From Candidatus Aminicenantales bacterium (GTDB lineage: Bacteria > Acidobacteriota > Aminicenantia > Aminicenantales > Saccharicenantaceae), in assembly GCA_049512315.1 (NCBI GenBank), contig JBEKXF010000001.1, forward strand, positions 137,340 to 201,339: a DNA stretch of 64,000 nt, written 5' to 3'. A program made the position numbers and the translations under genes. This document shows, one piece after another, positions 1-64,000 of the stretch. How positions within the stretch are numbered: position 1 is the stretch's first letter; the number at the start of each line of letters is the position of its first letter. The notes under the pieces were generated by a model, which saw nothing but the letters and a program-made list of their open reading frames with translations, had not been told where the DNA came from and ran no database searches.

Positions 1-561
1 ATCCTCCTCGATGGGAAGAACATCCACGATCCGGACGTGGACGTCGTGGAACTCCGCCGCCGCGTGGGCATGGTCTTCCAGAAACCCAACCCGTTCCCCA
101 AGTCCATCTTCGACAACATCGCCTACGGCCTTCGGATCAACGGCATGAGGGAGCGACGGAAACTGGAAGAGGTCGTCGAGAAGAGCCTCCGGGGTTCGGC
201 GCTCTGGGATGAGGTGAAGGACCGGCTGAACGAGAACGCTTTCGCCCTGTCGGGCGGGCAGCAGCAGCGGCTGTGCATCGCCCGGGCCCTGGCCGTCGAG
301 CCGGAGGTCATCCTCTTTGACGAGCCATGTTCGGCCATCGACCCCATCGCCACGGCCAAGATCGAGGACTTGATTCAAACGCTCAAAAAAAGCTACACTG
401 TCGTCATCGTGACCCACAACATGCAGCAGGCGGCCCGCGTTTCGGACTTCACGGCCTTCATGATGCTCGGGGAGCTCATCGAGTTCGACGCCACGGAAAA
501 AGTGTTCACGAACCCGGCGAGCAAGTTGACCGAGGATTACATCACCGGCCGGTTTGGATAA
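1..561 (+). CDS. pstB: Phosphate ABC transporter ATP-binding protein PstB (3' part; 5' end lies upstream of the window)
   Basis: Frame 1 is open from nt 1. ABC signature LSGGQQQRL, Walker B ILFDEP and H-loop VTHN are present. The PstB-typical C-terminus is followed directly by phoU. Confidence 0.9.
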
Positions 562-591
562 CGCGGATTCCCGCGGCGCCAGGGAGGATCC

Positions 592-1299
592 ATGTCAAAA
601 ACAGAACGCCCCTTCGATGAGGAGCTCAAGGACCTCAAGGAAAAACTTTTAGAGATGGCGTCGCGGGCTGAAGAGCAGATCGGCTTGGCCGTCCGGGGGC
701 TCAAGGACCGGAAGGAGGAAATGGCCTGCGAGGTTCTGGATAAAGAACAGGACGTCAACCGCCTCGACATCGAGATCGACGAGATGGCCATGCGGCTCCT
801 GGCCCTCCGGCAGCCCATGGCGACGGACCTCCGGTTCATCACCTCGGCGATGAAGATCGGGAGCGATCTCGAGCGGATCGGCGACCTGGCCGTCAACATC
901 GCCGAACGAACTCTCGACCTCCTCAAGGTTCCCCCGCTCAAACCGCTCATCGACATCCCCCGGATGGCCTCTCTGGCCCAGGGAATGGTCCGGGACGTCC
1001 TCAACGCCTTTGTCAACGGCGACGCCGACCTGGCGAAAAACGTCTGCCAGCGGGACGACCAGGTGGACCAGCTCAACGGCCAGATTTTTCGGGAGCTCCT
1101 GACGTTCATGATGGCCGACCAGACGACCATCCCCCGGGCGGTGGACCTGATCCTTGTCGGCCGTCACCTCGAGAGGATCGCCGACCATGCCACGAACATC
1201 GGCGAGGACGTGATCTACATGGTCAAAGGGAAGACCATCAAGCACCACATCGAGGAAGGCCGGTTCACGGGACTCAAGGGCTGCCCTGGGAAAGAATAG
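592..1299 (+). CDS. phoU: Phosphate transport system regulator PhoU
   Basis: 235 aa, helical two-repeat PhoU pattern (DxxxDxLE...ERIGD repeats). GGGAGG RBS lies 6 nt upstream. Sits immediately downstream of pstB. Confidence 0.9.
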   Translation: MSKTERPFDEELKDLKEKLLEMASRAEEQIGLAVRGLKDRKEEMACEVLDKEQDVNRLDIEIDEMAMRLLALRQPMATDLRFITSAMKIGSDLERIGDLAVNIAERTLDLLKVPPLKPLIDIPRMASLAQGMVRDVLNAFVNGDADLAKNVCQRDDQVDQLNGQIFRELLTFMMADQTTIPRAVDLILVGRHLERIADHATNIGEDVIYMVKGKTIKHHIEEGRFTGLKGCPGKE

Positions 1300-1322
1300 C
1301 CGGCCGAGCCGCGACCGGACCC

Positions 1323-2060
1323 TCAGCTCATCTTCCGGACCCGGACTTCGATCTCCTTTTCCGCTTGCAGGAGCCTCACGAGCTTGGATGTGTCCGTTTC
1401 CCCGAAATGGTAGGGGTAGAGGATCCTGGGCTTGAAGGTTTTTGCCGCATCGGCGACCATCTCGGGGGTCATGGTGTAGGGCAGGTTCATGGGGAGGAAG
1501 GCGACGTCGATATTCTTCAGGGTCTTCATTTCCGGTGTGTTCTCCGTGTCCCCGGCGATGTAGACGCGCTTGTCGCCGAAGGTGACGATATACCCGTTTC
1601 CGGCGCCCTTCGGATGGAACGGATTCCCGTCCGGACGTTTGTTGACGATGTTGTAGGCCGGGACGGCATCAATGGCCAGCCCGAGGACCGTCCGGGAATC
1701 CCCGTTGTTCATGATGATGGCGTCCTTGACCTTCCCGGCACAGACCCTGGAAACGACCACGGTCGTCCCCGGCTTGAGAATGGCCTGGAGCGCCTTCGGG
1801 TCCAGATGGTCGTAATGATCATGGGTGATGAGGACGAGGTCGGCCTTGGGCAGCTGGCTGTAGTCCGCCACCTGACCGAAGGGGTCGACCTGGATGACTT
1901 TTCCGCCGAAGCCCATCATCAGCGAACCGTGACCGAGAAAGGTCAGGACCAAATTTCCCTTCGATGTGTGGATCGTGTCTTCTTCGAATTTTCCCATGGC
2001 CGCGGCAAGGCCCGCGAGACCCAGGCCCAGGACAAGAACAACTAGGACAAATTTGTTCAT
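1323..2060 (-). CDS. Secreted MBL-fold metallo-hydrolase
   Basis: N-terminal signal peptide MNKFVLVVLVLGLGLAGLAAA. HxHxDH motif (ITHDHYDH) of the metallo-beta-lactamase fold. GGAGGG RBS upstream on the minus strand. Confidence 0.8.
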   Translation of the reverse strand: MNKFVLVVLVLGLGLAGLAAAMGKFEEDTIHTSKGNLVLTFLGHGSLMMGFGGKVIQVDPFGQVADYSQLPKADLVLITHDHYDHLDPKALQAILKPGTTVVVSRVCAGKVKDAIIMNNGDSRTVLGLAIDAVPAYNIVNKRPDGNPFHPKGAGNGYIVTFGDKRVYIAGDTENTPEMKTLKNIDVAFLPMNLPYTMTPEMVADAAKTFKPRILYPYHFGETDTSKLVRLLQAEKEIEVRVRKMS

Positions 2061-2187
2061 GATTTAAACCCTCCGATTGAGATCTCTATTATATTCTTCT
2101 GCGGAAGCGCGGGCAACCGGACCCGGCATCCGGCTCGAAAAATTCTCTAGGCCGCCGGGGGCGATTTCTTTTATAATATGTCCGGCC

Positions 2188-2889
2188 ATGATGGCCGAAA
2201 CGGGCCAGAAGATGTCGCCACTGATCGCCGCTCTGGATGATGAATCCGACATCCTCGAGCTGCTCAGGGTCAACCTCAGGAAAGCCGGATTCCGGTTCGA
2301 GGGCTTCCAGGAAGCCGAGGGACTCTACCGCTTCCTCCAGAGGGAGGCGCCGGACCTCATCCTCCTCGACCTCATGCTGCCCGACATGGACGGACTTGAC
2401 GTCTGCCGGCACCTGCGGCAAAGCGAAGGCCTGGCCCGCATCCCGGTGATCATGCTGACGGCTAAGGATCAGGAGACGGACAAGATCGTCGGGCTCGAGT
2501 TGGGAGCCGACGATTATGTCACCAAGCCGTTTTCCGTCAAGGAGCTCATCGCCCGCATCCACTCCGTCCTGAGGCGCGGCGATCAGACTCCTGACGGTCG
2601 TCCAGTTGTCCTGGGGGCGCTCACCATCGACCCCGGCAGGCACAAGGTGACGGTGGCCGGCACTGCCATTGATCTGACGGCCACGGAGTTCAATATCCTG
2701 CTCATCCTGGCGTCCCGCCGCGGCCGCGTCTTCACCAGGGATCAGATCCTGGACCACCTTTGGGGCCATGAAAAGGCGGTCGTAGACCGAACCATCGATG
2801 TCCATATCCGGAATCTCCGTGAGAAGCTGGGGACCGCGGCGTCGCTCATCAAGAATATCCGTGGCGTAGGGTACAAGATCGAAGAATGA
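2188..2889 (+). CDS. phoB: OmpR/PhoB-family response regulator (PhoB-like by context)
   Basis: Receiver domain (DD...LLDLMLPDMDG...KP) plus winged-helix output domain (RGVGYKI). A TATAAT box at 2172-2177 lies just upstream. In-frame alternative starts exist at 2191 and 2212, so the start is uncertain. The phoB symbol is assigned from context next to pstB-phoU only. Confidence 0.8.
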   Translation: MMAETGQKMSPLIAALDDESDILELLRVNLRKAGFRFEGFQEAEGLYRFLQREAPDLILLDLMLPDMDGLDVCRHLRQSEGLARIPVIMLTAKDQETDKIVGLELGADDYVTKPFSVKELIARIHSVLRRGDQTPDGRPVVLGALTIDPGRHKVTVAGTAIDLTATEFNILLILASRRGRVFTRDQILDHLWGHEKAVVDRTIDVHIRNLREKLGTAASLIKNIRGVGYKIEE

Positions 2890-4616
2890 AACCATCGCTT
2901 TTTCTGAGGGTCTTCCTTGGCTATGCGGTCGTCATCGTCTTCTTGGCGGGCGGCATCGCCCTCTTCGCCCCGGGCTTGATGCGGAAGCACCACATCCAGG
3001 AGCAGGCCGCGACCCTCGAACATCTCGGCGTCCTCCTCGAAGAGCCCGTCCTGCCCTATCTTCTCGGAGAAGGGAAGGGGAACCTCGAAGATTATGTCAC
3101 GTCCATCGGCAAGAAGACGGCGACCCGGATTACCGTCATCAGCCGTGACGGCCAGGTCCTGGCCGACTCCGAGAAAGAGCCGAAGGACATGGAAAACCAT
3201 TTCTACCGGCCGGAGATCTTCGAGGCCCTCCAGGGGCGGAAGCAGATGTCGGTCCGCCGCAGCTCGACGCTCAACCAGGACATGATGTACATGAGCTTGC
3301 CCCTTGTCTCGGGAGGAAAGGTCGTGGGGGCCATCCGCCTGAGTCTGTTCATGGCGGAGCTTGACCTGCTTTTCGACCGGCTCCGGGCCGACCTCCTCAA
3401 AACGCTTGGCCTCGTGACCGTCCTGGCCCTCGCGGCGGCCTTCTTCTTCACCCGAAGCATTGCCCGGCCGGTCAGGGAATTTGTCGATGCTTCGGCCAGG
3501 GTCGCGGCGGGCGATTTCGACGCCAAGGTATCCGCGAGGCAGCGGGGGAGTGAGTTCAGGACCTTCGCCCGGAGTTTCAACACGATGACGTCGGAGCTGA
3601 AGAATCTTTTCCTGGAAACCCGGCTCAAGACCGAGGAGCTCGACAGCATCCTGGCGTCCATCAAGGAAGGGCTCTGCGTTCTCGACGATGAAGCCCGGAT
3701 CGTCCTCAGCAACGCGAGCTTCCGGCGGATCGTCCAGAACGACCGGCCGGAGGGCAAGCCTTACTGGGAGGTCGTCCGGAGCTCGAAATTCGCCGAAATC
3801 ATCAAGAAAGCGGGCGCGTCCCGGAGCGGGGTCGAGGAGGAGCTATCCTTGACCGACAGGGTCTACTCCTGCAACGTCTCTTACCTGCCGACCCGCGAGC
3901 GGTACGTGGTGATGCTCCATGACGTGACCGAGTTCAAGAATCTCGAGAAGGTCAAGAAGGACTTTGTCGTCAATGTCTCCCATGAGCTCAAGACGCCCCT
4001 GACTGCGATCAAGGGCTTTGTCGAGACGATGGAACCCACGGCCGGGCCGGAAAACCACTCCTACCTGGAGATCATCAAGAGAAACACGGAACGCATGATC
4101 GCGATCGTCGGCGACCTCCTGGCCCTCTCGGAGCTCGAGGAAAAGGGGACGAAGCTAGTGAAGGAAAGGGTCGACGTGCGCGCCGTGGCCGAGAACGTCG
4201 TCATGATCTTCGAAAAGCCGGCCGGCGAAAAAGGATTGAGCCTGGTTCTGGAAGCGGCTCAGAGTCTGCCCGCCGTCATGGCCGATCCGTACGAGATCGA
4301 ACGGCTGCTCATTAACCTCGTTGACAACGCCGTCAAGTACACGGAAAAAGGGCGGGTGACGCTCCGGCTTGCGGCCGCCGGAGACAGGTTCACGGTCGAG
4401 GTCGCGGACACGGGCATCGGGATCGACACGGAAGACCTGCCCCATGTTTTCGAGAGGTTCTACGTCGTCGACAAATCGCGGTCCAAGAAGCTTGGGGGGA
4501 CGGGGCTCGGCCTGTCCATCGCCAAGCATATCGTCATGGCTCACCAGGGGACGATCGCGGCCAAAAGCCGCCTCGGCGAAGGGACGACGTTCACCGTCTG
4601 GCTTCCTCTCTCCTGA
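2886..4616 (+). CDS. phoR: Sensor histidine kinase (PhoR-like: TM, HAMP, PAS, HisKA, HATPase)
   Basis: ATGA overlap with the response-regulator stop. N-terminal TM segment and H-box NVSHELKTPLTAIKGF. N, G1 and G2 boxes present (DNAVKYT, DTGIGI, GGTGLGLSI). The phoR symbol is by context only. Confidence 0.8.
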   Translation: MKPSLFLRVFLGYAVVIVFLAGGIALFAPGLMRKHHIQEQAATLEHLGVLLEEPVLPYLLGEGKGNLEDYVTSIGKKTATRITVISRDGQVLADSEKEPKDMENHFYRPEIFEALQGRKQMSVRRSSTLNQDMMYMSLPLVSGGKVVGAIRLSLFMAELDLLFDRLRADLLKTLGLVTVLALAAAFFFTRSIARPVREFVDASARVAAGDFDAKVSARQRGSEFRTFARSFNTMTSELKNLFLETRLKTEELDSILASIKEGLCVLDDEARIVLSNASFRRIVQNDRPEGKPYWEVVRSSKFAEIIKKAGASRSGVEEELSLTDRVYSCNVSYLPTRERYVVMLHDVTEFKNLEKVKKDFVVNVSHELKTPLTAIKGFVETMEPTAGPENHSYLEIIKRNTERMIAIVGDLLALSELEEKGTKLVKERVDVRAVAENVVMIFEKPAGEKGLSLVLEAAQSLPAVMADPYEIERLLINLVDNAVKYTEKGRVTLRLAAAGDRFTVEVADTGIGIDTEDLPHVFERFYVVDKSRSKKLGGTGLGLSIAKHIVMAHQGTIAAKSRLGEGTTFTVWLPLS

Positions 4617-4638
4617 TCCCAGTGTGGGCCGCGGCTTT

Positions 4639-4666
4639 TTGACAGCCGGAACAGCTCTGGTATAAT
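4639..4666 (+). promoter_or_regulatory. Sigma70-type promoter TTGACA-N16-TATAAT upstream of the DsrM-like gene
   Basis: Exact consensus -35 (4639-4644) and -10 (4661-4666) hexamers with a 16-nt spacer, about 70 nt upstream of the ATG at 4738. Confidence 0.5.
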
Positions 4667-4737
4667 AAATATTTTCAGGCCGCCCGAATTTTTGGATTCC
4701 GGCAAGCCCGTAATCATCAGGAATTGAAAGACCTCCC

Positions 4738-5442
4738 ATGAGTAAGCTCCTGAGCGCCCTCGAGAATGAGGTGCAAATCGGCGCTCTTCTGTTCATGACC
4801 GTCGTCTACACGCTCCGCCTGATCTGGATTTTTAGGTTCAAATCCGGCCGGGAGCGGACCACCGCGGCGGGAAGCGAGGCGGCCGGGATCAGTTATTCTC
4901 TAATGAACGTCGCCATGCCGTGGGCCATGGAGTCGACACGGAAGAGGCCTTGGTTTTACGCCCAATTCGTGATCTTCCACCTCGGAGTCGTGGCCGCCAT
5001 CACCGCCACGTTCATCATTCCCTATGCCCCGGCCCTATTTAAGGTCAAGGCCGTTGTCCGGCTGTTCCAGGTCATCATCGGCGCCGCCTGCCTCGTTGGC
5101 CTCCTCCGCTTCATCCGGCGGCTGAGGAACCCGACTCTCCGGCTCATCAGCACGGCCGATGATTATCTCTCGCTGGCTTTGATGATCCTGTTCTTCGCCG
5201 CCGGCGTTCTGGCCGTCCCGAACGAATACCGGAAAGCGGAGTGGCCCATTGCCATTTTCTTCGGCCTCACCGCATTTTTCCTCATCTACGTTCCTTTCTC
5301 CAAGATCTGCCACTATCTCTATTATCCCTTCAGCCGCTATTTCTTGGGGCGGACCCTGGGTCATCGGGGGGCGATGCCTCCCGGGATGAAAGGTAAGCGC
5401 ACTTGCCTTCCCTCCAGCCCCGACGGAGGGGGATCGCGATGA
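4738..5442 (+). CDS. NarI/DsrM/HdrE-family membrane b-type cytochrome subunit (DsrM-like)
   Basis: Five predicted TM helices, His in TM2 (VIFHLGV), and a C-terminal PFSR motif shared with nitrate reductase gamma / DsrM proteins. Confidence 0.7.
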   Translation: MSKLLSALENEVQIGALLFMTVVYTLRLIWIFRFKSGRERTTAAGSEAAGISYSLMNVAMPWAMESTRKRPWFYAQFVIFHLGVVAAITATFIIPYAPALFKVKAVVRLFQVIIGAACLVGLLRFIRRLRNPTLRLISTADDYLSLALMILFFAAGVLAVPNEYRKAEWPIAIFFGLTAFFLIYVPFSKICHYLYYPFSRYFLGRTLGHRGAMPPGMKGKRTCLPSSPDGGGSR

Positions 5443-6857
5443 AACGAAGGAAAGCTGCAGTCTCGGGGATCGCGGACGCCCCACTGGATACTAGATCCCA
5501 GGAAAGGGCCCGCCTGGACAGGATCCCTTCGCTCGCCCCCGACCGTCTCCAAACGTACGATGCAAGCGCCGACAACGTCGGGAGGTTTCTCCGCTTGCTG
5601 GGCGAACGGATCACCCGGCCCCTGGCCGTGTCCCTGACCGCCTGTGTCCATTGCGGGCTGTGTGCCGACTCGTGCCACTATTTCCTGGCCAGGCCAGACG
5701 ATCCGACCATGACTCCTGTCTACAAGGCCGACCAGATCCGTCGCATCTTCAAAAGACATCTGGACTGGACGGGCCGGGTCGTCCCCTGGTGGGTCCACGC
5801 GGGCTCGCCTCGAAATGACGAAGATCTCAACCGTCTGAAGAATATCGTGTTCGGTACCTGCAGCGCCTGCCGCCGTTGCACACTCAACTGTCCCATGGGA
5901 GTGGATACGGGGCTCCTTGTCCGGTTCACGCGGGGACTCTTGACCGAGGTGGGGATCGTCCCGGAAGGCGTTTTCAACGTCAGCCGGGACCAATGGGAGA
6001 CGGGAAACCAGATGGCGGTCACGGAGGAAGAATATCTGGAGACCCTTCAGTGGATGGAGGACGAGCTCCGGACCGAGTTCGGGACGCCGGAGGTGGACAT
6101 CCCCGTCGACCGCCCGGACTGCGATGTCCTTTACACGATCAATCCCCGGGAGGTCAAGTTCGACCCGCGGTCCATCGCCAATGCGGCCAGGGTTTTCTTT
6201 GTCGCCGGGGAGAAATGGACCCTGCCGAAATGGGGCTGGGACCAGACGAACTTCGGCCTCTTTTCCGGGGACGACAAGCTCGGGGCCTATGTGGCCCGAA
6301 ATGTCTACGAAGCCGCGGAACGGCTCCGCGCCAAGAGAATCGTCATTTCCGAGTGCGGGCACGGCTACCGGTCTACCCGATGGGAGGGTTATAACTGGGC
6401 TGGATACGACCAGAAGGTCCCGACCGAATCGGTGGTCGTGACCCTCCAGCGATATCTCCGGGAAGGCCGCATCCGGGTCGATCCCGCCAGAAATCCCGAT
6501 CCCGTGACCTTTCATGATTCCTGCAACATCGCCCGCTCGGGAGATCTCGTCGAAGAGCCCCGATGGGTCCTCCGACGGGTTGTCACGGATTTCCGCGAGA
6601 TGCATCCCAATCGCCGGGAGAATTTATGCTGCACGGGCGGGGGAGGCCTTCTCTCCATGGCGGAATACAGGCCCCTCCGGCTTGAGGTCGCCAAGATCAA
6701 GGCCGAGCAGCTCAAGGCCACGGGAGCCAAGCTCGTCTGCACGATGTGTCACAACTGCATCGACGGGCTGACGGATGTCATCAAGCATTACAAGCTGGAG
6801 ATGAAAGTCGTCCAGGTCTTGGACCTGGTCTCGAACGCCCTCGTGATCCCGGAGTAG
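5439..6857 (+). CDS. Iron-sulfur CCG-domain protein of the DsrK/HdrD type
   Basis: Start overlaps the upstream stop (ATGA) and a GGAGGGGGA RBS precedes it. Two ferredoxin motifs (CVHCGLCADSC, CSACRRCTLNC) followed by Cys-rich CCG-type motifs (NLCCTGGGG). Confidence 0.75.
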   Translation: MKRRKAAVSGIADAPLDTRSQERARLDRIPSLAPDRLQTYDASADNVGRFLRLLGERITRPLAVSLTACVHCGLCADSCHYFLARPDDPTMTPVYKADQIRRIFKRHLDWTGRVVPWWVHAGSPRNDEDLNRLKNIVFGTCSACRRCTLNCPMGVDTGLLVRFTRGLLTEVGIVPEGVFNVSRDQWETGNQMAVTEEEYLETLQWMEDELRTEFGTPEVDIPVDRPDCDVLYTINPREVKFDPRSIANAARVFFVAGEKWTLPKWGWDQTNFGLFSGDDKLGAYVARNVYEAAERLRAKRIVISECGHGYRSTRWEGYNWAGYDQKVPTESVVVTLQRYLREGRIRVDPARNPDPVTFHDSCNIARSGDLVEEPRWVLRRVVTDFREMHPNRRENLCCTGGGGLLSMAEYRPLRLEVAKIKAEQLKATGAKLVCTMCHNCIDGLTDVIKHYKLEMKVVQVLDLVSNALVIPE

Positions 6858-6902
6858 AAATCGGGGCAACGGACGACGAGAAAATATTCGGAGGAGAGCG
6901 AT

Positions 6903-7223
6903 ATGCCGTTTATCGAAAAGGATGGCAAGAAGATCGAAGTCAACGAAGAAGGATTCCTGGCCCGCCCCGGCGAATGGGATGAGCAGGCGGCCGGCATCCT
7001 GGCGAAAATCGAGGAGGGCCTCGACGAAATGACTGCCGAACATTGGGCCGTCGTGAATTATATCCGGGGCTACTACCTTGAAAAAGGGCTGGCTCCCATG
7101 GTCCGCAAGATCTGCCAGACCACGGGCTTTCCGCTCAAGCACATCTATGAGCTGTTTCCGTCGGGGCCGGCCAAGGGGGCCTGCAAGGTGGCCGGGCTTC
7201 CTAAGCCCGACGGCTGCGTCTGA
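6903..7223 (+). CDS. dsrC: DsrC-family protein with both C-terminal cysteines (true DsrC type, not TusE)
   Basis: The C-terminus ACKVAGLPKPDGCV matches the DsrC swinging arm (CysA penultimate and CysB 10 residues upstream). GGAGGAG RBS upstream. Confidence 0.8.
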   Translation: MPFIEKDGKKIEVNEEGFLARPGEWDEQAAGILAKIEEGLDEMTAEHWAVVNYIRGYYLEKGLAPMVRKICQTTGFPLKHIYELFPSGPAKGACKVAGLPKPDGCV

Positions 7224-7232
7224 CGTTCAGGA

Positions 7233-8399
7233 TTATCCCTTTTTCTTTTTCAGCCCGGCGATTTCGCCGACGGCCCGGACGGCGGCCGCGATGTGCTCCT
7301 CGGTGTTGAAGGGGCCGATGCCGAACCTCACGGCGCCGTGGATCCCGGCGATGCCCAGCTGCTCGTGGACCAGGGGGGCGCAATGGAGCCCCGTCCGGGC
7401 GGCGATGTTGTAGTCGACGTCGAGCATCGTGCCCACGTCGGCGGCGACCATGCCGTCGACGTTGAAGGCCAGGACGCTGATGTGATCGGCGAGGTCTTCC
7501 AGGCAGTAGAGCGTCACCCCAGGGATCTCCCGCAGCCCGTCGCGGAGCTTGCGCGCAAGCCCCATTTCATGCTCTTGGAGGGTTTTCAGGCCCTTGGCCA
7601 GGATCCACTTCAAACCCGCGTTCAATCCGGCGATTCCCATAATATTCGGAGTCCCGTATTCGAGCCGGTACGGATATTCCTCGAGATGGGTCCGGACCGC
7701 GGACCGGACGCCCGTCCCGCCGGCCCTCGTGTGCCGGACCTCGATCCCCTCCCGGACGTAGAGACCGCCGATGCCGGTGGGGCCGAGAAGCGACTTGTGG
7801 CCGGTGAAAGCGACGACGTCCAGGAACTGGTCTTCCATGTCGATCGGGACCTTGCCCGCGGACTGCGACGCGTCAATGGCGAAGGGGATCCCGGCTTCCC
7901 GGCAGAGCCTTCCGATCTCACGGATCGGCTGGACGGTCCCGATGACATTCGAGGCATGGTTGACGATGACCAGGCGGGTCGTCGTCCGGAACCTTTTCCG
8001 GATCTCCGCGGGGTCGACGAAGCCCGCGCCGTCAAACGGAACGTGGTCGACCGCGACTCCCGCGAGTGACTGGTGATAGAGGGGACGGAGAACGGAATTG
8101 TGCTCGATCATCGTCGTGATGGCGTGTTCGCCGGGCTTGAGCATTCCGAAGATGATGAGGTTGAGGGCGTCCGTGGAGTTGTAGGAGAAGCAGAGCCGGT
8201 TGGGGTCCGTGCCGTTGAAGAACTGCGTCATCATCTTCCGCGTCGCCTCGACGACTTCGCCGGCCTCCAAACAGAGGTCATATCCGGATCGCCCCGGGTT
8301 GACTCCGAAATTCCTGTAGAAGTGGTCCATGAAGGTGTAGACCTCTTCGGGTTTCGGGAAGGACGTCGCCCCGTTATCCAGGAAGATCAGCTTGCTCAT
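7233..8399 (-). CDS. Class V aminotransferase-fold cysteine desulfurase (SufS/CsdA-like)
   Basis: PLP-lysine motif HKSLLGPTGIGGLYV and active-site Cys loop RTGLHCAP. Start chosen at MSKLIFLDNG with a GGAGG RBS 5 nt upstream. The longer ORF-track start lacks an RBS. Confidence 0.8.
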   Translation of the reverse strand: MSKLIFLDNGATSFPKPEEVYTFMDHFYRNFGVNPGRSGYDLCLEAGEVVEATRKMMTQFFNGTDPNRLCFSYNSTDALNLIIFGMLKPGEHAITTMIEHNSVLRPLYHQSLAGVAVDHVPFDGAGFVDPAEIRKRFRTTTRLVIVNHASNVIGTVQPIREIGRLCREAGIPFAIDASQSAGKVPIDMEDQFLDVVAFTGHKSLLGPTGIGGLYVREGIEVRHTRAGGTGVRSAVRTHLEEYPYRLEYGTPNIMGIAGLNAGLKWILAKGLKTLQEHEMGLARKLRDGLREIPGVTLYCLEDLADHISVLAFNVDGMVAADVGTMLDVDYNIAARTGLHCAPLVHEQLGIAGIHGAVRFGIGPFNTEEHIAAAVRAVGEIAGLKKKKG

Positions 8400-8590
8400 G
8401 AAAACCTCCAGCGTCGAAACGGCTTTGTTTCTGCAGCAGCGAGGTCTTATACTAATCAAAGGAATTGTGAAAATCAAATTCCGGGCGCGAAGGGACGCGA
8501 GTGACGGTTCCATGGAAACCTCAAGGAAATGGGCTACAATGGAGGCTCGGGAAGGGCAGGAATTTCGCGACAGGACCTGAGAAAAGACCG

Positions 8591-9088
8591 ATGATCTTCT
8601 TTCTTGGATTGGGGAGCAACCTCGGCCGACGGAGACGGAACCTGGCCTTGGCCCGGCTATCGCTCGAGAAAGCCGGCGTCGCGGTCCTCAGAGCGTCGTC
8701 GATCTACATGACCGAGCCTGTCGGCGTCCCGGACCAACCCTGGTTTCTCAATCAGGTCCTCAAGGTCAGGTCAAACCTCAGTCCGCGGGAGCTCCTGGAG
8801 ATGGCCAAGTCCATCGAAAAAAAGATGAGGCGGATCCCGACGGTCGACAAGGGCCCGCGGACGATCGATATCGACATCCTCCTGGCCGAAGATACGGTCA
8901 TTGACACGCCCGGGCTGACCATCCCGCATCCTCGTCTCACCTGGCGCAATTTCGTGCTGGTCCCCTTGAAGGAAATCGCCCCCCGGGCCGTTCATCCGGT
9001 CCTGAAGAAAACGTTCAGCAAGCTCGCGGGTGAGTCGCGGGACGCTTCAGCCGTCTTCAAAGATGAACTTCGGCCCTTCCGAAAATGA
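8591..9088 (+). CDS. folK: 6-hydroxymethyl-7,8-dihydropterin pyrophosphokinase (HPPK)
   Basis: MIFFLGLGSNLG start and HPPK motifs (TIDIDIL, PHPR...RxFVL). Start placed at the conserved N-terminus rather than the ORF-track start. Confidence 0.85.
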   Translation: MIFFLGLGSNLGRRRRNLALARLSLEKAGVAVLRASSIYMTEPVGVPDQPWFLNQVLKVRSNLSPRELLEMAKSIEKKMRRIPTVDKGPRTIDIDILLAEDTVIDTPGLTIPHPRLTWRNFVLVPLKEIAPRAVHPVLKKTFSKLAGESRDASAVFKDELRPFRK

Positions 9089-9114
9089 CGGCCTGCGGCC
9101 CGGCCCCCTGGGCC

Positions 9115-9483
9115 TCAGAAAGCATCCACGTAATGGTCGATGGTAAACCCGGCGTCATCCGTCGGCCTGATGGCGATGACATCGAACCGGCAGGCCACGT
9201 CCCCGAGCCGGCGCTTGAAGAGATAGCCCTGGGCCACTTTCCTGATCTGCCGCTGTTTCCCCGGGGTCACCGCTTCCTCCGGACGGCCATAGGCCCCGCT
9301 CGTCCGCATCTTGACCTCGATGAAAACGAGGCTTTTCCGGTCGCGGGCGATGATGTCGATCTCGCCGCGGGCGAAGCGGAACCCGGTTTCGACGATCTCG
9401 TACTTTTTGCGGCGAAGGTATCTTAAGGCGAGTTCTTCTCCGAATCGGCCGACAGTCTGGGTGCTGTTCTGAATACCCCTCAC
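9115..9483 (-). CDS. YraN/UPF0102 family endonuclease-like protein
   Basis: 122 aa with GEELALRYL...GEIDIIARD...VFIEVK, typical of the YraN family. Confidence 0.7.
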   Translation of the reverse strand: MRGIQNSTQTVGRFGEELALRYLRRKKYEIVETGFRFARGEIDIIARDRKSLVFIEVKMRTSGAYGRPEEAVTPGKQRQIRKVAQGYLFKRRLGDVACRFDVIAIRPTDDAGFTIDHYVDAF

Positions 9484-9540
9484 TGGGCTCTCGATTCCGC
9501 CGGGATCATGCAGCCCCTCCGGATTCGCCGGGACTGCCGC

Positions 9541-11016
<1,476 letters not shown>

Positions 11017-11023
11017 CAGGGTC

Positions 11024-11052
11024 ATTATGAAAATTCCCAGGCCTCGAGTCAA
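11024..11052 (-). promoter_or_regulatory. Promoter TTGACT-N17-CATAAT placed for a leaderless or very short-leader cysS mRNA
   Basis: On the minus strand, -35 TTGACT is at 11052-11047 and -10 CATAAT at 11029-11024. The predicted TSS falls about 7 nt downstream, on or next to the cysS ATG at 11016. Confidence 0.4.
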
Positions 11053-11263
11053 CCGATTTTACGGCCCCCATCATGAAAAGGACGGCGCGCGCCTTCGTCA
11101 AGTGTCATGGAATGGAGAATCAAGCGGGATTGGCCCGATGAGAGGGGACGGCCCTCGGGGCTTAGGGAAGGGGTAAGACGGAGCGGATTCCCCCTCCAAG
11201 GAGGTTGACCCCTGATAGCTTTTTGTGAAATAATTGATTTTCGATCTCACGAGGGCAGTCATC

Positions 11264-12577
11264 ATGAACACAAAGATCGGCATCCGGAGAGAAGACATCA
11301 ACAAGTGGGAAAAGCGCGTCCCTCTCATCCCTTCGCACGCCCGGGAGCTCGTCGGGAAATATCCCATCGAGATCCGCATTCAGCCGTCCGACATCCGCGT
11401 CTTCACGGACGACGACTACCGCCTCTCTGGGATTCCCGTCAATGAAAACCTCTCGCCGTGCGACATCGTCCTGGCCCTCAAGGAGATCCCCATCGAGCGC
11501 CTGGAAAAAGACAAGGTCTATGTCTTTTTCTCCCATACGGCCAAGGGCCAGAGCCACAACATGCCCATGCTCAAGAAGATGATGGAGATGGGCTGTTCCA
11601 TCATCGATTATGAGAGAATGGTCAACGACAAGGGCCAGCGCGTCCTGTATTTCGGAAATTACGCGGGACACGCGGGGATGGTCGACACGCTCTGGGCCCT
11701 GGGCCGGCGGCTGGCCCTGGAGGGTATCCCGAACCCGTTCACCGTCCTCCATCCGGCCCACCAATACAGGAACCTCGTGGATGTCAAGGAGGCCGTCGGC
11801 GAAGTGGCCTGGAAGATCATCCGGGAAGGCCTGCCGCGGGAGCTCGATCCCCTGGTTGTCGGCTTCTTCGGCTACGGCCACGTGTCCCAGGGGGCCCAGG
11901 AGATCTTCGATATCCTCCCCGTGGAGACGATCCGGCCGCGCGACCTTCCCCGGCTCTTCGAGAGCGGTCGGGAATCGCCCCGGACGATGTACAAGGTCGT
12001 CTTCAAGGAAGAGGACATGGTGGAGCCGGTCGTCCCTGGCCGGCCGTTCGAGCTTCAGGATTATTATCAGAACCCCCAGAGCTACAAGCCGGTCGTCGAA
12101 GGGCTGGTCCCTTACCTGACGGCCCTCGTCAACGGCATCTACTGGACGCCGAAATACCCCAAGTTCGTGACCAAGACCTTTCTGAAAAAGCTCTACGGCG
12201 GCGGTTCCCGGCCGCGCCTCCGTGTCATCGGCGACATCACTTGCGACATTGACGGGTCGGTCGAATGCACGGTCGAGGCCACCGACTCCGAGAACCCGGT
12301 GTATGTCTACGATCCCTTAAAAGACAAAGTTCTTCTTGGGTTCGAGGGCCCGGGCCCCGTGGTCCTGGCCGTCTACAATCTTCCCGCGGAGCTCCCGCTC
12401 GAGGCCTCCACGTATTTCAGCGGCGGCCTGAAGGAGCATGTCCCGGCCATCGCCAGTGCGGATTTCCGGGCAAGCTTCGCCCGCTGCGGGCTGCCGGACG
12501 TCCTCCGCCGGGCGGTCATTCTCTATCGCGGGGAGTTCCCCCCCGGCTACGCCTACCTCAGCGGTTTCATCCAATAA
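11264..12577 (+). CDS. Lysine-ketoglutarate reductase / saccharopine dehydrogenase (L-lysine-forming), AlaDH-PNT fold
   Basis: N-terminus MNTKIGIRREDINKWEKRVPL is typical of LKR/AlaDH-like enzymes. A Rossmann segment follows. The partner saccharopine dehydrogenase lies immediately downstream. Confidence 0.7.
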   Translation: MNTKIGIRREDINKWEKRVPLIPSHARELVGKYPIEIRIQPSDIRVFTDDDYRLSGIPVNENLSPCDIVLALKEIPIERLEKDKVYVFFSHTAKGQSHNMPMLKKMMEMGCSIIDYERMVNDKGQRVLYFGNYAGHAGMVDTLWALGRRLALEGIPNPFTVLHPAHQYRNLVDVKEAVGEVAWKIIREGLPRELDPLVVGFFGYGHVSQGAQEIFDILPVETIRPRDLPRLFESGRESPRTMYKVVFKEEDMVEPVVPGRPFELQDYYQNPQSYKPVVEGLVPYLTALVNGIYWTPKYPKFVTKTFLKKLYGGGSRPRLRVIGDITCDIDGSVECTVEATDSENPVYVYDPLKDKVLLGFEGPGPVVLAVYNLPAELPLEASTYFSGGLKEHVPAIASADFRASFARCGLPDVLRRAVILYRGEFPPGYAYLSGFIQ

Positions 12578-12596
12578 AACCTATCAGGAGGGCGTC

Positions 12597-13922
12597 ATGA
12601 AAAAGATCCTCGTCTTCGGCGCAGGACTGGTCGCGGGACCCCTGGTGAAATACCTCCTCGACCGGCCGGACTTCCACGTGGCCGTGGCGGACGTCGAGCC
12701 CGGCCGGGCGGCCCGGCTCGTTTCCGGCCATCCGCGGGGCGAGGCGATGGTCCTTTCCATCGAGGACCGGGCGGCCGTGAAGGCCGCGATCGAAAAGGCC
12801 GACCTGGTCATCAGCATGCTTCCGTATGTCTTCCATCCGGTCGTCGCGGCAGCCGCGATCGATTCCGGCAAGAGCGTCGTGACGGCTTCTTACGCGAGCC
12901 CGGCCATGAGGGAGCTCGACGGCCGGGCCCGGGAGAAGGGGGTCATCGTCCTCAACGAGCTCGGGCTCGACCCAGGGATCGACCACATGGAGGCCATGAG
13001 GGTCATCCACAAGGTCCATGGCGAAGGCGGCCGCGTCCTGGGTTTCATGTCTTATTGCGGAGGGTTGCCGGCCCCGGAAGCCAACACCAACCCCTTCGGA
13101 TACAAATTTTCGTGGAGTCCCAGGGGTGTTCTGCTGGCCTCCAAGAATTCGGCCAAGTATCTCAAAGACGGGAAGGTCGTTCTCATCCCCGCGGAACAGC
13201 TCTTCGATAGCCCGGAAATGATCTCATTTCCCGGCCTCGGTGAATTCGAAGCGTATCCCAACAGGGATTCAGTATCCTACCGGGAGATCTACGGGATCCC
13301 GGAAGCCAGGAATGTCCTGAGGGGGACCCTCCGGTATCCGGGCTGGTGCCGGACCTTGAAAAAGATCGGGGACCTGGGGCTTCTGGACGACACAAGCGTC
13401 AAAGATTGGACGGGGCGCACGTATCGCGACTTTATGGCTGGCCTCGCCGAGGCCCCGGCCGGAGCGGACCTCAAGACGGCTGTCGCCGCCCGCTTGGGGC
13501 TCGACGCCGGTTCGGACATCATCGGGCGCCTGGAATGGCTGGGCCTGTTCGAAGCCGAACGGCTCCCAATCCAAAAAGGCTCAGCCCTCGACATCCTGGC
13601 GGCGAGGATGGTCGAGCGGCTCAAGTATGCCGAAGGCGAGAGGGACATGGTCATCCTCCAGCATGAATTCGTGGCGGAGGACCGGAACGGCCGCCGGGAG
13701 AAAATCATATCGACGCTCATCGACTTCGGGATCCCCGGCGGAGACTCCTCGATGTCCCGGACGGTCGGGCTGACGGCGGCCATCGGCGCCCGCTTCATCC
13801 TGGAAGGCAAGATCCAGGGAACCGGAGTCCATGTCCCCGTCACTCCGGATATCTACAACCCTATCCTCGACGAGCACGCCCGGCTCGGCATCCGGTTCAA
13901 AGAGACGCGACAGCCATTGTGA
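12597..13922 (+). CDS. Saccharopine dehydrogenase (NADP+, L-glutamate-forming)
   Basis: AGGAGGG RBS, then MKKILVFGAGLVAG Rossmann start. Sacchrp_dh-type motifs ELGLDPGIDHM and the C-terminal domain (YPNRDS...GWCRTL). Confidence 0.8.
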   Translation: MKKILVFGAGLVAGPLVKYLLDRPDFHVAVADVEPGRAARLVSGHPRGEAMVLSIEDRAAVKAAIEKADLVISMLPYVFHPVVAAAAIDSGKSVVTASYASPAMRELDGRAREKGVIVLNELGLDPGIDHMEAMRVIHKVHGEGGRVLGFMSYCGGLPAPEANTNPFGYKFSWSPRGVLLASKNSAKYLKDGKVVLIPAEQLFDSPEMISFPGLGEFEAYPNRDSVSYREIYGIPEARNVLRGTLRYPGWCRTLKKIGDLGLLDDTSVKDWTGRTYRDFMAGLAEAPAGADLKTAVAARLGLDAGSDIIGRLEWLGLFEAERLPIQKGSALDILAARMVERLKYAEGERDMVILQHEFVAEDRNGRREKIISTLIDFGIPGGDSSMSRTVGLTAAIGARFILEGKIQGTGVHVPVTPDIYNPILDEHARLGIRFKETRQPL

Positions 13923-13978
13923 CCATCCCTGTTTGACTTTCGCCGGGCCCGCGCCTATTGTTGAGAGGGGAGGGCCAG

Positions 13979-14785
13979 ATGAAAAGAAAACCGTGCGTCG
14001 CCGGTACCTTCTATCCCGGCCAGAAGGACAATCTCCTCGATACGCTCGGGAGGCTGACCGACCCGAAAGCCGAGAAAAAACAGGCCGTGGCCGTGGTTGC
14101 CCCTCACGCCGGGTACGAATACTCAGGCCCGGTCGCCGGCGCCGTGTTTTCTTCCGTCAAGGTGCCCCGGACCGTCATCGTCTTGGGCCCCGGACACCGG
14201 GAGATCGGGTCGCTTTTCGCCATCCAGAAAGAGGGCAGCTGGCTGACTCCTCTGGGCGAAACCCCGATCGAGGCGGACCTCGCCGCGCTGATCATGGGCC
14301 ATTGCCGGCTGGTCACCGAGGACGACCGGGCCCATCTTTGGGAGCACTCCCTCGAAGTTGAGTTACCGTTCATCCAGTATTTCGAAAAAAAGGCCGCCCT
14401 CGTCCCGATATGCGTTTCCTATGAGGCGGAATACGACGACCTGGAATCCCTGGGGCGGGGCGTGGCTGCGGCGGTCCGGGCCTATGGCCGGCCTGTCCTG
14501 ATTGTGTCGAGCACCGACATGAGCCATTACGTCAGCCAGAAGACGGCGGAAAAAAAAGACTCACTGGCCATCCGGAAGATTCTCGACCTCGACGCCCGCG
14601 GCCTTTTCGATACGGTTCGGGGGGAAGGGATCTCCATGTGCGGCTACCAGCCCACGACGTCGGCCATTGTCGCCAGCCGGGAATTGGGTGCGGCCGAGGC
14701 CGAGCTCATCAAATATCAGACTTCGGGCGAGACGACCGGGGACTTCGCCCAAGTTGTTGGATATGCGGGAATTAGGATCGTTTAG
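13979..14785 (+). CDS. MEMO1 / AmmeMemoRadiSam system protein B family
   Basis: CVAGTFYPG...VAPHAGYEYSG...HSLEVELPF motifs of the Memo dioxygenase-like family. Confidence 0.75.
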   Translation: MKRKPCVAGTFYPGQKDNLLDTLGRLTDPKAEKKQAVAVVAPHAGYEYSGPVAGAVFSSVKVPRTVIVLGPGHREIGSLFAIQKEGSWLTPLGETPIEADLAALIMGHCRLVTEDDRAHLWEHSLEVELPFIQYFEKKAALVPICVSYEAEYDDLESLGRGVAAAVRAYGRPVLIVSSTDMSHYVSQKTAEKKDSLAIRKILDLDARGLFDTVRGEGISMCGYQPTTSAIVASRELGAAEAELIKYQTSGETTGDFAQVVGYAGIRIV

Positions 14786-14810
14786 AGGGCGCCCCTTAAC
14801 TCTCAGTCAT

Positions 14811-14840
14811 TTGACAATAATCCTCCTTTAGTGCTATAAA
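14811..14840 (+). promoter_or_regulatory. Sigma70-type promoter (TTGACA-N18-TATAAA) for hrcA-grpE-dnaK-dnaJ
   Basis: Exact -35 at 14811-14816 and TATAAA at 14835-14840. The ATG follows at 14859 with a GAAGG RBS. Confidence 0.45.
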
Positions 14841-14858
14841 ATTCGGGAAAGAAGGTCG

Positions 14859-15917
14859 ATGGCCAAGTCTGCCCTGCGCGATAAAGACAAGAAGGTCCTG
14901 TACCTCGTCGTCGAGGGCTATGTCCGAGGCGGCCATCCCGTCAGCTCGGGCTCGATCGCCCAGACGAGGAAGTTCGACGGCTCGCCGGCGACCATCCGGA
15001 ATATCATGGTCAAGCTCGAGGAGCAGGGATACCTATCCCAGCCCCACACGTCGGCCGGCCGGGTGCCGACCGACAAGGGATTGAAGTATTACGTCAACAG
15101 CCTCCTCTCGGAAAAGACCTTCGCCCGGGACGATTTTCCCCTGATTCAGGACGAATTCACGGCCAAGACGGCGGATCTCGATTCCCTCCTGATCCAGGCT
15201 TCCCGTCTCCTGGCCGACTATTCCGACAACCTAGGTTTCGTGATCTCGCCACAGGTCTCCCGGGTCCAGTTCGAGCACCTCCGGTTTATCAGGATCTCCC
15301 CGCAAAGGACCATGGCCATCCTGGTGACGCCGTTCCAGATGGTCCTGACCGAAACCCTGGAGACCCCGCTTTCCCTTTCCCAGGCCGAGCTCGACCGAGC
15401 CTCCCAGTTCATCAACCAGAATTTCCGTGGGAAGACGCTGATCTTCGTCCGTGACGCCCTGCTCCAGGATCTTCCCAAGTACCGGATGAGATACGAGGAC
15501 ATCATCAACAAGCTCCCCGAGCTTGTCCGGGCCGTCATCAACCGCGAGGAGGACGAGAACCGGATCTTCATCCAGGGCTCGTCCCGGCTCCTCGGCAAGG
15601 CCGAGCTGTCCGACATGGGCAAGCTGAGGTCCCTGTTCGAGAACTTCGAGGAAAAGGCCGGCCTGGTCAGGCTTCTGGCTGATTTCATCAGCTTGGACCG
15701 GGTCAAGGTCCTGATCGGGGCCGAGGTCAATTTCCCCAACGTCCAGGACTGCTCCCTGGTCCTGTCCCATTATGGGACGAGCCACCAGGTCCTCGGCTCC
15801 CTGGGCATCATCGGTCCCAAGAGGATCCCTTATGCGAAGATCATCCCGCTCGTCGACCGGGTCGCCAAGCGGCTGAGCCAGGCCATCACCATCTACGGGA
15901 GAGAGGTCTCGTTATGA
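14859..15917 (+). CDS. hrcA: Heat-inducible transcription repressor HrcA
   Basis: N-terminal winged-helix region (KKVLYLVVEGYVRGGHPVSSGSIA) and the HrcA C-terminal domain. First gene of the grpE-dnaK-dnaJ operon. Confidence 0.85.
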   Translation: MAKSALRDKDKKVLYLVVEGYVRGGHPVSSGSIAQTRKFDGSPATIRNIMVKLEEQGYLSQPHTSAGRVPTDKGLKYYVNSLLSEKTFARDDFPLIQDEFTAKTADLDSLLIQASRLLADYSDNLGFVISPQVSRVQFEHLRFIRISPQRTMAILVTPFQMVLTETLETPLSLSQAELDRASQFINQNFRGKTLIFVRDALLQDLPKYRMRYEDIINKLPELVRAVINREEDENRIFIQGSSRLLGKAELSDMGKLRSLFENFEEKAGLVRLLADFISLDRVKVLIGAEVNFPNVQDCSLVLSHYGTSHQVLGSLGIIGPKRIPYAKIIPLVDRVAKRLSQAITIYGREVSL

Positions 15918-16564
15918 CGGACGATGATAAAAAAAAGCCAACCGAAGAGATCGAATACATTGCGGAGCCCGGTGCCCCCGGGGAAGTCAGACCGAAGGAG
16001 AAGGAGCCGGCGGCCGCCGAACCGGAGAAAACGGAGCCCGCCGCCCAGGAAAAAGAGCCGTCCCAGGCGATCAAGCATCTGAAGGAGAAGCTCAAGAAGC
16101 GTGAGGCCGAGATCAAGAACCTCAAGAAAGAGGCGGAGGACCTCAAGGACCAGTACCTGAGAAAACTCGCCGACGTCGAGAACCTCCGGAAAAGGCTCGA
16201 GCGGGAGAAGAACGATTACTTCCAGTTCGCCTTGAGCGAGGTCCTGCTCGAGTTCCTGGGCATCCTGGACAATTTCGAGCGGGCCCTTCAGGCCTCGGGC
16301 CGGGACGCGGACGGAAAGACGTTCCGGGAGGGGATCGACCTTATCTACAGGATGTCCATGAACCTCCTTCTCAAGCGGGGCGTCCGGCCGATCGAGATCA
16401 AAGACGGTCATTTCGACCCGGCCCTCCAGCAGGCCATGGCCGTGGAGGAGTCGGCGGAGGTCCAGGAGCCCCGCGTCACGGAGGAGCTCCAGAAAGGATA
16501 CATGCTCCACAACCGGCTTCTCCGCCCGTCCCTGGTCAAGGTCATCATTCCCAAGAAGGATTGA
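15914..16564 (+). CDS. grpE: Nucleotide exchange factor GrpE
   Basis: ATGA overlap with hrcA. LADVENLRKRLEREK...ILDNFERA GrpE signature. Confidence 0.9.
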   Translation: MTDDDKKKPTEEIEYIAEPGAPGEVRPKEKEPAAAEPEKTEPAAQEKEPSQAIKHLKEKLKKREAEIKNLKKEAEDLKDQYLRKLADVENLRKRLEREKNDYFQFALSEVLLEFLGILDNFERALQASGRDADGKTFREGIDLIYRMSMNLLLKRGVRPIEIKDGHFDPALQQAMAVEESAEVQEPRVTEELQKGYMLHNRLLRPSLVKVIIPKKD

Positions 16565-16568
16565 CGCT

Positions 16569-18149
16569 ATGGACCGCATCATCGGAATCGACCTCGGCAC
16601 GACCTATTCCTGCATCGCCTATCTCGAAGGGGGCAGCCCCGTCGTCCTTCCCAACCTGGAAGGCCTGCCGACGACGCCCTCCGTCGTCTCGTTCACTTCG
16701 GCGGGGGAAAGGCTGGTCGGGACACTGGCTCTGAGGCAGGCCATCACCAATCCCCAGAACACCATTTTCGCCGTCAAGCGGCTCATCGGCCGGAAATTCG
16801 ATTCCGATGAGATCTCGTCGGCCCGGGCCAGGTTGCCCTACAGGCTGAGCGAAGCCAAGAACGGGGATGTGCTCGTGGCCGTGGACTCGAGAGCTTTTAC
16901 TCCCCAGGAGCTCTCGGCCATGATCCTGTCCTACCTCAAGGGCTGTGCGGAGTCCTTTTTCGGCGAAAAGGTCTCGGACGTCGTCATCACGGTCCCCGCC
17001 CATTTCAACGACCACCAGAGGCAGGCGACGAAGGACGCCGCCCTGATCAGCGGCTTCAACGTCCAGCGGGTCATCAACGAGCCGACGGCCGCCGGCCTGG
17101 CCTACGGTCTCAACAGCAAGAAAAACGGGATCGCGGCGGTCTTCGACCTCGGCGGCGGGACCTTCGATATCACCCTGATGGAGATCCGAGACGGCGTTTT
17201 CAACGTCCTCGCCACGAACGGCGATTCCTACCTCGGCGGCGAGGATTTCGACAACAGGATCATCGAGTGGCTGGTCGAGGATTTCCGCAAGGAGATGGGG
17301 ATCGACCTCCATCACGATAAGCTGGCTCTGCAGAGGATCAAGGAGGCCGCGGAAAGGGCCAAGCGGGAGCTATCCTTCACTCTGGAGACCGAGATCAACC
17401 TGCCGTTCATCTGCTCGGACCAGACCAGTTCCAAGCACCTCAGGAAGATCCTGACCCGTCAGAGTCTCGAGGAGTTGACCTTCGACCTCGTCGAGCGGAC
17501 GATCCCCCTGGTCGAAGAAGCTTTCGGCGAGGCCCGCCTGGACCCCGACAAGATCGACGATATCATCCTCGTCGGCGGGCAGACCCGGATGCCGCTCGTC
17601 AAGAAGAGGCTGACGGAGTTCTTTGAGAAAAAGCCGGCCGAGTACATCAATCCTGAGGAGATCGTGGCCATGGGGGCGGCCATCCAGTCCGGCATCCTGC
17701 AGGGTCAGGTCCGTGGCCTTATTCTTCTCCTCGATGTCACTCCCTTTTCCCTCGGGATCGAGACGGAGAACGATGGCTACGAAACGGTCATCGAGAAGAA
17801 CTCGACGATCCCCCTGCGGAAGACCAAGGCCTTCACGACCGTCGACCACAACCAGCGCCGGGTCAGGCTCCACGTCCTCCAGGGCGAAAACCCGCTCGCT
17901 TCGCTGAACAAATCGCTGGCCGTGTTCGAGCTCGTGGGCATCGAGCCCGCTCCCGCCGGCGTGCCCCAGATCGACGTGACCTTCGAGATCAACGCCGACG
18001 GCCTCGTCAAGGTCTCGGCCAGGGACATCGCGACGGGGCTGCAGCAGAAGATCGAGGTCCGGCCCTCTTCCGGTCTTGCGCCGAACGAGATCGCGGCGAT
18101 CATCGAGAGGCAGAAGGGCGAGGGGGTGAGGTCGAACCCGAATGGCTAA
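16569..18149 (+). CDS. dnaK: Hsp70 chaperone DnaK, C-terminally short (526 aa; helical lid and C-terminal tail absent)
   Basis: [40 protein letters not shown] and [14 protein letters not shown] motifs. The ORF ends just after the SBD-beta. Its stop overlaps the dnaJ ATG, so no room remains for the roughly 100-aa lid. Confidence 0.85.
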
Positions 18150-19275
18150 GCGGGATTATTATGAGATCCTCGGGATTCCGCGGACCGCCCCGGCCGAGGA
18201 GATCAAGAAGGCCTACCGCCAGATGGCGCTGAGGCACCATCCTGACCGCAACCCCGGGAACAAAGAAGCCGAGGAGAGGTTCAAGGAGGCCGCCGAAGCC
18301 TACAGCGTCCTGATCGACGTCGAGAAGCGATCGATCTATGACCGCTACGGCCAGGACGGGCTGCGCGGCGAAGGATTCCAGGGCTTCTCCGGATTCGATT
18401 CGACCGTCTTCGAGGACTTCGAGGATATCCTCGGGAATTTCTTCGGTTTCAGCTTCGGGGATTTTTTCGGCGGCGGCCGGCGCCGGGGCGGCCCCGAGGG
18501 TGAGAGAGGCCGTGACCTGGCCCTTGAGGTCGAGGTCAGCCTCGCGGAAGCCGCGGCCGGAGTCGACAGGGAGATCAAGCTGAACCGGTCCGAGGTCTGT
18601 CCGACCTGTCACGGGTCTAAAAGCAAGCCCGGGACGGCCCCCTCCACCTGCCCGTTATGCGGCGGAAAGGGCCAGATGCGTTACCAGCAGGGCTTCTTCA
18701 CGGTGGCCAGGACATGCCCGAGGTGCCAGGGCCGCGGCCAGGTCATTGCCTCGCCGTGCGAAAGCTGCGAGGGCAAAGGCCACGTCAAGGAAAAGCGGGC
18801 CCTCCGGGTCCGGATCCCGGCCGGGGTCAGCGACGGCTCCCGGTTGAGGCTTGTCGGGGAAGGGGAAGCCGGAGACGAGGGGATGCCGGGAGGCGATCTT
18901 TATGTCGTGACTCGGGTCCGCAAGCATCCGTTTTTCGAGCGGGAAGGGAACGACCTGATTTGCCAGATCGGGATCTCGTCGACCCAAGCGGCGCTCGGAG
19001 CCAGGATCGAGATCCCGACCCTCGACGGGAGCGAAGTCTTGAAAATTCCCGCCGGGACCCAGCCGGGAGAAACCTTCAAGCTCAAGGGCAAGGGTGTCCC
19101 CGATATCTCAGGCCGGAGGAGGGGGGACCTCTTTGTCAGGGTCCAGGTCAAGACGCCGGAGGGGCTGTCCAAGGAGCAGAGAACGCTCCTGGCCAAACTG
19201 GCCGAGCTCAGGGGTGAAACGACCGAGGCCGTCGACCAGAGCGTCATCCACAAGGTCAAGAACATTCTCCATTAG
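18142..19275 (+). CDS. dnaJ: Chaperone DnaJ
   Basis: J-domain with HPD, a G/F-rich region, and four CxxCxGxG zinc-finger repeats. Confidence 0.95.
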
Positions 19276-19283
19276 GCCAAGGG

Positions 19284-19856
19284 ATGGATTTGACGTCGAA
19301 CCAGTTTTACATTCCGCGATTAGAACCGGGGGTGTCCCGCGTCAGGCTGGCCCTGGCCCAGGGTCTCCTGCAGCCCGATAAAATGGAGTTGATCCTGCAG
19401 AAAGCGTCGGAGATCGGGATCTCCGATTTCATTCCGGTTCAGACCGCCCGTTCGTTGAAGGCTTCCGCAGGCGGGAAATCCATGCAGGCGGAACGCTGGG
19501 CGAGGATTGCCAGAGAGGGCACCAAGCAGAGCAAGGGCTGGGCCGCTCCAACCGTTCATCCGGCCGAACGCCTGAAAGACGTTCTCGCCCGCCCCGGAGA
19601 GGGACTGAGGCTTTTTCTCAGCGAAAACGGAGGACAGCCCCTCAAGAGATTTCACCTCGAGGCGGAAAGCAAGGGAGGGCTGCCGGCTCCGGCGGTCACG
19701 ATCTTCGTCGGGCCGAAAGGAGGGTGGACCGAAACCGAAGAACGGGCCTTCAAGGAGGCCGGCTGCGAGGCCGCCAGTCTCGGGCGCCGGATCCTCAAAG
19801 CCGAGACGGCGGCGATCGCCGGGCTCGCGATGATCGCCCACTTTTGGAACGATTGA
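19284..19856 (+). CDS. rsmE: RsmE-like 16S rRNA methyltransferase, SPOUT domain only (N-terminal PUA-like domain absent)
   Basis: Aligns with the C-terminal 170 aa of RsmE (KMELILQKASEIGISDFIPV...GPKGGWTETEE...LGRRILKAETAA). Only 8 nt separate it from the dnaJ stop. Confidence 0.6.
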   Translation: MDLTSNQFYIPRLEPGVSRVRLALAQGLLQPDKMELILQKASEIGISDFIPVQTARSLKASAGGKSMQAERWARIAREGTKQSKGWAAPTVHPAERLKDVLARPGEGLRLFLSENGGQPLKRFHLEAESKGGLPAPAVTIFVGPKGGWTETEERAFKEAGCEAASLGRRILKAETAAIAGLAMIAHFWND

Positions 19857-19857
19857 C

Positions 19858-20796
19858 ATGTTTCTCCAGGGCCAGAAGGTCGGAAAATACGAGATCCTCC
19901 GCTCGCTCGGCAGCGGTGGCTTCGGCTCCGTCTATCTGGCCAAGGACACCTGGCTTGACATCAAGGTCGCCATCAAGGTCCCCCACAAGCAGTCCGCCGA
20001 GCTCTACAAGCTCCTGAAGGAGCCGCGGCTGCAGGCCGCCCTCAGCCATCCGAACATCGTCCGGATGCTGGCCGCCGAAAAAGAGAAGAACATTTTTTTC
20101 ATGGTCATGGAGTATGTCAAAGGTCCGACTCTGGAGAAAATCCTGGAGAAGGAGCGGGTCCTCGGCTGCGAGCAGGCCCTGGACTACGTCAAGCAGGTCG
20201 CCTACGGCATCGACCACGCCCACAAAAACAAGATCATCCACCGGGACCTGAGACCGTCGAATATCATCATCTCGGAGGACGGGACGGCCAAGATCACCGA
20301 CTTCGGGACGTCGGCCTGGCTCAACTCCGTACCGTACGCCTCGACGAGGATCGGGTCTCCGCCCTACATGGCCCCGGAGCAGTTCCTGGGCAAGGCCAGC
20401 TACGCGTCGGATATCTATTCGATCGGCTGCATCTTCTATGAGATGATCATCGGCCGGCCCCCGATCTTCGACCCGGACCCGTTCAAGATCCTGGAAAAGG
20501 CCCAGCAGGGCAAGATCACGCCGCCGCGGATCCGCAACAACAAGGTCCCCAAGGAGATCGACGTCATCATCATGAAGGCCCTGGCCCCCAAGGTCGAGGA
20601 CCGTTACCAGAGCGCCGCAGAGATCGTCCGGGACCTGTCGCTTTACAAGGGCAAAACCCCCAGAACGTCGGAGATCGACGACATCATGCTCCGGATCAAG
20701 GCCCGGGAGCAGAAGGCTTCTGGCCAGTGCTGGAACTGTCGCCGGCCTCTGCCGCCGAAGTCCCGCAACTGCCCCCACTGCGGGGAGAACGTCTGA
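19858..20796 (+). CDS. Hanks-type Ser/Thr protein kinase with C-terminal zinc-ribbon
   Basis: GSGGFGSVY, VAIK, HRDLRPSNIII, DFG and APE motifs. C-terminal CWNCRRPLPPKSRNCPHCGENV. No TM segment. Confidence 0.85.
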   Translation: MFLQGQKVGKYEILRSLGSGGFGSVYLAKDTWLDIKVAIKVPHKQSAELYKLLKEPRLQAALSHPNIVRMLAAEKEKNIFFMVMEYVKGPTLEKILEKERVLGCEQALDYVKQVAYGIDHAHKNKIIHRDLRPSNIIISEDGTAKITDFGTSAWLNSVPYASTRIGSPPYMAPEQFLGKASYASDIYSIGCIFYEMIIGRPPIFDPDPFKILEKAQQGKITPPRIRNNKVPKEIDVIIMKALAPKVEDRYQSAAEIVRDLSLYKGKTPRTSEIDDIMLRIKAREQKASGQCWNCRRPLPPKSRNCPHCGENV

Positions 20797-20832
20797 GGGC
20801 CGGGGACGCCACCTGAGCCCTGTCTTGGGGGT

Positions 20833-20860
20833 TTGACTTCCCGCCGGGGATTGATATAAC
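20833..20860 (+). promoter_or_regulatory. Candidate promoter TTGACT-N16-TATAAC upstream of ilvE
   Basis: Hexamers at 20833-20838 and 20855-20860. The ilvE ATG at 20939 is preceded by a GAAGGAG RBS. Confidence 0.3.
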
Positions 20861-20938
20861 ATGAGGCCTCGAAAAGCCGTGAGGTTCGCTCCGCCGGGAG
20901 AGGAACCTCGAACGAACGATCGAACGAAGGAGTCGTCG

Positions 20939-21865
20939 ATGAGCGCCTTCCTGGAGACCGGTTTTGTCTGGATGAACGGGCGGTTCGTCCCTTGGAAAGA
21001 CGCCCATATCCATATCGCTTCCCACGTCGTCCACTACGGGAGCTCCATCTTCGAAGGCTTCAGGGCGTACGACACGCCCAAAGGGACCGCCGTCTTCCGC
21101 CTGCAGGATCACACCCGGCGGCTGTACAATTCATGCAAGATCTACCGCATTGAGGTCCCGTACACCCAGGAGGAGTTCAACCGGGCCGTCCTCGAGACGA
21201 TCAAGGTCAATCAGCTGAAGGCCTGCTATGTCCGTCCCATCGTCTACCGGGGGTACAAAACCCTCGGCGTCGATCCCTTTCCGAATCCCGTCGATTGCGC
21301 CATCCTCGTCTGGGAATGGGGACAGTACCTGGGCCCGGAAGCCCTGGAGGGCGGCGTGGACGTCTGTATCTCGTCCTGGTGGCGCATGGCCCCGAACACA
21401 TTCCCGGCCCTGGCCAAGTCGGGCGCCAACTACATGAACTCCCAGCTCATCAAGATGGAGGCCAAGTTGGACGGCTACGCCGAGGGCATTGCCCTCAACA
21501 TCCGCGGGCACATCAGCGAGGGGAGCGGAGAGAACCTCTTCCTGGTCCGGGAGGGGACGGCCTATACGCCGCCCCTATCCTCGTCGGTCCTGCCCGGCAT
21601 CACCCGGGACTCGGTCATGACGCTTCTCAAGGAGATGGGCGTCCGGGTCGTCGAAGAGACCATCCCGCGGGAGATCCTCTACATTTCGGACGAGGTGTTC
21701 TTCACCGGCTCCGCGGCCGAGATCACTCCGATCCGCTCGATCGACAAGATCGTCATCGGGAGCGGAAAGCGGGGGCCCGTCACCCGGAAGGTCCAGGAGG
21801 CGTTTTTTGCCTATCTCAACGGGACGCGGGATGACACTTATGACTGGCTTACGTATGTGGCCTAA
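20939..21865 (+). CDS. ilvE: Branched-chain amino acid aminotransferase
   Basis: Class IV aminotransferase motifs (GFVWMNGRFVPW, HYGSSIFEGFRAY, EGSGENLF, PGITRD). Confidence 0.9.
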   Translation: MSAFLETGFVWMNGRFVPWKDAHIHIASHVVHYGSSIFEGFRAYDTPKGTAVFRLQDHTRRLYNSCKIYRIEVPYTQEEFNRAVLETIKVNQLKACYVRPIVYRGYKTLGVDPFPNPVDCAILVWEWGQYLGPEALEGGVDVCISSWWRMAPNTFPALAKSGANYMNSQLIKMEAKLDGYAEGIALNIRGHISEGSGENLFLVREGTAYTPPLSSSVLPGITRDSVMTLLKEMGVRVVEETIPREILYISDEVFFTGSAAEITPIRSIDKIVIGSGKRGPVTRKVQEAFFAYLNGTRDDTYDWLTYVA

Positions 21866-21885
21866 TTTCACGGGAGGAGAGCCTC

Positions 21886-23043
21886 ATGGTTATTGATGAA
21901 TTCTTGAAAATCGGCATCGAACGTGACGCTTCGGACCTTCACTTCAAGGCCGGCAACCATCCGATGATCCGCGTCCACGGGACGTTGACGCCCCTGACCG
22001 GGTTCCCGCGCCTGGCGACCGCCGACTGCGAGGAGCTGGCCAACCAGATGATGACGGATTTCCAGAAGAAAAGGCTCCGGGAGGAATTCGACATCGACCT
22101 GGCCTACAGCCTCCCGGGCTTCGGCCGCTTCCGCGGCAGCATCTATTATCAGCGGGGATCGCTGGCCATCGCTCTGCGCATCATCCCCCTGGAGGTCAAA
22201 ACGATCCGGCAGCTCCTCCTGCCCGAGGTCCTGGAGAAGATCGCCTTCTACCAGAGGGGCCTCGTCCTCGTAACCGGGACGACCGGCAGCGGCAAGACCA
22301 CGACTTTGGCGGCCATGATCGAATACATCAACACCTTCCGCCGGGAGAACATCATCACGATCGAGGACCCGATCGAGTACCTCCACAAGGACAAGAAAAG
22401 CACCATCAGCCAGCGGGAAGTCGGGATGGACGTCACGAGCTTCTCCCGTGGCCTGCGGGCCTGCCTCCGCGAGGACCCCGATATCATCCTCGTGGGCGAA
22501 ATGCGCGACCTGGACACGATCGAGACGGCGCTGCTCGCGGCCGAGACGGGCCACCTCGTCCTCAGCACCCTCCACACGCTCGATGCCCCGGAGAGCATCA
22601 ACCGCATCATCTCCGTTTTCGCCCCCCACCACCAGAGGCAGATCCGCCTCCAGCTCTCCAGCATCCTCAAGGCCATCATCTCCATGCGCCTCATCCCGAG
22701 GATGGACGGGCAGGGCCGGGTGCCGGCCGTCGAGGTCATGATCATGACCCCCTACCTCCAGGAGTGTATCGCCGACAAGGACAAGTCGGGAATGATCAAG
22801 GACGCCATCTCGGCGGGCGTCTCCCAGTACGGGATGCAGACCTTCGACCAGTCCATCTACCAGCTCTACCGGGACGGCTATATCTCCTTCGAGCAGGGGA
22901 TGAAATTCTCTTCCAATCCGGACAATTTCAAGCTCCGCGTCATGGGCATCCAGTCCACCCTGGACATCGCCACGGAAGAGATGGAGAAAGGGATGGGCAA
23001 GGTGGAGCGCGTCGAGGGAGGGGCTGAAGAAGAGCCCAAATGA
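21886..23043 (+). CDS. pilT: Type IV pilus retraction ATPase PilT family
   Basis: ASDLH, Walker A GTTGSGKTTT, Asp box, Walker B and His box (LSTLHT) of PilT/PilU secretion ATPases. Confidence 0.85.
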   Translation: MVIDEFLKIGIERDASDLHFKAGNHPMIRVHGTLTPLTGFPRLATADCEELANQMMTDFQKKRLREEFDIDLAYSLPGFGRFRGSIYYQRGSLAIALRIIPLEVKTIRQLLLPEVLEKIAFYQRGLVLVTGTTGSGKTTTLAAMIEYINTFRRENIITIEDPIEYLHKDKKSTISQREVGMDVTSFSRGLRACLREDPDIILVGEMRDLDTIETALLAAETGHLVLSTLHTLDAPESINRIISVFAPHHQRQIRLQLSSILKAIISMRLIPRMDGQGRVPAVEVMIMTPYLQECIADKDKSGMIKDAISAGVSQYGMQTFDQSIYQLYRDGYISFEQGMKFSSNPDNFKLRVMGIQSTLDIATEEMEKGMGKVERVEGGAEEEPK

Positions 23044-25703
23044 AGTCCTCCGAGATCCGCGAAACGTTCCTCCAGTATTTCGCGGCGAGAGGCCACAAGG
23101 TCGTCAAGAGCTCGCCGCTCCTGCCCAAGGACGACCCGACCATCCTGTTCACGAACGCGGGGATGAACCAGTTCAAAAGCCTCTTCCTCGGGCTCGAGAC
23201 GCGAAGCTACAAGCGGGCGGCGACCGTCCAGAAGTGCCTGCGGGTCAGCGGCAAGCACAACGACCTGGAGACGGTGGGCCGGACAACCAAGCACCACACC
23301 TTCTTCGAGATGCTCGGCAATTTCTCCTTCGGCGATTACTTCAAGAGAGAGGCCATCGGGTTCGCCTGGGAGCTCGTCACCGGCGTCTTCGGCCTGCCCA
23401 AGGACAAGCTGTACGCGACGGCCTACCTCGACGACGGCCAGGCTTATCGTATCTGGGCGGACGAGATCGGGGTCCCTCCGACGAGGATCTTCCGCTACGG
23501 CAAGAAAGACAATTTCTGGGCCATGGGTGACACGGGCCCGTGCGGCCCCTGCTCAGAGCTCCACTTTGACCTGGGCGAGGACCTCGAGGCCGGGACGCCG
23601 GGCGCCCTCATCGAGAAGGGCAGCGACCGCTTCCTCGAGCTCTGGAACCTCGTCTTCATGGAGTTCGACCGGGACGAGAGCGGCGTCCTCAGGCCGCTCC
23701 CCGCCCCCTCGATCGACACGGGCATGGGGCTCGAGCGGATGGCCGCGGTCCTCCAGGGAAAGAGGAGCAATTTCGAGACCGATCTCTTCGTCCCCCTCAT
23801 CGAGGCTGTCGCCGAGCTGGCCCGTCGTGAATACCCCGCGGGTGACGAAGGCGACGTTTCCGTGAGGATCATCGCCGACCACGTCCGGGCGGTCTCCTTT
23901 CTCGTCGGGGACGGCGTGACGCCGGCCAACGTCGGCCGCGGCTACGTCCTGCGACGGCTCATCCGCCGGGCCTACCGCAAGGGAAACCTCCTGGGGATCG
24001 ACCGTCCCTTCCTGTTCGAGCTCGTCGGCCGGGTCGCCGACATCATGAAGGACGCCTATCCCGAGCTCCTGGCCTCGATCCACTACGTTTCCAAGGTCTG
24101 CCTGGCCGAAGAAGAGCGGTTCGCGGCCACCCTCGCCTCAGGACTGCGCTTCTTCGACCAGGCCGTCCGGGAGACCCTCAACGAAAGCCGGACGGTCCTC
24201 GCCGGGGCCAGGATCTTCAAGCTCTACGACACCTTCGGCTTTCCCCTGGATCTCTCCCAGGAGCTGGCCCGGGAGAAGGGCCTCGACGTGGACGAAGCCG
24301 GATTCGCGAAGGAGCTCGAGGAGCAAAGGCAGAGGGCCCGGCTCACGTGGAAGGGCGGACTCGACCAGAAGGAAAAGAAAGTCCAGGAAGAGCTCAAGGA
24401 CGTCAAGGTCATCTCCCGCGTCTACGAGGCGGCCGAGCTCAGCGACGTGAAGATCCAGGCCCTGCTCAAGGATGGCCGGAGAACGGATATCCTCGGGCCG
24501 GGAGAAACCGGGGAGGCCGTCCTGAGCGAGACGCCCTTTTACGCCGAAGCCGGCGGTCAGGTGGGCGACACCGGTTCTTTGAAGGGAGCCCGGTTCTCCG
24601 CCCTCGTGGAAGGGACGTATTATCTTGCACCGGAGCTCCCGGCTCACAGGATCAGGGTCCTCGCGGGAGAGCTGAGGGCGGGCGACACGGCCGACGCGGC
24701 CGTGGACCTCGTCCGGCGCCAGGCCGTCTCTAACAACCACACGGCCACCCATCTCCTTCACGCGGCCCTCCGGCAGGTCCTCGGCGACCATGTCCGCCAG
24801 GCCGGGTCGCTGGTGTCCGCGACTCGGCTTCGCTTTGACTTCACCCATTTCTCGCATCTCTCCAAGGAGGAAATCCACAGGGTCGAGTCCTTGGTGAACG
24901 AGAAGATCCGGGAGGATATTCCCGTGGGGACCAGGGTCACGACGCTCGAGGAAGGGATCCGGGAAGGAGCCACGGCCATCTTCGAGGAAAAGTACGGCGA
25001 AAAGGTCACGGTCATCGAGATCGGCGATTTCAGCAAGGAGCTTTGCGGCGGCGTCCATGTCCAGTCGACGGGCCGGATCGGGCTGTTCAAGATCCTCTCG
25101 GAATCGAGCATCGCCTCGGGGATGCGCCGGATCGAGGCGGTCACCGGCGAGGAGGCCTTCCGCTATCTCCGGGACCTCGAGGACATCGTGGCCGGCGTCG
25201 AAAAGACCCTGGGCGCCTCTCGGAAGGAGCTCCTGGCTAAGATCGAGAAGCTCAAGGACGGGCTGGAGTCTCTGGAAAAGGAGAACAAGGCCCTCCGCAA
25301 GAGGATGGTCTTGGCGACCGGGACTGCCGAAGCAAAATCCCCGGTGGCGGGGAAAGGGACGGTCATCAGGAACATCAAGGGTATCTCCGTTCATGTCCAG
25401 AGAGTGGAGGGGTTATCGGTGGCCGAGCTCCGCGACATGGCGGACGCGTTGAAGCAGAAAATGGGGACCGGCGTCGTCGTGCTCGGAGCGACCGACGGGG
25501 AAAAGGTCTCCCTGGTGGCTTCCGTCAGCAAGGACCTCACGGCACGGATCCAGGCCGGAGCGCTGATCAAGGAGGCCGCTCCCGTCGTCGGAGGCGGAGG
25601 CGGGGGCCGGGCCGATTTTGCCCAGGCCGGGGGCAACCGGCCGGGGGAGCTCGGCAAGCTCCTCGAGATGATGCCGGGAATTGTCGAGAAGCTCCTGGCC
25701 TGA
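23040..25703 (+). CDS. alaS: Alanine--tRNA ligase
   Basis: ATGA overlap with pilT. 887 aa with class II AlaRS N-terminus (FLQYFAARGHK, FTNAGMNQFK) and an editing domain carrying HTATHLLH and CGGVHV. Confidence 0.95.
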   Translation: MKSSEIRETFLQYFAARGHKVVKSSPLLPKDDPTILFTNAGMNQFKSLFLGLETRSYKRAATVQKCLRVSGKHNDLETVGRTTKHHTFFEMLGNFSFGDYFKREAIGFAWELVTGVFGLPKDKLYATAYLDDGQAYRIWADEIGVPPTRIFRYGKKDNFWAMGDTGPCGPCSELHFDLGEDLEAGTPGALIEKGSDRFLELWNLVFMEFDRDESGVLRPLPAPSIDTGMGLERMAAVLQGKRSNFETDLFVPLIEAVAELARREYPAGDEGDVSVRIIADHVRAVSFLVGDGVTPANVGRGYVLRRLIRRAYRKGNLLGIDRPFLFELVGRVADIMKDAYPELLASIHYVSKVCLAEEERFAATLASGLRFFDQAVRETLNESRTVLAGARIFKLYDTFGFPLDLSQELAREKGLDVDEAGFAKELEEQRQRARLTWKGGLDQKEKKVQEELKDVKVISRVYEAAELSDVKIQALLKDGRRTDILGPGETGEAVLSETPFYAEAGGQVGDTGSLKGARFSALVEGTYYLAPELPAHRIRVLAGELRAGDTADAAVDLVRRQAVSNNHTATHLLHAALRQVLGDHVRQAGSLVSATRLRFDFTHFSHLSKEEIHRVESLVNEKIREDIPVGTRVTTLEEGIREGATAIFEEKYGEKVTVIEIGDFSKELCGGVHVQSTGRIGLFKILSESSIASGMRRIEAVTGEEAFRYLRDLEDIVAGVEKTLGASRKELLAKIEKLKDGLESLEKENKALRKRMVLATGTAEAKSPVAGKGTVIRNIKGISVHVQRVEGLSVAELRDMADALKQKMGTGVVVLGATDGEKVSLVASVSKDLTARIQAGALIKEAAPVVGGGGGGRADFAQAGGNRPGELGKLLEMMPGIVEKLLA

Positions 25704-25773
25704 CCCCTCGATTCACCCCCCGGGGGGATTGTCAAACGAGAGCGCCCCGGCCATGATGGGATATGGAGCTCCG

Positions 25774-26340
25774 ATGAACGCCTGGAAAAGAGGATGGGCG
25801 GCCCTGGCCATCGTTCTCTGGACCCCGGCTCTTTTTGGGGCCTCTTCCGCCGACCTCAAGAAGCTCTACAACCCCATCGTCCAGCGGGTTGCCGACAAGC
25901 ACAGGGTGGACCCGGAGCTCATCCACGCCATCATCCGGGCCGAATCCGATTATGACAGCTTCGCCCTCTCGGAAAAGGGCGCGATGGGGCTCATGCAGCT
26001 GATGCCGGATACGGCCACCCAGTACGGGGTCCGGAACGTCTTTGACGCCGCCCAGAACATCGAAGGCGGGACGAAATACCTGAAAGACCTGATCCGGCTC
26101 TACAACGGCAAGACCAAGCTCGTGCTCGCCGCCTACAACGCCGGCCAGGAAGCCGTCAAAAAATACGGCGGAAAGATCCCGCCCTATCAGGAGACCCGGG
26201 ACTACATCAGCCGGATCATGACCAGATACAACAAAGCCGAGGTCCGCTCCGCGCACGCGGTCGTCAAGATCCGCGATGCGTCAGGCCGCACCGTCCTGAC
26301 GAACGACCCGGAGCTCGCCGGCCAGAAAAAGGACTTTTGA
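25774..26340 (+). CDS. Lytic transglycosylase (SLT domain), exported
   Basis: Signal peptide, then the SLT catalytic region AIIRAESDYD...GLMQLMPDTA...AYNAG. Start chosen at MNAWKRG. An upstream in-frame ATG at 25753 is possible. Confidence 0.75.
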   Translation: MNAWKRGWAALAIVLWTPALFGASSADLKKLYNPIVQRVADKHRVDPELIHAIIRAESDYDSFALSEKGAMGLMQLMPDTATQYGVRNVFDAAQNIEGGTKYLKDLIRLYNGKTKLVLAAYNAGQEAVKKYGGKIPPYQETRDYISRIMTRYNKAEVRSAHAVVKIRDASGRTVLTNDPELAGQKKDF

Positions 26341-26379
26341 CGGACGCAGGCTCTGCGGGGGGCCGGCTTTTCCCGGCCG

Positions 26380-27327
26380 TCAGCGGACCTGTTCGAGAAA
26401 TCCCTTGATCGCCAGGTTCCGCGGGAAGATCTCGAACGTCGCCGGCAACCGCCCGAGGGACTCCCCGTCGAGCTCGAGAAGGACATCGTCGGTTCCGTCC
26501 GGGACCGCCTCGACCTTCCGCCCGCGGATGAACGAGATCTTCGGGTGGGAGAGGTGGCTGCCGTTGATGAGCTTCCAGCCGTGGAGGCAGAACTCGAGGA
26601 ACCTCAGGCTCCGGACGAGGACGTTGTCGAAGAGGCCGTCGTCGAGCCGGGCTCCAGGCGCGATCTTCATCCCCTTGCCGAAGATGCGGCCGTTGGCCAC
26701 GGCCCCGATCAGGTATTCTCCCTGAGGGATGTCCTCGCCGTCCACCCGGATCCGGACCCTCTTGCTCCGGTACTGGACCATGGTCTCCACGAGGCAACGG
26801 ACGTAGGACGAGGCCTTGCGTTCGAGGCGGCGCTCGCTGACCTTCCGGACGACCTCACCCCCCAGGCCGAAATCGGCAACATTCAGGAAAAAGCGCTCCT
26901 CGTCCACGCCCGAGTGGTTCTTGTACCGGACCTTGCCCACGTCCATCCGGACGGACGGGGCTTCCGTGATGACCTTGAGCGCGCCCGTCAGTCCCGGCGG
27001 GATGTTCAAGCTCTTGGTCAGGTCGCAGCCGGTGCCGGCGGGGACGATGCCGAGGGTGGCCTCGGGATTGATCATCATCCGGTCCTCGAAGAAGCCGTTG
27101 GCGATCTCGTTCATGGTCCCGTCGCCGCCGACGCCAATGACCAACTCGGCCCCGTCCTTGATGACCTGGCGGGTGATCTCCGTGGCGTGACAGGGCTTCT
27201 CCGTGAACTCGAACTTGTACTCGCGGATGAAATTCTTCAGGGCGTCACGGATGTCTCCCCAGCGCTTCCGGGTCCGGCCCTGATTCGACTCGGGATTGAC
27301 GATGATGTGGGTCTTAAGCCGTCGCAT
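26380..27327 (-). CDS. Diacylglycerol/lipid kinase family protein (YegS/DagK-like)
   Basis: HIIVNP...GGDGTMNE...GTGCDL motifs of the DAGK catalytic domain. Start at MRRLKTHIIVNP. Confidence 0.8.
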   Translation of the reverse strand: MRRLKTHIIVNPESNQGRTRKRWGDIRDALKNFIREYKFEFTEKPCHATEITRQVIKDGAELVIGVGGDGTMNEIANGFFEDRMMINPEATLGIVPAGTGCDLTKSLNIPPGLTGALKVITEAPSVRMDVGKVRYKNHSGVDEERFFLNVADFGLGGEVVRKVSERRLERKASSYVRCLVETMVQYRSKRVRIRVDGEDIPQGEYLIGAVANGRIFGKGMKIAPGARLDDGLFDNVLVRSLRFLEFCLHGWKLINGSHLSHPKISFIRGRKVEAVPDGTDDVLLELDGESLGRLPATFEIFPRNLAIKGFLEQVR

Positions 27328-27850
27328 CCGGCGGTCCTTGCGAGGGTAGGGGAGAGGCCGGGGTCTTTTTCCGGCCGAAGATGGAAACGCCGATGACACC
27401 GCCGAGGACGCCCAGGACGGCGAAGATCGCAGCCGAGAAAAACAGGCCGAAGAGGAATCCGGACACGGAAAAGCCGCCAGCGGAGTTTCGCTGCATCAGT
27501 TCCTGCCATTGGGCGGGCATCTGATCGGAGAACCGGGCCAGGCTGTCCATGATCCTTCGGAGAAAGACCGCGTTGACGGGCCGGAGGGGGACGCTGATCA
27601 GGCTGTCGATCACGGCGGCGACGATGCCGGTCAGGGCGCCGACGATCGCTCCGTCACCCGCCGTCAGGGGCCCGGCCGTGTTCCTGGCGAGGAGGAATGA
27701 GGCCAACACGGCCCCGCCGATGATCCACAGGCAGCACAGGCAGTTGACGAACGGGATTCCGGAGAGGGCGCCGGAGACGGCCCCGGCGATGAGCGCGGGA
27801 ACGAGGTATTCCGGCTTCCGGTTATTCATGGCGGCTCCTGGTTCGTTCAT
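27314..27850 (-). CDS. Small multi-TM membrane protein, function unknown
   Basis: Three to four hydrophobic helices and a CLCCLW motif. Overlaps the kinase start by 14 nt. Start could instead be 27829. Confidence 0.5.
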   Translation of the reverse strand: MNEPGAAMNNRKPEYLVPALIAGAVSGALSGIPFVNCLCCLWIIGGAVLASFLLARNTAGPLTAGDGAIVGALTGIVAAVIDSLISVPLRPVNAVFLRRIMDSLARFSDQMPAQWQELMQRNSAGGFSVSGFLFGLFFSAAIFAVLGVLGGVIGVSIFGRKKTPASPLPSQGPPDATA

Positions 27851-27856
27851 GATTCC

Positions 27857-28432
27857 CTATTCTATGTTTTTTCTCCGGGGAGAATCAAGGGCCGGCTCAT
27901 CAATCCGGGGGGATGGTTCGGGCCCCTTTTTGCGGCTGGAACGCCAAAGGACGAGCTCCGAAACCCCGGTGATGAAATAAAAGGGAAGGAGGATGCCCCA
28001 GAGGGCCCCGACGGCGAACCGGAGGCCGATGGGGGAGGCCCAGATCCGGACGAATCCACCGGCGAAATCGAGCCCGACCGGGACCGAGAGAAGAAGGAAG
28101 AGGCGTGCCGGGGGCAGGGAGATCCTCGAAAACCCCCGGGCGAAGGGATAGATGACGAGGCCGGCCAGAAAGCCGGCGTAGATCCCCAGGCACCGCCCGC
28201 AAACGGCCAGCGGATAGCCGTCAAAGGTGAACGAGCGGCCGGGGATCTGGTGGCAGACGGGGGAGAAGAAGGAATAGAGAAAGGCGGCCGCGGCCGGGGA
28301 CCGGCTCTTGAGGCAGGGAGCGAGAAAGATGGCCGAGAGCCAGGCCAGCGTCCCCGCCAGGGTGAGGGCGAAAACGGGGATGACGGCCCGGCGGACAGCG
28401 GCCTCCGATGTCGGGGGGATCCTCTCTCTCAT
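27857..28432 (-). CDS. DUF2085-like membrane protein
   Basis: CHQIPGRSF...AVCGRCLGIY motif pair with flanking TM helices. Confidence 0.55.
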   Translation of the reverse strand: MRERIPPTSEAAVRRAVIPVFALTLAGTLAWLSAIFLAPCLKSRSPAAAAFLYSFFSPVCHQIPGRSFTFDGYPLAVCGRCLGIYAGFLAGLVIYPFARGFSRISLPPARLFLLLSVPVGLDFAGGFVRIWASPIGLRFAVGALWGILLPFYFITGVSELVLWRSSRKKGPEPSPRIDEPALDSPRRKNIE

Positions 28433-28599
28433 GGACTTCGACCCGGAAGCCGTATTTTAGTCCTTTCTTTTTTTCCTGTCATCCGTCACCCTCAGCGGCG
28501 TCCCGCGGCTTTCATATTTGATTTGACAGGTCGGCCGGTCCTTCTGTACATTATGGCTAAGCCGCATTCATCGGAACATCCTTGATGGAGGAGGGCACG

Positions 28600-30438
28600 A
28601 TGATCGCATTCCGCAAAGCTTCCCCGACCCTGGTTACGATCTTATTGCTCGTTTCCGCGTCGGCCTTCGGCCAGACCGAAGACGCCAACAAGATCCTGAC
28701 CCAGGCGAACGGCGGGGCGCTGTCGCTCGTGATCTACGGGGCCGATAAGGCCGAGGTCGCCAAGGGCTCGGCCATGGCCCTGGCGGAGGACATCCTGGCC
28801 ACGGCCTACCATGTCATCAGCCAGGCCTATGACGTCGAGGTCCTCACCATCAAGGGAAAGAAGATCAAGGTCGACGGGATCATCGCGATCGACAAGGCCC
28901 ATGACGTCGCCCTGCTGAAGCTGAAGGGCAAGGTCCAGCCCCTGAACGTCAGCGTCGCCGGTCATGAAGGCTTGGCCGAGGGGGCCCGGCTTTTCGCCCT
29001 CGGGTCGAACGAATCGGGCCAGGTCATCGTTTCCGAAGGGACCCTTCGCCGGTTCGTCGAGATCGAGCCCGGGGAGAAGGTCATGGAGGTCTCGCTCACG
29101 ACCCCCGACCAGTTCTCGGGCGGTCCAGTCCTCGACATCGGAGGCCAGGTCGTGGGCATGATGATCATCATCGGCCCGGGAGTCAAGGTCGCCCTCCCGG
29201 TCGACGTCCTCCAGAAGGTTTCCCGGACGGGGAAAGTCGCCGAATTCAAGACCTGGACCCGGGAGGATTATTTCGGCCTCTTCGAGGGGGCCTCTTTCGC
29301 CGGCCGGGTGGCGGCCGGCCTGGACGAGCAGATGGCCGCCCGGATGCACCTTGAGAAGGCCGTGAAATTGAACCCCGCCTTCAAGGAAGGCTACCGGCTC
29401 CTGGCCGCCGTTTACGACAAGCAGAGGGACTATTCGGCCGCGATCGAGGCCTATCGCCAGGTCACGGCCCAGGAGGGGGCGGGCGCCGACGCCTTTTTCG
29501 GCCTGGGGAATGTCCTGAAAAGGACGACGAAGTACCAGGAAGCCGTGGAGGCCTATGAAAAGGCGATCTCCATGAATATCGCCAATAAAGAGATCTATTT
29601 CGAGCTCGGGGACACCTATGAGGCGCTCCAGAACTGGGCCAAGGCGGCCGACGCCTATGAGAAATACCTGGCCCTCAAGCCGGAGGTGACCTGGAACGGA
29701 TATCTGCGCCTGGGGGCCTGCCGGAGCCAGTTGCAGCAGTACGACGCCGCCATCTCCGCCTTCCTCGAGGCCCAGAAAAGCCAACCCAAGGACTTGAAGG
29801 TCAATTTCAGCTTGGCGGAAGCCTATGAAAAGGCCGGCCAGATCGAAAAAGCGGAAGATGTCTATAACAACCTTGCCCAGATCAACCCGGCCGAGGCCCG
29901 GTCCTATTACGCCCAGGCCCTGCGGATATATAACACCGCGGGGAGATACGACAAGGCCGTCGGGCCGGCCAAGAAAATCGTCGACCTCGACCCCAAGAAT
30001 GAGATGAATGTCTATAACCTGGGCCTGATGTATTTTCAGCTCAAGAACTACAACGAGGCCATCGCGGCCTTCAAGCAGTGCCTGGCCATCAAACCGGACC
30101 TGCCTAACGCCTGGTTCCAGATCGGCAGCGCCTACCTTAACGAGAAAATGTACAAGGAGGCCATCGACGCCTTCAAGAAGTTCACCGCGCTATCCCCGGA
30201 CGAGCCCGGCGGGTGGCTCAGCATGGGCATTTGTTACATGTACCTGAAGAATTTCGAAGCGGCCCTCGAGCCCATAAAAAAAGCGGTGGACCTTAGGCCG
30301 GACAATGCTAACGCCCAGTTCAACTTGGCCATCGTCTATATCAACCTCAAGGATTATCTCAGTGCCAGGGAGATCCACAAGAGGCTCACGACCCTGGACC
30401 CGGCCCTGGCCGATAAGCTGAGGAAGTATCTCCGCTAG
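28600..30438 (+). CDS. Secreted trypsin-like serine peptidase domain fused to TPR repeats
   Basis: Signal peptide MIAFRKASPTLVTILLLVSASAFG. Trypsin-like motifs (TAYHV, GNSGGP-like GGPVLD). At least eight TPR repeats in the C-terminal 400 aa. Confidence 0.7.
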   Translation: MIAFRKASPTLVTILLLVSASAFGQTEDANKILTQANGGALSLVIYGADKAEVAKGSAMALAEDILATAYHVISQAYDVEVLTIKGKKIKVDGIIAIDKAHDVALLKLKGKVQPLNVSVAGHEGLAEGARLFALGSNESGQVIVSEGTLRRFVEIEPGEKVMEVSLTTPDQFSGGPVLDIGGQVVGMMIIIGPGVKVALPVDVLQKVSRTGKVAEFKTWTREDYFGLFEGASFAGRVAAGLDEQMAARMHLEKAVKLNPAFKEGYRLLAAVYDKQRDYSAAIEAYRQVTAQEGAGADAFFGLGNVLKRTTKYQEAVEAYEKAISMNIANKEIYFELGDTYEALQNWAKAADAYEKYLALKPEVTWNGYLRLGACRSQLQQYDAAISAFLEAQKSQPKDLKVNFSLAEAYEKAGQIEKAEDVYNNLAQINPAEARSYYAQALRIYNTAGRYDKAVGPAKKIVDLDPKNEMNVYNLGLMYFQLKNYNEAIAAFKQCLAIKPDLPNAWFQIGSAYLNEKMYKEAIDAFKKFTALSPDEPGGWLSMGICYMYLKNFEAALEPIKKAVDLRPDNANAQFNLAIVYINLKDYLSAREIHKRLTTLDPALADKLRKYLR

Positions 30439-30720
30439 ATTTTGGAGATCGAAGACTCGTTTCAGATATTTATCAGAACTGCAGCTCCGAGTTGCTCCAC
30501 AGCACTTCTGCTGGTCGCTCCTCAGAATTCGCTTCCCGTGGCAGGGGGAATCCGCTTCGCTTTCCGCTTTCCGACGGTCGCCCGGAAGGCTCTTCGAGGG
30601 AGCTTCGATCCGGCCCGGAAATTGACAGGACGGGCCGGCTGTGCTAAAAAAGAGGCTCGGACTACCACACTTAAACCCCTCCCGCCTGGGGAGTGGTCGA
30701 ATTCCGGATTCGGCGCCGGA

Positions 30721-30750
30721 TGACCTTTAATTTATTTAAAATGAGATAAT
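30721..30750 (+). promoter_or_regulatory. Candidate promoter (TGACCT-N18-GATAAT) for tRNA-Leu
   Basis: The -10 GATAAT at 30745-30750 lies 10 nt upstream of the tRNA 5' end. The -35 is weaker. Confidence 0.3.
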
Positions 30751-30760
30751 TACTGATGAA

Positions 30761-30845
30761 GGGCAGGTGGCGGAATTGGCAGACGCGCTAGGCTTAGGAC
30801 CTAGTTCCTGATGAAGGAGTGCGGGTTCGATTCCCGCCCTGCCTA
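30761..30845 (+). tRNA. tRNA-Leu (anticodon UAG)
   Basis: Manual fold. Acceptor stem GGGCAGG/CCTGCCT, D-arm, anticodon stem CTAGG/CCTAG with loop CTTAGGA, a long variable arm, T-arm GCGGG-TTCGATT-CCCGC and discriminator A. CCA is not encoded. Confidence 0.85.
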
Positions 30846-30921
30846 TTCTTGGCGCCCCCGGAGGGCCGGTCGGCTTTTCGGGGCCCTCTCCGGCAGCTGT
30901 GGACCGTGAAAGAGAGCAGCC

Positions 30922-32196
30922 ATGAGCGAACAGGACAAGAAGAACCGCCTCCTCGACAAGAGCCCGAGCAGCAAGGAGATCGAGCTCGAGATCCCGTCCG
31001 AGGAGGTCGAGAGGGAATACGCCAAGGTCCTCTGCGACTACGCCGGCCGGGTCAAGCTCCCGGGCTTCCGGAAAGGGCATGCCCCCAAGGACATGGTCAG
31101 GAACCTTTTTGACCATGACATCCTCCATGACGTCTACGACGAGCTCATCCCCAAGGTCCTCGGCGAGGAGCTCAAGGCCCACAACCTGAATCCGGTCAAC
31201 GTCCCCGCGATCCATGACCTCCGCCACGAACACGGTCAGCCCCTGCGCTGCACGGTGGCCTTTGAGGTCCTGCCCGATTTCGATCTCCCCGATTACCGGA
31301 GCGTCCAGGTCCCGGAACACGCGGCCGCCGTCGACGAGGCCGAGCTCGAGAAGGCCCTGGAGCAGCTCCAGGCCAGGGCGGCGGAGTACATCTCGGTAGC
31401 GGGCAGGGGAGTGGCGGACGGGGATTATGTGGCGGCCGAGATCCACGGTAAGGACCTCAAGACCAAACGGTTCCTGCCTGTGGAGAAAGCCGTCGTCCTG
31501 GCCGGCCACTCTGATAACGAGCCGGCCCTGAACGAAGCCATCAAGGGCCAGAAGCCCGGGGAAGAGCGTGTTTTCCTGGTCTCCCACGGAAAGGACCATG
31601 CCAATAAGCGCGTGGCCGGGAGAGAGATCAAATACACCCTGAAGGTCAGCGAGATCAAGGAGAAGAAGATCCCGGAGCTCAACGACGAATTCGCCAAGGC
31701 CGCGGGCGACTATGCCGACCTCAACGACCTCAGGGAGAAGGTCCGCAAGGAGCTCTTGGAAGCCCGGGAGCGGGCCGGCCGGAACGCCACCGCCTCGGCC
31801 GTCCTCCGGGAGATCGCCAAGAAAGTGCCTCTGGAACTCCCCGAGTCCGTCGTCGAACATGAAACCCTGAGCGTCCTCAAGCGGATGCTGAACGCCGTCC
31901 GGCAGCCCCGGATCCCCGCCGACGCCCTGGAGGGGCTCAAGGCCCAGGCCAGAAACCAGGCCGGCGAGAACCTGACGAACCACCTCATCCTGGAAAAGAT
32001 CGCCCGCCAGGAGGGTTTCGAGGTTTCCGACGAGGAGATCCAGGCGGAGATCAAGACCCTAGCCCAGGCCAACGGGGTCCCCGAGAAGTACCTGGCGGAT
32101 ATGATCGCCAGGGAGAACCGCCGCGAGGAGATCCAGGAAACCCTGCTCTTCCGCAAAACAGTTGACTTTTTGGTGAAAAACGCTATAATTAAATGA
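30922..32196 (+). CDS. tig: Trigger factor
   Basis: N-terminal ribosome-binding region (GFRKGHAPK), a PPIase-like middle domain and a C-terminal arm. 424 aa. Confidence 0.9.
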   Translation: MSEQDKKNRLLDKSPSSKEIELEIPSEEVEREYAKVLCDYAGRVKLPGFRKGHAPKDMVRNLFDHDILHDVYDELIPKVLGEELKAHNLNPVNVPAIHDLRHEHGQPLRCTVAFEVLPDFDLPDYRSVQVPEHAAAVDEAELEKALEQLQARAAEYISVAGRGVADGDYVAAEIHGKDLKTKRFLPVEKAVVLAGHSDNEPALNEAIKGQKPGEERVFLVSHGKDHANKRVAGREIKYTLKVSEIKEKKIPELNDEFAKAAGDYADLNDLREKVRKELLEARERAGRNATASAVLREIAKKVPLELPESVVEHETLSVLKRMLNAVRQPRIPADALEGLKAQARNQAGENLTNHLILEKIARQEGFEVSDEEIQAEIKTLAQANGVPEKYLADMIARENRREEIQETLLFRKTVDFLVKNAIIK

Positions 32197-32324
32197 CTTG
32201 ATCGTTCATATGCTCAGATTTCCCTTGAGCTCAACAGATAAACAATAAAAGCGGGCTCCAATCTTATCTCCTGAGCCCCGCATCAGAGGCGGTCGGGGGT
32301 CCCTGCGGGCCCGGAGCGTAAATC

Positions 32325-34757
32325 ATGCAGGATTCCAGCGAGCATTCCGAGGTCCTCAGGAACATCCCTCTTATCCCCCTGAGAGACCTCGTGGTCTTTC
32401 CCGCGACCCTGGTGCCCTTCATCGTCGGGCGCTCCTCCTCCATTCAGGCCCTGGAAAAGGCCGCGGAAAAGGACAAGATGATCTTCCTCGCCGCCCAGAT
32501 GGACGCCTCGATCGACAATCCGACGGCCAAGGACATTTATTCGGTGGGAGTCACGGCCAAGATCATCCGGACCATCAAGTCCGACGAGAAGAACATGAAG
32601 GTCATCGTCGAGGGCAAGAGCCGGGCCCGGATCGTCGAATACCTCAGCACCTACCCTTATTACCAGATCCTGGCCAAGGTGATCAAGGAGGTGGACGAGC
32701 ACTTGCCGGAGTCCAAAGACCTCCTGAAAAGGGTGCTGGCCCTCTTCGAGGACTACCTCAAGCTCATCCAGAACGCCAACCTCGATTCGATCATCCCGGC
32801 CCTCAGGGAGAACACCCCTGACCGGATCACGGACATCATCGCGTCCCATGTCTACATGCCGCTTGAGGAGAAGCAGAACCTCCTCGAAACGGCCAACAGC
32901 CTCGAGCGGCTCCGCCGCCTGAACTACGTCCTGGAGAACGAGATCCTGAAGATTCACGCCTCCTACCAGAAGGACCCCCAGAGGGCCAACCGGCGGCGGG
33001 TGAGCCTGAAGGAACAGGGGCAGAAGGCCTTCCCGCCCGGGTCCCCCAATTTCCGGAAGGAAGACCAGCCGAACGAGATCGAGGAGCTCCGCCAGAAGGT
33101 CGTCAAAGCCAAGATGCCTCCGGACGCCGAGGAGAAATCCTACAAGGAGATCGAGCGCCTGGAGGCTATGCCCCCCATGTCGGCCGAGGCGACGGTCAGC
33201 CGGAATTACCTGGACTGGCTCATCTCCCTCCCCTGGGTCAAGAAATCCCGCGAGAAGCGGGAGCTCAAAGAGGCCGAGAGGATCCTCAACGAGGACCATC
33301 ACGGCCTGGAAAAGGTCAAGGAGCGCATCCTCGAGTACCTGTCCATCCGGCAGCTCGTCAAGAACCCGCGCGGGGTCATCCTGGGCTTCATCGGCCCCCC
33401 GGGAGTGGGCAAGAGCTCCCTGGGCAAGTCCATCGCCCGGGCGACCGGGCGGAAGTTCGTCCGCCTATCGCTCGGCGGGGTCCGGGACGAGGCCGAGATC
33501 CGGGGCCACCGCCGGACCTACATCGGCGCCTACCCTGGACGCATCATCCAGATGATCAAGCGGGCCGGGACGAAAAACCCCGTCTTCCTCCTCGACGAAG
33601 TCGACAAAATGAGCATGGATTTCCGCGGCGACCCGGCCTCGGCCCTAATGGAAGTTCTTGACCCTGAACAAAATGGCACCTTCCTGGACCATTACATCGA
33701 CACCGATTTCGACCTCTCCCAGGTCATGTTCATCGTCACGGCGAACATGCTCGACCCCATCCCGAGGCCCCTGCTCGACCGGATGGAGATCATCCGGCTC
33801 CCCGGCTATACGGAGGACGAAAAGCTCCAGATCGCCAAGCGCTTCCTCCTGCCCAAGCAGATGGGCGCCCACGGTCTGAGCCAGGTCAACCTGAAGATCT
33901 CCGACCAGTCCCTTCTCAAGCTCATCCGCAGCTACACCCGGGAGGCCGGCGTCCGGAGCCTGGAGCGGGAGATCACGACGATCTGCCGCAAAGTCGTAAA
34001 GCGGGTCGTCCAGAAAGGCAAGGACCATTCCGAGAAGGTCACGCCCAGGAACCTGGAGTCTTTCCTCGGAGTCCCCAAGTTCCGGCGCTCCGAATTCGAC
34101 ACGAGGGACGAGGTGGGCGTATCGACCGGGATGGCCTGGACGGAGTTCGGCGGCGAACTCCTGAGGTTCGAGGCCAACAAGATCCACGGCAAGGGGAACT
34201 TCACCCTGACCGGACAGCTGGGCGAGATCATGCAGGAGTCGGCCCAGGCGGCCTTCAGCTTTGTCCGCGGCAAGATCTACGAGCTCGATATCGCTCGGGA
34301 CCTCCATCGCAACTTCGACATCCACGTCCACGTCCCGGAGGGCTCGACCCCCAAGGAAGGCCCTTCAGCGGGCATCACCATCGCCACGGCCATCATCTCC
34401 CTCCTGACCGATATCCCGGCGAGCAAGAAGGTGGCCATGAGCGGGGAGATCACCCTGAAAGGCAAGGTCCTGCCCGTGGGCGGGATCAAGGAAAAGCTCC
34501 TCGCGGCCTACCGGGAAGGGATCCGGGAGGCCGTCCTGCCTTTGGACAACAAGCCCGACCTGAAGGACCTGCCGAAAGTCCTGAGGCTGCATATGGTCAT
34601 CCACCTCGTCGAGACGATGGACGAGGTCCTCAAGATCGCCCTGACCAGGGAGCTTCCCCAAAAGCCCGAAAGCCCAGAGGCGAAAGCCGCCGAGGCTGAA
34701 CGGAAAGCCCGGGCAGGGGAGGAGGAGGCGCCCAAGGAGCCGCCCCTGACGAACTGA
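32325..34757 (+). CDS. lon: ATP-dependent Lon protease
   Basis: LON N-domain, AAA+ module (GPPGVGKSS), and a protease domain with catalytic S (PKEGPSAG) and K. Confidence 0.95.
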
Positions 34758-34841
34758 GCCCGAACGGGCTCCCACGATGAGCGGCGTTGCCGCCGGTCCG
34801 AGCCGAAAACCAATTAACTTGTTGTAAATAAATACTTTACA

Positions 34842-36134
34842 GTGAGGTCAATGATGAAAGAGTACAATCTGGTCGAGCTGGAGGAAAAAGAGCTCTCCGC
34901 CCTGAAGAAGCTCGCGGTCAGCATGGGGATCGAGGAGCCCGAAATCGAGGAAACCAGCAAGCACCAGCTGATCTTTAAGGTCCTCGAGGCCCAGGCCAAG
35001 AGGCAGGGAATGCTGTTCTCGGAAGGCGTTCTCGAGTGCCTCGAGGACGGCTTCGGGTTCCTGAGGGCCCCGGAGTTCAGCTACCTGCCGAGCCAGGACG
35101 ACATCTATGTTTCGCCTTCCCAGATCCGGAAATTCCAGCTCCGGACCGGGGACACGATCTCGGGCCACGTCCGGGCCCCGAAAAACGGGGAAAAATACTT
35201 CGCCCTGATCAAGATCGAGGCCGTCAACTTCATGCACCCGGACGTCATCATCGAGGAAAGGCGGAACGTCATCTTCGAAAGCCTGACGCCGCTCTATCCA
35301 TTCGAGATGATCAAGCTCCAGGACGGGAACCCGAAGAACATGAACGCCCGGGTCATGGAGCTCCTGACGCCCATCGGCAAAGGCCAGCGCGGGCTCATCG
35401 TGTCGCCGCCGAGGGCCGGCAAAACGACCATTCTCAAGACGATCGCCAAGTCCATCGAGAAAAACCACCCCGAGATCTTCCTGATCGTCCTCCTGGTTGC
35501 CGAGCGGCCGGAGGAAGTGACGGATTTCAAGAGGAGCGTCAACGGGGAGGTCGTCGCCTCGACGTTCGACGAGCCGCCGACCCGGAACGCCCAGGTCGCG
35601 AACATCGTCCTCGAGAAGGCCAAGAGGCTCGTCGAGATCAAGCGGGACGTCGTTATCCTGCTCGACTCGATCACCCGGCTGGCCAGGGCCCACAACGCGA
35701 TCGTCCCGCCCTCGGGGAAGGTCCTATCGGGCGGCATCGACGCCAACGCCCTTCACAAGCCGAAGAAGTTCTTCGGGTCGGCCCGCAAGGTCGAGGAAGG
35801 CGGGAGCCTGACCATCCTGGCCACGGCCCTGGTGGACACGGGAAGCCGGATGGACGAGGTTATTTTCGAGGAGTTCAAGGGGACGGGCAACATGGAGATC
35901 AACCTCGACCGGAGGCTCGTCGACAAGAGGGTTTTCCCGGCCATCGACATCAGCCGGTCCGGGACCCGGAAAGAGGAGCTCCTGATCGAGGAGGCGGACC
36001 TCAACCGGATCTGGGTCCTACGGAAGGTCCTCAGCCAGATGAACGAGGTCGAGGCCGTGGAACTCTTGATCGACAAGCTGAGCAAGACGAAGACCAACCA
36101 GGAGTTCATGAGCGCCATGAGCAAGGCCCTGTAA
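34842..36134 (+). CDS. rho: Transcription termination factor Rho
   Basis: N-terminal OB/RNA-binding region ([14 protein letters not shown]), Walker [11 protein letters not shown]-loop and R-loop. The start may instead be 34851 or 34854. Confidence 0.95.
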
Positions 36135-36156
36135 AAGAGCCAGAGACGGGGAACGA

Positions 36157-36192
36157 GGCCGGGCGGCCTAAGCCGCGCCGGCCTCTTTTTTT
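36157..36192 (+). terminator. Rho-independent terminator after rho
   Basis: GC-rich hairpin GGCCGGGCGGC-ctaa-GCCGCGCCGGCC followed by TCTTTTTTT. Confidence 0.65.
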
Positions 36193-36591
36193 GGCCAAAA
36201 AGCGATATAGACGCGGGCGTCGGAGTAGTTTTTGGGATCGCCTTGAAGAAGGATCGGTTCAGAAAGCGGACGATAATGGGAAAAGTCATGAAGCGGTTGC
36301 AAGGGACATTCTTTATAGAGGGGCAAAGAATTTCCACATTTGCACAAGGATTGGTCAGCGGGGATATTCACAGGCTGTGAAGAATTCTAAGTGAATGTAA
36401 TAGAAATAGATAAAGTGGGCTGGAATAATGAGTCGCATAAGGATTATTATGTCAACTAATATCAGGATCTGCCCAGAGGCAACAAATGGCCCGCCGATCG
36501 GCCGCTTTTCCCCATATGAAGGCTTGCGCGAGGGTTCCTTGGGGGGTGAGATTTGTAATGAAAAACCTTCCCGGAGCTGGACCTTACGACC

Positions 36592-37389
36592 TTACCCTTC
36601 TTTGGCTTTCAGTCTGCGGATGATGTCCTCGAGGACTTCGATAATCTCGCTTTGGGAAATAGATTGCTTCTTGAACTCCAGCCTAAGTCTGAACCTGTCC
36701 GTGTCTTCGGGGACGAAATTATAGACGTAATATTTGAGCTTTTTCAGCTTCCCCTTGAGGTGCTTAGAAAGGTCGCGGGTATCTTCTCGGGTCAGATGGC
36801 GCTCGGCGATCTCCTTGACGAGCTTGAGCATGTCTTCGTCGGTCTTCTGTTTGGCGATCTCGATGATCGTGCCCCGGCTGAATGCTCCGGAGGACTTGAT
36901 GATCTCCCGGACAGACGCCGGGATCCTCGAGATCGAGAGTATTTCGGTGATCGTCGAACGGGCTTTCCCGATCTTTTCGGAGACCTGTTGGTGGTTGTAC
37001 CCGTAAAGGTCGATCAGGGATTGGAGGCCGTCGGATTCCTCGAAGAGGTCAAGGTCTTTCCGCTGAAGGTTCTCGATCAGGGCGATCTCCATGGCCTCGT
37101 TTTCCTCGACGTCCATCTCGATGCACGGGATCTCCTTGAGCCCGATATTCCTCGAGGCCAGAAACCGCCGCTCGCCGGCGATGATCTCAAACCTGTTCCC
37201 TTTGGAGCGGACAAGGATGGGCTCGAGGACACCCTTGCTCCGGATGGATTCCATGAGCTCCTGGATGTTGCCGAGCTCGCTCCGGGCCTGATGGGGGTTC
37301 GGGTCGATATGCTCGAGCGGGATCATCCGGATGCGGGGTCCGAGCGACCTGGACGAAAGCAGGTCGACAAAGTGGCCATCATGCCTCAT
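36592..37389 (-). CDS. parB: Chromosome partitioning protein ParB
   Basis: ParB box (GERRFLASR), HTH and C-terminal dimerisation region. Start at MRHDGHF. The longer ORF-track N-terminus is Arg/Ser-rich, low-complexity, and overlaps parA. Confidence 0.85.
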   Translation of the reverse strand: MRHDGHFVDLLSSRSLGPRIRMIPLEHIDPNPHQARSELGNIQELMESIRSKGVLEPILVRSKGNRFEIIAGERRFLASRNIGLKEIPCIEMDVEENEAMEIALIENLQRKDLDLFEESDGLQSLIDLYGYNHQQVSEKIGKARSTITEILSISRIPASVREIIKSSGAFSRGTIIEIAKQKTDEDMLKLVKEIAERHLTREDTRDLSKHLKGKLKKLKYYVYNFVPEDTDRFRLRLEFKKQSISQSEIIEVLEDIIRRLKAKEG

Positions 37390-37417
37390 CGTGACGGTTT
37401 CAGGAAGACCGGATCGC

Positions 37418-38182
37418 TTAGCTTTTTGCACGTTCCAATATCTCCTCGGCGACTTTTCGGTATTGCTCCGCCCCGACGGATTCGGGAGCATATGTGAAGA
37501 TCGATTCCTTGTAGGCCGGGCTCTCTTCGAGCTTGACGCTCTTCGAGATAAATGTCTTGAAGACCTTCTTTCCGAAGACGCGGCGGATCCTCTGCACGAC
37601 ATCCCGCCCGAGGTTCGTCCTCCTGTCGTGAAGAGTGACCAGGACCCCGATGATCTTCAGGCCGGGGTTGGCGATCCGGCGGACTTTCTCGATGGTCTCT
37701 AGGAGGTCATCCGTGCCCTCGAGAGCCAGATATGAGGATTGGATCGGGATCAGGATGGCCGACGCGGCGACGAGGGCGTTCATGGTGATCAAGCCCAGGG
37801 TCGGCGGGGTGTCGATGAAGATGAACTGGTATTTGTGCTTGATGGATTCGAGGGCGTCCTTCAGGCGGAAATGAGCGTCGATCTCGCCGAGAAGGGATGG
37901 CTCCAGCTTGGCCATGGAGATCTTGGCCATCGCCATGTCCAGGCCAGGAACCGTTGAACGGACGATAATGTTATCCATCTTCTCGTGTTTGTTCATTAGG
38001 ACATCGTAGAGCGATTTTTCATAGCTCGACGGGTCGGCCACGGTCGAGATCGTGCTGTGGGCCTGAGGGTCCATGTCTATGAGGAGGACCTTCTTCCCCA
38101 TCAAAGCCAGGGCAGATGAAATGTTGATGGATGTCGTGGTTTTCCCTACGCCGCCTTTCTGGTTCGTGATAGCGATGATCAA
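37418..38182 (-). CDS. parA: Chromosome partitioning ATPase ParA/Soj
   Basis: Deviant Walker A NQKGGVGKTT. Putative TTG start giving (M)IIAITNQKGG, preceded by GGAGGGAGAG at a 6-nt spacing. A GTG two codons upstream is an alternative. Confidence 0.8.
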   Translation of the reverse strand: MIIAITNQKGGVGKTTTSINISSALALMGKKVLLIDMDPQAHSTISTVADPSSYEKSLYDVLMNKHEKMDNIIVRSTVPGLDMAMAKISMAKLEPSLLGEIDAHFRLKDALESIKHKYQFIFIDTPPTLGLITMNALVAASAILIPIQSSYLALEGTDDLLETIEKVRRIANPGLKIIGVLVTLHDRRTNLGRDVVQRIRRVFGKKVFKTFISKSVKLEESPAYKESIFTYAPESVGAEQYRKVAEEILERAKS

Positions 38183-38222
38183 GAGCCTCTCTCCCTCCAC
38201 GACGGATTGAAACAAGATTACA

Positions 38223-38251
38223 TTTATAATAAAAGAGGACTTGGAATGCAA
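38223..38251 (-). promoter_or_regulatory. Candidate parAB promoter TTGCAT-N17-TATAAA (minus strand)
   Basis: Minus-strand -35 at 38251-38246 and -10 at 38228-38223, about 40 nt upstream of the parA TTG. Confidence 0.4.
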
Positions 38252-38275
38252 GCGAATTCTAGTTCTTGGACAGGA

Positions 38276-38297
38276 AAATGTCGGCACGCCGACATTT
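38276..38297. repeat. Perfect 10-2-10 inverted repeat AAATGTCGGC-AC-GCCGACATTT
   Basis: Exact reverse-complement arms. Lies about 25 nt upstream of the parAB -35 element. Confidence 0.6.
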
Positions 38298-38503
38298 ATT
38301 GTAAATATTTGAATATAAATGAGTAAAACAAATGTCCAGAATCCGGTCGGAAGTCTTGGTCCGGCCTTTTTGCGACCGGGCGAGGTCGCGGCTAAATAAC
38401 GGTAGAATTAGTGGTAGCTGACGGATTGGTTTCGTGGGCGGGGGTGAATTAGGAAAAGAAGAAAAACGTGGCTGAATAAGATCGGGCGTTTGGCGACGGT
38501 TGA

Positions 38504-38519
38504 TTTGCCGAAATCGGCA
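38504..38519. repeat. Perfect 7-2-7 inverted repeat TTGCCGA-AA-TCGGCAA
   Basis: Exact reverse-complement arms within the AT-rich non-coding region. Confidence 0.5.
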
Positions 38520-39070
38520 AAGGCTGTCCGGCGTCGGTCGATGGTAGGGCTTGCTTCTGTCATGTGAAGACGGGCCGAAAAAAAGGCGGCTCAAGACCCG
38601 TGATATGAATTCAAAGGTGCGAAATCTCGATCAAACTGAGCCTGCCCTCCCCTCTTTTTAAAGCTGGTGATCTTGCGTCGGCATAACCGGGTTGCCCATT
38701 GCCCGTTAGGCTTGATAGGCGGATAGACAATCGAAAAGGGTAAGCCGGGGAGACGGCTCGATGACAATTCTATAAGGAATAGCGATTGCGTAAAATTAGA
38801 TTTCGAATGGAGGTGATGAATTAATAATCTCTTATCTAGCTGATAATAAATAATATACTAAGATGTCACACCGGCTGGACAAGAGAGTCAGGAGAGATAG
38901 CTCGGGAAGCTCAATGCGTCGTTCCGGAGGGAGGTTTGGGCGGACGTCAAGCACGGGTTGGCGTCCATGATGCCGCTCGGCGCCAAGGGCTGTCGCGTTT
39001 TTGCGGAGCTCGGAAAATATTCCTCACGCTTTATCCCGAAAATCCCGTACAATGAGGCCTGGCCGAGAGC

Positions 39071-40480
39071 ATGAGCCCGGAAACATCCGAACCAAAATTT
39101 CTCAGGCGGCTGAACCTCATGGACACGGCCTTCCTCGTCGTCGGTGCCGTCATCGGGTCGGGGATCTTCATGACGCCGGGCCTGATCGCCGCCGGCGTCC
39201 CCTCCCCCGGCCTCCTGCTCGTCGTTTGGCTGGCCGGAGGCCTGGTCACTCTCTGCGGGGCACTCTCCTTCGCCGAGCTCGGGGCGATGTACCCGCAGGC
39301 CGGGGGCCAGTACGTCTATCTCCGCGAAGCGTACGGACCTGGCGCCGCCTTCCTTTTCGGCTGGGGCTTTTTCGGGTTCATCATGTGTGGCGGCCTGGCG
39401 GCCCTGGCCGTCGGCTTCGCCGAATTCTTCGGCTCCTTCGTTCCCCGCCTGTCCACGGGGGTCGAGATCGCCCATTTTTCGGCCTTAGGTTTTTCCTATT
39501 CGCTATCGGCCGGGCAGCTGGTCGCCGCCGCCTCTATCGTCCTCTTGACCGTCATCAACTCGTTCGGGATCCGGGCGGGCGTCGCCGTCCAGAACCTCCT
39601 GACCGTCTTCCGGATCGGGGCGGTCGGGGCGCTCGTTGTCCTGGGGCTCGTTTTTGGGACCAAGTCGGGCGGGACGAACTTCCACCCGCTCTTCCCCGGA
39701 GGGTTGGAATTCCCCGGCCTCCTGAAACCGCTCGGCCTGGCCCTGGTCGCGGTTTTCTGGACCTATGACGGCTGGTATTCCGTCAACTGCACAGCCGAAG
39801 AGATCCGGGACCCGGAGAAAAATATTCCCCGGGGGCTGGCCCTCGGCGTCGCCGGGGTCACGGTCTTATATGTCTCGGTCAATCTCGTCTACCTTCTGGC
39901 CCTTCCGCTGGAGAAGCTGAAGGGGGTCGTGCGGGTCGGGGAACTCGTCACGACGGCCCTTTTCGGCGGCGGCGCGGGAGCGGCGATCGCGGCCGTGATC
40001 ATGGTCTCGGTCTTCGGCTGCCTGAACGCCAACCTGCTTTTCGGGCCGCGGGTCTATTACGCCATGGCCAAGGACGGGAGCTTTTTCCGGTCCATGGCCC
40101 GCCTCAGCCCGCGCACCAGAGTCCCGACGCGCGCCCTCTGGGGCCAGGCCGCCTGGTCCGCCGTGCTCTGCCTGTCGGGGACCTACCAGGCCCTGTACGA
40201 GTACATGGTCTTCGCCCTGCTCGTCTTCTTCGCGGCGACGGGCCTGGCCGTCATTGTCCTCCGCCGCCGGCGACCCGAAGCCAGCCGCCCCTACCGGACG
40301 TGGGGATATCCTATTATTCCTATGATATTTGTAGTAATTTGCCTGGCGATCTTCATCAACATTCTCCTTGCCCAACCCCTGAAGTCCGCAGCGGGCCTGG
40401 CCCTGCTCGGGGCCGGCCTGCCGGCCTTTCTGATCTGGCGGAGGCGCCGTCCGGCGGATGGCGGGAACCTCAAAAAATGA
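39071..40480 (+). CDS. APC-superfamily amino acid/amine permease
   Basis: 469 aa with 12 predicted TM helices. The N-terminal FLVVGAVIGSGIFMTPG motif is typical of APC transporters. Confidence 0.8.
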   Translation: MSPETSEPKFLRRLNLMDTAFLVVGAVIGSGIFMTPGLIAAGVPSPGLLLVVWLAGGLVTLCGALSFAELGAMYPQAGGQYVYLREAYGPGAAFLFGWGFFGFIMCGGLAALAVGFAEFFGSFVPRLSTGVEIAHFSALGFSYSLSAGQLVAAASIVLLTVINSFGIRAGVAVQNLLTVFRIGAVGALVVLGLVFGTKSGGTNFHPLFPGGLEFPGLLKPLGLALVAVFWTYDGWYSVNCTAEEIRDPEKNIPRGLALGVAGVTVLYVSVNLVYLLALPLEKLKGVVRVGELVTTALFGGGAGAAIAAVIMVSVFGCLNANLLFGPRVYYAMAKDGSFFRSMARLSPRTRVPTRALWGQAAWSAVLCLSGTYQALYEYMVFALLVFFAATGLAVIVLRRRRPEASRPYRTWGYPIIPMIFVVICLAIFINILLAQPLKSAAGLALLGAGLPAFLIWRRRRPADGGNLKK

Positions 40481-40536
40481 TAGGCAAGGCCGGAGATTTG
40501 GTTTAAAATGAGGCTTCTCGTGGCTGGCTGCGGAAG

Positions 40537-42315
40537 ATGACGGACGTGACGTATTCCCTCGAGATCCTCCCTGACGGGACCAAGGTCCGGGTCCGGGCCG
40601 GGGAGCTCCTGGCCGACGCCCTGACGAGGGTCGGCATCCCTCTCAGCCTCTATTGCCACAAGCGGGGCGTCTGCGGGAAATGCGCCGTCCGGATCCGGGC
40701 GGGGCTCCTTCCCCTTCTCGAGGCCCCGGAGAAGGCCGTCCTCGAAAAACGAGGCCTCAGCCCCGACCACCGGCTCGCCTGCCGGTTCGCCGTCCGGGGC
40801 GATATGGCCGTGGAAATCCTCCCGGAATCGCGCCTGGGCAAGGTGGCCGTCCTCGAGACCGGCCTTTCCGCCCCCGTCACCCTCGACCCCCAAATCAAGA
40901 AGCTCGCCGTGACCCTGGGAAAGCCGCCTCTATCCGCCCCGGCGGCCGTGACGGAGAGCCTGGAATCCCTCCTCCGGACGCCCGGCCTGGGCTTCCCTCT
41001 TCCAGCCCTGAGGGGCCTCAAGGGTCTGGACTCTGGGTCCCCCCGGACGGTCACGGCCGTCCTCTACGGCGAGCGGGAGGTTGTTGATGTCGAGCCCGGC
41101 GATACCTCCGGGCGGGCCTTCGGCCTGGCGGTCGACATCGGCACGAGCACGGTCGTCGTCGAGCTCGTCGACCTGGTCACGGGAAAATGCGCCGGCCGGG
41201 CTTCGGCCCTCAACAGCCAGGCCTCCTACGGCGCCGACGTCGTCTCGAGGATCGCCTATGCTTTCCAGGAACCGGACAATCTCAAGCGCCTGAAGAAGTC
41301 CATTGCCCATCTCCTGAACACCCTGGCCGGCGAATTGTTGGAAAAAAGCGCCGTCCCGAGGGAGCGCGTCTACGAGGCTGTCGTCGCCGGAAACACGGCC
41401 ATGAACCACTTCCTTTGCGGCGTGAGCGTGGATCCGCTGGCCTTGTCCCCCTTCCACGCGGTCTTCGCGGCCCTTCCACCCTTCCCCGCCGCCGAGATCG
41501 GCCTCGAGCTCAACCCGGCGGCCCGGGTTTACATCGTCCCCAACATCAAGAGTTTCGTCGGCGGGGACATCACGGCCGGGCTGGCCGCCTGTGCCCTGGC
41601 CGAGAAGCCGGGCCACGCGCTCTTCATCGACATCGGGACCAACGGCGAGATCGTCCTCAAGAAAGGCCAGCAGTTCATGGCCACCTCAACGGCCGCCGGG
41701 CCGGCCTTCGAGGGGATGAGCATCAGCTGCGGCATGCTGGCCGTCGAGGGCGCCGTCCACCGGGCCGAATGGCGGGACGGCTTCCGTCTCCAGACGATGG
41801 GCGGAGGGACGCCACGCGGCCTCTGCGGTACGGGGCTTATCGACGTCCTGGCTGTTGGCCTGGCCCGCGGCCTCATCGGCCGCGACGGCAAGATCGCGGG
41901 CCCGGAGAAAAAGCTCCGGCTGGGCGACAGGCTCAGCCTGACCCAGAACGATATCCGGGAGGTCCAACTGGCCGCGGCTGCGATCAAGACCGGCATCCGG
42001 CTGATGCTCCGGGAATTCCAGGTGCCGCTGAAGGACCTCGACGCCGTGTACATCGCCGGCGCCTTCGGCAACTCGCTCGATATCCGTAACGCCCAGGCCT
42101 TGGGCCTTCTGCCCGGGATCCCGGATCAAAAGATCGCCTTCGTCGGGAACTCGTCGTTGGCCGGGGCGCGCAAGCTCCTTCTCTCGGCCCCCGCGCGGGC
42201 GGCCGCCGAGTCCCTGGCGAAGAGCATCGTGCATGTCTCGCTGGCCACGAGGCCGGATTTCCAGGATGAATTCGTCCGCTGCCTGGAATTCGGGCCCCTG
42301 CCCGGAGGTGGATGA
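40537..42315 (+). CDS. RACo-type reductive activase of corrinoid proteins (N-terminal 2Fe-2S ferredoxin plus ASKHA ATPase domain)
   Basis: Plant-type ferredoxin cysteines (CHKRGVCGKCAV...LAC). ASKHA/actin-fold phosphate motifs (GLAVDIGTSTV, LFIDIGTNGEIV, GAFGN). Confidence 0.75.
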   Translation: MTDVTYSLEILPDGTKVRVRAGELLADALTRVGIPLSLYCHKRGVCGKCAVRIRAGLLPLLEAPEKAVLEKRGLSPDHRLACRFAVRGDMAVEILPESRLGKVAVLETGLSAPVTLDPQIKKLAVTLGKPPLSAPAAVTESLESLLRTPGLGFPLPALRGLKGLDSGSPRTVTAVLYGEREVVDVEPGDTSGRAFGLAVDIGTSTVVVELVDLVTGKCAGRASALNSQASYGADVVSRIAYAFQEPDNLKRLKKSIAHLLNTLAGELLEKSAVPRERVYEAVVAGNTAMNHFLCGVSVDPLALSPFHAVFAALPPFPAAEIGLELNPAARVYIVPNIKSFVGGDITAGLAACALAEKPGHALFIDIGTNGEIVLKKGQQFMATSTAAGPAFEGMSISCGMLAVEGAVHRAEWRDGFRLQTMGGGTPRGLCGTGLIDVLAVGLARGLIGRDGKIAGPEKKLRLGDRLSLTQNDIREVQLAAAAIKTGIRLMLREFQVPLKDLDAVYIAGAFGNSLDIRNAQALGLLPGIPDQKIAFVGNSSLAGARKLLLSAPARAAAESLAKSIVHVSLATRPDFQDEFVRCLEFGPLPGGG

Positions 42316-43205
42316 TGAGCCGTTCGATATTGGACTTGGTCCGTCAAAGGACCGTTCTCCTGGACGGGGCCATGGGCACGGAGCTCATGGCCCGCGGGCT
42401 GCCCCAAGGGACATGCCCCGAATCATGGAACGTCGAGAAGCCCGCGGTCGTCGAGGAGATCCACCGGAGATATTTCGAGGCCGGCTCCGATGTGGTCTCC
42501 ACGAACAGCTTTGGCGGCAGCCGGATCAAGCTTGCCGGCCACGGCTTGGAAGGCCGGACCGCCGAACTAAATCTTGCGGCGGCGCGTCTGGCAAGGGTCG
42601 TCACGCCCGCGGGCAGATATGTGGCCGGGAGCATGGGCCCGACCGGAAAATTCCTCAAGCCCCAAGGCGAATTCGCGGAAGGGGAATTCGAGGCCGTTTT
42701 CGCCGAACAGGCCCGGGCTCTCGCCGACGGCGGGGCGGACGTGCTTCTCATCGAAACCCAGTACGACCTCCGGGAAGCCCTCTGCGCCCTCCGCGGCGCC
42801 CGGCGGAGCTCTCCCCTGTCGGTCTTCGTCACCATGACCTTCAACGCCGTCCCGCGGGGGTATTTCACGCTCATGGGCGATACCGTCGCCCGGTGCATGC
42901 AGGAACTCGAAAAGGAAGGCGCCCGGGCCGTGGGAGCCAACTGCACTCTCAACAGCGAGCAGATGACGGGTCTCGTCAAAGCCATGCGCCAGGAGACACG
43001 CTTGCCTCTGATCGCCCAGGCCAACGCGGGCCAGCCCGTCCTCGGGAGCGACGGCCGCGTGTCCTATTCTCAGGGGCTCGAAGACTACGTCAGGTTCGTT
43101 CCAGACCTCATCCGGGCCGGGGCCAATATTGTCGGCGGCTGCTGCGGCACGAGCCCCGCCTACATCAGGGCCATGGCCGAATCGATCTCAAGGAGGACCG
43201 CATGA
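42312..43205 (+). CDS. Homocysteine-binding-domain S-methyltransferase (MetH Hcy-domain-like, zinc thiol methyltransferase)
   Basis: LLDGAMGTEL, ETNSFGG, LIETQYDL, and the zinc ligands NCTLN plus GGCCGTSPAYI match the MetH N-terminal homocysteine domain. No pterin-binding domain. Confidence 0.75.
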   Translation: MMSRSILDLVRQRTVLLDGAMGTELMARGLPQGTCPESWNVEKPAVVEEIHRRYFEAGSDVVSTNSFGGSRIKLAGHGLEGRTAELNLAAARLARVVTPAGRYVAGSMGPTGKFLKPQGEFAEGEFEAVFAEQARALADGGADVLLIETQYDLREALCALRGARRSSPLSVFVTMTFNAVPRGYFTLMGDTVARCMQELEKEGARAVGANCTLNSEQMTGLVKAMRQETRLPLIAQANAGQPVLGSDGRVSYSQGLEDYVRFVPDLIRAGANIVGGCCGTSPAYIRAMAESISRRTA

Positions 43206-43855
43206 AAAAGGAAGATCTCTATCTGCAGATGAAGAAGGCGATCGTCGAGGGCGACGGCGCCGGGGCCGGGCGGCTGGCCGGCGAGGCCGTCAAGGCGGGC
43301 CTGGACCTTCTCGAAGTCATTGAAAAAGGCTATGTTCCAGGGATCCAGAAGGTCGGCGAGCTGTGGGAGCAGGGAGAGTATTTCCTGCCCGAGCTCATCT
43401 CCAGCGCCGAGGCCATGAAGGCGGCCATGGCCGTCCTCAATCCCGAGCTCCAGCGCTCCCGTCTTCAGGCCAGGACGGCCGGAAAAGTGGTCATCGGGAC
43501 GATCGAGGGGGACATCCACGACATCGGCAAGAACCTCGTGTCCTCCATGCTCCAGGCCGGCGGCTTCGAGGTCTTCGACCTCGGCGCCGACGTCAAGCTC
43601 GAAAGGTTCATTGAAAAGGCCGAGTCCGTCGGCGCGGATTTCATCTGCCTGTCCGCCCTGCTGACGACGACGATGGTCAACCAGAAGCGGTTGGTCGCGC
43701 TCCTCAGGGAGAGAAACCTCAGGGACAGATACAAGGTCCTCGTGGGAGGGGCACCGGCTAGCCAAAGGTGGGCCGACGAGGCGGGTGCCGACGGCTATGC
43801 TGAGAACGCGGTGGCCGCCGTCAAGCTGGCGAAGAGCCTGGCCCCGAAGAGATGA
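43202..43855 (+). CDS. Cobalamin-binding corrinoid protein (B12-binding cap plus Rossmann domain)
   Basis: ATGA overlap with the upstream stop. DxHxxG motif (GDIHDIGKN) and SxL (SALLTTT) of B12-binding domains. 217 aa. Only the C-terminal part of the long ORF-track entry 42233..43855 is real. Confidence 0.8.
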   Translation: MKKEDLYLQMKKAIVEGDGAGAGRLAGEAVKAGLDLLEVIEKGYVPGIQKVGELWEQGEYFLPELISSAEAMKAAMAVLNPELQRSRLQARTAGKVVIGTIEGDIHDIGKNLVSSMLQAGGFEVFDLGADVKLERFIEKAESVGADFICLSALLTTTMVNQKRLVALLRERNLRDRYKVLVGGAPASQRWADEAGADGYAENAVAAVKLAKSLAPKR

Positions 43856-43868
43856 CGGGAGACAGACC

Positions 43869-45338
43869 ATGATCGAGACAAAAAGACCGAAGATCGAGCT
43901 GCTGAGCCCCGAGTTAGTCGAAAAAATCGTCGACGAGGGTCTTGTGCTCCTCGAGAAGCAAGGGGTCTTCGTCGAGAACCAGGAGGCTTTGAAGCTCCTG
44001 GCCGCGGCCGGCGCCCTTGTCGACACGGGCACTGAGAGGGCCCGGCTCGACAGAAAACTCGTCCTGGACTGCCTGTCGTCGACACCGGCCACGATCACGA
44101 TGTACGACCGGGGCGGCGAAAAGTCTTACCTCGTCGGAGGCGACGAGATCCATTTCGACCCGGGCTCGGCGGCCGTCTCCCTCCTCGACCACGAGACCCA
44201 GGAGGAGAGGAAGGCCGTGACGCGGGATCTCGTGGCGTTCTGCCGGCTCGTGGAGACGCTCGAGCACATCCATTTCCAGAGCACGGGACTGATCTCCTCG
44301 GATGTCCCGGCCGCGATCGCCGACTGTTACCGGCTGTACCTGGGACTTCTCCTCTCGTCCAAGCCCATCGTCACGGGGACGTTCCGGGTCGAGAGCTTCA
44401 AGCCCATGAAGGATCTTCTCGTGGGCGTCCGGGGCGGCGAGGCCGAGCTCGCCCGCAAGCCCCTGGCGATCTTCGACGCCTGCCCCTCCCCTCCCCTCAA
44501 ATGGAGCAACCTGACGACCCAGAGTCTGATCGACTCGGCCCGGGCCGGCATCCCCTCGGAGCTCATCTCGATGGGCATGACGGGCGCGACGTCCCTCGCC
44601 ACCATCTCGGGGACCCTGGTCCAGCACGTGGCCGAGAACCTCTGCGGCCTCGTCATCTGCCAGCTGGCCCGGCGTGGCGCCCCGGTCATCTTCGGGGGAT
44701 CGCCCTCGAGCTTCGACATGAGGAAGGGGACGACGCCGATGGGGGCCATCGAGACCATGATGATCGACTCGGCCTATGCCCAGATCGGGAAAAACCTGAG
44801 GCTCCCGACCCATGCGTATATGGCCCTGAGCGACTCCAAGGTCAACGACGCCCAGAGCGGGATCGAGACGGCCCTGGGAGCGGCCCTAGCGGCACTCTCC
44901 GGGATCAACGTCATCTCGGGCCCGGGCATGCTGGACTTCGAGAGCTGCCAGAGCCTCGAGAAGCTGGCCATCGACAACGAGATCTGCGGTATGGTCTACC
45001 GGCTGGTCGCTGGCATCGCCCAGCGGGAAGACCCGATCGCCCTCGACAAATTCGAGGGCTTCAAGGCCGATTTCCAGTTCCTGTCCCATCCCCACACGCG
45101 CCAGTGGTACAGAAAAGAACACACGATGCCGGCACTCATGGACAGGGACCCTTACGAGGCTTGGGTCATGGCCGGCCGCAAGACCGTCCTTGACAAGGCC
45201 CACAAGGACGTGACGGACAGGATCAGGAAATATACCCTCCCTCCGCTTCCCGATGGTTTACGGAAAGAGCTGGAAAGGATCATGACCGGCTACGCCCGGT
45301 CCCAGGGACTTGGAACCCTGCCGAAGACGGGCCTCTAA
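43869..45338 (+). CDS. MttB-superfamily (non-pyrrolysine) substrate:corrinoid methyltransferase (MtgB/MtpB/MtcB-like)
   Basis: GGGAG RBS. 489 aa TIM-barrel MttB-family protein with no in-frame amber codon. Start at MIETKRPKIELLS. Confidence 0.75.
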   Translation: MIETKRPKIELLSPELVEKIVDEGLVLLEKQGVFVENQEALKLLAAAGALVDTGTERARLDRKLVLDCLSSTPATITMYDRGGEKSYLVGGDEIHFDPGSAAVSLLDHETQEERKAVTRDLVAFCRLVETLEHIHFQSTGLISSDVPAAIADCYRLYLGLLLSSKPIVTGTFRVESFKPMKDLLVGVRGGEAELARKPLAIFDACPSPPLKWSNLTTQSLIDSARAGIPSELISMGMTGATSLATISGTLVQHVAENLCGLVICQLARRGAPVIFGGSPSSFDMRKGTTPMGAIETMMIDSAYAQIGKNLRLPTHAYMALSDSKVNDAQSGIETALGAALAALSGINVISGPGMLDFESCQSLEKLAIDNEICGMVYRLVAGIAQREDPIALDKFEGFKADFQFLSHPHTRQWYRKEHTMPALMDRDPYEAWVMAGRKTVLDKAHKDVTDRIRKYTLPPLPDGLRKELERIMTGYARSQGLGTLPKTGL

Positions 45339-46735
45339 TCGAGGACGAGGGAACCGAGGTACTCCGGGGCCTCCGCCGTCCAGCCCCGCTCCCGGCGGAT
45401 CCTTTCGGCGAAGCGGAGAGCGACCTGCGCGTCTCCATGGTTGACGAACAGCCGGCGGGGCGGCGCTTGGAAGGCGTCAAGCCAGCGGCCCAGGGCTTTC
45501 CTATCGGCGTGGGCCGAGAACCCGTTGATCTTGACTACCCGGGCCCGGACGGGGTAAACCTGTCCTAAGATCCGGACTTGGGCTTGTTTCTCGAGGATCT
45601 GGCGGCCGAGCGTTTCCCGCGCCTGGTATCCCACGAAGAGGATGGTCGATTCAGGCCGGCTGATGTTATAGCGGAGATGGTGCTTGATCCGGCCGCCCGT
45701 GCACATCCCAGACCCAGCCATGATGATGACCGGACCCCGGACGGAGTTGATGGCCTTGGACTCCTCGATGGTCCGGACGATGACGAGCCCGGGGAAATCG
45801 AAAGGGCTCGTTCCGGCTTCAAAGAGCGCCCGGGCGTCCTCGTCGAGGTCGGTTGGATGGCGGCGGAACACCTCGGTGACTTCACGGGCCATGGGGCTGT
45901 CCAGGTAAATTGGAAGCGCGGGGATGGCCTTGGCCCGGACGAGACGGCTGAGATAGAACATGAGCTCCTGGGCCCGTTCGATGGCGAAGGTGGGGATGAC
46001 GATGTTCCCGCCGGCCTGGGCGGCCTCCACGATCGTCTCGCGGAGGATCTCGTCCACGGCCTTGGGGTCCTCGTGGTCGTGGTCCGCATAAGTGGATTCC
46101 ATCACCACGTAATCGGCCCGGTCAAAGACGGAGGGGTCGCGGACGAACGGCTTGTCCCACTGGCCTATATCACCCGAGAAAACGATGCTCTTCGATCCGC
46201 CGTCCTGCCGGCCGGTCAATTCGATCATGGCCGAGCCAAGGATGTGGCCCGCGTCCCTGAACCGGGCGGTGAGGCCATCGGAGAGGGGGAGGTCGGTTTC
46301 GTAGGGGATCTCCTCGACGAGGGGCATGGCCCGCTGGACGTCCTCGATGGTATAGAGCGGCACCTCAGGGTGGGACCCGGGCCGCCCTTCCTTCTTGTGA
46401 CGCTTCTGCTTAAAGGCTGCGTCTTCTTCCTGGATCCGGGCCGAATCCAGGAGGGCGATGGACAGGAGATCGGCGGTGGCTTCCGTGGTCAGGATCGTCC
46501 CCGAAAAACCCTCGCGGACGATCTTCGGGATGAGGCCCGAATGGTCCAGATGGGCATGGGTCAGAAGCAGCAGGTCGAGCTCTTCCGGAGGAACGGGAAA
46601 CGGATCCCAATTCCTTTTGAGAAACGGCCGTTCCTGGTAGAGTCCGCAGTCGATGAGCACCTTCATCCCGCCGGCTTCGAGGAAGGAGCAGGACCCCGTC
46701 ACCTGGCCCGCCGCACCCAAGAAGGTGATCTTCAT
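45335..46735 (-). CDS. MBL-fold beta-CASP ribonuclease (RNase J / CPSF-like)
   Basis: HAHLDHSG motif 2 plus beta-CASP motifs A, B and C (D, H, H). Start at MKITFLGAAGQVTGSC. The long N-terminal extension in the ORF track is rejected. Confidence 0.75.
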   Translation of the reverse strand: MKITFLGAAGQVTGSCSFLEAGGMKVLIDCGLYQERPFLKRNWDPFPVPPEELDLLLLTHAHLDHSGLIPKIVREGFSGTILTTEATADLLSIALLDSARIQEEDAAFKQKRHKKEGRPGSHPEVPLYTIEDVQRAMPLVEEIPYETDLPLSDGLTARFRDAGHILGSAMIELTGRQDGGSKSIVFSGDIGQWDKPFVRDPSVFDRADYVVMESTYADHDHEDPKAVDEILRETIVEAAQAGGNIVIPTFAIERAQELMFYLSRLVRAKAIPALPIYLDSPMAREVTEVFRRHPTDLDEDARALFEAGTSPFDFPGLVIVRTIEESKAINSVRGPVIIMAGSGMCTGGRIKHHLRYNISRPESTILFVGYQARETLGRQILEKQAQVRILGQVYPVRARVVKINGFSAHADRKALGRWLDAFQAPPRRLFVNHGDAQVALRFAERIRRERGWTAEAPEYLGSLVLD

Positions 46736-46740
46736 GGCCG

Positions 46741-47607
46741 TCAATAATGGCTCATCCGATAAAATTCGGCCTGGGCGGCGAAATAGGTCATTTTCGTCCA
46801 CAGACGGAAGACGATAAAGGCCTGTTCCCAGAGGAGGCCGAGCCCGAGCCAGAAAAGGCCCGAGTCCGGAAGATGCCCCCGGACAAGGAAGAAAACGGCC
46901 GTCCCGGCTAGGAAGCCTATCCCGATAAGGAGGTAAAGGGACCAGGCCCGGAAAAAGCGCTTCCCGATGAACGCGAAGGCCCCCTTCAACGCCTGGAGGG
47001 CTCTCTTCTCGTCCCCGGCCACCACGATGATCCTCGCGTAATCGAAAACCATGTGGACGAGGCTGAGAAGGAGGAGGGCGACCACGGTCCTGAAGTCGGA
47101 GATCCAGAAAAGCGTCCATTCCGTCCGGGCGTTTTCCAGGACGGGCTTGAAGAGGGCCGAAAGGGCTCCCAGGATGACCCCGAAGGTCAGGGCATAGAAA
47201 AGGAGAGAGATCAGGAAAAGCCTGGCGAACCGCCAGAAGTACCGTCCGCAGTCCGCGAAAAATGCCTGGGGAGTCGTCCGCCCTTCCCTGTCGAGAAGGC
47301 GGCCGATGATCCCCCCGTTGAGGAAGACATAGAGGACCGGGTAGAGGAGCAGGGGAACCAGGATCAGGCCCAGGGCAGCCGGGGCCATGTCCTGGTACTT
47401 GTAGATGAAGTCTCCCAGCCAGATGAAGTCCAGGGGCTGGAGGTTACGCCCGAGCAGGGAATGGCCGAGGTCCGCCTTGAAGAGCGCATAGAGCGGCGCC
47501 GCGATGAGGAGGGCGTAGACCATGTTGATGACCCACAGGTCGATGAGGAGCCTGGGGCGGCGGGTCGCCGTTCCGACCCCGTTTCCGAGCGCTTTGAAGA
47601 CAGCCAT
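46741..47607 (-). CDS. Polytopic membrane protein, function unknown
   Basis: Six to seven TM helices. GGAGGAG RBS before MAVFKALG. Stop lies 6 nt before the RNase start. Confidence 0.55.
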   Translation of the reverse strand: MAVFKALGNGVGTATRRPRLLIDLWVINMVYALLIAAPLYALFKADLGHSLLGRNLQPLDFIWLGDFIYKYQDMAPAALGLILVPLLLYPVLYVFLNGGIIGRLLDREGRTTPQAFFADCGRYFWRFARLFLISLLFYALTFGVILGALSALFKPVLENARTEWTLFWISDFRTVVALLLLSLVHMVFDYARIIVVAGDEKRALQALKGAFAFIGKRFFRAWSLYLLIGIGFLAGTAVFFLVRGHLPDSGLFWLGLGLLWEQAFIVFRLWTKMTYFAAQAEFYRMSHY

Positions 47608-47624
47608 GACGATCTCCTCCTTCC

Positions 47625-49769
47625 TCAGCTGAACGAGCTCGCCAGCTGCAGGATGTTCTGGACCGCCCAGAGGAGCCGCGAGAGGAGCTTGATGAGGCCC
47701 CGCCGGGCGGGTTGGACGAGGAACGAGTTGTTGGCGAAATTCGAGTCGATGAGCCAGACGCCGTCGGGGTCGACCTTGGCCCACACCGCTTTGGAAGGCT
47801 TCACGAAGACGAGCCGGGCCCAGCGGTCCTGGCCGTCCCAGAAGGCGGTTTCCCGGGTCCCGTCCTCGAAGGCCACGACGAGATTGACCCGGGCATCTCC
47901 CCTCACCCGGGCCTCGCCGTAGCGCCGGAGGGTCACGGTCGTCAGGAATTCTTTTTTCTCCGCCGCCTCCTCGCCCCGGGGTTTGTGTTTCGCCTTGGAG
48001 TTGAGCTCGCGGACCCTCGCCGACGTCATCTCCTCCTTTTTCCCGCCGACGTCAAAGACGCCCCTCGGGTTCTTCGGCGTTTCCCGGGAAACGACCGAGG
48101 CGATCCCGTAGTCGAAGTTCAGCGTGTTCCGCATCAGCTCGTCGAAGAACCAGGTCATATCCCGACCGGATACCTGGTTGACGACCTGGACGAAATCTTC
48201 GGTCCTCGGGTGCTTGAACCGGTAGCGTCCCTGGAAGGTCCGCATGACCCGGGCCATCGTGGGCTCACCGAGGAGCCGTTCGAGCGTGTTGAGGCAGGTC
48301 GATGCCCGCATGTACACGTTCGCCCCGTAGCTCCCCCTGTTATAGAAGCGCCAGGAGAAAGTGGGGACGGGGTCGTACCGGACGGTGTTGATGGCGACTG
48401 CCCGGTCGGTGTCCTCATCGAGAACCTTCGGCATCCTGAAGACCGAGGCCAGGGGGATTCCCAGGACGTCGAGGGAGAACGCTCCCGGCCCGTAGGCGTG
48501 GGCGAGGACGCGACCGGTCGAATAGGTGTTGATGCCCTCGTCGAGCCAGGCCTCCTCGAACTCGTTGTTGGCGACGAGCCCGTACCAGTAGCCGTGACCG
48601 AACTCGTGGACGATGACGCCCTCGGGCGAGAGCACGTCCGCGCTGGCCATCACTCGGGTGCCCGCGGTGAAGAGCGTGGGGTATTCCATGCCCCCGCTCG
48701 CGGTCCGAAAGGGAGGGTCGACCATGGTGACGGTTTCGTACGGATATGGGCCGTACCAGAGTCCGTAATACTTGATGGCCGCGACGAGGGCCTTGAAGTG
48801 GCGGTCGATCTGACCCTTGTGCTCGGGGGCGATGAGCAGGGTCATCTTGACGTCGGGGAGCCTCACCTCTTCGACCGGGAGGCCGAGGAGGGCGGCCGTC
48901 TCCTCGTATTCACGGGGGCTCACTTCCTTCGAGGCGATGAAGACCCGCTCGACCTTGAGATAGCGCGGGTCGGCCGTCCAGGCAAAATCGTGGATCATCG
49001 TCTGGCGGAACGTGTGGGTGACCCGGCCCGGCGCGGACCCGGTTTCGAGGCCCGTCTCCCGGCCCGACGCCCCGACGACAAACTTCTCAGGGACGGTGAT
49101 GTGGACGACAAAGTCGGCGAAATCGGAGAAGAATTCGGAGCTCTGATGGTACTCATGGCAGTTCCAGCCCTTCCCCTCCTCGTAGACGCCGGGCTTGGGG
49201 AACCACTGGCCGATGAAATAGGAGGTTTGATAATAGCCCGAGCGGGCCACGGTCCGCGGGATCTTGCTCCGGAATTCCAGGCGGAGCCGGACGTTGTCCC
49301 CGGGCTTGACGGGCTCGGCGAAGCGGACCCGGATGACGGTCTCATCTCCCCCGTGAACCGGCTCGTCCCGCCTGACGAACTCCTTGGTCGGGCCGAGGTC
49401 CCGGCCGTCGGCCAGACGGATGTCCGTGACGTCGACCCAGCCCCAATCGCCGCCCTCGGGCTCGGTCCCGCGGGCGGCGAAGGTCTCCTCGGCCGCCTCG
49501 CGGAGGAACGTGCTCGTCGAATTCTTGAAGGCGTTCCAGTACAGGTGAAAGAGCATGTCGGGCACGGTGTCCCGGGTGCGATTGGTCCAGACGATGTCCT
49601 CCTTGCCCCGGAGCGTTTTCGCCGCGTCGTCGAGCTCGACCCAGATCTCGTAGCGAAGCACGGGCGCCTTCGGGACGGGATCCGCGGGCGCCTGGGCCGC
49701 CGCCGCGGCGGGACGGGGAAAAAGGCCCCAGGCCGCGCACAGGAATAGGATTCCGAGACGGTTCCTCAT
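47625..49769 (-). CDS. Secreted M1-family zinc aminopeptidase (HEXXH-E)
   Basis: Signal peptide MRNRLGILFLCAAWGLF, then HEFGHGYWYGLV...NEFEEAWLDEG. GGAGG RBS. Confidence 0.75.
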   Translation of the reverse strand: MRNRLGILFLCAAWGLFPRPAAAAAQAPADPVPKAPVLRYEIWVELDDAAKTLRGKEDIVWTNRTRDTVPDMLFHLYWNAFKNSTSTFLREAAEETFAARGTEPEGGDWGWVDVTDIRLADGRDLGPTKEFVRRDEPVHGGDETVIRVRFAEPVKPGDNVRLRLEFRSKIPRTVARSGYYQTSYFIGQWFPKPGVYEEGKGWNCHEYHQSSEFFSDFADFVVHITVPEKFVVGASGRETGLETGSAPGRVTHTFRQTMIHDFAWTADPRYLKVERVFIASKEVSPREYEETAALLGLPVEEVRLPDVKMTLLIAPEHKGQIDRHFKALVAAIKYYGLWYGPYPYETVTMVDPPFRTASGGMEYPTLFTAGTRVMASADVLSPEGVIVHEFGHGYWYGLVANNEFEEAWLDEGINTYSTGRVLAHAYGPGAFSLDVLGIPLASVFRMPKVLDEDTDRAVAINTVRYDPVPTFSWRFYNRGSYGANVYMRASTCLNTLERLLGEPTMARVMRTFQGRYRFKHPRTEDFVQVVNQVSGRDMTWFFDELMRNTLNFDYGIASVVSRETPKNPRGVFDVGGKKEEMTSARVRELNSKAKHKPRGEEAAEKKEFLTTVTLRRYGEARVRGDARVNLVVAFEDGTRETAFWDGQDRWARLVFVKPSKAVWAKVDPDGVWLIDSNFANNSFLVQPARRGLIKLLSRLLWAVQNILQLASSFS

Positions 49770-49788
49770 GAGACACCTCCGACAGGGA

Positions 49789-50238
49789 TCAAGACAGCCA
49801 CTCTTCCCAGCCCGAGCGGCGTGGAAAGAACATGATGACCAGGAGAATGGACGTGGCGAGGAGGATGTAAAAATCGGCTTTGAGCCCGCCGAGAATGAAG
49901 AGGACAAGGCCGAGGAGGGCCGGGACCTCCGCCAGGACGAGAGTCAAGAGGGTGGCCCGCTCGAGCCTGTGGAGGGCCGTTTTCCTGTCGTCCCGGGGGG
50001 TCTTCTTCAGGAGGGCTTGGCGGAGGACCAGGATCAGGGCCAGGGCCACGGCGGCCAGGGCAAAAAAGCCGTAGCGGAGCGGTTGGCGGTCGGCAATCCC
50101 GGCGAACCCGTAGAACGGCTTGAAACGGGCCCGGATGAACTCCTCGAGGCCGAGGTAAATGAGGAGGCTCGTGACGATGGAAACGCCGATCAGGGAAAGG
50201 GTTCTGAGGTGCCGCCGGAGCTCGTCCTGGATGTCCAT
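49789..50238 (-). CDS. Small membrane protein (4 TM), function unknown
   Basis: AAGGAGG RBS before MDIQDELRR. Hydrophobic helices throughout. Confidence 0.5.
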   Translation of the reverse strand: MDIQDELRRHLRTLSLIGVSIVTSLLIYLGLEEFIRARFKPFYGFAGIADRQPLRYGFFALAAVALALILVLRQALLKKTPRDDRKTALHRLERATLLTLVLAEVPALLGLVLFILGGLKADFYILLATSILLVIMFFPRRSGWEEWLS

Positions 50239-50390
50239 TTCAGCCTCCTTCCGCGGGCTGGCCGGTCGTGGACCGACCCCGAAGAGAACGATTATATGTA
50301 TTTCCGGGGGGCCGCGCAATTGTCTCCCGGCGGGGAGTGAATTATACTGACCCGGAGCGCCCGTCCGAAGGCCGCGTGTGAGGTCATATC

Positions 50391-51764
50391 ATGGTGAAAA
50401 ACTGGTTTCTGACGATCCTGGGATTGTGCTTCCTGGCCGCGGGGACTCCCTTCCTGCGGGCCCAGCCTCCCGTTCAAGCGGAAGACGAGCTGACCGTTAA
50501 GGCCCGCGAGTTCCTGGCCGCTCTCGGGAAGGGCGATTTCACCCTGGCCGCCCGGGACTTCGACGAAACGATGGCCAAGGTCTCCGGCCCCGACAAGCTC
50601 GAAACACTGTGGAAAGAGCAGCTCCCGAAACAGCTGGGGGCTTTTAAAAAACAGACTTCCGCGCGGCGCGAGCAGTTGGGAGCCTACGAGATCGCTCTCG
50701 TCACCTGCGAGTTCGAAAAAGCCACCGTGGACGCCCGTGTCGTTTTCGATAAAACCGGAAAGATCGCCGGCTTCGGATTCGTTCCGTCGGGTCCGCCTGC
50801 CAAGTACGAAGCGCCCGGCTATGCCGACCCGGCGCGTTTCGAAGAAAAAGAGCTCGTGATCGGGACGGGAGAATGGAAGCTGCCGGGAACCCTGACCCTG
50901 CCCAAAGGATCCGGGCCTTTTCCGGGGCTCGTCGTCGTCCACGGCTCCGGCCCGAATGACAGGGACGAATCGCTCGGCCCCAACAAGCCTTTCCGGGACT
51001 TGGCCTGGGGACTGGCGATGCGCGGCATCGCCGTCCTCCGCTACGACAAGCGCAGCAGGGTCTACGGGGCCAGGATCGTCGCCGACCCCAAGCTCGAAGC
51101 GACCATGACGGTCAAGGACGAGACGATCGATGACGCCTTGGCCGCCGCGGCCATGCTCCAAAAAACCGAGGCCGTCGATAAAGGCAGGGTCTTCATCCTG
51201 GGCCACAGCCTGGGCGGCTTCCTCATGCCCAGGATAGCCCTCGCGGCGAAACCTCTTGGGGTGGCCGGGTTCATCAGCCTGGCCGGCCTGACCCGACCCC
51301 TAGAAGACACGATCCTCCGCCAGTTGAAATACCTCTCCGGCCTGTCGGGGGGGGCAGCGTCCGAGGCGGACAAAAAGAGGCTCGAGGAGATCGAAGGCGC
51401 GGTCAGGAAGATCAAGGCCCTGACGGACGCCGACAAAATGTCCACGATCAAGCTCCTGGGCGCGATGCCGACCTATTGGCTGGACCTCCGCGGCTACAAT
51501 CCTCCTGAGCTGGCCAAGTCGGTAACAAAGCCCATGCTCATCCTGCAAGGCAGCCGCGATTATCAGGTGACGACCGAGGATTTCGAGAACTGGAAGGCTG
51601 CCCTGGGATCGCGCCAGGATGTCGAGCTCCACCTCTATCCCAAGCTGAACCACTTTTTCTTCGAAGGCAAGGGTCTGATCATGCCCACCGAGTACGTCCA
51701 GGTCCACGGCAGCGTCGCGCCCTACGTCATCGGGGACATCGCGGCCTGGATCCTCAAGCACTGA
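50391..51764 (+). CDS. Secreted alpha/beta hydrolase (dienelactone hydrolase / S9-like)
   Basis: Signal peptide. GHSLGG nucleophile elbow, with downstream Asp/His positions. Confidence 0.7.
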   Translation: MVKNWFLTILGLCFLAAGTPFLRAQPPVQAEDELTVKAREFLAALGKGDFTLAARDFDETMAKVSGPDKLETLWKEQLPKQLGAFKKQTSARREQLGAYEIALVTCEFEKATVDARVVFDKTGKIAGFGFVPSGPPAKYEAPGYADPARFEEKELVIGTGEWKLPGTLTLPKGSGPFPGLVVVHGSGPNDRDESLGPNKPFRDLAWGLAMRGIAVLRYDKRSRVYGARIVADPKLEATMTVKDETIDDALAAAAMLQKTEAVDKGRVFILGHSLGGFLMPRIALAAKPLGVAGFISLAGLTRPLEDTILRQLKYLSGLSGGAASEADKKRLEEIEGAVRKIKALTDADKMSTIKLLGAMPTYWLDLRGYNPPELAKSVTKPMLILQGSRDYQVTTEDFENWKAALGSRQDVELHLYPKLNHFFFEGKGLIMPTEYVQVHGSVAPYVIGDIAAWILKH

Positions 51765-51777
51765 AGGCCGCTTCCGC

Positions 51778-52944
51778 TCAGTCGACGTAGAGCAAGAAGC
51801 CTTTGAGGTATTCGGTTTCCGGATGGAAGATGTTGACCGGATGATCGAAGGCCTGGCGGTGGCGCTGGAGGATCTTGACCCGCCGGCCAGCTTCCTGTGC
51901 GGCCTGGAAAACAACCTGCTGGAAAAGTTTCTCGTCTACGAAATGGGAGCAGGAAAAGGTCAGGACCAGGCCCTGTGCCTTGACCTTCTGGATGGCCAGG
52001 CGGTTGATGTCCTTATAGCCGCGGCAGGCCTGGACGACGTCCATTTTCTTCTTGGCGAAGGCGGGCGGGTCAAGGATGATGAAGTCGTAGGCGAGGCCGG
52101 GCTCCCGCAGGAACTCGAAGACATCGGCCGTGAAGAAGACGCCGGAATCCGCCGGCAGGGTGTTGATCTCGAAATTCTCCTGGGCCAGGGCGATGGCGCT
52201 TTCGGAAGAGTCCACGGAGTCGGCCCGGACCGCGCCTCCCTTGAGGGCATAGACGGAAAAAGCCCCGGTGTAGGCGAACGCGTTGAGGACGTGGCGGCCG
52301 CGGGCGGAGGCCCTGACGAGCTTCCGCATCTCCCGCTGGTCGAGGTAGAACCCCGTTTTCTGGGAGCGGGCCAGACTGACTTCGAATGGGAGGCCCTCCT
52401 CGAGGATCCGGACCCTCTCCACGGGCTCGCCGAAAATCGTCCCTTCGAGATCCGCCAGGCCCTCTTCCCGTCGCGCCGGGAGGTCCGACCTCTCGTAGAC
52501 GCTCCGGGGCTTGATCGTGGCGACGAGGATGTCGAGGACGAAGGCTTTGAGCTTTTCCATGCCGAGCGTTGTGACCTGGAGGACGAGGACGTCCCCGTAG
52601 AGGTCGGCGACCAGCCCAGGCACGAGATCCCCCTCGGCGTTGACCAGGCGGAAGGCGTTGGTCGCAGCCGGGTCGAAGAGCCGCCGGCGGAGGCGGACCG
52701 CCTGCTCGATGCTCTGCCGCATGGCATCCTCGGGGGCCGATTTCCCGAAGCTGACCATCCGGCCGGTGATCGACGAGTTCCGGTTGAAATAGGCGTGGCC
52801 GAGGAGGTCACCGTCGGCGCTCCTGACCGGGAGGATGCTCCCGTTGTCGAAATCCGGCATCGTCCGGATCGCGCCGGAAAAGATCCAATGATGCCGGTTC
52901 CGGACCGCTTTGTCCTTCCCCGGCTTGAGAATGACGCCGTCCAT
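51778..52944 (-). CDS. Class I SAM-dependent rRNA (cytosine-C5) methyltransferase, RlmI-type with PUA domain
   Basis: LNAFAYTGAFSVYAL...DFIILDPPAFAKKK align with RlmI motifs. Start at MDGVILKPGK. Confidence 0.7.
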   Translation of the reverse strand: MDGVILKPGKDKAVRNRHHWIFSGAIRTMPDFDNGSILPVRSADGDLLGHAYFNRNSSITGRMVSFGKSAPEDAMRQSIEQAVRLRRRLFDPAATNAFRLVNAEGDLVPGLVADLYGDVLVLQVTTLGMEKLKAFVLDILVATIKPRSVYERSDLPARREEGLADLEGTIFGEPVERVRILEEGLPFEVSLARSQKTGFYLDQREMRKLVRASARGRHVLNAFAYTGAFSVYALKGGAVRADSVDSSESAIALAQENFEINTLPADSGVFFTADVFEFLREPGLAYDFIILDPPAFAKKKMDVVQACRGYKDINRLAIQKVKAQGLVLTFSCSHFVDEKLFQQVVFQAAQEAGRRVKILQRHRQAFDHPVNIFHPETEYLKGFLLYVD

Positions 52945-52967
52945 GCCGGCTCCTTGAGAGACCGCGC

Positions 52968-53414
52968 TCACCCGTCGGGGTCCGGGCTCCCCGGACCCGG
53001 ACGCGCATCGCCGGCCTTGAGTAGCCGGACCACAGGACGGTCGGGCTCGGTGAAGGCCGATTCATCCAGCCCGGCCGGCTCCACCCAGCGGACCTCGTCG
53101 TGGTCGGTCGGGTTGAGCTCGCCCGAGACATGGGCCACTGTGTAAGCCAGAAGCTCGATCGACAGGACCGGACCCCGGTACGGGACGGAGCAGAAGAACC
53201 CCTCGATCCGTACTTGGATGCCGAGCTCTTCGAGGAGCTCGCGCTCGAGCCCGCTCTCGGGATCCTCGCCGTCCTCGAGCTTGCCGCCCGGGAACTCCCA
53301 GAGGCCGCCGAAACGGATGTCTTTCCGGCGGCGGGCGACGAGGACCTTCCCGTCCCGCTCGATGATCGCGGCCACGACCTTGGGCAGGGCCTCCATTCCG
53401 TTCTTTTTTTTCAT
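52968..53414 (-). CDS. NUDIX hydrolase (MutT-like)
   Basis: Nudix box GGLWEFPGGKLEDGEDPESGLERELLEELG. Confidence 0.8.
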   Translation of the reverse strand: MKKKNGMEALPKVVAAIIERDGKVLVARRRKDIRFGGLWEFPGGKLEDGEDPESGLERELLEELGIQVRIEGFFCSVPYRGPVLSIELLAYTVAHVSGELNPTDHDEVRWVEPAGLDESAFTEPDRPVVRLLKAGDARPGPGSPDPDG

Positions 53415-53502
53415 CGGCTTTTCCCCGGTCTCATCTTATTCTAAGCGGGGAGCATTCACAAGCCTCCCTGAAAACGCCGGATTGTGCTAGAATAGCCCAA
53501 CC

Positions 53503-54951
53503 ATGAGAATCGCACTCCTCGCCTCAGAAGCCATCCCCTATGCCAAGACCGGCGGCCTGGCCGACGTAGCCGGCGCCCTGCCGAAGTTCCTGTCCCAGCT
53601 CGGGGCCGACGCCCGGGTCTTCCTGCCTTTTTATCGGGAAGTACGGGAAAAAAACCTCCCTCTGCGGAAGGTCATCGAAAACATCTCCCTGGATTGGGCC
53701 GGCGCCAGGACCGGCTTTTCCGTCCTCGAACACCGGGCAGACGGGTTTTCCGTGAACTTCATCGTCCGGGACGGGTATTTCGACCGGAACTGTCTTTACG
53801 GGACCCCGGCGGGCGATTATCCCGACAATGGCGAGCGCTTCGCCTTTTTCGCCCGGGCCTCGCTCGAATCGATGAAAACCCTCGGCTTCTCCCCCGACGT
53901 CGTCCACGGCCACGATTGGCAGGCGGCCTCCGCTTTCGCCTACCTGAAGTTCATCTACGCCGACGACCCGTTCTTCAAGGACACCAAGTCCCTTTTCACG
54001 GTCCACAACCTCGCCTATCAGGGGCTTTTCGAGAAAGAGGTCCTGGCGGCGGTCGGCCTTCCCGGGCATCTTTTCAACATGAACGACCTCGAGTTCTTCG
54101 GCAAGGTCAACTCTATGAAGGCCGGCATCCTCTATGCGACGGCCGTGAATACCGTGAGTCCCCGCTACAGCCGCGAGATCCAGACACCGGAGTTCGGCTG
54201 CGGCCTGGACGGCCTCCTGAGGTGGCGCTCCTATGCCCTCTCCGGCATCCTGAACGGCGTCGACTACGCCGACTGGGACCCGGCGACGGACCGGCTGATC
54301 CCGGCCCACTTCTCCCCGGGCGACCTTTCCGGAAAGGCCCGGTCGAAGGCGGTGTTGCTCGATATGTTCGGGCTCGAGAAGGCTCCCGGCGCCCCGGTCG
54401 CCGGGATGGTCACGCGATTGGCCGGCCAGAAGGGCGTCGATATCGTCTGCGACGCCCTCGACGAGATCTTCCGCCTCGGGGTCACGGTCGTCATCCTCGG
54501 GACCGGCGACCAGAAGATCCAGGACTTCCTGAAGGACGCCAAGAAAAAATACGCCGGCCGCTTCGGCCTGATGATCGCCTTCGATGAGAAGGCGGCCCAC
54601 ACGATCTACGCCGGAAGTGACCTCTTCCTGATCCCCTCACGCTATGAGCCGTGCGGCCTGACCCAGATGTACGCCCTCAAGTACGGGACCGTCCCGGTCG
54701 TCCGGGCCACGGGCGGGCTCGACGACACGATCCAGGAGTTCACGCCGGGCTCGGCTTCGGGGAACGGATTCAAGTTCGAGGACGCGTCGCCCGAGGCCCT
54801 CTTGGCCTCTCTCCGCAGGGCGCTCGACACCTATTCCCGGAAGGATCTCTGGGGGGCCCTCGTGCGGAACGCCATGGCCTCCGATTTCTCTTGGACGAGG
54901 TCTGCCGGAGAGTATCTCGGGCTCTACAGGAAGATCACGGGACTCTCTTAG
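53503..54951 (+). CDS. glgA: Glycogen synthase (ADP-glucose type)
   Basis: N-terminal KTGGLADV motif and a GT-B C-terminal domain. Confidence 0.9.
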   Translation: MRIALLASEAIPYAKTGGLADVAGALPKFLSQLGADARVFLPFYREVREKNLPLRKVIENISLDWAGARTGFSVLEHRADGFSVNFIVRDGYFDRNCLYGTPAGDYPDNGERFAFFARASLESMKTLGFSPDVVHGHDWQAASAFAYLKFIYADDPFFKDTKSLFTVHNLAYQGLFEKEVLAAVGLPGHLFNMNDLEFFGKVNSMKAGILYATAVNTVSPRYSREIQTPEFGCGLDGLLRWRSYALSGILNGVDYADWDPATDRLIPAHFSPGDLSGKARSKAVLLDMFGLEKAPGAPVAGMVTRLAGQKGVDIVCDALDEIFRLGVTVVILGTGDQKIQDFLKDAKKKYAGRFGLMIAFDEKAAHTIYAGSDLFLIPSRYEPCGLTQMYALKYGTVPVVRATGGLDDTIQEFTPGSASGNGFKFEDASPEALLASLRRALDTYSRKDLWGALVRNAMASDFSWTRSAGEYLGLYRKITGLS

Positions 54952-55017
54952 AGTCGGGAGCCCTCACGGGTTCGGTGACGAGATCGCTCAGAGGGGCAAT
55001 CCCCCCGGCGATAGTCC

Positions 55018-56043
55018 CTATCCTTTTCTGAGGAATACGGCCGCCGTTTCCGGCGGGACCGGATTGATGTAGTAACCCGTCCCCAACTCGAAACCCGCTA
55101 CCTTTGTCAGGATTGGGAGGATCTCGATGTGCCAATGGTAGTTGTGGTCGATCCCCGGCCAGTTCTTGAGAGAGAGAGCCGGGCTGGGCGCCTGATGGAG
55201 GACCATGTTGAAGGCGGGGTCGCCGAGCGTCGTCTTCAACCTGGTCAGGACGGCCTTGATGGTCTCGGCCATCGCCTCGAGCTCCTCCCCCCGCAGGGCC
55301 GTGAAGAACGGCGAATGGCGGAGCGGGTAGATGGCCATTTCGAAAGGGAAACGCGAAGCGAAAGGGGTGATGGCGGCGAAATGCCGGTTCTCAAAGACGA
55401 GCCTTTCGCCCATGGCCTGTTCCTCGCGGATGATCCGGCAGAAGGCGCATTCCTTGAGGCTCCGGAACAGGCGCTCGGCCCCGTAGATCTCCTCCTTGAC
55501 CCGCTTCGGGACGATGGGGGTTGCTATGAGCTGAGAGTGCGGGTGGCTGAGGGACGCGCCGGCCTCCTTCCCCTTGTTCTTGAACAGCTGGACGTACTGG
55601 TAATGAAGCTCCTCCTCGATGGCCCGGATCCTCTGCTGGCAGACCTCGAGGACGTCCCGGACATGGCCGGGGGGGAGGTCGCCGAGCTCCTTGTCGTGGT
55701 CGGGGTTTTCGATGACGACTTCGTGGACCCCGATGCCTTCCATCCATTCGAAAACGCCCTTGGTGTGCTTGGGAGGCGTCGTCCCGCGGTTCAGAGCGGG
55801 GAACTTGTTGGGGACGACCCGGACCCGCCATCCCGGCGCGTCCGGCAACGTTCCGCCCTCCCTCAGGGCGAAAACCTCGGGCGGGGTCTTCCCCTCGTTT
55901 CCCTCGCAAAAAGGGCAGAATCCCCTGGGTTCCCCGGCCGGCGCCGGACCGCCGGCCGGCCGGAAATCGTCCGGCCGCTTGCTCCGCTCCGTGGCGATGA
56001 TGACCCAGCCTCCGCTGATCAGGTCTTTTCTGAGTTCAGACAT
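55018..56043 (-). CDS. galT: Galactose-1-phosphate uridylyltransferase-like (HIT family)
   Basis: CPFCEGNE zinc motif. NKFPAL and HPHSQ catalytic-histidine motif. Confidence 0.75.
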   Translation of the reverse strand: MSELRKDLISGGWVIIATERSKRPDDFRPAGGPAPAGEPRGFCPFCEGNEGKTPPEVFALREGGTLPDAPGWRVRVVPNKFPALNRGTTPPKHTKGVFEWMEGIGVHEVVIENPDHDKELGDLPPGHVRDVLEVCQQRIRAIEEELHYQYVQLFKNKGKEAGASLSHPHSQLIATPIVPKRVKEEIYGAERLFRSLKECAFCRIIREEQAMGERLVFENRHFAAITPFASRFPFEMAIYPLRHSPFFTALRGEELEAMAETIKAVLTRLKTTLGDPAFNMVLHQAPSPALSLKNWPGIDHNYHWHIEILPILTKVAGFELGTGYYINPVPPETAAVFLRKG

Positions 56044-56402
56044 TATTCACCAATGAGTTCCTTGATCTTGAGCTTGAGCTCATCGAGCGAGGACGATTTC
56101 ACGACGTAGGCGTCGGCAGCCCAGGTCATGAAATCCTCCTTGTGGCTCTGGTAGGCCGAGTTGATGATGATGGGGATATCCTTGCGGAGCCCCATGATCT
56201 GGGTGATGAGCTCGATCCCGTTCTTCCCCGGCATCCGGATGTCGGTAATGATGAGGTCGAAGGTCGTTTTCTTGAGCTCCCTCAAGGCGGCGTCGGCATC
56301 GTAGGCCGTCGTGACGGCGTAGCCGGCCTTGCCGAGCTCCTCCCCGTACAGCAGACAGAGTGCCTTCTCATCTTCGACGACGAGGATCTTCTTCATGGCC
56401 AA
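56043..56402 (-). CDS. Stand-alone CheY-like response regulator receiver
   Basis: 119 aa: VVEDE...DLIITDIRMPG...K. No output domain. Its stop overlaps the galT ATG (TAATG). Confidence 0.85.
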   Translation of the reverse strand: MAMKKILVVEDEKALCLLYGEELGKAGYAVTTAYDADAALRELKKTTFDLIITDIRMPGKNGIELITQIMGLRKDIPIIINSAYQSHKEDFMTWAADAYVVKSSSLDELKLKIKELIGE

Positions 56403-57746
56403 TTACCCCCTTTCCCGGCTTTGAAAAATGAGCTTGAACAGGGCCCCCTTCCCGGCCCGGCTCTGGACCTCGATCTTCCCGCCGCAGGTGTCCATGACCC
56501 TCTTGATGAACGACAAGCCCAGGCCCATCCCCTTCTCCTTGGTGGTGAAAAAGGGCCTGAAGAGCTGGCCCTTGTCCGGGTTGGAGATGCCCTGGCCCGT
56601 GTCCCTCACCGAAAGGATGAATGACGTCTTGTTCTTCCGGTAGGCCCGCACGGAAACCGTTCCTTCCTCCGGCGTTGCGTCGAACGCGTTGTCGAGGAGG
56701 TTTCGCAGGACCTCCCCGAATAAGGTCGGGTCGCAGAGGACCTGGGGCAGGCAGTCCTCGATCTTGACGTTGAGGGTGGTGCCCTGGCCTTTGGCCAGGA
56801 CCTCGGGGCTGCGGAGGACGGATTCGATCGCCGGCCCGACATCGAAGTAGACCGGTTCCTTCAGGCTGACCTTGAGGAAGTGGCCCATCTGGTAAACGAT
56901 ATTCTCCAGGCGCCGGATCTCGTCCCGGATGATCCTCAGGTTCCGCTCCCTCTTGTCCTCGGAAACCCCCGGCTGGAGGAGCTGGTCGGTGAATCCGCCG
57001 ATGGTCACCAGCGGATTCCTGAGTTGGTGGGTGACGAACATGGCCATCTCGCCCATGGCGGCCATCTTTTCCGCTTCGAGAAGCCGCTCGTGAAGCGTGG
57101 CCGAATAGATATAATTGCTGGCGATCAGGCCGCAGAGGCTGGCGAGCTTGACGTCCCCCGGGCTGATGGGGACGCGGGTGAAAGCGTTGTCCAGGATGAT
57201 TTCGCCGAAGACCTCGTCCCGGGCGAGGAGCGGGATGCAGAGGAACTCGTCGACCTGGATGAGCTCGAGGAACTCCTTGTCCACCATCGGGTCCTTCGAA
57301 GCCTCGCGGACGAGGTAGGTCTCCTTGTTGCAGGCCGCATAGGCCGGAATCAAAGCGCAGGTCTCCTCGTCCATGGTAAAAACGAGATTCTTGATGCGGC
57401 GGCTGAGGGTGTCCTCGTTCTTGCTGACGAGGGTCCGGTTGTGCTCGATGATCTCGACGTAGCCGATCCCCGGCGTCGAGAGGACCTCCCAGATGTACCC
57501 GGCCTCCTCCGGAGTCCGCGGCCCAAGCCAGGTCTCGCCCCGGAGGCAGTCTCCGTCTCGGAGGAAGAGCATGGCCCGGTTGAAGCCGACCCCGGAGCCG
57601 GAGGTCAGGGCGGTCATGATGACGAGGAGGTTGTCCTCCAGGGAAAAAGGCTGGAAGAAGCTCTGGGAGATGATGGACAGAAGCATCATCTCCTTGGGGG
57701 CGTTCTTCTCGAAATCCGAAGCCAGGAAGTTGTACTTCTCGATCAT
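56403..57746 (-). CDS. Cytoplasmic GAF-domain sensor histidine kinase
   Basis: Two GAF-like regions, H-box FVTHQLRNPL, then N and G boxes (DNAFDAT, DTGQGI, GMGLGLS). No TM helices. Confidence 0.85.
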   Translation of the reverse strand: MIEKYNFLASDFEKNAPKEMMLLSIISQSFFQPFSLEDNLLVIMTALTSGSGVGFNRAMLFLRDGDCLRGETWLGPRTPEEAGYIWEVLSTPGIGYVEIIEHNRTLVSKNEDTLSRRIKNLVFTMDEETCALIPAYAACNKETYLVREASKDPMVDKEFLELIQVDEFLCIPLLARDEVFGEIILDNAFTRVPISPGDVKLASLCGLIASNYIYSATLHERLLEAEKMAAMGEMAMFVTHQLRNPLVTIGGFTDQLLQPGVSEDKRERNLRIIRDEIRRLENIVYQMGHFLKVSLKEPVYFDVGPAIESVLRSPEVLAKGQGTTLNVKIEDCLPQVLCDPTLFGEVLRNLLDNAFDATPEEGTVSVRAYRKNKTSFILSVRDTGQGISNPDKGQLFRPFFTTKEKGMGLGLSFIKRVMDTCGGKIEVQSRAGKGALFKLIFQSRERG

Positions 57747-58927
57747 TCGTCCTTCCAGCCTTTGGGGACGACCCGGACGCCGGACTTGCTGATCTTGAAA
57801 TTCCGGCCGTCCTTTTCCGCGTCGATGCCGATCTCGAAGCGCTCGGGGATGACGCTGAACTTGTCGACAATGACTTTCTTGAGCTTGGCCCCTCGGCCGA
57901 CCTTGACCCCTTCGAGGAGGATTGAATCATAGACCTCGGCCCTGTCGCAGATCCGGACACCCGGAGAGATGATCGAATTCTCGACCCGCCCCCCGGACAG
58001 GGTGACCCCCGGGCTGAGGATCGAATTCCGGATCGTGCCTCCCTCGATATAGGCCGGCGGGTACTGGGGCTTGTAGGTCCTGAAAGGCCAGTCCGGGTCG
58101 CGGAGAATGGCCGGTGAGGGGTCGGCCAGGAAGGCCATATTGGCTTCCCAGTAGGCGTCGATCGTCCCGATGTCTTCCCAGTAGTCATCGAAGAGGTAGG
58201 CGAAGGTCCGGTGGTCATGGATCAGGCTGGGGATGATGTCCTTCCCGAAGTCGTGGGCGCTCGCGGAGCGCCGGGCGTCCTTGAACAGGGCCTTGATCAG
58301 GACCGGAGTCTTGAAGAGGTAGACGCCCATGGAGATCAGGCTCCTCCCTGGATCCCAAGGCGTCGCTGAGGCTTTCTTTGGCTTTTCCATGAACTCGATG
58401 ATCCGGCGGTCCTCGTCGATCCCGAGGACGCCGAACCGGGACGCCTCCCGGGCCGGGATGACCCTCGTCATGATCACCGCGTCGGCGTCCCGCTCCCCCG
58501 AAAAGAGGAGAAGCTTCCGGTAGTCCGCCTTGTAGATGTGGTCGCCCGAGAGAACGAGGACGTGTTCCGGGGCCTCCTGCTGGATGGTGTAGATATTCTG
58601 GAAGACGGCGTCGGCCGTGCCCTCGTACCAGCGGTCGCCGACCCGGCCCTGGGCCGGAATGGACAGGATGAAGTCGCCGCTCTCGGCGTGGAAGATGTTC
58701 CAGCCGTTGATGATGTGCCGCTCGAGGGACAGGGATTTGTACTGGGTGACCAGGGCAATCTTCCGGAGCCCCGAGTTGAGGGCGTTCGAGAGGCTGAAAT
58801 CGATGATCCGGTAAGCGCCGAGGAACGGGACGGAGGGCTTGGCCCGGTCCCGGGTGAGGGGGTAAAGCCTCTCCCCCTTCCCCCCGCACAGGACCATGAC
58901 CAGCGTTTTCTTAGATGACAGTTCCAT
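57743..58927 (-). CDS. glgC: Glucose-1-phosphate adenylyltransferase
   Basis: LCGGKGERLYPLT...PAVPF-like motifs. Start at MELSSKK. ATGA overlap with the kinase gene. Confidence 0.9.
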   Translation of the reverse strand: MELSSKKTLVMVLCGGKGERLYPLTRDRAKPSVPFLGAYRIIDFSLSNALNSGLRKIALVTQYKSLSLERHIINGWNIFHAESGDFILSIPAQGRVGDRWYEGTADAVFQNIYTIQQEAPEHVLVLSGDHIYKADYRKLLLFSGERDADAVIMTRVIPAREASRFGVLGIDEDRRIIEFMEKPKKASATPWDPGRSLISMGVYLFKTPVLIKALFKDARRSASAHDFGKDIIPSLIHDHRTFAYLFDDYWEDIGTIDAYWEANMAFLADPSPAILRDPDWPFRTYKPQYPPAYIEGGTIRNSILSPGVTLSGGRVENSIISPGVRICDRAEVYDSILLEGVKVGRGAKLKKVIVDKFSVIPERFEIGIDAEKDGRNFKISKSGVRVVPKGWKDE

Positions 58928-60560
58928 CGGGCAAAACGACCTCGTCGAAAAGGCCGTCCTCTTTTTCATAGACTTGGAGGAGGGCCTCCTCGGCGGCCGT
59001 GAGGACGCGTCCGCTCCGAAGCCAGCCGGCCAGCTCCAGGGCCCTCGTAAAGTGCTCGGCGGCCCGGTTTTCGGCGTAGTCCCGGGCCGTCCATGTCGAG
59101 ATGAGGAACGGCCAGTCCGAGCTTTCGAGAAGAAATTTCTCCCGGTAGAACTGCCTCAGGACGAGCTTGTCGAGGACGGCCGCGCGGGGACGGATCTCCT
59201 CTTCGGCCTCCTCGATCCGGTAGATGTCTTTCCAGATCCAGGCCGTCTCCTCGTTGAGCCAGATCCAGTGGAATCCGCCCTGCCCCCATGAGCCTTCGGG
59301 CAGAGAGATGATCGCCGTCGGAGGCAGTTTTTCCAGGCACTCGCCCGCTGTCAGGGGCTGGACCGGACTCCGAGCGAGCTTCTTGATCATGCGGTAGAGC
59401 CACTCGGGGCCCTCGAACCACCAGTGTCCGAAAAGCTCGGTGTCGTAGAGGGCGGCGACGACCCCCGACTCCTTGTCCTTGAGGGCCGACTCGAGGACGG
59501 AGACGAAGTGCGAAGCGTGGTCCTCTATCCGGCCCGCGGCCGCGGCCGGGTCATAGGCCTCTTTGAGCGCCAGGTCGGGGTCGTTCGAGGTGATCCGCCA
59601 GTAGCGCATGCCGCCGGGGAAGTGCTTTTTGTGGAATTCGAGGTAGCAGCCGTCTCCCGGATAGCCCATTTGGCGGCTCCAGACCTGGGAGCCCGAAACC
59701 TCGTCGCGGACGAAGAACGGGAGATTCGAGGGATACGCCAGATAGGCCGAATAAGGGTCGCGCTTGATCTCGTCGGCTGGCCGGTATTCCTTTCGGGATT
59801 TTTCCCAGAGGAGCTTCAGGCTCGGGAACCGGTCGAGGTAGACGCCCTTGGCTTCGCCGCCCTTGAGGAGGTGGCCGTCGACGAAAAAGTAGCCGATCCC
59901 CTCCTGGCTCAGGATCTCGTCCACTCCGAGCCGGGGGGCGGCTTGACTCTCACCGAAGGGCGGCTTCCAGGCATAGGCCGGACGATAGGCGCACTCGGGG
60001 ATCCAAAAACCTCTGGCCTCTCGTCCGAAATACCGCCGGTAGACGTGACGCCCCTGCCGGATCTGATGGCGGATGCTGGCGTCTTTCTTGAGGAGGGGGA
60101 AATAGCCATGGGTGGCCGCCGACGTCAGGACCTCAATCTGCCCCCGGTCCTGGAGCAACCGGAAGCCTTCGATGATGTCGCCGTGGTATCTCTCGTGGAA
60201 GTCGTGGAGGAGCTTTCGATACCAGTCCCCCCAATAGACCGTGAGGGACAGGAGGGGGTGCCCGGTCGCCCGGAACGAGGCCCCGTCGCGGTCGGCGACC
60301 TCGATCTTCATCCGCAGGTACCCGTCGAAGCCCCGGACGAAATCCGGGTCCTTGAGTTGGGCCATGAGGACCGGCGTGAAGCCGATATTCACCCGGGGAG
60401 GGACGCCCTCCGCCGCCAGCCGCTCGAAGACGCCGAGGAGAGGGAGATAAGTTTCGGCGGCGGCTTCATACAGCCAGTCCATCCCGTGAGGCCAGCTGCC
60501 GTGGTCGAGGACGTACGGGATGTGGCTGTGGAGGACGAGGGAGAAATATTTATCGGCCAT
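58911..60560 (-). CDS. GH57-family 1,4-alpha-glucan branching enzyme (DUF1957 type)
   Basis: N-terminal YFSLVLHSHIPYV and the GH57 catalytic region (WIPECAY). 549 aa. Confidence 0.8.
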   Translation of the reverse strand: MADKYFSLVLHSHIPYVLDHGSWPHGMDWLYEAAAETYLPLLGVFERLAAEGVPPRVNIGFTPVLMAQLKDPDFVRGFDGYLRMKIEVADRDGASFRATGHPLLSLTVYWGDWYRKLLHDFHERYHGDIIEGFRLLQDRGQIEVLTSAATHGYFPLLKKDASIRHQIRQGRHVYRRYFGREARGFWIPECAYRPAYAWKPPFGESQAAPRLGVDEILSQEGIGYFFVDGHLLKGGEAKGVYLDRFPSLKLLWEKSRKEYRPADEIKRDPYSAYLAYPSNLPFFVRDEVSGSQVWSRQMGYPGDGCYLEFHKKHFPGGMRYWRITSNDPDLALKEAYDPAAAAGRIEDHASHFVSVLESALKDKESGVVAALYDTELFGHWWFEGPEWLYRMIKKLARSPVQPLTAGECLEKLPPTAIISLPEGSWGQGGFHWIWLNEETAWIWKDIYRIEEAEEEIRPRAAVLDKLVLRQFYREKFLLESSDWPFLISTWTARDYAENRAAEHFTRALELAGWLRSGRVLTAAEEALLQVYEKEDGLFDEVVLPDGTVI

Positions 60561-62511
60561 TTCTTTCCTTCAAGAGGATCTCGAGTCTTTCCCTTTTTTT
60601 CCCGGCCAGAGAGAGGGACCACAACGGCATGAAGCTGAAACCCTGGTGTATTATATCAAATCCCTCCTCGGATTGGGAGAGTGTCTCGAGGGGCATCGTC
60701 CAGAGTTCCACTGGGTTTTGCGGCTCCAGGGCGAGCCGCCCCCCGTAAAGGATGACCCAGCCGCGGCGGTGGAACTCGACCTCCTCGGGGAAGGCCAGGA
60801 AGTTCCATTCCGAACCGAAGCGAAGCCGGAGGCTCCTCTCGGAAAGGTTCTCGACGTCGTAGACAACCCTGATCAGGCTTGATCCGGGCTCGATCCGTTT
60901 TCGGACGAGGACCGGGAGCCGTTCCCCGTCCACCCAAACCCATCCCCTTCTCTCGAGCTCGAGGCCGCCGTCTCGGACCGAAGCCTCGTACGGCTGGTTG
61001 ACGAAATCCCCCTGCTCGCCGTAGTTGACTTTTCGGAAGTCCTCCTCCGTGGAATCGGCATGAATGAAGTGGTCGAGGAGCGAGTAGCGGGGATGCCAGT
61101 CGTAGCGCATGAGATCCTTGGCCCGGGGCGGCAGTTTTTTCTCGATCTCGTGGATGCTCTTCCCTTCGTCGGACTCCTCGCCGCGCGGGAAATGGTAAGA
61201 CTCGGGCCGGCGGGAGAGGACATCGGAGAGATTCCTGGCCCAGGGCACATGGTCGACCTCGACCAGGCCGCCTCCGAAGGACGGCTTAACGAGAAGGTTG
61301 AACGTCTCCCCGCGCCAGAAGAGCTCCTCCCGGCCGTCGAGGTCGTAATCGAGAGTCGCCCAGTCCCCGGGACGCGGGGTCCGTTTCTCTGCCTCGAGAA
61401 GATGATGGTAGACGGCCTCCCGGAGGTGAGGGAGATAGAGGCCCCCGAAAACGCCGTGCCAGTACGGGTCATTACATTGGCCCCGGTAGAGCTCGCGCAG
61501 AGCCTCCGCATCCCCGGGCGCGCCGTGGACCTCCCGGGAGATCATGATCATCCTCTTGTGGAGGTGGTTGCTCTCGACATATTTCAGGAAGAAATCCCGG
61601 AAGAAGCCGCCCCGGAGGAATCGCCGGCTGGCCTCAGGAATCATGGCCCGGATCTCTTCATAAGCGCGGGATTCGGCCGGCTCGAGGACCCATTCCATCA
61701 TCTCCTCGTAGGAGGCGGGAGGTAGGTAGGCTCGCCCGGCCGGCGGGAAGGCGTCCAGGTATTCCGAGCAGGTCATCATCCGGATGCCCCGGTCCTCGAC
61801 GAAGGCCAGGAACTTTTCGAGCCAGCCGTCGTCATAAACCCATTTCTTCGTCCCGGGCCAGACCCCGAACTTCTCTCCGTCATCGCCCAGGATGGCCGTT
61901 CCGCCCGAGGACTGGATCCCCCTGAGGTACTCCTCGACCTTATCGAGGGAATGGAAGGGGATCATGTAACGGAGCTTCTTGTCGATGGGGAAAATCCGCA
62001 GGGGCCGGCCCTCGTCCTCGGTGAGATACGTGGTATAGAGGTTCCGGACGCCGGCATAGTGGAAGTGCTCTTCGTCGAGCAGGGTGTACTCGATCCCCGC
62101 CGCGGCGATCGACTTCGGCAGTTGGGGCTCCCAGACCCGCTCCGTCAGCCAGAGACCGCGAGGCGTCTGGCCGAAGTTCGCCGCGATGAAGTCGTTCATC
62201 AGCCGGACCTGCCCGACACGGTCCTCCTCCGGGATGATGGACAGGATGGGCTCGTAAAAGCCCCCGCTGAGAAGCTCGATTTGGCCGCGGCCGGCCATGG
62301 CCTTCACCAGGTCCCAGCTCGCCCGCTCCTTTTTTTCCATGTGTTCCCAGAGCGGGCCGGAAAAATGGAGAGAGAACTTGAACCCGGGGTGTTTTTCGAG
62401 ATGCTCGAGGAACGGACGGTAGCAATCCTTGAAGGCCCTGTCCACGACGCGTTCGAAATTGCCGACCGGCTGATGGTTGTGGACGGCGAAGAGAAAACGG
62501 AGTTCCTTCAT
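60550..62511 (-). CDS. GH57-family glycoside hydrolase (alpha-amylase / 4-alpha-glucanotransferase-like)
   Basis: N-terminal FAVHNHQPVGNF GH57 motif. 653 aa. Start at MKELRFLF. Confidence 0.75.
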   Translation of the reverse strand: MKELRFLFAVHNHQPVGNFERVVDRAFKDCYRPFLEHLEKHPGFKFSLHFSGPLWEHMEKKERASWDLVKAMAGRGQIELLSGGFYEPILSIIPEEDRVGQVRLMNDFIAANFGQTPRGLWLTERVWEPQLPKSIAAAGIEYTLLDEEHFHYAGVRNLYTTYLTEDEGRPLRIFPIDKKLRYMIPFHSLDKVEEYLRGIQSSGGTAILGDDGEKFGVWPGTKKWVYDDGWLEKFLAFVEDRGIRMMTCSEYLDAFPPAGRAYLPPASYEEMMEWVLEPAESRAYEEIRAMIPEASRRFLRGGFFRDFFLKYVESNHLHKRMIMISREVHGAPGDAEALRELYRGQCNDPYWHGVFGGLYLPHLREAVYHHLLEAEKRTPRPGDWATLDYDLDGREELFWRGETFNLLVKPSFGGGLVEVDHVPWARNLSDVLSRRPESYHFPRGEESDEGKSIHEIEKKLPPRAKDLMRYDWHPRYSLLDHFIHADSTEEDFRKVNYGEQGDFVNQPYEASVRDGGLELERRGWVWVDGERLPVLVRKRIEPGSSLIRVVYDVENLSERSLRLRFGSEWNFLAFPEEVEFHRRGWVILYGGRLALEPQNPVELWTMPLETLSQSEEGFDIIHQGFSFMPLWSLSLAGKKRERLEILLKERNGR

Positions 62512-62632
62512 GAGGGCTCCTTGGTCCCCGCGACCCTGTGGGCCTTTCGGAGGCAGGCTCGGAAGAGCTCGTCGAAGACCTCTTTGCCGTTGTCGGGCTG
62601 GCGGAGGTGCCAGACGAACGAAAGGTCCATGT

Positions 62633-64000
62633 TCAGATCCCCACCTGGGCCAGGACATAGGCTAAGGTCGCGAGGATGATCGCCTGGATCTCGAGCTCCC
62701 GGGGATGGACTCTCGAAAGGACATCGAGGGCCGAATGATGGACGTCGAAATATGGCTGGGCGTTCCGGATGACGGCGACCGGCACGGCCCCCTGCTTGAC
62801 AAGAGGCCCGACGTCCACCCCGCCGCCTCCGGGGCCGATGCTCGTGATCCCCAGCGGCCGGAAAAGGTCAGCGCAGGCTCGGAGCCGGCGCAGGACTCTT
62901 CCGCCTGTCCTGTCGGCCGCGATCCCGACCGGAAGGAAGCCGCCCCTGTCGGATTCCATGGCGACCAGGTGTCTTTCGCCCTTTCTCTGGGAAGCGAAGA
63001 CGTAGAACCGGCCGCCCGTTCCGCCGAACTCCTCGTCCATGAAGAGCACGGCCCGGATGGTCCGCTTCGGCCGGAGCCCGAGGTCCTTGAGCAGGCGAAG
63101 CGCCTCCAGGCTGGCGGCGCAGCCGGCCCCGTCATCGTGGGCCCCCGTGCCGAGGTCCCAGCTGTCCAGATGTCCGCCGACGAGGATGATGTCATGAGGG
63201 GATTCCGAGCCCGTGATCTCGCCGACGACATTGGCGGATGGAACTGGAGGAAGGTTTTCGCAGCTCATCTTGAGAAAAACGGAGACCGATTTTCCGTTTT
63301 TCAAAAGAGCGCTCAGCGTTTCGGCGCCGGTGGTGCTGACCGCGGCTGCCGGGATCTTCGGGACATCGGAGGAATAACTCATCACGCCGGTATGCGGCTC
63401 ATCATCGATACGGAAGGTCAACGACCGGACCAGGACGGCCGCCGCGCCCAGCCGGGCCGCGTGGACCGCCCCGCTGACCCTCTGGTCGGCGGCCCCGCCA
63501 TAGGCCGCGAAGGGGTCGACCTGCGTCCTGTCCATGGGCCTGTTGAAAAAAACGAGCTTCCCTCTGGCCCCGGTCCCGAGACGATCGAGCTCCTCAAAGG
63601 ACCTGACTTCGACCACAGGGGCCGTGATCCCCGACCCGGGCGTCCCGATGCTTCCCCCGAGCGCCGTGACCGATAGGGAGATCGCCCCGGGCTCGCCCGA
63701 ACAGATGATCTTGGCTTCTTCCTTGGCCCCCCTGACCCACCGGTTGACGGTGATGGGTTCCAGGTGGACATTGTCGAAGCCCATCCCCTCCATCATCTTC
63801 CGGGTCAGGTCGACCGCCGCGGCCGCTTCCGGCGAGGCCGTCAGCCGGGGGCCGACGTCCGTGATCCGGCGCAGGAACTCGTAGGCCTTTTCATCCGTCA
63901 ACCCCATCTTGCGGATCTTGTCCGCGACCATTCCGTAATGGGAAAGAGACTGGTCCCTGGCGCAAGAGATCATGGCCAGGCCAAAAACGAGGCCGGCGAG
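62633..64000 (-). CDS. M28-family zinc peptidase with PA domain (N-terminus beyond window end)
   Basis: Zn ligands HLDSW...DDGAG...MDEEFGG. The frame is open to nt 64000, where the translation LAGLVFGLA indicates a signal peptide. Confidence 0.75.
   Translation of the reverse strand, partial: LAGLVFGLAMISCARDQSLSHYGMVADKIRKMGLTDEKAYEFLRRITDVGPRLTASPEAAAAVDLTRKMMEGMGFDNVHLEPITVNRWVRGAKEEAKIICSGEPGAISLSVTALGGSIGTPGSGITAPVVEVRSFEELDRLGTGARGKLVFFNRPMDRTQVDPFAAYGGAADQRVSGAVHAARLGAAAVLVRSLTFRIDDEPHTGVMSYSSDVPKIPAAAVSTTGAETLSALLKNGKSVSVFLKMSCENLPPVPSANVVGEITGSESPHDIILVGGHLDSWDLGTGAHDDGAGCAASLEALRLLKDLGLRPKRTIRAVLFMDEEFGGTGGRFYVFASQRKGERHLVAMESDRGGFLPVGIAADRTGGRVLRRLRACADLFRPLGITSIGPGGGGVDVGPLVKQGAVPVAVIRNAQPYFDVHHSALDVLSRVHPRELEIQAIILATLAYVLAQVGI

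Follow-up and report, generated by a model that had tools for sequence, protein, structure and literature searches.

The genes for DsrC, a NarI-fold membrane protein (M), a CCG iron-sulfur protein (K) and a cysteine desulfurase (Csd) are linked in five or more phyla that are not normally counted as sulfate reducers, and the conservation of this four-gene set across phyla is the main new result of our analysis. The set was analyzed in a 64-kb stretch of DNA (64,000 nucleotides, hereafter the window) from a Candidatus Aminicenantales bacterium. In agreement with the initial annotation, which reported no dsrAB there, dsrAB, apr and sat were not found in the window's large ORFs or their Pfam matches.

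Organization of the locus

The module consists of a promoter, M, K and dsrC on the forward strand, followed by Csd on the reverse strand. The features are as follows:

4639..4666, forward strand: sigma-70-type promoter, TTGACA-16 nt-TATAAT with a TG extension, 71 nt 5' of the M start codon
4738..5442, forward strand: M gene, 234 aa, HmcE/TmcC-type NarI-fold membrane protein
5439..6857, forward strand: K gene, 472 aa, cytoplasmic CCG iron-sulfur protein of the HmcF/TmcB/DsrK/HdrD family
6890..6896, forward strand: Shine-Dalgarno sequence of dsrC, GGAGGAG
6903..7223, forward strand: dsrC, 106 aa, Pfam DsrC 116.8 bits
7233..8399, reverse strand: Csd gene, 388 aa, class-V PLP enzyme of the TIGR01977 cysteine desulfurase family

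The promoter, already proposed to stand ahead of the three genes, matches the consensus at 12 of 12 positions, where shuffled sequences average 1.2 promoter-like sites. In some 30 Aminicenantes-type loci the M gene is likewise preceded by a conserved TATAAT box, together with a -35 element that is either complete or partial. An ATGA overlap joins the stop codon of M to the start codon of K, confirming the translational coupling suggested earlier, and no terminator was predicted in the 45-nt gap between K and dsrC. Because the three genes are co-directional, with M and K coupled and no predicted terminator before dsrC, M-K-dsrC reads as one predicted operon behind this promoter. Csd had been described as head-to-head with the module; it is in fact convergent (tail-to-tail) with dsrC, the two stop codons lying 9 nt apart (7223 and 7233), and divergent from folK. 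It is not co-transcribed with dsrC, and its coupling to the operon is therefore by neighbourhood only. The flanks are pho genes and folK rather than dsrAB, apr or sat, as first noted: pstB-phoU, a gene for an MBL-fold hydrolase and phoB/phoR-like genes lie 5' of the module, and folK lies 3' of it.

Sequence features of the four proteins

M has five predicted transmembrane helices. It matches the curated families HmcE (59.8 bits, E=2.8e-16) and TmcC (49.2 bits) and the NarI structure PDB 3egw_C (E=3e-4), and the DsrM model gave no match to it. Among its three histidines, H81 and H192 are conserved in 100% of 72 orthologues and H209 in 93%. H81 and H192, where TM2 and TM5 reach the cytoplasmic side, align with the proximal-haem ligands H56 and H205 of NarI, and the positions of the distal-haem ligands are occupied by T91 and F174; in a DsrM/NarI-type paralogue used for comparison, all four histidines are kept. 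Since a ligand pair is conserved for just one haem b, the proximal one, M is probably monohaem, and its earlier description as a dihaem subunit is unsupported. M is presumed to be a quinone-interacting membrane anchor. NarI oxidises quinol at its periplasm-side haem, and because M is without that haem, its reactivity with quinol is itself putative.

K contains two CX2CX2CX3C motifs for [4Fe-4S] clusters, one CCG domain for a non-cubane cluster, and a conserved E-C306-G-H308 dyad, in which the Cys-x-His corresponds to Cys329/His331 of DsrK (bioRxiv 10.64898/2026.08.25.746951). Its scores for HmcF (341 bits), TmcB (329) and DsrK (243, cut-off 400) are all below the equivalog cut-offs. The proposal of a DsrK/HdrD-type CCG protein therefore holds for the CCG iron-sulfur family; as judged from family scores, K is nearer HmcF/TmcB than DsrK proper. 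The lactate, glycolate and glycerol-3-phosphate iron-sulfur subunits score far lower (LdhH 51 bits, GlcF 22 and GlpC 19, versus 341 for HmcF). K does not group with the lactate or glycerol-3-phosphate subunits, and the relay idea is not refuted on that account.

The DsrC of the window ends in ACKVAGLPKPDGCV, with both C-terminal cysteines, C95 and C105, in a CX10C spacing. It is about 50% identical to solved DsrCs and scores 71 against the TusE equivalog, whose cut-off is 191. The initial assignment to DsrC rather than TusE by its two diagnostic cysteines is thus upheld, and by these sequence criteria the protein is a genuine two-cysteine DsrC. Its arm, AGLPKPDGCV, has D where the canonical motif, taken from DiSCo (PMC8477390), has T. 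In a genome scan, the CX10C spacing was present in 41 of 41 two-cysteine DsrC copies linked to M-K, and PKPDGCV in all of them except that of locus L067, which has PKPTGCV. Csd exceeds the TIGR01977 cut-off (415.9 bits, cut-off 377) and conserves the PLP lysine K202 and the catalytic C340.

Conservation of the module

We counted linkage in 29 Aminicenantes-type loci that extend 7 kb or more in each direction. DsrC and Csd both lie within about 5 kb of M-K in 22 of these, and in 7 of the 29 M-K has neither DsrC nor Csd within 10 kb. At least four gene orders occur in Aminicenantes (M-K-C-<Csd, C-M-K..<Csd, C-<Csd-M-K and M-K-Csd>-<C). As neighbours, Csd (36 loci) and DsrC (31) are commoner than any of the syntenic housekeeping genes, such as folK (25), phoR (23) and cysS (22). 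Outside the Aminicenantes loci, the module was found in Chitinivibrionales (L050), Acidobacteriota (L047 and L048) and Mesoterricola (L064). A second K clade, about 45% identical, occurs in Phycisphaerales, Gemmatimonadota and Ca. Eisenbacteria, with the order DsrC-M-K in all five loci and Csd immediately convergent in three; of the other two, one has Csd 5.6 kb away beside a CysK-like gene and the other carries DsrE in its place. The tail PKPDGCV is present in the three DsrCs of this clade that were checked. In L171 (Gemmatimonadota), K, M and Csd receive the NCBIfam assignments of the window proteins, with Csd matching TIGR01977 at 425 bits, and the DsrC of L173 (Phycisphaerales) receives the same DsrC/TusE-family assignment as in the window. 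The four proteins have co-diverged between the two clades. Complete genomes carrying the module include OY969586.1, CP070750.1, CP070772.1, CP070815.1 and CP070827.1. The relay of DsrC, a DsrMK-like module and a desulfurase proposed in the initial annotation is therefore strengthened by the conserved four-gene linkage in at least five phyla, but the dihaem subunit and the head-to-head arrangement are not borne out, and K is nearer HmcF/TmcB than DsrK proper.

Near the modules of relatives there are genes for CysK, TusA, DsrE/DsrE2 and a type III SQR, the last accompanied by a one-cysteine TusE-like protein. TusA/DsrE-family genes join the cluster in L031, L089 and L174; in L089 a DsrE-TusA-MvhD-HdrA-like-QmoC-like array lies directly 5' of M-K, as does a gene for a MenA-like prenyltransferase in L088. 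These accessory genes point to sulfane-sulfur traffic tied to quinones.

Comparison with known systems and possible function

The module resembles DsrMK(JOP)-DsrC in having a NarI-fold membrane subunit and a cytoplasmic HdrD-like protein with two cubane clusters, one non-cubane CCG cluster and a Cys-x-His dyad, a putative DsrC substrate with two C-terminal cysteines, and clustered genes with M and K translationally coupled. Systems with DsrMK only are those of Gram-positive sulfate-reducing bacteria and archaea. However, dsrAB, dsrJOP, dsrD, dsrN and dsrT are not near the window module, K falls below the DsrK cut-off and is nearer HmcF/TmcB, M is missed by the DsrM model and is without distal-haem ligands, the DsrC arm has D for the canonical T, and the conserved partner is a cysteine desulfurase instead of a sulfite reductase. 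The Desulfovibrio proteins HmcEF and TmcCB represent the best-scoring curated families for M and K, with full-length alignments, and some M-K orthologues have DVU0259-type receiver domains, as found around the tmc operon. In contrast to Hmc and Tmc, all M and K scores being far under the equivalog cut-offs, the operon here includes dsrC and encodes neither a periplasmic multihaem cytochrome (HmcA/TmcA) nor HmcBCD partners; therefore, electrons would come from the quinone pool, not from periplasmic cytochrome c3.

Methanosarcina HdrDE likewise combines a b-type cytochrome anchor with a CCG iron-sulfur subunit and reduces a disulfide with electrons of a quinone-like membrane carrier, but HdrD has two non-cubane clusters and the small-molecule substrate CoM-S-S-CoB, whereas K has one CCG cluster and its proposed protein substrate, DsrC, is encoded in cis. 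In the E. coli Tus relay, sulfur passes from IscS to TusA, TusBCD, TusE and MnmA. As proposed here, too, a cysteine desulfurase would supply persulfide sulfur to a DsrC/TusE-family carrier, and TusA/DsrE-family genes occur in some clusters; however, the carrier has both cysteines and a DsrC-specific arm, tusBCD and mnmA are not nearby, and the relay is proposed to end at a membrane redox complex instead of an enzyme that modifies tRNA. The only solved structure matched by the K sequence is PDB 9ojn chain A (E=2.2e-9), a fused NarI-HdrD "iron-sulfur-binding reductase" of 1042 aa. It differs in being a single polypeptide, and the weak match is limited to the CCG half of K (residues 288-467); the structure search with K yielded no link of this reductase to DsrC.

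DsrMK(JOP) uses menaquinol or menadiol to reduce the DsrC trisulfide (PMC10861901; bioRxiv 10.64898/2026.08.25.746951). Our best reading, which we hold tentatively, is that the module is a DsrAB-independent, quinone-linked reductase of DsrC persulfide, trisulfide or disulfide that is fed by cysteine desulfuration. Csd would convert L-cysteine to L-alanine and an enzyme persulfide, and the sulfane sulfur would pass to Cys105 of DsrC, directly or via TusA/DsrE where encoded, by analogy with the Tus relay. The loaded DsrC (a persulfide, or a trisulfide or disulfide with Cys95) would dock on K, whose non-cubane cluster would reduce it to H2S and dithiol DsrC, with menaquinol supplying electrons that travel via the one haem of M and K's two cubane clusters. 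The net reaction would be Cys + MKH2 -> Ala + H2S + MK, and the module is probably non-electrogenic because M has only a cytoplasm-side haem. Counting against this reading, persulfides have a potential of about -0.2 to -0.27 V and menaquinol one of -0.07 V, so that the proposed electron transfer is uphill in the standard state. The convergent orientation of Csd, the seven loci in which M-K has neither DsrC nor Csd, the M-K orthologues without Csd described below, the missing periplasm-side haem of M and the reports of dsrD and dsrAB in Aminicenantes, given below, also weigh against it.

The oxidation of thiols by quinone, in turn, is energetically downhill, which counts for an assimilatory or homeostatic role. 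M-K-DsrC would then supply CysK and the synthesis of Fe-S or thio-cofactors with sulfide made from sulfane sulfur (polysulfide, or persulfides of SQR, TusA or DsrE), or would run in reverse, delivering electrons of thiols or sulfide to quinone, and Csd would be a downstream biosynthetic sulfur mobiliser, not a donor to DsrC. Such a role seems somewhat unlikely. It fits the CysK-type cysteine synthase genes that adjoin M-K or Csd in at least six loci, plus L170, the SQR, TusE-like protein and DsrE2 near the module in L001, the recurrence of CGGC, DUF134 and NifX-like (Nitro_FeMo-Co) genes near relatives' modules, and the finding of the module in Gemmatimonadota and Phycisphaerales from activated sludge, which may be facultative aerobes. 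However, the accessory genes are variable, the window has only Csd beside M-K-DsrC and no gene for sulfane-sulfur import or donation, and the perfect match of the promoter to the consensus is a weak hint at strong, constitutive expression, which is commoner in catabolism. Alternatively, DsrC might act as a "bacterial heterodisulfide" for cytoplasmic reductases, with M-K re-reducing its disulfide or reporting the redox state of the quinone pool to two-component systems and with the adjacency of Csd being inherited synteny. In Desulfobacterota and some Gemmatimonadota, the closest orthologues of M-K do lie beside response regulators and PAS kinases without Csd: in Gemmatimonadota a receiver domain is fused to K and followed by a PAS histidine kinase, and in the Desulfobacterota strain ORM2a M-K is bordered by genes for a response regulator and a kinase. 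A two-component pair also lies directly 5' of the module in the window, but its best matches are PhoB and PhoR/PnpS, and pstSCAB-phoU lies alongside it. Moreover, the Csd linkage outlasts rearrangements that remove all housekeeping neighbours and crosses phyla, and the TusA/DsrE neighbours indicate sulfane-sulfur transfer rather than disulfide exchange alone, making this redox or sensing role quite improbable. A selenium route, with Csd as a selenocysteine lyase, DsrC carrying selenium and K reducing it to selenide for SelD, is highly improbable. SclA, a characterised selenocysteine lyase of the TIGR01977 family, is the second-best NCBIfam match of Csd (287 bits in the window and 316 in L171), and one relative encodes a selenoprotein-subtype SQR; the SclA scores nevertheless fall far short of the SclA cut-off of 525 bits, whereas Csd clears that of the general TIGR01977 family, and selD, selA and selB are absent from the window and the inspected loci.

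It is also unlikely that the module belongs to a conventional pathway split over the genome, in which dsrAB or another siroheme reductase (Asr) would be encoded elsewhere, M-K-DsrC would be its DsrC-trisulfide reductase and Csd would be unrelated. Gram-positive sulfate reducers with DsrMK only provide a precedent; the window DsrC resembles those of sulfite reducers in its identity of about 50% and in keeping both cysteines, and the absence of dsrAB applies to the 64-kb window. In addition, an Aminicenantes bin with dsrC is reported to have dsrD as well, for a DsrAB activator (PMC6081815). A study of Lake Towuti MAGs reports asr-type genes in some Aminicenantia and lists dsrAB in its abstract for Desulfobacterota and Aminicenantia, in conflict with its own results text, where aprAB/dsrAB sulfate-reduction potential is given only for Desulfobacterota and Nitrospirota (PMC12740246). 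Against a split pathway, dsr, apr and sat are all absent from the 64 kb, the published Aminicenantes-PK28 and Phycisphaerae-PK28 genomes are without dsr (PMC4897734), and the main text of a census of 950 dsrAB-carrying genomes does not mention Aminicenantes (PMC10591310). The module also occurs in five phyla mostly not known for sulfite reduction, K is HmcF/TmcB-like while genuine DsrMK-like pairs are present as separate genes in L044 and L075, the T-to-D change in the DsrC arm (all but L067) suggests a different partner, and the conserved linkage to one desulfurase subfamily would be left unexplained. On the basis of the window and the literature on the lineage, the module may thus be independent of DsrAB, although the dsrD-bearing bin cuts the other way.

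If the preferred reading of a reductase fed by cysteine desulfuration applies, the module would serve as a sink for cysteine sulfur or a sulfide-releasing route tied to the quinone pool. Our analysis suggests that DsrC may move and release cysteine-derived sulfur without a classical sulfite reductase.

Gene identities, motifs and operon structure of the module

Four genes of the window form a module: a NarI-fold membrane protein (M), a CCG iron-sulfur protein (K), DsrC and a cysteine desulfurase (Csd). The gene calls of the initial annotation were matched by ORF listing and profile searches, and they are also backed by independent calls on identical contigs.

Features of the module
4639-4666, promoter TTGACA-16-TATAAT with TG extension, 12/12 consensus matches
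4738-5442, + strand, M, 234 aa, profile matches to HmcE, TmcC and NarI
5439-6857, + strand, K, 472 aa, two CX2CX2CX3C motifs and one CCG domain
6903-7223, + strand, dsrC, 106 aa, C-terminal end ACKVAGLPKPDGCV
7233-8399, - strand, Csd, 388 aa, class-V, TIGR01977 cysteine desulfurase, K202 and C340

As had been claimed, a consensus promoter precedes the module. The stop codon of M and the start ATG of K overlap in ATGA, the 45-nt spacer between K and dsrC contains GGAGGAG, and a terminator scan gave no match between K and dsrC or 3' of dsrC. When the window was searched for Rfam families and tRNAs, no RNA element was detected near the module, the sole match being a tRNA-Leu at 30761-30845. The desulfurase gene had been described as head-to-head with the module; actually it is convergent on dsrC, with 9 nt between the two stops, and divergent from folK. 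Because of this convergent orientation, Csd and dsrC are not co-transcribed. The module is flanked by pstB-phoU, an MBL-fold hydrolase and a PhoB/PhoR-like pair on its upstream side and by folK, a UPF0102 gene and cysS on its downstream side. The upstream two-component pair is unlikely to be a dedicated regulator of the module, since it is closest to PhoB and PhoR/PnpS and stands beside pstSCAB-phoU, and since a full -35 box, not Pho boxes, is present in the promoter.

M has five predicted TM helices, as in the NarI-type five-TM fold. In the NCBIfam profile search, it matched HmcE over its full length (59.8 bits, E=2.8e-16) and TmcC (49.2 bits), both below the equivalog cut-offs of 275 and 240, and gave no match to the cytob_DsrM model. 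The Pfam Nitrate_red_gam score of 21.7 is slightly under the gathering cut-off of 22.9, and E. coli NarI was matched in PDB with E=3e-4. M contains three histidines in total, and these are the only ones conserved in 72 orthologues (H81 and H192 in 100%, H209 in 93%). H81 and H192, which lie on the cytoplasmic side at the ends of TM2 and TM5, align to the proximal-haem ligands H56 and H205 of NarI, and the distal-haem ligand positions are occupied by T91 and F174. In the same alignment, a NarI/DsrM-type paralogue from Gemmatimonadota (locus L075) keeps all four histidines. M therefore lacks the four-His set of the two-haem cytochromes b of DsrM and NarI, and its initial description as a dihaem subunit is not supported.

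K carries two cubane motifs (C69/72/75/79 and C141/144/147/151) plus a single CCG (non-cubane) motif, the arrangement expected of DsrK. Both cubane motifs and the five CCG cysteines (C362, C397, C398, C437 and C440) are invariant across the K family and DsrK-like paralogues, and so is the stretch E305-C306-G307-H308. A 2026 cryo-EM preprint on DsrMKJOP describes the DsrK-type catalytic signature as one non-cubane cluster together with strictly conserved, non-ligating Cys329/His331 in A. fulgidus numbering (bioRxiv 10.64898/2026.08.25.746951); C306 and H308 of K fit this Cys/His signature. However, the profiles rank HmcF (341 bits) and TmcB (328.8) above DsrK (242.8), each under its NCBIfam equivalog cut-off (750, 735 and 400 bits, respectively). 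The assignment to a DsrK/HdrD-type CCG protein thus stands for the motifs and the CCG domain, but not for DsrK in particular; judged from its sequence, K is DsrK-like in the broad sense only. A PDB search with K for a DsrK or HmcF structure returned 9ojn_A as its sole match, a weak one. Grouping of K with the CCG subunits of lactate, glycolate or glycerol-3-phosphate utilisation (LutA/LdhH, GlcF, GlpC) is not borne out, because the HmcF score is far higher than those of LdhH (51.2 bits), GlcF (22.1) and the GlpC type (19.1), and the idea of a sulfur relay survives on this point.

The small protein is a genuine DsrC rather than TusE, as first proposed. It scores 116.8 bits against PF04358 (cut-off 24.9) and 101.8 against TIGR03342 (cut-off 53.5), and is 49-51% identical to the PDB DsrCs 1ji8, 2xsj and 2v4j from Pyrobaculum, Desulfomicrobium and Desulfovibrio. 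Its score against the TusE equivalog NF008562 is 71.3 bits, well under the cut-off of 191, and it has two C-terminal cysteines, not one: the penultimate CysA (C105) and, 11 residues upstream, CysB (C95). No tusBCD or mnmA was found in the window. The arm AGLPKPDGCV passes the DsrC-specific motif AGLPKPTG(not N)C[AV], in which one mismatch is tolerated (DiSCo, PMC8477390), the mismatch here being T to D. This residue is D102, with its codon at 7211-7213 of the window. In a genome scan with K as query (one genome per GTDB species; 80 loci), CX10C is kept in all 41 two-cysteine DsrC copies linked to M-K, and PKPDGCV in 40 of them, the exception (L067) having the canonical PKPTGCV. The aspartate may be a partner-specific signature.

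Csd exceeds the cut-off of TIGR01977 (EF2568-type, group II) with 415.9 against 377 bits, and both the PLP lysine K202 (TGHK) and the catalytic C340 (GLHCA) are conserved. It is a predicted cysteine desulfurase of the TIGR01977 family.

The remainder of the window

Pfam scans of essentially all large ORFs in the 64 kb found no dsrAB, apr or sat, in agreement with the reported lack of dsrAB in the window; the content is housekeeping, glycogen and methyl-transfer genes. A methyl-transfer cluster occupies 39071-45338, and its make-up resembles that of a quaternary-amine demethylation system of the non-pyrrolysine, glycine-betaine type. The stretch at 36100-40000 has a GC content of 0.55-0.57, compared with ~0.62 elsewhere, and may be either inserted foreign DNA or a region near the origin. 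About 0.8 kb at 38.3-39.07 kb holds no convincing gene.

Features of the low-GC stretch and the methyl-transfer cluster
34842-36134, + strand, rho
36592-37602, - strand, parB, in the low-GC stretch just after rho
37418-38287, - strand, parA, in the low-GC stretch
39071-40480, amino-acid permease
40537-42315, RACo corrinoid activase
42312-43205, homocysteine S-methyltransferase-family protein
~43.2-43.86 kb, B12-binding corrinoid protein with motif GDIHDIG, read within a longer ORF (42233-43855) in another frame
43785-45338, MttB-family methyltransferase, no in-frame stop

Conserved linkage of the module in relatives

M and K are paired in every scanned locus where both genes are callable. Of the Aminicenantes-type loci, 29 have 7 kb or more on each side; in 22 of these, both DsrC and a TIGR01977-type desulfurase lie within ~5 kb of M-K. 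About a quarter of the Aminicenantes loci have neither DsrC nor Csd near M-K. The genes are arranged in at least four ways, namely M-K-C-<Csd, C-M-K..<Csd, C-<Csd-M-K and M-K-Csd>-<C (C, DsrC; <, opposite strand). Csd is retained in 36 loci and DsrC in 31, compared with 25, 23 and 22 for the housekeeping genes folK, phoR and cysS; in L001, all housekeeping neighbours are lost and the four module genes still lie within 6 kb. The module is also present in Chitinivibrionales (L050), other Acidobacteriota (L047 and L048) and Mesoterricola (L064), and further metagenome contigs carry the same four genes. Among complete chromosomes, OY969586.1, CP070750.1, CP070772.1, CP070815.1 and CP070827.1 have the whole module, whereas OY970261.1 has M-K but neither DsrC nor Csd within 10 kb of it.

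Homologue searches with K and with DsrC returned only close relatives, at least 71% identical, and the few with a named source are Aminicenantes or Acidobacteriota. The named K homologues, 71-100% identical and annotated as Candidatus Aminicenantes or Acidobacteriota, place the window in an Aminicenantes genome. Several MAGs named 'uncultured Eubacteriales bacterium' (e.g. L010, L012, L018 and L019) and one named 'Terriglobales', all GTDB representatives, have a K 79-85% identical to that of the window and share synteny with it; these NCBI labels are probably mistaken, Aminicenantes being the likely affiliation. A search with the divergent K of L165 retrieved a second K clade, ~45% identical, with names from Phycisphaerae/Planctomycetota, Gemmatimonadota and Ca. 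Eisenbacteria. There the order DsrC-M-K was seen in all five contexts inspected, three of which are complete genomes. Csd is immediately convergent in three of the five, lies at 5.6 kb beside a CysK-like gene in one, and is replaced by DsrE in the other. Both C-terminal cysteines of DsrC are likewise conserved in the second clade, PKPDGCV was found in the three copies checked, and its K shows the identical ranking of HmcF and TmcB above DsrK. K, M and Csd of L171 received the same curated-family assignments as those of the window (Csd with 425.5 bits to TIGR01977), and so did the DsrC of L173. With identities between the clades of 50-56% for DsrC, 26-30% for M, 44-46% for K and 52-53% for Csd, all four module proteins have co-diverged.

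The closest M-K orthologues in Desulfobacterota and some Gemmatimonadota are without Csd and stand beside receiver domains, PAS kinases and separate DsrMK-like pairs; in those Gemmatimonadota a receiver domain is fused to K. Unusual DsrC-family architectures were observed in the gemmatimonadotal L075 at 5677-8571 and 10004-11758. One protein, of 382 aa, joins a MerR-HTH part to a DsrC domain at its C-terminus; another, of 215 aa, contains two DsrC-like stretches, ends in AGLPFYG and has no terminal cysteines. In this locus, the orthologous K carries a DVU0259-type receiver domain at its C-terminal end, and a PAS histidine kinase comes next. These architectures hint that the same redox pair may also serve in regulation.

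Various Aminicenantes loci have genes for a CysK-type cysteine synthase, TusA and DsrE2 near M-K, together with a second, longer class-V aminotransferase-like gene, an Asp/Glu-type racemase, and CGGC, DUF134 and NifX-like (Nitro_FeMo-Co) genes. A type III sulfide:quinone reductase (selenoprotein-subtype model, 613 bits) is encoded at L001:16150-18248 (= L026), ~5 kb from M-K, adjoining DsrE2 and a one-cysteine TusE-like DsrC homologue with the tail AAKIAGLKKPEGCV. At L089:2315-11413 (JGI 3300044800, 623-kb Aminicenantes contig), a co-directional array of DsrE, TusA, MvhD-like, a GltD/HdrA fusion (905 aa), HdrA-like (573 aa), a 79-aa ORF and a QmoC-like gene (229 bits) runs straight into M-K. 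This array would extend the module by an NAD(P)H- or flavin-linked part of the Hdr/Qmo type; it was found in L089 alone and is not a general feature. The incomplete ORF at the left end of L089 had been suspected to encode the desulfurase, which its translation ruled out. Directly upstream of M-K at L088:8171-9118 (= L028) lies a gene for a UbiA-family prenyltransferase, whose gene family is clustered in four loci. Haem O synthase is likewise a UbiA-family enzyme, and this function was considered for the L088 protein; its best NCBIfam matches are all MenA and favour the latter. Haem o has been reported in DsrM (bioRxiv 10.64898/2026.08.25.746951).

A proposed cysteine-sulfur relay and the question of DsrAB

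Two known designs are combined in the module. Its front end is like the IscS-TusA-TusBCD-TusE relay of E. coli, in which a cysteine desulfurase feeds a carrier of the DsrC/TusE family, and its back end is like DsrMK, an HdrD-type membrane reductase acting on DsrC, and like HmcEF and TmcBC, for which a role as DsrC reductase has been proposed. However, the Hmc and Tmc complexes have a periplasmic multihaem cytochrome c (HmcA/TmcA) and HmcBCD/TmcD, whereas the operon of the module comprises M, K and DsrC only; no cytochrome c family protein was found among the Pfam-scanned ORFs of the window. From the two designs we propose a scheme of DsrC loading and of its reduction by quinol, in which Csd would load cysteine-derived sulfane sulfur onto Cys105 of DsrC, and the loaded DsrC would be reduced by K at its non-cubane cluster with H2S being released, electrons passing from menaquinol through the single haem of M to K. 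The sequences show the identities of the genes, their motifs, the operon structure and the conserved linkage; we infer that Csd passes sulfur to DsrC, what DsrC then carries, that quinol is used, in which direction the reaction runs and that DsrAB is not needed.

The split-pathway alternative is that dsrAB or another sulfite reductase is encoded elsewhere in the genome, with M-K-DsrC as its terminal module. The literature suggests that the Aminicenantes lineage is without dsrAB. The Aminicenantes-PK28 and Phycisphaerae-PK28 genomes are without dsr (PMC4897734), a 92% complete hot-spring Aminicenantes bin has been described as a fermenter (PMC5459899), and in a census of 950 dsrAB genomes the acidobacterial members described are Terriglobia and Thermoanaerobaculia, Aminicenantes being unmentioned in the main text (PMC10591310). 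For Lake Towuti, the results text gives aprAB/dsrAB sulfate-reduction potential only for Desulfobacterota and Nitrospirota; the abstract lists dsrAB for Aminicenantia too (PMC12740246). An Aminicenantes bin, ~50% complete, has a two-cysteine dsrC and no dsrAB; because dsrD is also present in this bin, some doubt is left and the split pathway stays alive as an alternative (PMC6081815).

The relay from Csd through DsrC to K has weak points of its own, namely the convergent, not co-transcribed Csd and dsrC, and the Aminicenantes loci in which M-K lacks either partner nearby. A further weak point is that electron transfer from quinol to persulfide is energetically unfavourable at standard conditions. 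We offer as a tentative and rather doubtful proposal a previously unrecognised, DsrAB-independent 'cysteine-sulfur respiration', in which a dedicated Csd loads the PKPDGCV DsrC and a monohaem HmcEF-like quinol:DsrC-persulfide reductase frees H2S. The net reaction would be Cys + MKH2 -> Ala + H2S + MK, with cysteine sulfur as the terminal electron acceptor or sink.

All parts of the module belong to known families. Their combination, a DsrC with a distinct arm, a monohaem HmcEF-like pair and a dedicated TIGR01977 desulfurase, found across phyla in mostly non-sulfite-reducers, appears to be new: the literature searched, subscription reviews such as Venceslau et al. 2014 being outside its scope, contained no prior description of a DsrC/HdrD-like/cysteine desulfurase cluster.

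Two-cysteine DsrC is widely used to mark dissimilatory sulfur metabolism that depends on DsrAB, and dsrC without dsrAB in Aminicenantes has been an earlier puzzle in metagenomics (PMC6081815). A concrete explanation is offered by the module of DsrC, the HmcEF-like pair and Csd, conserved in at least five phyla, under which a quinone-linked HdrD-type enzyme would recycle DsrC and the substrate would be cysteine-derived sulfane sulfur. If cysteine-sulfur respiration takes place, dsrC would be unreliable as a marker of Dsr-type metabolism, and caution is due, as dsrC or dsrMK-like genes alone do not justify inferring sulfate or sulfite reduction. The question of a DsrAB-independent role of DsrC would turn into a four-protein experiment, and the module would provide a minimal test system without DsrAB and DsrJOP for the chemistry of CCG proteins that have one non-cubane cluster. 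It would also support DsrC as a general 'bacterial heterodisulfide' hub. The carriers of the module (Aminicenantes, Phycisphaerae, Gemmatimonadota, Eisenbacteria and Chitinivibrionales) are abundant in sediments and sludge, and the proposed reaction, if true, would add a biological route by which sulfide forms out of organic sulfur where sediments and sludge are anoxic.

Follow-up and report, generated by a model that had tools for sequence, protein, structure and literature searches.

A DnaK-type Hsp70 without the alpha-helical lid in the hrcA-grpE-dnaK-dnaJ operon of Aminicenantia

The dnaK gene in the window (the whole 64-kb stretch of DNA that was analysed) codes for a protein which, judged from its sequence and its gene neighbourhood, is probably a functional DnaK-type Hsp70 of an HrcA-linked GrpE-DnaK-DnaJ system, naturally without lid helices B-E and the C-terminal tail. 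The absence of the lid is a lineage-wide trait, found in at least 78 related Aminicenantia species. The ATPase site, the interdomain linker, the features that contact the J-domain and GrpE, and the hydrophobic substrate pocket are intact, and the lidless protein is likely to be the principal Hsp70 of the KJE system. The alpha-helical lid is described as standard in every DnaK-type Hsp70, and almost all work on its role has, to our knowledge, used lid-adapted proteins truncated in the laboratory. The Aminicenantia DnaK represents a long-running natural lidless version, encoded in the main heat-shock operon.

End of the dnaK gene and organization of the operon

The gene order hrcA-grpE-dnaK-dnaJ, which had been read from the sequence as a canonical operon, was confirmed with Pfam and NCBIfam profiles (Table 1). 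The dnaJ product has the J domain, the G/F region, the zinc finger and the C-terminal domains, and the grpE product carries an N-terminal extension of approximately 50 amino acids rich in Lys, Glu and Pro. The rsmE gene of the window encodes a short form of 190 amino acids, which the NCBIfam profiles match only from approximately position 76 onward. In most related loci rsmE also follows dnaJ, and is there approximately 250 amino acids long. A Ser/Thr kinase gene is found downstream, after rsmE, and the rest of the 64-kb window is ordinary chromosome, including alaS, cysS, the trigger factor gene and lon.

Table 1 Features of the operon and of the dnaK product, with their positions in the window
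Feature	Positions	Strand	Basis
Sigma-70-like promoter 5' of hrcA	14811..14840	+	TTGACA 14811-14816, 18-nt spacer, extended -10 TGcTATAAA 14832-14840
hrcA, heat-inducible repressor	14859-15917	+	TIGR00331, 289.6 bits (cutoff 197.2); Pfam HrcA match
grpE, nucleotide exchange factor	15914-16564	+	Pfam GrpE, E=3e-46; NCBIfam NF010738, 140.6 (cutoff 137)
dnaK, DnaK-type Hsp70, 526 aa	16569..18149	+	
NBD, residues 1-380	16569..17708	+	Alignment to E. coli DnaK NBD
Interdomain linker, residues 381-392	17709..17744	+	Equivalents of L391, L392 and D393 invariant (79/79)
SBD-beta sandwich, residues 393-503	17745..18077	+	Corresponds to E. coli 397-507
Helix A, residues 504-518, sole remnant of SBD-alpha	18078..18122	+	AlphaFold helix 505-518; family pattern SSGLxxxEhxxhhxR
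Disordered 8-residue tail and TAA	18123..18149	+	pLDDT <50 for residues 519-526
dnaJ, full-length class A J-protein	18142-19275	+	TIGR02349, 426.3 (cutoff 377.2); Pfam DnaJ, DnaJ_CXXCXGXG, DnaJ_C
rsmE, 16S rRNA methyltransferase	19284..19856	+	Pfam Methyltrans_RNA match

The promoter in front of hrcA was absent from the list of the consensus scanner, because the scanner demands T at the last position of the -10 element. The arrangement TTGACA...T(G/A)TGCTATAAA is conserved 5' of hrcA in the majority of related loci. A search for the full CIRCE consensus with at most three mismatches gave no matches, and a search for the CIRCE core with at most two mismatches gave three matches, against 3.1 expected, none of them near the operon. 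Since no CIRCE-like inverted repeat was found, control by HrcA is assumed from the gene order only.

The sequence-only reading had the protein stopping at residue 526, with a stop codon that overlaps the start of dnaJ, and the open reading frame bears this out. The TAA codon of dnaK (18147-18149) and the ATG codon of dnaJ (18142-18144) share the string ATGGCTAA (18142-18149), so that the last two codons of dnaK and its stop overlap the start of the following gene. As had also been argued, a frameshift cannot hide a lid segment here, since the overlap leaves no room for one, and readthrough of the dnaK stop, as read from the sequence, would add four codons before a TGA.

Residues 1-513 of the window DnaK correspond to residues 1-517 of E. 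coli DnaK, without large gaps (phmmer against PDB sequences). The match to PF00012 (HSP70) of Pfam covers profile positions 1-515 of 599, and the match to the NCBIfam DnaK profile PRK00290 covers positions 1-509 of 625. From these end points the chain is placed as ending at approximately E. coli residue 530, at the junction of helix A and helix B; helices B-E, the D526 hinge and the acidic C-terminal tail are missing. The full alignment to E. coli DnaK and the invariance of key residues uphold the earlier statement that the nucleotide-binding domain and the beta-sandwich are complete and conserved, as well as the statement that the lid and the C-terminal tail are absent, only helix A being left.

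The AlphaFold model of the window DnaK has a mean pLDDT of 76.9. Block means in the NBD are mostly 75-95, with two 10-residue blocks at 67, and the values in the SBD-beta are low (43-69). In the model a single C-terminal helix, corresponding to helix A (505-518), is followed by disorder (519-526). The best Foldseek matches are to E. coli DnaK, led by the engineered truncated constructs 7KZU and 7KRU, and the ATP-state structures 4B9Q and 4JN4 are also matched (query-normalised TM approximately 0.8).

Conservation of the short form in Aminicenantia

A truncation is unusual for a core gene, and an artefact or a decaying gene (a premature stop introduced by a sequencing or assembly error, a pseudogene, or readthrough or frameshifting that yields a longer product) would be one way to account for it. 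The same end point is, however, found in 78 independent species-level assemblies, closed long-read chromosomes included. In a scan with one genome per GTDB species, at least 80 related loci were found at 63-87 % identity, and the informative labels among 80 of them are Candidatus Aminicenantes, Aminicenantia or Saccharicenans; two of the loci lie on closed chromosomes assembled from long reads (OY969586.1 and CP070750.1). All 78 complete dnaK genes in these species-representative genomes code for 515-532 amino acids. Their stop codons include TAA, TAG and TGA, and the dnaJ start lies between -23 and +25 nt from the dnaK stop; an 8-nt overlap of dnaK and dnaJ is seen in 24 related loci.

The short form is likewise found in more than 100 protein clusters derived from JGI, ENA, NCBI and Logan assemblies, in a collection of 5.8 billion proteins. 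The best 120 clusters listed share 68-100 % identity with the window protein and are 409-530 amino acids long, 117 of them being 520-530. The three clusters shorter than 520 amino acids (409, 511 and 513) have 78-100 % query coverage and look partial, and one of them is labelled as such. In addition, the catalytic residues are invariant, readthrough gains only the four codons mentioned above, and the downstream frames encode a complete DnaJ. With the same truncation in 78 of 78 genes, and with varied stop codons and junction geometries, the sequencing or assembly error that the sequence-only reading had named as a possible refutation is ruled out, and the artefact or decay explanation as a whole has a negligible probability.

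The lidless dnaK instead appears, from its sequence conservation, to be kept under purifying selection in Aminicenantia. The mean column identity is 78 % over 31 family members, and the truncation, being common to members that are only 63 % identical, is apparently old. The gene order hrcA-grpE-dnaK-dnaJ was found in every one of the 80 related loci in which the contig reaches far enough, hrcA lying 5' of grpE wherever the flank is sufficient. Clustering of a library at 50 % identity leaves a single representative, of 530 amino acids, for the short family as a whole; the next matches in that library are at most 54 % identical and mostly at least 600 amino acids long. The family was monophyletic in 50 of 50 bootstraps (NJ).

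Assignment to DnaK and changes at the former lid interface

Three types of prokaryotic Hsp70, all of them lid-bearing, have been distinguished: DnaK with approximately 640 amino acids, HscA with 600-620 and HscC with 550-580 (PMC8215388). The window protein is, as far as its sequence tells, a DnaK and neither an HscC nor an HscA. Over the NBD, linker and SBD-beta it has 55 % identity with E. coli DnaK, 43 % with HscA and 34 % with HscC, the identity with E. coli HscC being 23 % in the SBD-beta. HscC is distinguished by lacking NBD segment 76-101, carrying an insertion in L1,2 and working with DjlC/DjlB, and the GrpE loop is absent from both HscC and HscA (PMC8215388). HscA is further marked by an N-terminal extension and an hscB-hscA-fdx gene context. 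In the window DnaK, segment 76-101 and the GrpE-signature loop at 285-295 are both present, with H295 invariant, and the neighbours of dnaK are grpE and dnaJ, with no isc genes nearby.

Identity as an HscC was therefore rejected on the lower sequence identity and the absence of the HscC-type NBD deletion and GrpE-loop loss; the grouping with HscC-type paralogs for which a check had been advised was not seen. HscA was rejected on its 43 % identity, the retained GrpE loop, the lack of isc genes and scores below the cutoffs of the HscA models (531 and 529, against 620 and 708). HscC (556 amino acids in E. coli) and HscA resemble the window protein in being shorter than DnaK, and HscA also lacks R467. 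Both, however, still have a shortened lid, whereas the window DnaK has none beyond helix A, and both use dedicated J-proteins (DjlC and HscB) and no GrpE, whereas the window dnaK lies beside grpE and dnaJ.

The NCBIfam DnaK model NF001413 (PRK00290) gave a score of 722.4, above its cutoff of 648. The score with TIGR02350, 705.8, falls below the cutoff of 822.55, because approximately 100 profile positions have nothing to match. TIGR02350 is used as a bacterial marker gene model, and Aminicenantia could thus be scored as lacking that marker.

The median identity to core DnaKs is 51 % for the short family, compared with 56 % for core DnaKs among themselves, 45 % for HscA and 36 % for HscC. In a crude NJ tree of the 50 %-identity representatives the short family was placed near atypical Hsp70s, outside the E. 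coli-like cluster, a deep placement that is unreliable, HscA and many atypical multidomain Hsp70s sharing the same broad clade. The assignment to DnaK consequently rests on identities and diagnostic indels.

Residues were surveyed in an alignment of 79 family sequences and are given here in E. coli DnaK numbering. D8, K70, R71, P143, R151, R167, N170, E171, T199 and D201 are invariant, and the LLLD of the linker, N415, T417, P419, F426, Q433, V436 and I472 show no or almost no variation, with Q433 and the hydrophobic pocket residues F426, V436 and I472 fully invariant; D481 is kept in 78 of the 79. The window linker reads GLILLLD, compared with DVLLLD in canonical DnaK. Of the salt bridges over the nucleotide cleft, the family retains the lower one (R56-E264) and has lost the upper one, with L, M, Q or W in place of K55. 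Helix A is conserved across the family, and the tail that follows is variable in sequence and length (0-20 residues). The overlap with the dnaJ start (xAT-GGC-TAA) fixes the final residues of the tail as N, D or H and then G.

R445, which we take to pair with D526 in E. coli DnaK, is S, G or N in the family (N441 in the window protein). In E. coli DnaK the lid is latched through R467-D540 and D431-H544, and N537 hydrogen-bonds M404 (PMC8215388); D526 is the conserved lid hinge (PMC5895705). R467 is replaced by A in all 79 family sequences (A463 in the window protein) and D431 varies between H, D and N (H427 in the window protein). In the arch, M404 is replaced by E and A429 by V, each in 79 of 79 sequences (E400 and V425 in the window protein). 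A435 is replaced by R in 96 % of the family, and T437 by Arg or Lys in 85 %. A scan for signature positions returned few fixed differences (R467A, A435R, K122Y, T126C, P293S and A30L); E404 failed this filter because E is occasional in other Hsp70s. Taken together, the loss of the latch arginines, the re-made arch and the arginines on the strand that became exposed read as a clear signature of adaptation, and the latch and arch changes are what an ancient loss of the lid, followed by remodelling of its docking surface, would be expected to leave.

The same replacements bear on the idea of a split DnaK, with the lid encoded by a separate gene and supplied in trans. Nothing points to this directly, and the retained helix A could in principle dock a partner. 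The lid-latching R467, R445 and D431 are, however, replaced family-wide, which speaks against the docking of a separately encoded lid at the usual site. Neither was an ORF present between dnaK and dnaJ in any locus, and none resembling the E. coli DnaK lid was found in six frames of the 64-kb window, which is a weak search, lids diverging fast. A split DnaK is thus considered very improbable.

Number of DnaK proteins, proposed cycle and known Hsp70 systems

A bona fide DnaK consists of NBD, linker, basket and lid and is accompanied by DnaJ and GrpE. Many DnaK 'derivates' whose lid is shortened or deleted are known besides it, and none of the 130 genomes surveyed had a derivate but no bona fide DnaK (PMC13580251). 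By this precedent the Aminicenantia protein could be a specialised, lid-deleted paralog that occupies the hrcA-grpE-dnaJ operon, while a full-length DnaK encoded elsewhere does the general work. Two dnaK genes were found in approximately 32 % of 38 Acidobacteria genomes (PMC11019930), which makes a full-length second DnaK in Aminicenantia a real possibility; the supplement of the dnaK-duplication survey included no Aminicenantes. The short family is also slightly more divergent than core DnaKs, with an altered arch, and other short Hsp70 cluster representatives occur in other lineages.

Against the paralog explanation, grpE, dnaJ and hrcA lie alongside in every locus that reaches far enough among the 80 species-level genomes. 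Features that are typically lost in derivates (PMC13580251), namely the GrpE loop, the linker and the J-contact residues, are kept. A second Hsp70 was found neither in the six frames of the 64-kb window nor in the 6 kb around any of the 80 loci. The closest full-length representative, P0125, was considered as the Aminicenantia second copy and rejected, being located in an hrcA-dnaK locus of another lineage, as concluded from its HrcA, which is only 34 % identical to the window HrcA. An accessory paralog beside a full-length DnaK is therefore regarded as a rather unlikely explanation.

Aminicenantia may have no other DnaK-type Hsp70, with the lidless protein performing all Hsp70 functions together with DnaJ and GrpE; this is a tentative proposal, with a chance somewhat below even. 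If it were the sole DnaK, the SBD-alpha would be dispensable for a free-living bacterial lineage, and the E404/V429 arch, the arginines of strand beta4 and A467 would represent compensatory re-engineering of the substrate cleft. If there is no second DnaK, Aminicenantia would be an exception to the published rule that lid-deleted DnaKs occur only beside a bona fide DnaK (PMC13580251).

For the lidless protein as principal KJE Hsp70, the ATP-driven, DnaJ-stimulated and GrpE-reset cycle would be expected to run normally. All its elements are present, and normal allosteric control of the beta-sandwich cleft is thus expected, except that no lid would close in the ADP state. The cleft would open as the SBD-beta docks onto the NBD in an ATP-dependent manner, and in the ADP state the substrate would be held by the loops of the beta-sandwich only. 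Binding and release would accordingly be faster, and engaging bulky clients or aggregates might require no movement of a lid. Speculatively, the E400/V425 arch and R431 and R433 of strand beta4 (window numbering) may make up for the missing lid if they clasp the cleft and render the exposed surface hydrophilic; an ionic clasp formed by the E/V arch and the neighbouring arginines could partly replace the lid.

Engineered proteins offer a guide to such behaviour. In lidless laboratory DnaK both the on- and the off-rates of peptides are increased (Buczynski et al. 2001, as cited in PMC5895705), and lid truncation abolishes the stabilisation of folded clients (PMC8215388). DnaK1-507 equals the wild type in the reactivation of aggregates; it keeps its interaction with DnaJ, shows increased binding to aggregates and recruits ClpB (PMC5895705). 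By analogy, the natural protein is probably a fast-exchanging, aggregate-competent Hsp70. It offers a system in which the real need for the lid, peptide trapping as opposed to aggregate handling or the stabilisation of folded clients, could be addressed, and it supplies candidate compensatory substitutions for E. coli DnaK. No description of the Aminicenantia protein was found in a literature search on Aminicenantes DnaK and natural lidless DnaK.

Among known systems, canonical bacterial DnaK (E. coli DnaK, approximately 638 amino acids) shares with the window protein the catalytic, allosteric and J-contact residues, the GrpE loop, the substrate pocket and the hrcA-grpE-dnaK-dnaJ context. It differs in having helices B-E, the D526 hinge and an acidic tail of approximately 30 amino acids, whereas the window protein ends at approximately residue 530. 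It also has the R467/R445/D431 latch, an M/A arch and K55, whereas in the window family the latch is replaced, the arch is E/V and K55 is lost. The engineered lidless DnaK constructs (2-517, 1-507 and 2-538; PDB 7KZU/7KRU) have nearly the same end point and domain content, as do M. genitalium DnaK without its SBD-alpha (5OBU) and lid-truncated BiP (7A4U), and this group provides the best Foldseek matches. These constructs are laboratory truncations of lid-adapted proteins, whereas the Aminicenantia truncation is natural and accompanied by fixed substitutions at the former lid interface.

Natural Hsp70s without an alpha-helical lid are found among eukaryotes in HSPA12A/B and HSPA14/Ssz1 (PMC13580251), which, in contrast to the protein proposed here, are non-canonical regulators and not general foldases, and are only distantly related. 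The derivates known from Myxococcales and from other complex bacteria (PMC13580251), and the short representatives P0225, P0263, P0269 and P0164 of the 50 %-identity library, are also natural Hsp70s whose chain stops near helix A. The derivates are accessory paralogs, often with altered linkers, and the four short representatives occur alone, beside small J-proteins, or beside a GrpE fusion without dnaJ, whereas the Aminicenantia DnaK has a canonical linker and is encoded in the main KJE operon. Combining a derivate-like architecture with the sequence, linker and operon of a bona fide DnaK, the Aminicenantia DnaK appears as a hybrid of the two.

Nucleotide cleft, profile score and tail of the lidless DnaK

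The upper salt bridge of the DnaK nucleotide cleft, K55-E267, is lost throughout the family of 79 aligned lidless DnaK sequences (E. coli DnaK numbering), position 55 being occupied by L, M, Q or W, while the lower salt bridge, R56-E264, is retained. Since the upper bridge is lost and the lower kept, classifications based on the E. coli protein predict that the lidless DnaK would have faster intrinsic nucleotide release.

The lidless DnaK scored 705.8 with TIGR02350, below the cutoff of 822.55. TIGR02350 belongs to the standard bacterial marker genes, so this lineage may be recorded as missing that marker.

In the Saccharicenans-like subclade (loci L057, L058, L064, L066, L067, L070-L073, L079 and L080), dnaK and dnaJ share 23 nt, and the last residues of the DnaK tail form a conserved motif, ...(E/D)(E/K)(E/Q)GLL. 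The tail motif may be functional, or it may be a mere by-product of this overlap.

Features of the window discussed in this part
Feature	Position	Strand	Remarks
hrcA promoter region	14797-14840		TTGACA-N17/18-T(G/A)TGCTATAAA, conserved in related loci upstream of hrcA
Lidless dnaK	16569-18149	+	
K55 equivalent of lidless DnaK	16731-16733		from family alignment
rsmE	19284-19856	+	only 190 aa; NCBIfam RsmE profiles match only from ~position 76
Ser/Thr protein kinase gene	19858-20796	+	C-terminal double zinc ribbon; same strand as rsmE
Trigger factor gene	30922-32196	+	Trigger_N + Trigger_C
lon	32325-34757	+	directly after trigger factor
Long ORF, low GC3	35036-36394	+	no Pfam match at 1e-5
ParB-like gene	36592-37602		
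Long ORF, low GC3	56368-58218	-	no Pfam match at 1e-5
Long ORF, low GC3	58215-58889	-	no Pfam match at 1e-5

Flanks of the heat-shock operon

No CIRCE element was found upstream of hrcA, either in the window or in the related loci. A short palindrome, CTGACTnTCAGTCA, adjoins the -35 element of the hrcA promoter in the closer relatives, and in the window it has the form TTAACTCTCAGTCA; it could be an operator.

Downstream of the operon, RsmE is shorter than the approximately 250 amino acids found in most related loci. When aligned with these longer proteins, the first ~20 residues of the window RsmE match and the next ~50-70 are skipped, so that its N-terminal domain looks like the product of an in-frame deletion. 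Short forms also occur in a few relatives (L012, L016, L019 and L021). The Ser/Thr protein kinase gene starts 2 nt past rsmE, and it may share one transcription unit with the heat-shock operon.

Trigger factor, lon and low-GC3 ORFs

Neither clpP nor clpX lies between the trigger factor gene and lon in the window. The trigger factor had only its two tabulated domains at E<=1e-5, with no match to a PPIase domain listed for residues ~150-266. Three long ORFs have a GC3 of 0.38-0.42, compared with ~0.8 in the rest of the window, and one of them adjoins the ParB-like gene; the three may be foreign or mobile DNA.

Short Hsp70s of other lineages

Natural Hsp70s of ~520-536 amino acids which end near helix A also occur in other, unrelated lineages, represented by P0225, P0263, P0269 and P0164 (loci L084-L087). 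Two of these four have genes for small J-domain proteins directly upstream, one is downstream of a TIM-GrpE fusion protein with transposases near, and the fourth is a solitary gene on a contig of 3.2 Mb.

Follow-up and report, generated by a model that had tools for sequence, protein, structure and literature searches.

The locus described here is a real five-gene operon in an uncultured Aminicenantes bacterium (Candidatus Aminicenantales), and with a little more confidence than doubt we read it as a complete three-component corrinoid methyltransferase system with homocysteine as the methyl acceptor, which would make it a folate-independent, B12-dependent methionine synthase. In metagenome annotation, MttB-family genes are routinely labelled trimethylamine or glycine betaine methyltransferases, and conclusions about methylotrophy and about competition with methanogens are drawn from them. 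One large branch of the family does not have the residues with which any characterised member binds its substrate. In Aminicenantes this is the dominant branch, and there it is linked to a homocysteine module and not to folate; its nearest relatives are found in Asgard archaea and Bathyarchaeia. If our reading is true, the operon would represent a distinct way to methionine, which would matter for how much B12 is needed and how methyl groups are budgeted in peat and sediments, and the trimethylamine and glycine betaine annotations of the branch would need correcting. The conserved operon, including its permease, would then also offer five defined proteins with which to identify the substrate biochemically.

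Organization of the operon and conservation of gene order

The window is the whole stretch of DNA analysed, 64,000 nucleotides in length. Five co-directional open reading frames lie at 39071-45338 on its + strand, and a profile search against Pfam gave each of them a clear family. Both the coordinates and the gene content are those of the initial annotation. The genes and the sequence elements around them are as follows:

38832..38858, + strand, conserved AT-rich motif TTATCTAGCTGATAATAAATAATATAC between parA and the permease gene, from an alignment of 25 orthologous upstream regions
39048..39053, + strand, -10-like hexamer TACAAT, 17 nt upstream of the permease ATG (conservation only)
39071..40480, + strand, APC permease (PERM), 469 aa (Pfam AA_permease_2, 4.8e-63)
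40481..40509, + strand, sigma-70-like site TAGGCA-17-TAAAAT in the gap between the permease and activase genes (consensus match only)
40537..42315, + strand, RACo-type activase, 592 aa (Pfam Fer2, RACo_linker, Raco_middle, RACo_C_ter)
42312..43205, + strand, MetH-type homocysteine S-methyltransferase module (HcyMT), 297 aa (Pfam PF02574 S-methyl_trans, 1.8e-69)
43202..43855, + strand, corrinoid protein (CorP), 217 aa (Pfam B12-binding_2 and B12-binding)
43869..45338, + strand, non-Pyl MttB homologue, 489 aa (Pfam MTTB, 3.3e-86)

Read directly from the sequence, the junctions bear out the tight packing described earlier: RACo/HcyMT and HcyMT/CorP are ATGA overlaps, while gaps of 56 nt and 13 nt separate the permease from RACo and CorP from the MttB homologue, respectively. 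The longest open reading frame of the MttB homologue would start at GTG 43785 and overlap the corrinoid gene by 71 nt; the gene callers chose ATG 43869, a start common to all 489-aa homologues. The candidate MT1, the corrinoid protein, the candidate MT2 and the reductive activase are all encoded together.

Gene order was compared across 57 species-representative loci that include 5 kb or more of upstream sequence. The full five-gene order is present in 24 of them, and of the 22 closest species-level relatives, which are all Aminicenantes, 21 have it; with such recurrence, the arrangement is no accident of position. The HcyMT-CorP-MttB trio is found in 36/57 loci, and an adjacent homocysteine module is missing in the other 21, a point against the methionine-synthase reading.

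Upstream of the permease, the AT-rich motif occurs as two tandem copies in most relatives and may be an operator or promoter element. The TACAAT hexamer, which reads TAGAAT or TAAAAT in relatives, lies so close to the permease ATG that the leader would be very short, with no space for a riboswitch, and no Rfam family matched anywhere in 38200-39150.

The methyl acceptor, the corrinoid protein and its activase

What would accept the methyl group? HcyMT matches PF02574 with 235.2 bits, and its best match in the PDB is the homocysteine domain of T. maritima MetH (156.9 bits), compared with 80.7 bits for MmuM and about 70 for BHMT. By bit score it is thus much nearer to the homocysteine domains of corrinoid-dependent MetH than to the direct-donor enzymes. 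The zinc-ligand cysteines, Cys211 (GANC) and Cys277/278 (GGCCG), are intact and align to INC and GGCCG of T. maritima MetH, and the motifs DGAMGTE, TNSF and ETQ are also present. Judged by these matches, HcyMT is a stand-alone MetH-type homocysteine-binding module, an identity more specific than the “thiol S-methyltransferase” originally assigned to this gene. It shifts the reading of the locus from a catabolic methylamine-to-folate pathway to a methionine-synthase-like system. No gene for a pterin-binding, MtrH, URO-D, MetH or MetE protein is annotated at window positions of about 1-55 kb, and neither a folate nor a CoM methyltransferase was found in this annotated part. Therefore, the operon reads as MT1-corrinoid-MT2(homocysteine), and we propose HcyMT as the MT2 that would pass the methyl group from the methyl-Co(III) corrinoid protein to homocysteine. 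Its ATGA coupling on both sides and the recurrence of the trio support homocysteine as the acceptor. A second, independent link to homocysteine methylation comes from a Lokiarchaeial member of the sister clade, in which CorP-MttB lies beside a core-MetE-like gene (PF01717). A folate-linked MT2 of the MtgA/MtgD type, or a normal MetH or MetE, may be encoded elsewhere in the genome, in which case the homocysteine module would be only one of two outlets, as it is in Ruegeria.

The activase combines an N-terminal 2Fe-2S ferredoxin domain (Cys40/46/49/82) with an ASKHA ATPase domain, and all four Pfam domains of the RACo architecture (ferredoxin, linker, middle and ASKHA ATPase) are present. By this architecture it is a RACo-type ATP-dependent reductive activase of corrinoid proteins. 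Its score against the NCBIfam model AcsV, 383.7 bits, is below the cut-off of 800, which indicates a paralogue and not AcsV proper. The corrinoid protein carries the base-off/His-on motif DIHDIG (DxHxxG type) at residues 104-109; it scores 236.7 bits against TIGR02370, over the cut-off of 215.3, and 241.7 against the MtgC-type model NF047995, under the cut-off of 310.

The substrate pocket of the MttB homologue

PF06253 (COG5598 superfamily) matches the MttB homologue over residues 2-470 with 289.8 bits (cut-off 25), which places the protein in the family. Against the solved structures, its scores for Pyl-MttB (7xcl, 193.6 bits, 5.7e-56) and MtgB (2qne/9yce, 190.7 bits; 4.3e-55 for 2qne) are equal, and its identity to MtgB of Desulfitobacterium hafniense (DhMtgB) is about 30%. 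More than 150 clusters at 50% identity are nearer to it than MtgB or MttB are, and a scan of 185,579 GTDB species-representative genomes returned 439 relatives. In sequence terms, it is a member of a large, uncharacterised subfamily that Asgard archaea and Bathyarchaeia also possess, and we propose that it acts as the MT1 that methylates the Co(I) corrinoid protein.

Two known identities were considered and rejected. The protein is not a Pyl-dependent trimethylamine methyltransferase: the open reading frame has no UAG or other in-frame stop, Leu320 occupies the position of the pyrrolysine (Pyl334), Ser350 that of Tyr364, and the TIGR02369 score (371.7 bits, cut-off 525) is no higher than that of MtgB itself. 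Nor is it an MtgB-type glycine betaine methyltransferase. In MtgB, Y97 and F356 hold the quaternary nitrogen and R312 and H348 bind the carboxylate (PDB 2QNE/9YCE; PMC13080624). Two independent alignments (phmmer and hhalign) show that Y97, R312, H348 and F356 correspond to S100, H315, S350 and E358, respectively, so that the aromatic pair and the carboxylate-binding pair are both replaced and the pocket signature becomes S100/H315/L320/S350/E358. All four replaced residues are invariant in the clade, Ser100 and Glu358 in 20 members of it, and the R312 equivalent is His or Gln across the wider subfamily. The equivalent of Met249 of Pyl-MttB is kept.

The initial annotation had described the enzyme as non-Pyl, had suggested a substrate outside the classical betaines and had recommended a look at the active site; the residue alignment upholds the first two points. 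With its low identity to MtgB and the loss of all four substrate contacts, the protein shows no tight grouping with MtgB of the kind that would have counted against that annotation. It is unlikely that the methyl donor is glycine betaine or any other acidic betaine like those already known. The exchange of the carboxylate-binding Arg/His and the aromatic pair for His/Ser and Ser/Glu, together with a permease of amino-acid type, points to a non-acidic or amino-acid-like N-methyl donor.

We infer the direction of methyl flow, homocysteine as the acceptor, the nature of the donor and the part played by the permease as follows. The MttB-family TIM-barrel protein (MT1) would bind a methylated nitrogen compound and transfer one methyl group to Co(I) of the 217-aa corrinoid protein. 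MT2 would activate homocysteine on zinc and take the methyl group from methyl-Co(III), so that methionine is made and Co(I) is regenerated. Cobalt accidentally oxidized to Co(II) would be re-reduced by the RACo-type activase, using its 2Fe-2S cluster and ATP. The LAT/SLC7-like permease would probably import the methyl donor and might export the demethylated product in return. A narrower version of this scheme, a widespread folate-independent route in which the S/H/S/E-pocket branch demethylates an imported N-methylated amino acid or a non-acidic methylamine and feeds homocysteine through the corrinoid protein, is possible, but we would not call it probable. If this version is true, the MttB superfamily would gain a new substrate class, and the methionine synthases a new physiological type, through which organisms of anoxic sediments and peat would feed scavenged methylated amino acids into the SAM cycle.

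The permease and competing explanations

The permease was correctly recognized as APC-type in the initial annotation, and the profile and structure comparisons now place it in the LAT/SLC7-like branch of that superfamily. Among solved structures it is most similar to BasC (6f2g, 199.5 bits) and next to xCT, b0,+AT, y+LAT and LAT1; the matches to solved LAT-family transporters range from 199 to 145 bits over residues 8-467, with 12-TM coverage, and the alignment shows the GSG (TM1) and YDGW (TM6) motifs. TIGR00909 and TIGR00911 match with about 211-216 bits, under their cut-offs; the TIGR00911 score of 211 bits indicates that the subfamily is not a named one. The transporter type suggests an amino-acid-like cargo and makes the permease a plausible candidate importer or exchanger of an amino-acid-like methyl donor. 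The role of importer given to it earlier stays plausible, but only about half of the loci (28/57) have the permease ahead of the MttB orthologue, and it may have its own promoter. The accompanying argument, that betaine systems pair with BCCT or ABC transporters, was incomplete, as the genes for MtcB and MtyB adjoin MFS transporters (PMC8604678).

Does the permease belong to the system at all? It could be a general LAT-type amino-acid exchanger that lies by chance between parAB and a four-gene methyltransferase operon in this lineage, a view to which we give some weight while holding it unlikely. BasC and other LAT-family transporters handle ordinary small neutral amino acids, and the source annotations of the permease give only a generic APA-family antiporter. 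The sigma-70-like match in the 56-nt gap ahead of RACo means that the permease may be transcribed apart from the other four genes, and in 29/57 loci no permease lies upstream of the MttB orthologue. On the other hand, no other transporter family recurs near the MttB clade, and the permease stays beside MttB-family genes in three or more different gene orders: besides PERM-RACo-HcyMT-CorP-MttB, these include aminotransferase-PERM-MttB2 (L025, L029), MttB2-PERM (L042) and PERM-RACo-(CorP)-MttB (L069), with PERM-HcyMT as a further arrangement (L077). Its divergence also parallels that of the MttB homologue, both being about 70% identical at rank 120.

A catabolic system for the demethylation of methylamines or quaternary amines, with the methyl group going mainly to tetrahydrofolate via an MT2 encoded elsewhere and the homocysteine module as a side outlet like MtgE of Ruegeria (PMC12478193), is rather improbable in our view. 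This is essentially how the locus was first interpreted; the endpoint would be oxidation or acetyl-CoA synthesis. One hint comes from 9/57 loci in which the trio directly follows AcsB-CooC-AcsD-AcsC-RACo (acetyl-CoA synthase/CFeSP genes), an arrangement that suggests a catabolic, Wood-Ljungdahl-linked role unexplained by a purely biosynthetic methionine synthase. The neighbourhood of the trio at L061 and L080 resembles a methylotrophy island, with a full pyrrolysine cassette and a dimethylamine methyltransferase that contains a UAG, and a Bathyarchaeial locus of the sister clade has the order CorP-MttB-MttB-RACo-MtrH. A dedicated permease and activase suggest a high flux; for the small methyl flux of methionine synthesis they would be a heavy investment, which counts against the methionine-synthase reading. 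Against catabolism, no pterin-binding or MtrH gene lies by the MttB homologue of the window, nor was one seen among the recurrent or sampled neighbour ORFs of 80 Aminicenantes loci, a survey that was not exhaustive. The homocysteine module, translationally coupled on both sides in the window, is the only MT2-like gene that recurs there.

Much less probable is that the MttB homologue works without pyrrolysine on a simple, protonatable methylamine, for example trimethylamine, and not on a quaternary amine, with His315 and Glu358 replacing the activating role of pyrrolysine. A pocket with an invariant Glu and His and without the carboxylate-binding Arg/His is consistent with it, as is the retained Met249 equivalent, and the dimethylamine methyltransferase next to the L061 and L080 orthologues would consume the product of trimethylamine demethylation. 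However, not only the pyrrolysine but also the catalytic Tyr364 is replaced (by Ser), TIGR02369 scores the protein no better than MtgB, the non-Pyl form is encoded even by organisms with the pyrrolysine machinery (L061), a permease of amino-acid type is ill-suited to trimethylamine, and no non-Pyl trimethylamine methyltransferase was found in the literature searched.

Slightly weaker still, and very improbable, is a reversed flow, in which the PF02574 protein would demethylate an imported S-methyl compound (methionine, S-methylmethionine or S-methylcysteine) onto the corrinoid protein, or the methylation of a thiol other than homocysteine: E. coli pairs the APC permease MmuP with the PF02574 enzyme MmuM, the MmuP model matches our permease weakly (51 bits) and LAT transporters carry methionine-like amino acids, but the module is far nearer to MetH than to MmuM and keeps the motifs shared with the T. 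maritima homocysteine domain, MttB-family proteins are known only as methyl-donor-side enzymes, and methyl transfer from methylcobalamin to a thiolate is so strongly favoured that reversal is unlikely.

Comparison with known corrinoid methyltransferase systems

The nearest relatives found outside Aminicenantes, at about 45% identity, belong to an uncharacterised archaeal MttB-like group from Asgard archaea, Bathyarchaeia, Brockarchaeia and others (Valentin-Alvarado et al. 2024, PMC11291895). The S-H-x-S-E pocket and a corrinoid partner are common to both, but in the archaeal group MtrH or a core-MetE-like gene replaces the PF02574 module and there is no LAT permease. Pyl-MttB of Methanosarcina barkeri (PDB 7XCL; PMC9842639) is as similar to the window's homologue as MtgB is and shares the Met249 equivalent; it differs in its UAG-encoded pyrrolysine, in Tyr364 and in the MT2 of the methanogen, the CoM methyltransferase MtbA.

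Like MtgB and the Eubacterium limosum enzymes MtpB, MtcB, MtyB and MthB, the window's MttB homologue is a PF06253 protein without pyrrolysine that is accompanied by a cognate corrinoid protein and an activase, and MtgB likewise has Leu at the Pyl position. The arginine corresponding to R312 is reported to be conserved in all five of these characterised acidic quaternary-amine enzymes (PMC13080624) and is absent from the window's homologue, and their MT2 is a tetrahydrofolate methyltransferase, whereas that of the window would be the homocysteine module.

That an MttB-family enzyme and a homocysteine module can share one corrinoid protein was demonstrated experimentally for MtgBCDE of Ruegeria pomeroyi by Mausz et al. 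2025, who also described a split methionine synthase in Phaeobacter inhibens (PMC12478193). As in the window, the system is modular and built around one cobalamin carrier, with an MttB-family enzyme and with the corrinoid protein and the homocysteine module (MtgE) each standing alone. The Ruegeria system, from aerobes, uses glycine betaine as the donor, has an essential pterin-binding MtgD with catabolic flux to folate, and its genes are scattered. The window, from anaerobic Aminicenantes, has a translationally coupled homocysteine module, a non-MtgB pocket and no MtgD-type gene nearby (about 1-55000 annotated).

A close precedent in parts and logic is the cluster of Electryoneota and other bacteria that Williams et al. 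2022 put forward as a novel methionine synthase whose methyl donor is unknown (PMC9324843). There, too, an MttB homologue, a MetH-type homocysteine module and a corrinoid protein lie in one cluster, and the same logic would apply. The window differs in having a RACo-type activase in place of a MetH-like SAM-binding activation protein and in adding the LAT-type permease. The activation-domain variant also exists inside the window's own MttB clade, as a MetH activation-domain-like (Met_synt_B12-like) protein adjoins CorP-MttB in 14/57 loci, replacing or accompanying RACo. The overall reading of the initial annotation holds for its genes, the lack of pyrrolysine, the APC permease and a substrate probably outside the classical betaines, but it missed the MetH-type module and the fact that this type of cluster had already been published. 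Both the cluster type and the methionine-synthase hypothesis are known from Williams et al. 2022, and the RACo-type activase and the permease are local variations on it.

Layout of the operon and its upstream spacer

ORF listing and translation place five co-directional genes on the plus strand at 39071-45338, and Pfam supports the gene set that the initial annotation had read from the sequence.

Genes of the operon, with domain assignments from Pfam
39071-40480, +, amino-acid permease of the APC superfamily
40537-42315, +, RACo-type reductive activase (2Fe-2S ferredoxin, linker, middle and ASKHA domains)
42312-43205, +, PF02574 homocysteine S-methyltransferase (HcyMT), 297 aa
43202-43855, +, two-domain B12-binding corrinoid protein (CorP)
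43869-45338, +, MttB-family methyltransferase

RACo follows the permease gene after 56 nt, the next two junctions are ATGA start/stop overlaps, and 13 nt separate CorP from MttB; the close packing claimed earlier holds. The MttB gene starts at the ATG at 43869 and not at the upstream GTG at 43785. Its reading frame is uninterrupted, with a leucine (Leu-320) at the pyrrolysine (Pyl) position, as expected for the amber-free enzyme initially described. Metagenomic contigs from several samples carry identical operon proteins. The operon is flanked by divergently oriented parA/parB on one side and a convergent β-CASP ribonuclease gene on the other. The stop codon of the latter (β-CASP/MBL, 45335-46735, minus strand) overlaps that of MttB by 4 nt (45335-45338), and no terminator-like hairpin lies between the two genes.

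The spacer between parA and the permease gene is 780 nt long and AT-rich, and largely accounts for the fall in GC content to 0.55-0.57 at 36000-40000, compared to 0.60-0.65 elsewhere; a large spacer (400-900 nt) is kept at the same position in most relatives. It contains a conserved 27-nt AT-rich motif (38832-38858, consensus roughly TAAnTAnnTGATAATAAAnAAGATA), followed by a degenerate second copy at about 38862-38890. In most of 25 relatives the motif occurs twice in tandem, with the copies about 35 nt apart. It has no match in Rfam and may be an operator. A conserved TACAAT-like -10-like box is located 17 nt 5' of the permease ATG, which leaves no space for a leader. Together with the blank Rfam searches (no match on 38200-39150 at E up to 1, and nothing except one tRNA in the whole window at gathering thresholds), this speaks against a riboswitch 5' of the operon. 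An origin of replication in the spacer was likewise rejected, as it contains no DnaA-box match. A further promoter-like site is found in the gap 5' of RACo.

Two other gene pairs of the window deserve mention. At about 5439-7223, the gene for an HdrD or DsrK-like CCG/4Fe-4S protein of 472 aa precedes one of the DsrC family, which fits earlier reports of dsrC without dsrAB in Aminicenantes. At about 11264-13922, 5' of the operon, two adjacent genes with AlaDh_PNT_N and saccharopine dehydrogenase domains point to a putative lysine or saccharopine-type metabolism.

Homocysteine module and MttB pocket

The PF02574 protein scores 249.9 bits against the homocysteine half of YitJ-type enzymes and 218 bits against the model of the stand-alone alphaproteobacterial “Bhmt”; the Bhmt of S. 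meliloti is MtgE according to Mausz et al. (PMC12478193). Its best solved structure is the homocysteine domain of Thermotoga maritima MetH (156.9 bits), while enzymes that take the methyl group directly from small donors score far lower (E. coli MmuM 80.7 bits, mammalian BHMT about 70 bits). The zinc-ligand cysteines (Cys-211, Cys-277/278) are present, as are the DGAMGTE, TNSF and ETQ motifs common to MetH, and CorP carries the His-on motif DIHDIG. Between about 1 and 55 kb of the window, the annotation contains no gene for a pterin-binding protein, MtrH, URO-D, MetH or MetE. These matches, the intact motifs and the lack of another acceptor gene nearby argue that the operon would encode a donor-side methyltransferase (MT1, MttB), a carrier (CorP), an acceptor-side methyltransferase (MT2, the homocysteine module) and a repair enzyme (RACo).

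MttB is nearly equidistant from its solved relatives, with 193.6 bits for Pyl-MttB (7xcl) and 190.7 bits for D. hafniense MtgB (2qne/9yce), to which it is about 30% identical. A special closeness to Pyl-MttB has been reported for the clade described in PMC9324843; scores against the Pyl-MttB equivalog model TIGR02369 (cut-off 525) give no such signal for the window protein (371.7, vs. 397 for D. hafniense MtgB and 447 for a second paralogue, MttB2), and we rejected a special relationship.

Mutagenesis and a ligand-bound structure have established that MtgB grips glycine betaine through cation-π contacts by Tyr-97 and Phe-356, and its carboxylate through Arg-312 and His-348; Arg-312 is conserved in the acidic-betaine enzymes MtcB, MtpB, MthB and MtyB (Picking et al. 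2026, PMC13080624). When these active-site contacts were checked in two independent alignments (phmmer and profile-profile), all four proved to be replaced: Tyr-97, Phe-356, Arg-312 and His-348 correspond to Ser-100, Glu-358, His-315 and Ser-350, respectively. The four residues are invariant in a 20-member clade alignment and near-invariant over 80 related loci, with isoleucine at position 358 in 2 of 16 sampled orthologues (L059 and L061 in our numbering of loci with MttB homologues). Ser-350 also aligns with Tyr-364 of Pyl-MttB, which is catalytic (PMC9842639). Because of the replaced pocket, Leu-320, Ser-350 and the score below cut-off, MttB is, as judged by sequence, outside Pyl-MttB, MtgB and the acidic-betaine enzymes as a group.

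Distribution, gene order and the permease

The window MttB has 6267 relatives among 1.84 billion cluster representatives in an exhaustive HMMER search, and over 150 clusters (50% identity) outscore either solved enzyme. A Ser-[His/Gln]-x-Ser-Glu signature runs through approximately the 60 best full-length representatives, reaching as low as about 37-40% identity. One of these, 45% identical to the window protein, has mostly archaeal relatives (Jord-, Loki-, Odin- and Freyarchaeia, Bathyarchaeia), proteins described as “a previously uncharacterized group” by Valentin-Alvarado et al. 2024 (PMC11291895). CorP-MttB stands without further partners in one archaeal context. On a Lokiarchaeia contig (L087:6344-9356) the pair lies tail-to-tail with a 297-aa core-MetE-like PF01717 gene, a different homocysteine methyltransferase family beside the same kind of MttB. 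On a Bathyarchaeia contig (L088:4799-15197), CorP-MttB-MttB-RACo-MtrH is followed by proline-racemase-family and ornithine-cyclodeaminase/mu-crystallin-family genes, a set that in this lineage would be consistent with demethylation of a proline-derived betaine.

Scanning GTDB at one genome per species yielded 439 relatives of MttB, and the best 80 are nearly all labelled Aminicenantes. ORFs were called in these 80 loci and searched with the five window proteins; our counts refer to the 57 of them that have 5 kb or more of upstream sequence. CorP lies 5' of the MttB orthologue in 54 of the 57, HcyMT occurs in 36, RACo in 37, and the permease lies 5' in 28. Twenty-four loci have the complete five-gene order, among them 21 of the 22 closest relatives. 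Orthologues further away (65-70% identity) have the orders AcsB-CooC-AcsD-AcsC-RACo-HcyMT-CorP-MttB, CorP-[MetH-activation-domain-like protein]-MttB, or RACo-CorP-MttB. This variation identifies CorP-MttB as the core; HcyMT is its commonest partner, and the activase alternates between RACo and an activation-domain protein. The latter (about 205 aa, weakly similar to Met_synt_B12) is found in 21 of the 80 loci, between or just 3' of CorP and MttB (e.g. L033:3140-3766, L052:8354-8968), usually where RACo is missing; L037 and L073 have both.

The acetyl-CoA synthase/CFeSP genes (AcsB, CooC, AcsD, AcsC, RACo) are directly 5' of HcyMT-CorP-MttB in nine loci (L025, L027, L029, L030, L034, L044, L061, L062, L080), where the homocysteine module occupies the expected place of the methyl-THF:CFeSP methyltransferase. 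In L061 (10509-17279) a complete Pyl cassette is located directly 3' of the MttB orthologue, in the order pylS-like gene, second corrinoid protein, pylB, pylC, pylD, tRNA-Pyl (CUA) and a dimethylamine methyltransferase with an in-frame TAG (L061:16938-16940). L080, labelled Ca. Aminicenantes, has the same layout. In the literature searched, Pyl is not reported from Aminicenantes. Among annotated families in the 80 loci, the recurrent neighbors are TPR proteins, peptidases, SDR, TatD, DUF885 and BNR proteins; BCCT, ABC or MFS transporters and a THF methyltransferase were rejected as such.

The permease is the only transporter family recurring near this MttB clade. Its placement within the APC superfamily, which had been suggested as a check, gave the bacterial LAT-family exchanger BasC as best solved relative (199.5 bits), followed by the eukaryotic SLC7 light chains xCT, b0,+AT, y+LAT and LAT1; it reaches the cut-off of no named NCBIfam subfamily. 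It adjoins MttB-family genes in several orders, among them aminotransferase-permease-MttB2 (L025:12238-16644, L029:10507-14598) and MttB2-permease (L042:2927-5891). MttB2 is roughly 30% identical, with a G/S/A/L/S pocket that also lacks the MtgB arginine; the aminotransferase in two loci is of class I/II, and this company suggests an amino-acid-like substrate. That the permease is kept near MttB-family genes across these orders favors both a functional link and an amino-acid-like cargo, for which the case is circumstantial. Against the link stand the promoter-like site before RACo and the absence of the permease from half of the orthologous loci. A linkage outside Aminicenantes was rejected: the best 120 permease homologues consist entirely of orthologues (69% identity or above), and the APC permease in the vicinity of a Bathyarchaeial MttB is not closely related.

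Function and relation to described systems

We lean modestly towards folate-independent, B12-dependent homocysteine methylation as the function of the operon, with a methyl donor that is probably non-acidic or amino-acid-like. Could the system instead be catabolic, with a folate-linked MT2 encoded elsewhere? This is the main rival, and it draws on the acetyl-CoA synthase genes that adjoin the trio in nine of 57 loci and on the pyrrolysine/dimethylamine cassette in two; the MT2 proposed within the operon is the homocysteine module. The interpretation initially given to the operon as a whole is partly supported: the departure from classical betaines stands, and the part assigned to the permease remains circumstantial. 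For the search for a new substrate class in the MttB superfamily, the locus offers a clean, conserved candidate.

The idea of a methionine synthase for such clusters is in the literature beforehand. In Ca. Electryoneota and “diverse bacteria”, Williams et al. 2022 (PMC9324843) found a cluster in which a non-Pyl MttB/MtgB homologue is joined by a corrinoid protein, a homocysteine S-methyltransferase and an activation protein that binds SAM, and they hypothesized a novel corrinoid-dependent methionine synthase with unknown methyl donor. In Ruegeria, genetics has shown that glycine-betaine demethylation (through MtgB and MtgD) and methionine synthesis (through MtgD and MtgE) share a single corrinoid protein (Mausz et al. 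2025, PMC12478193). The window operon follows the same logic as both systems, but has RACo in place of the activation domain, adds a LAT-type permease, is without a nearby pterin module, and its MttB has a pocket that excludes the known betaines. Given the shared logic and these four differences, we rate it as a variant of an already described, uncharacterized cluster type.
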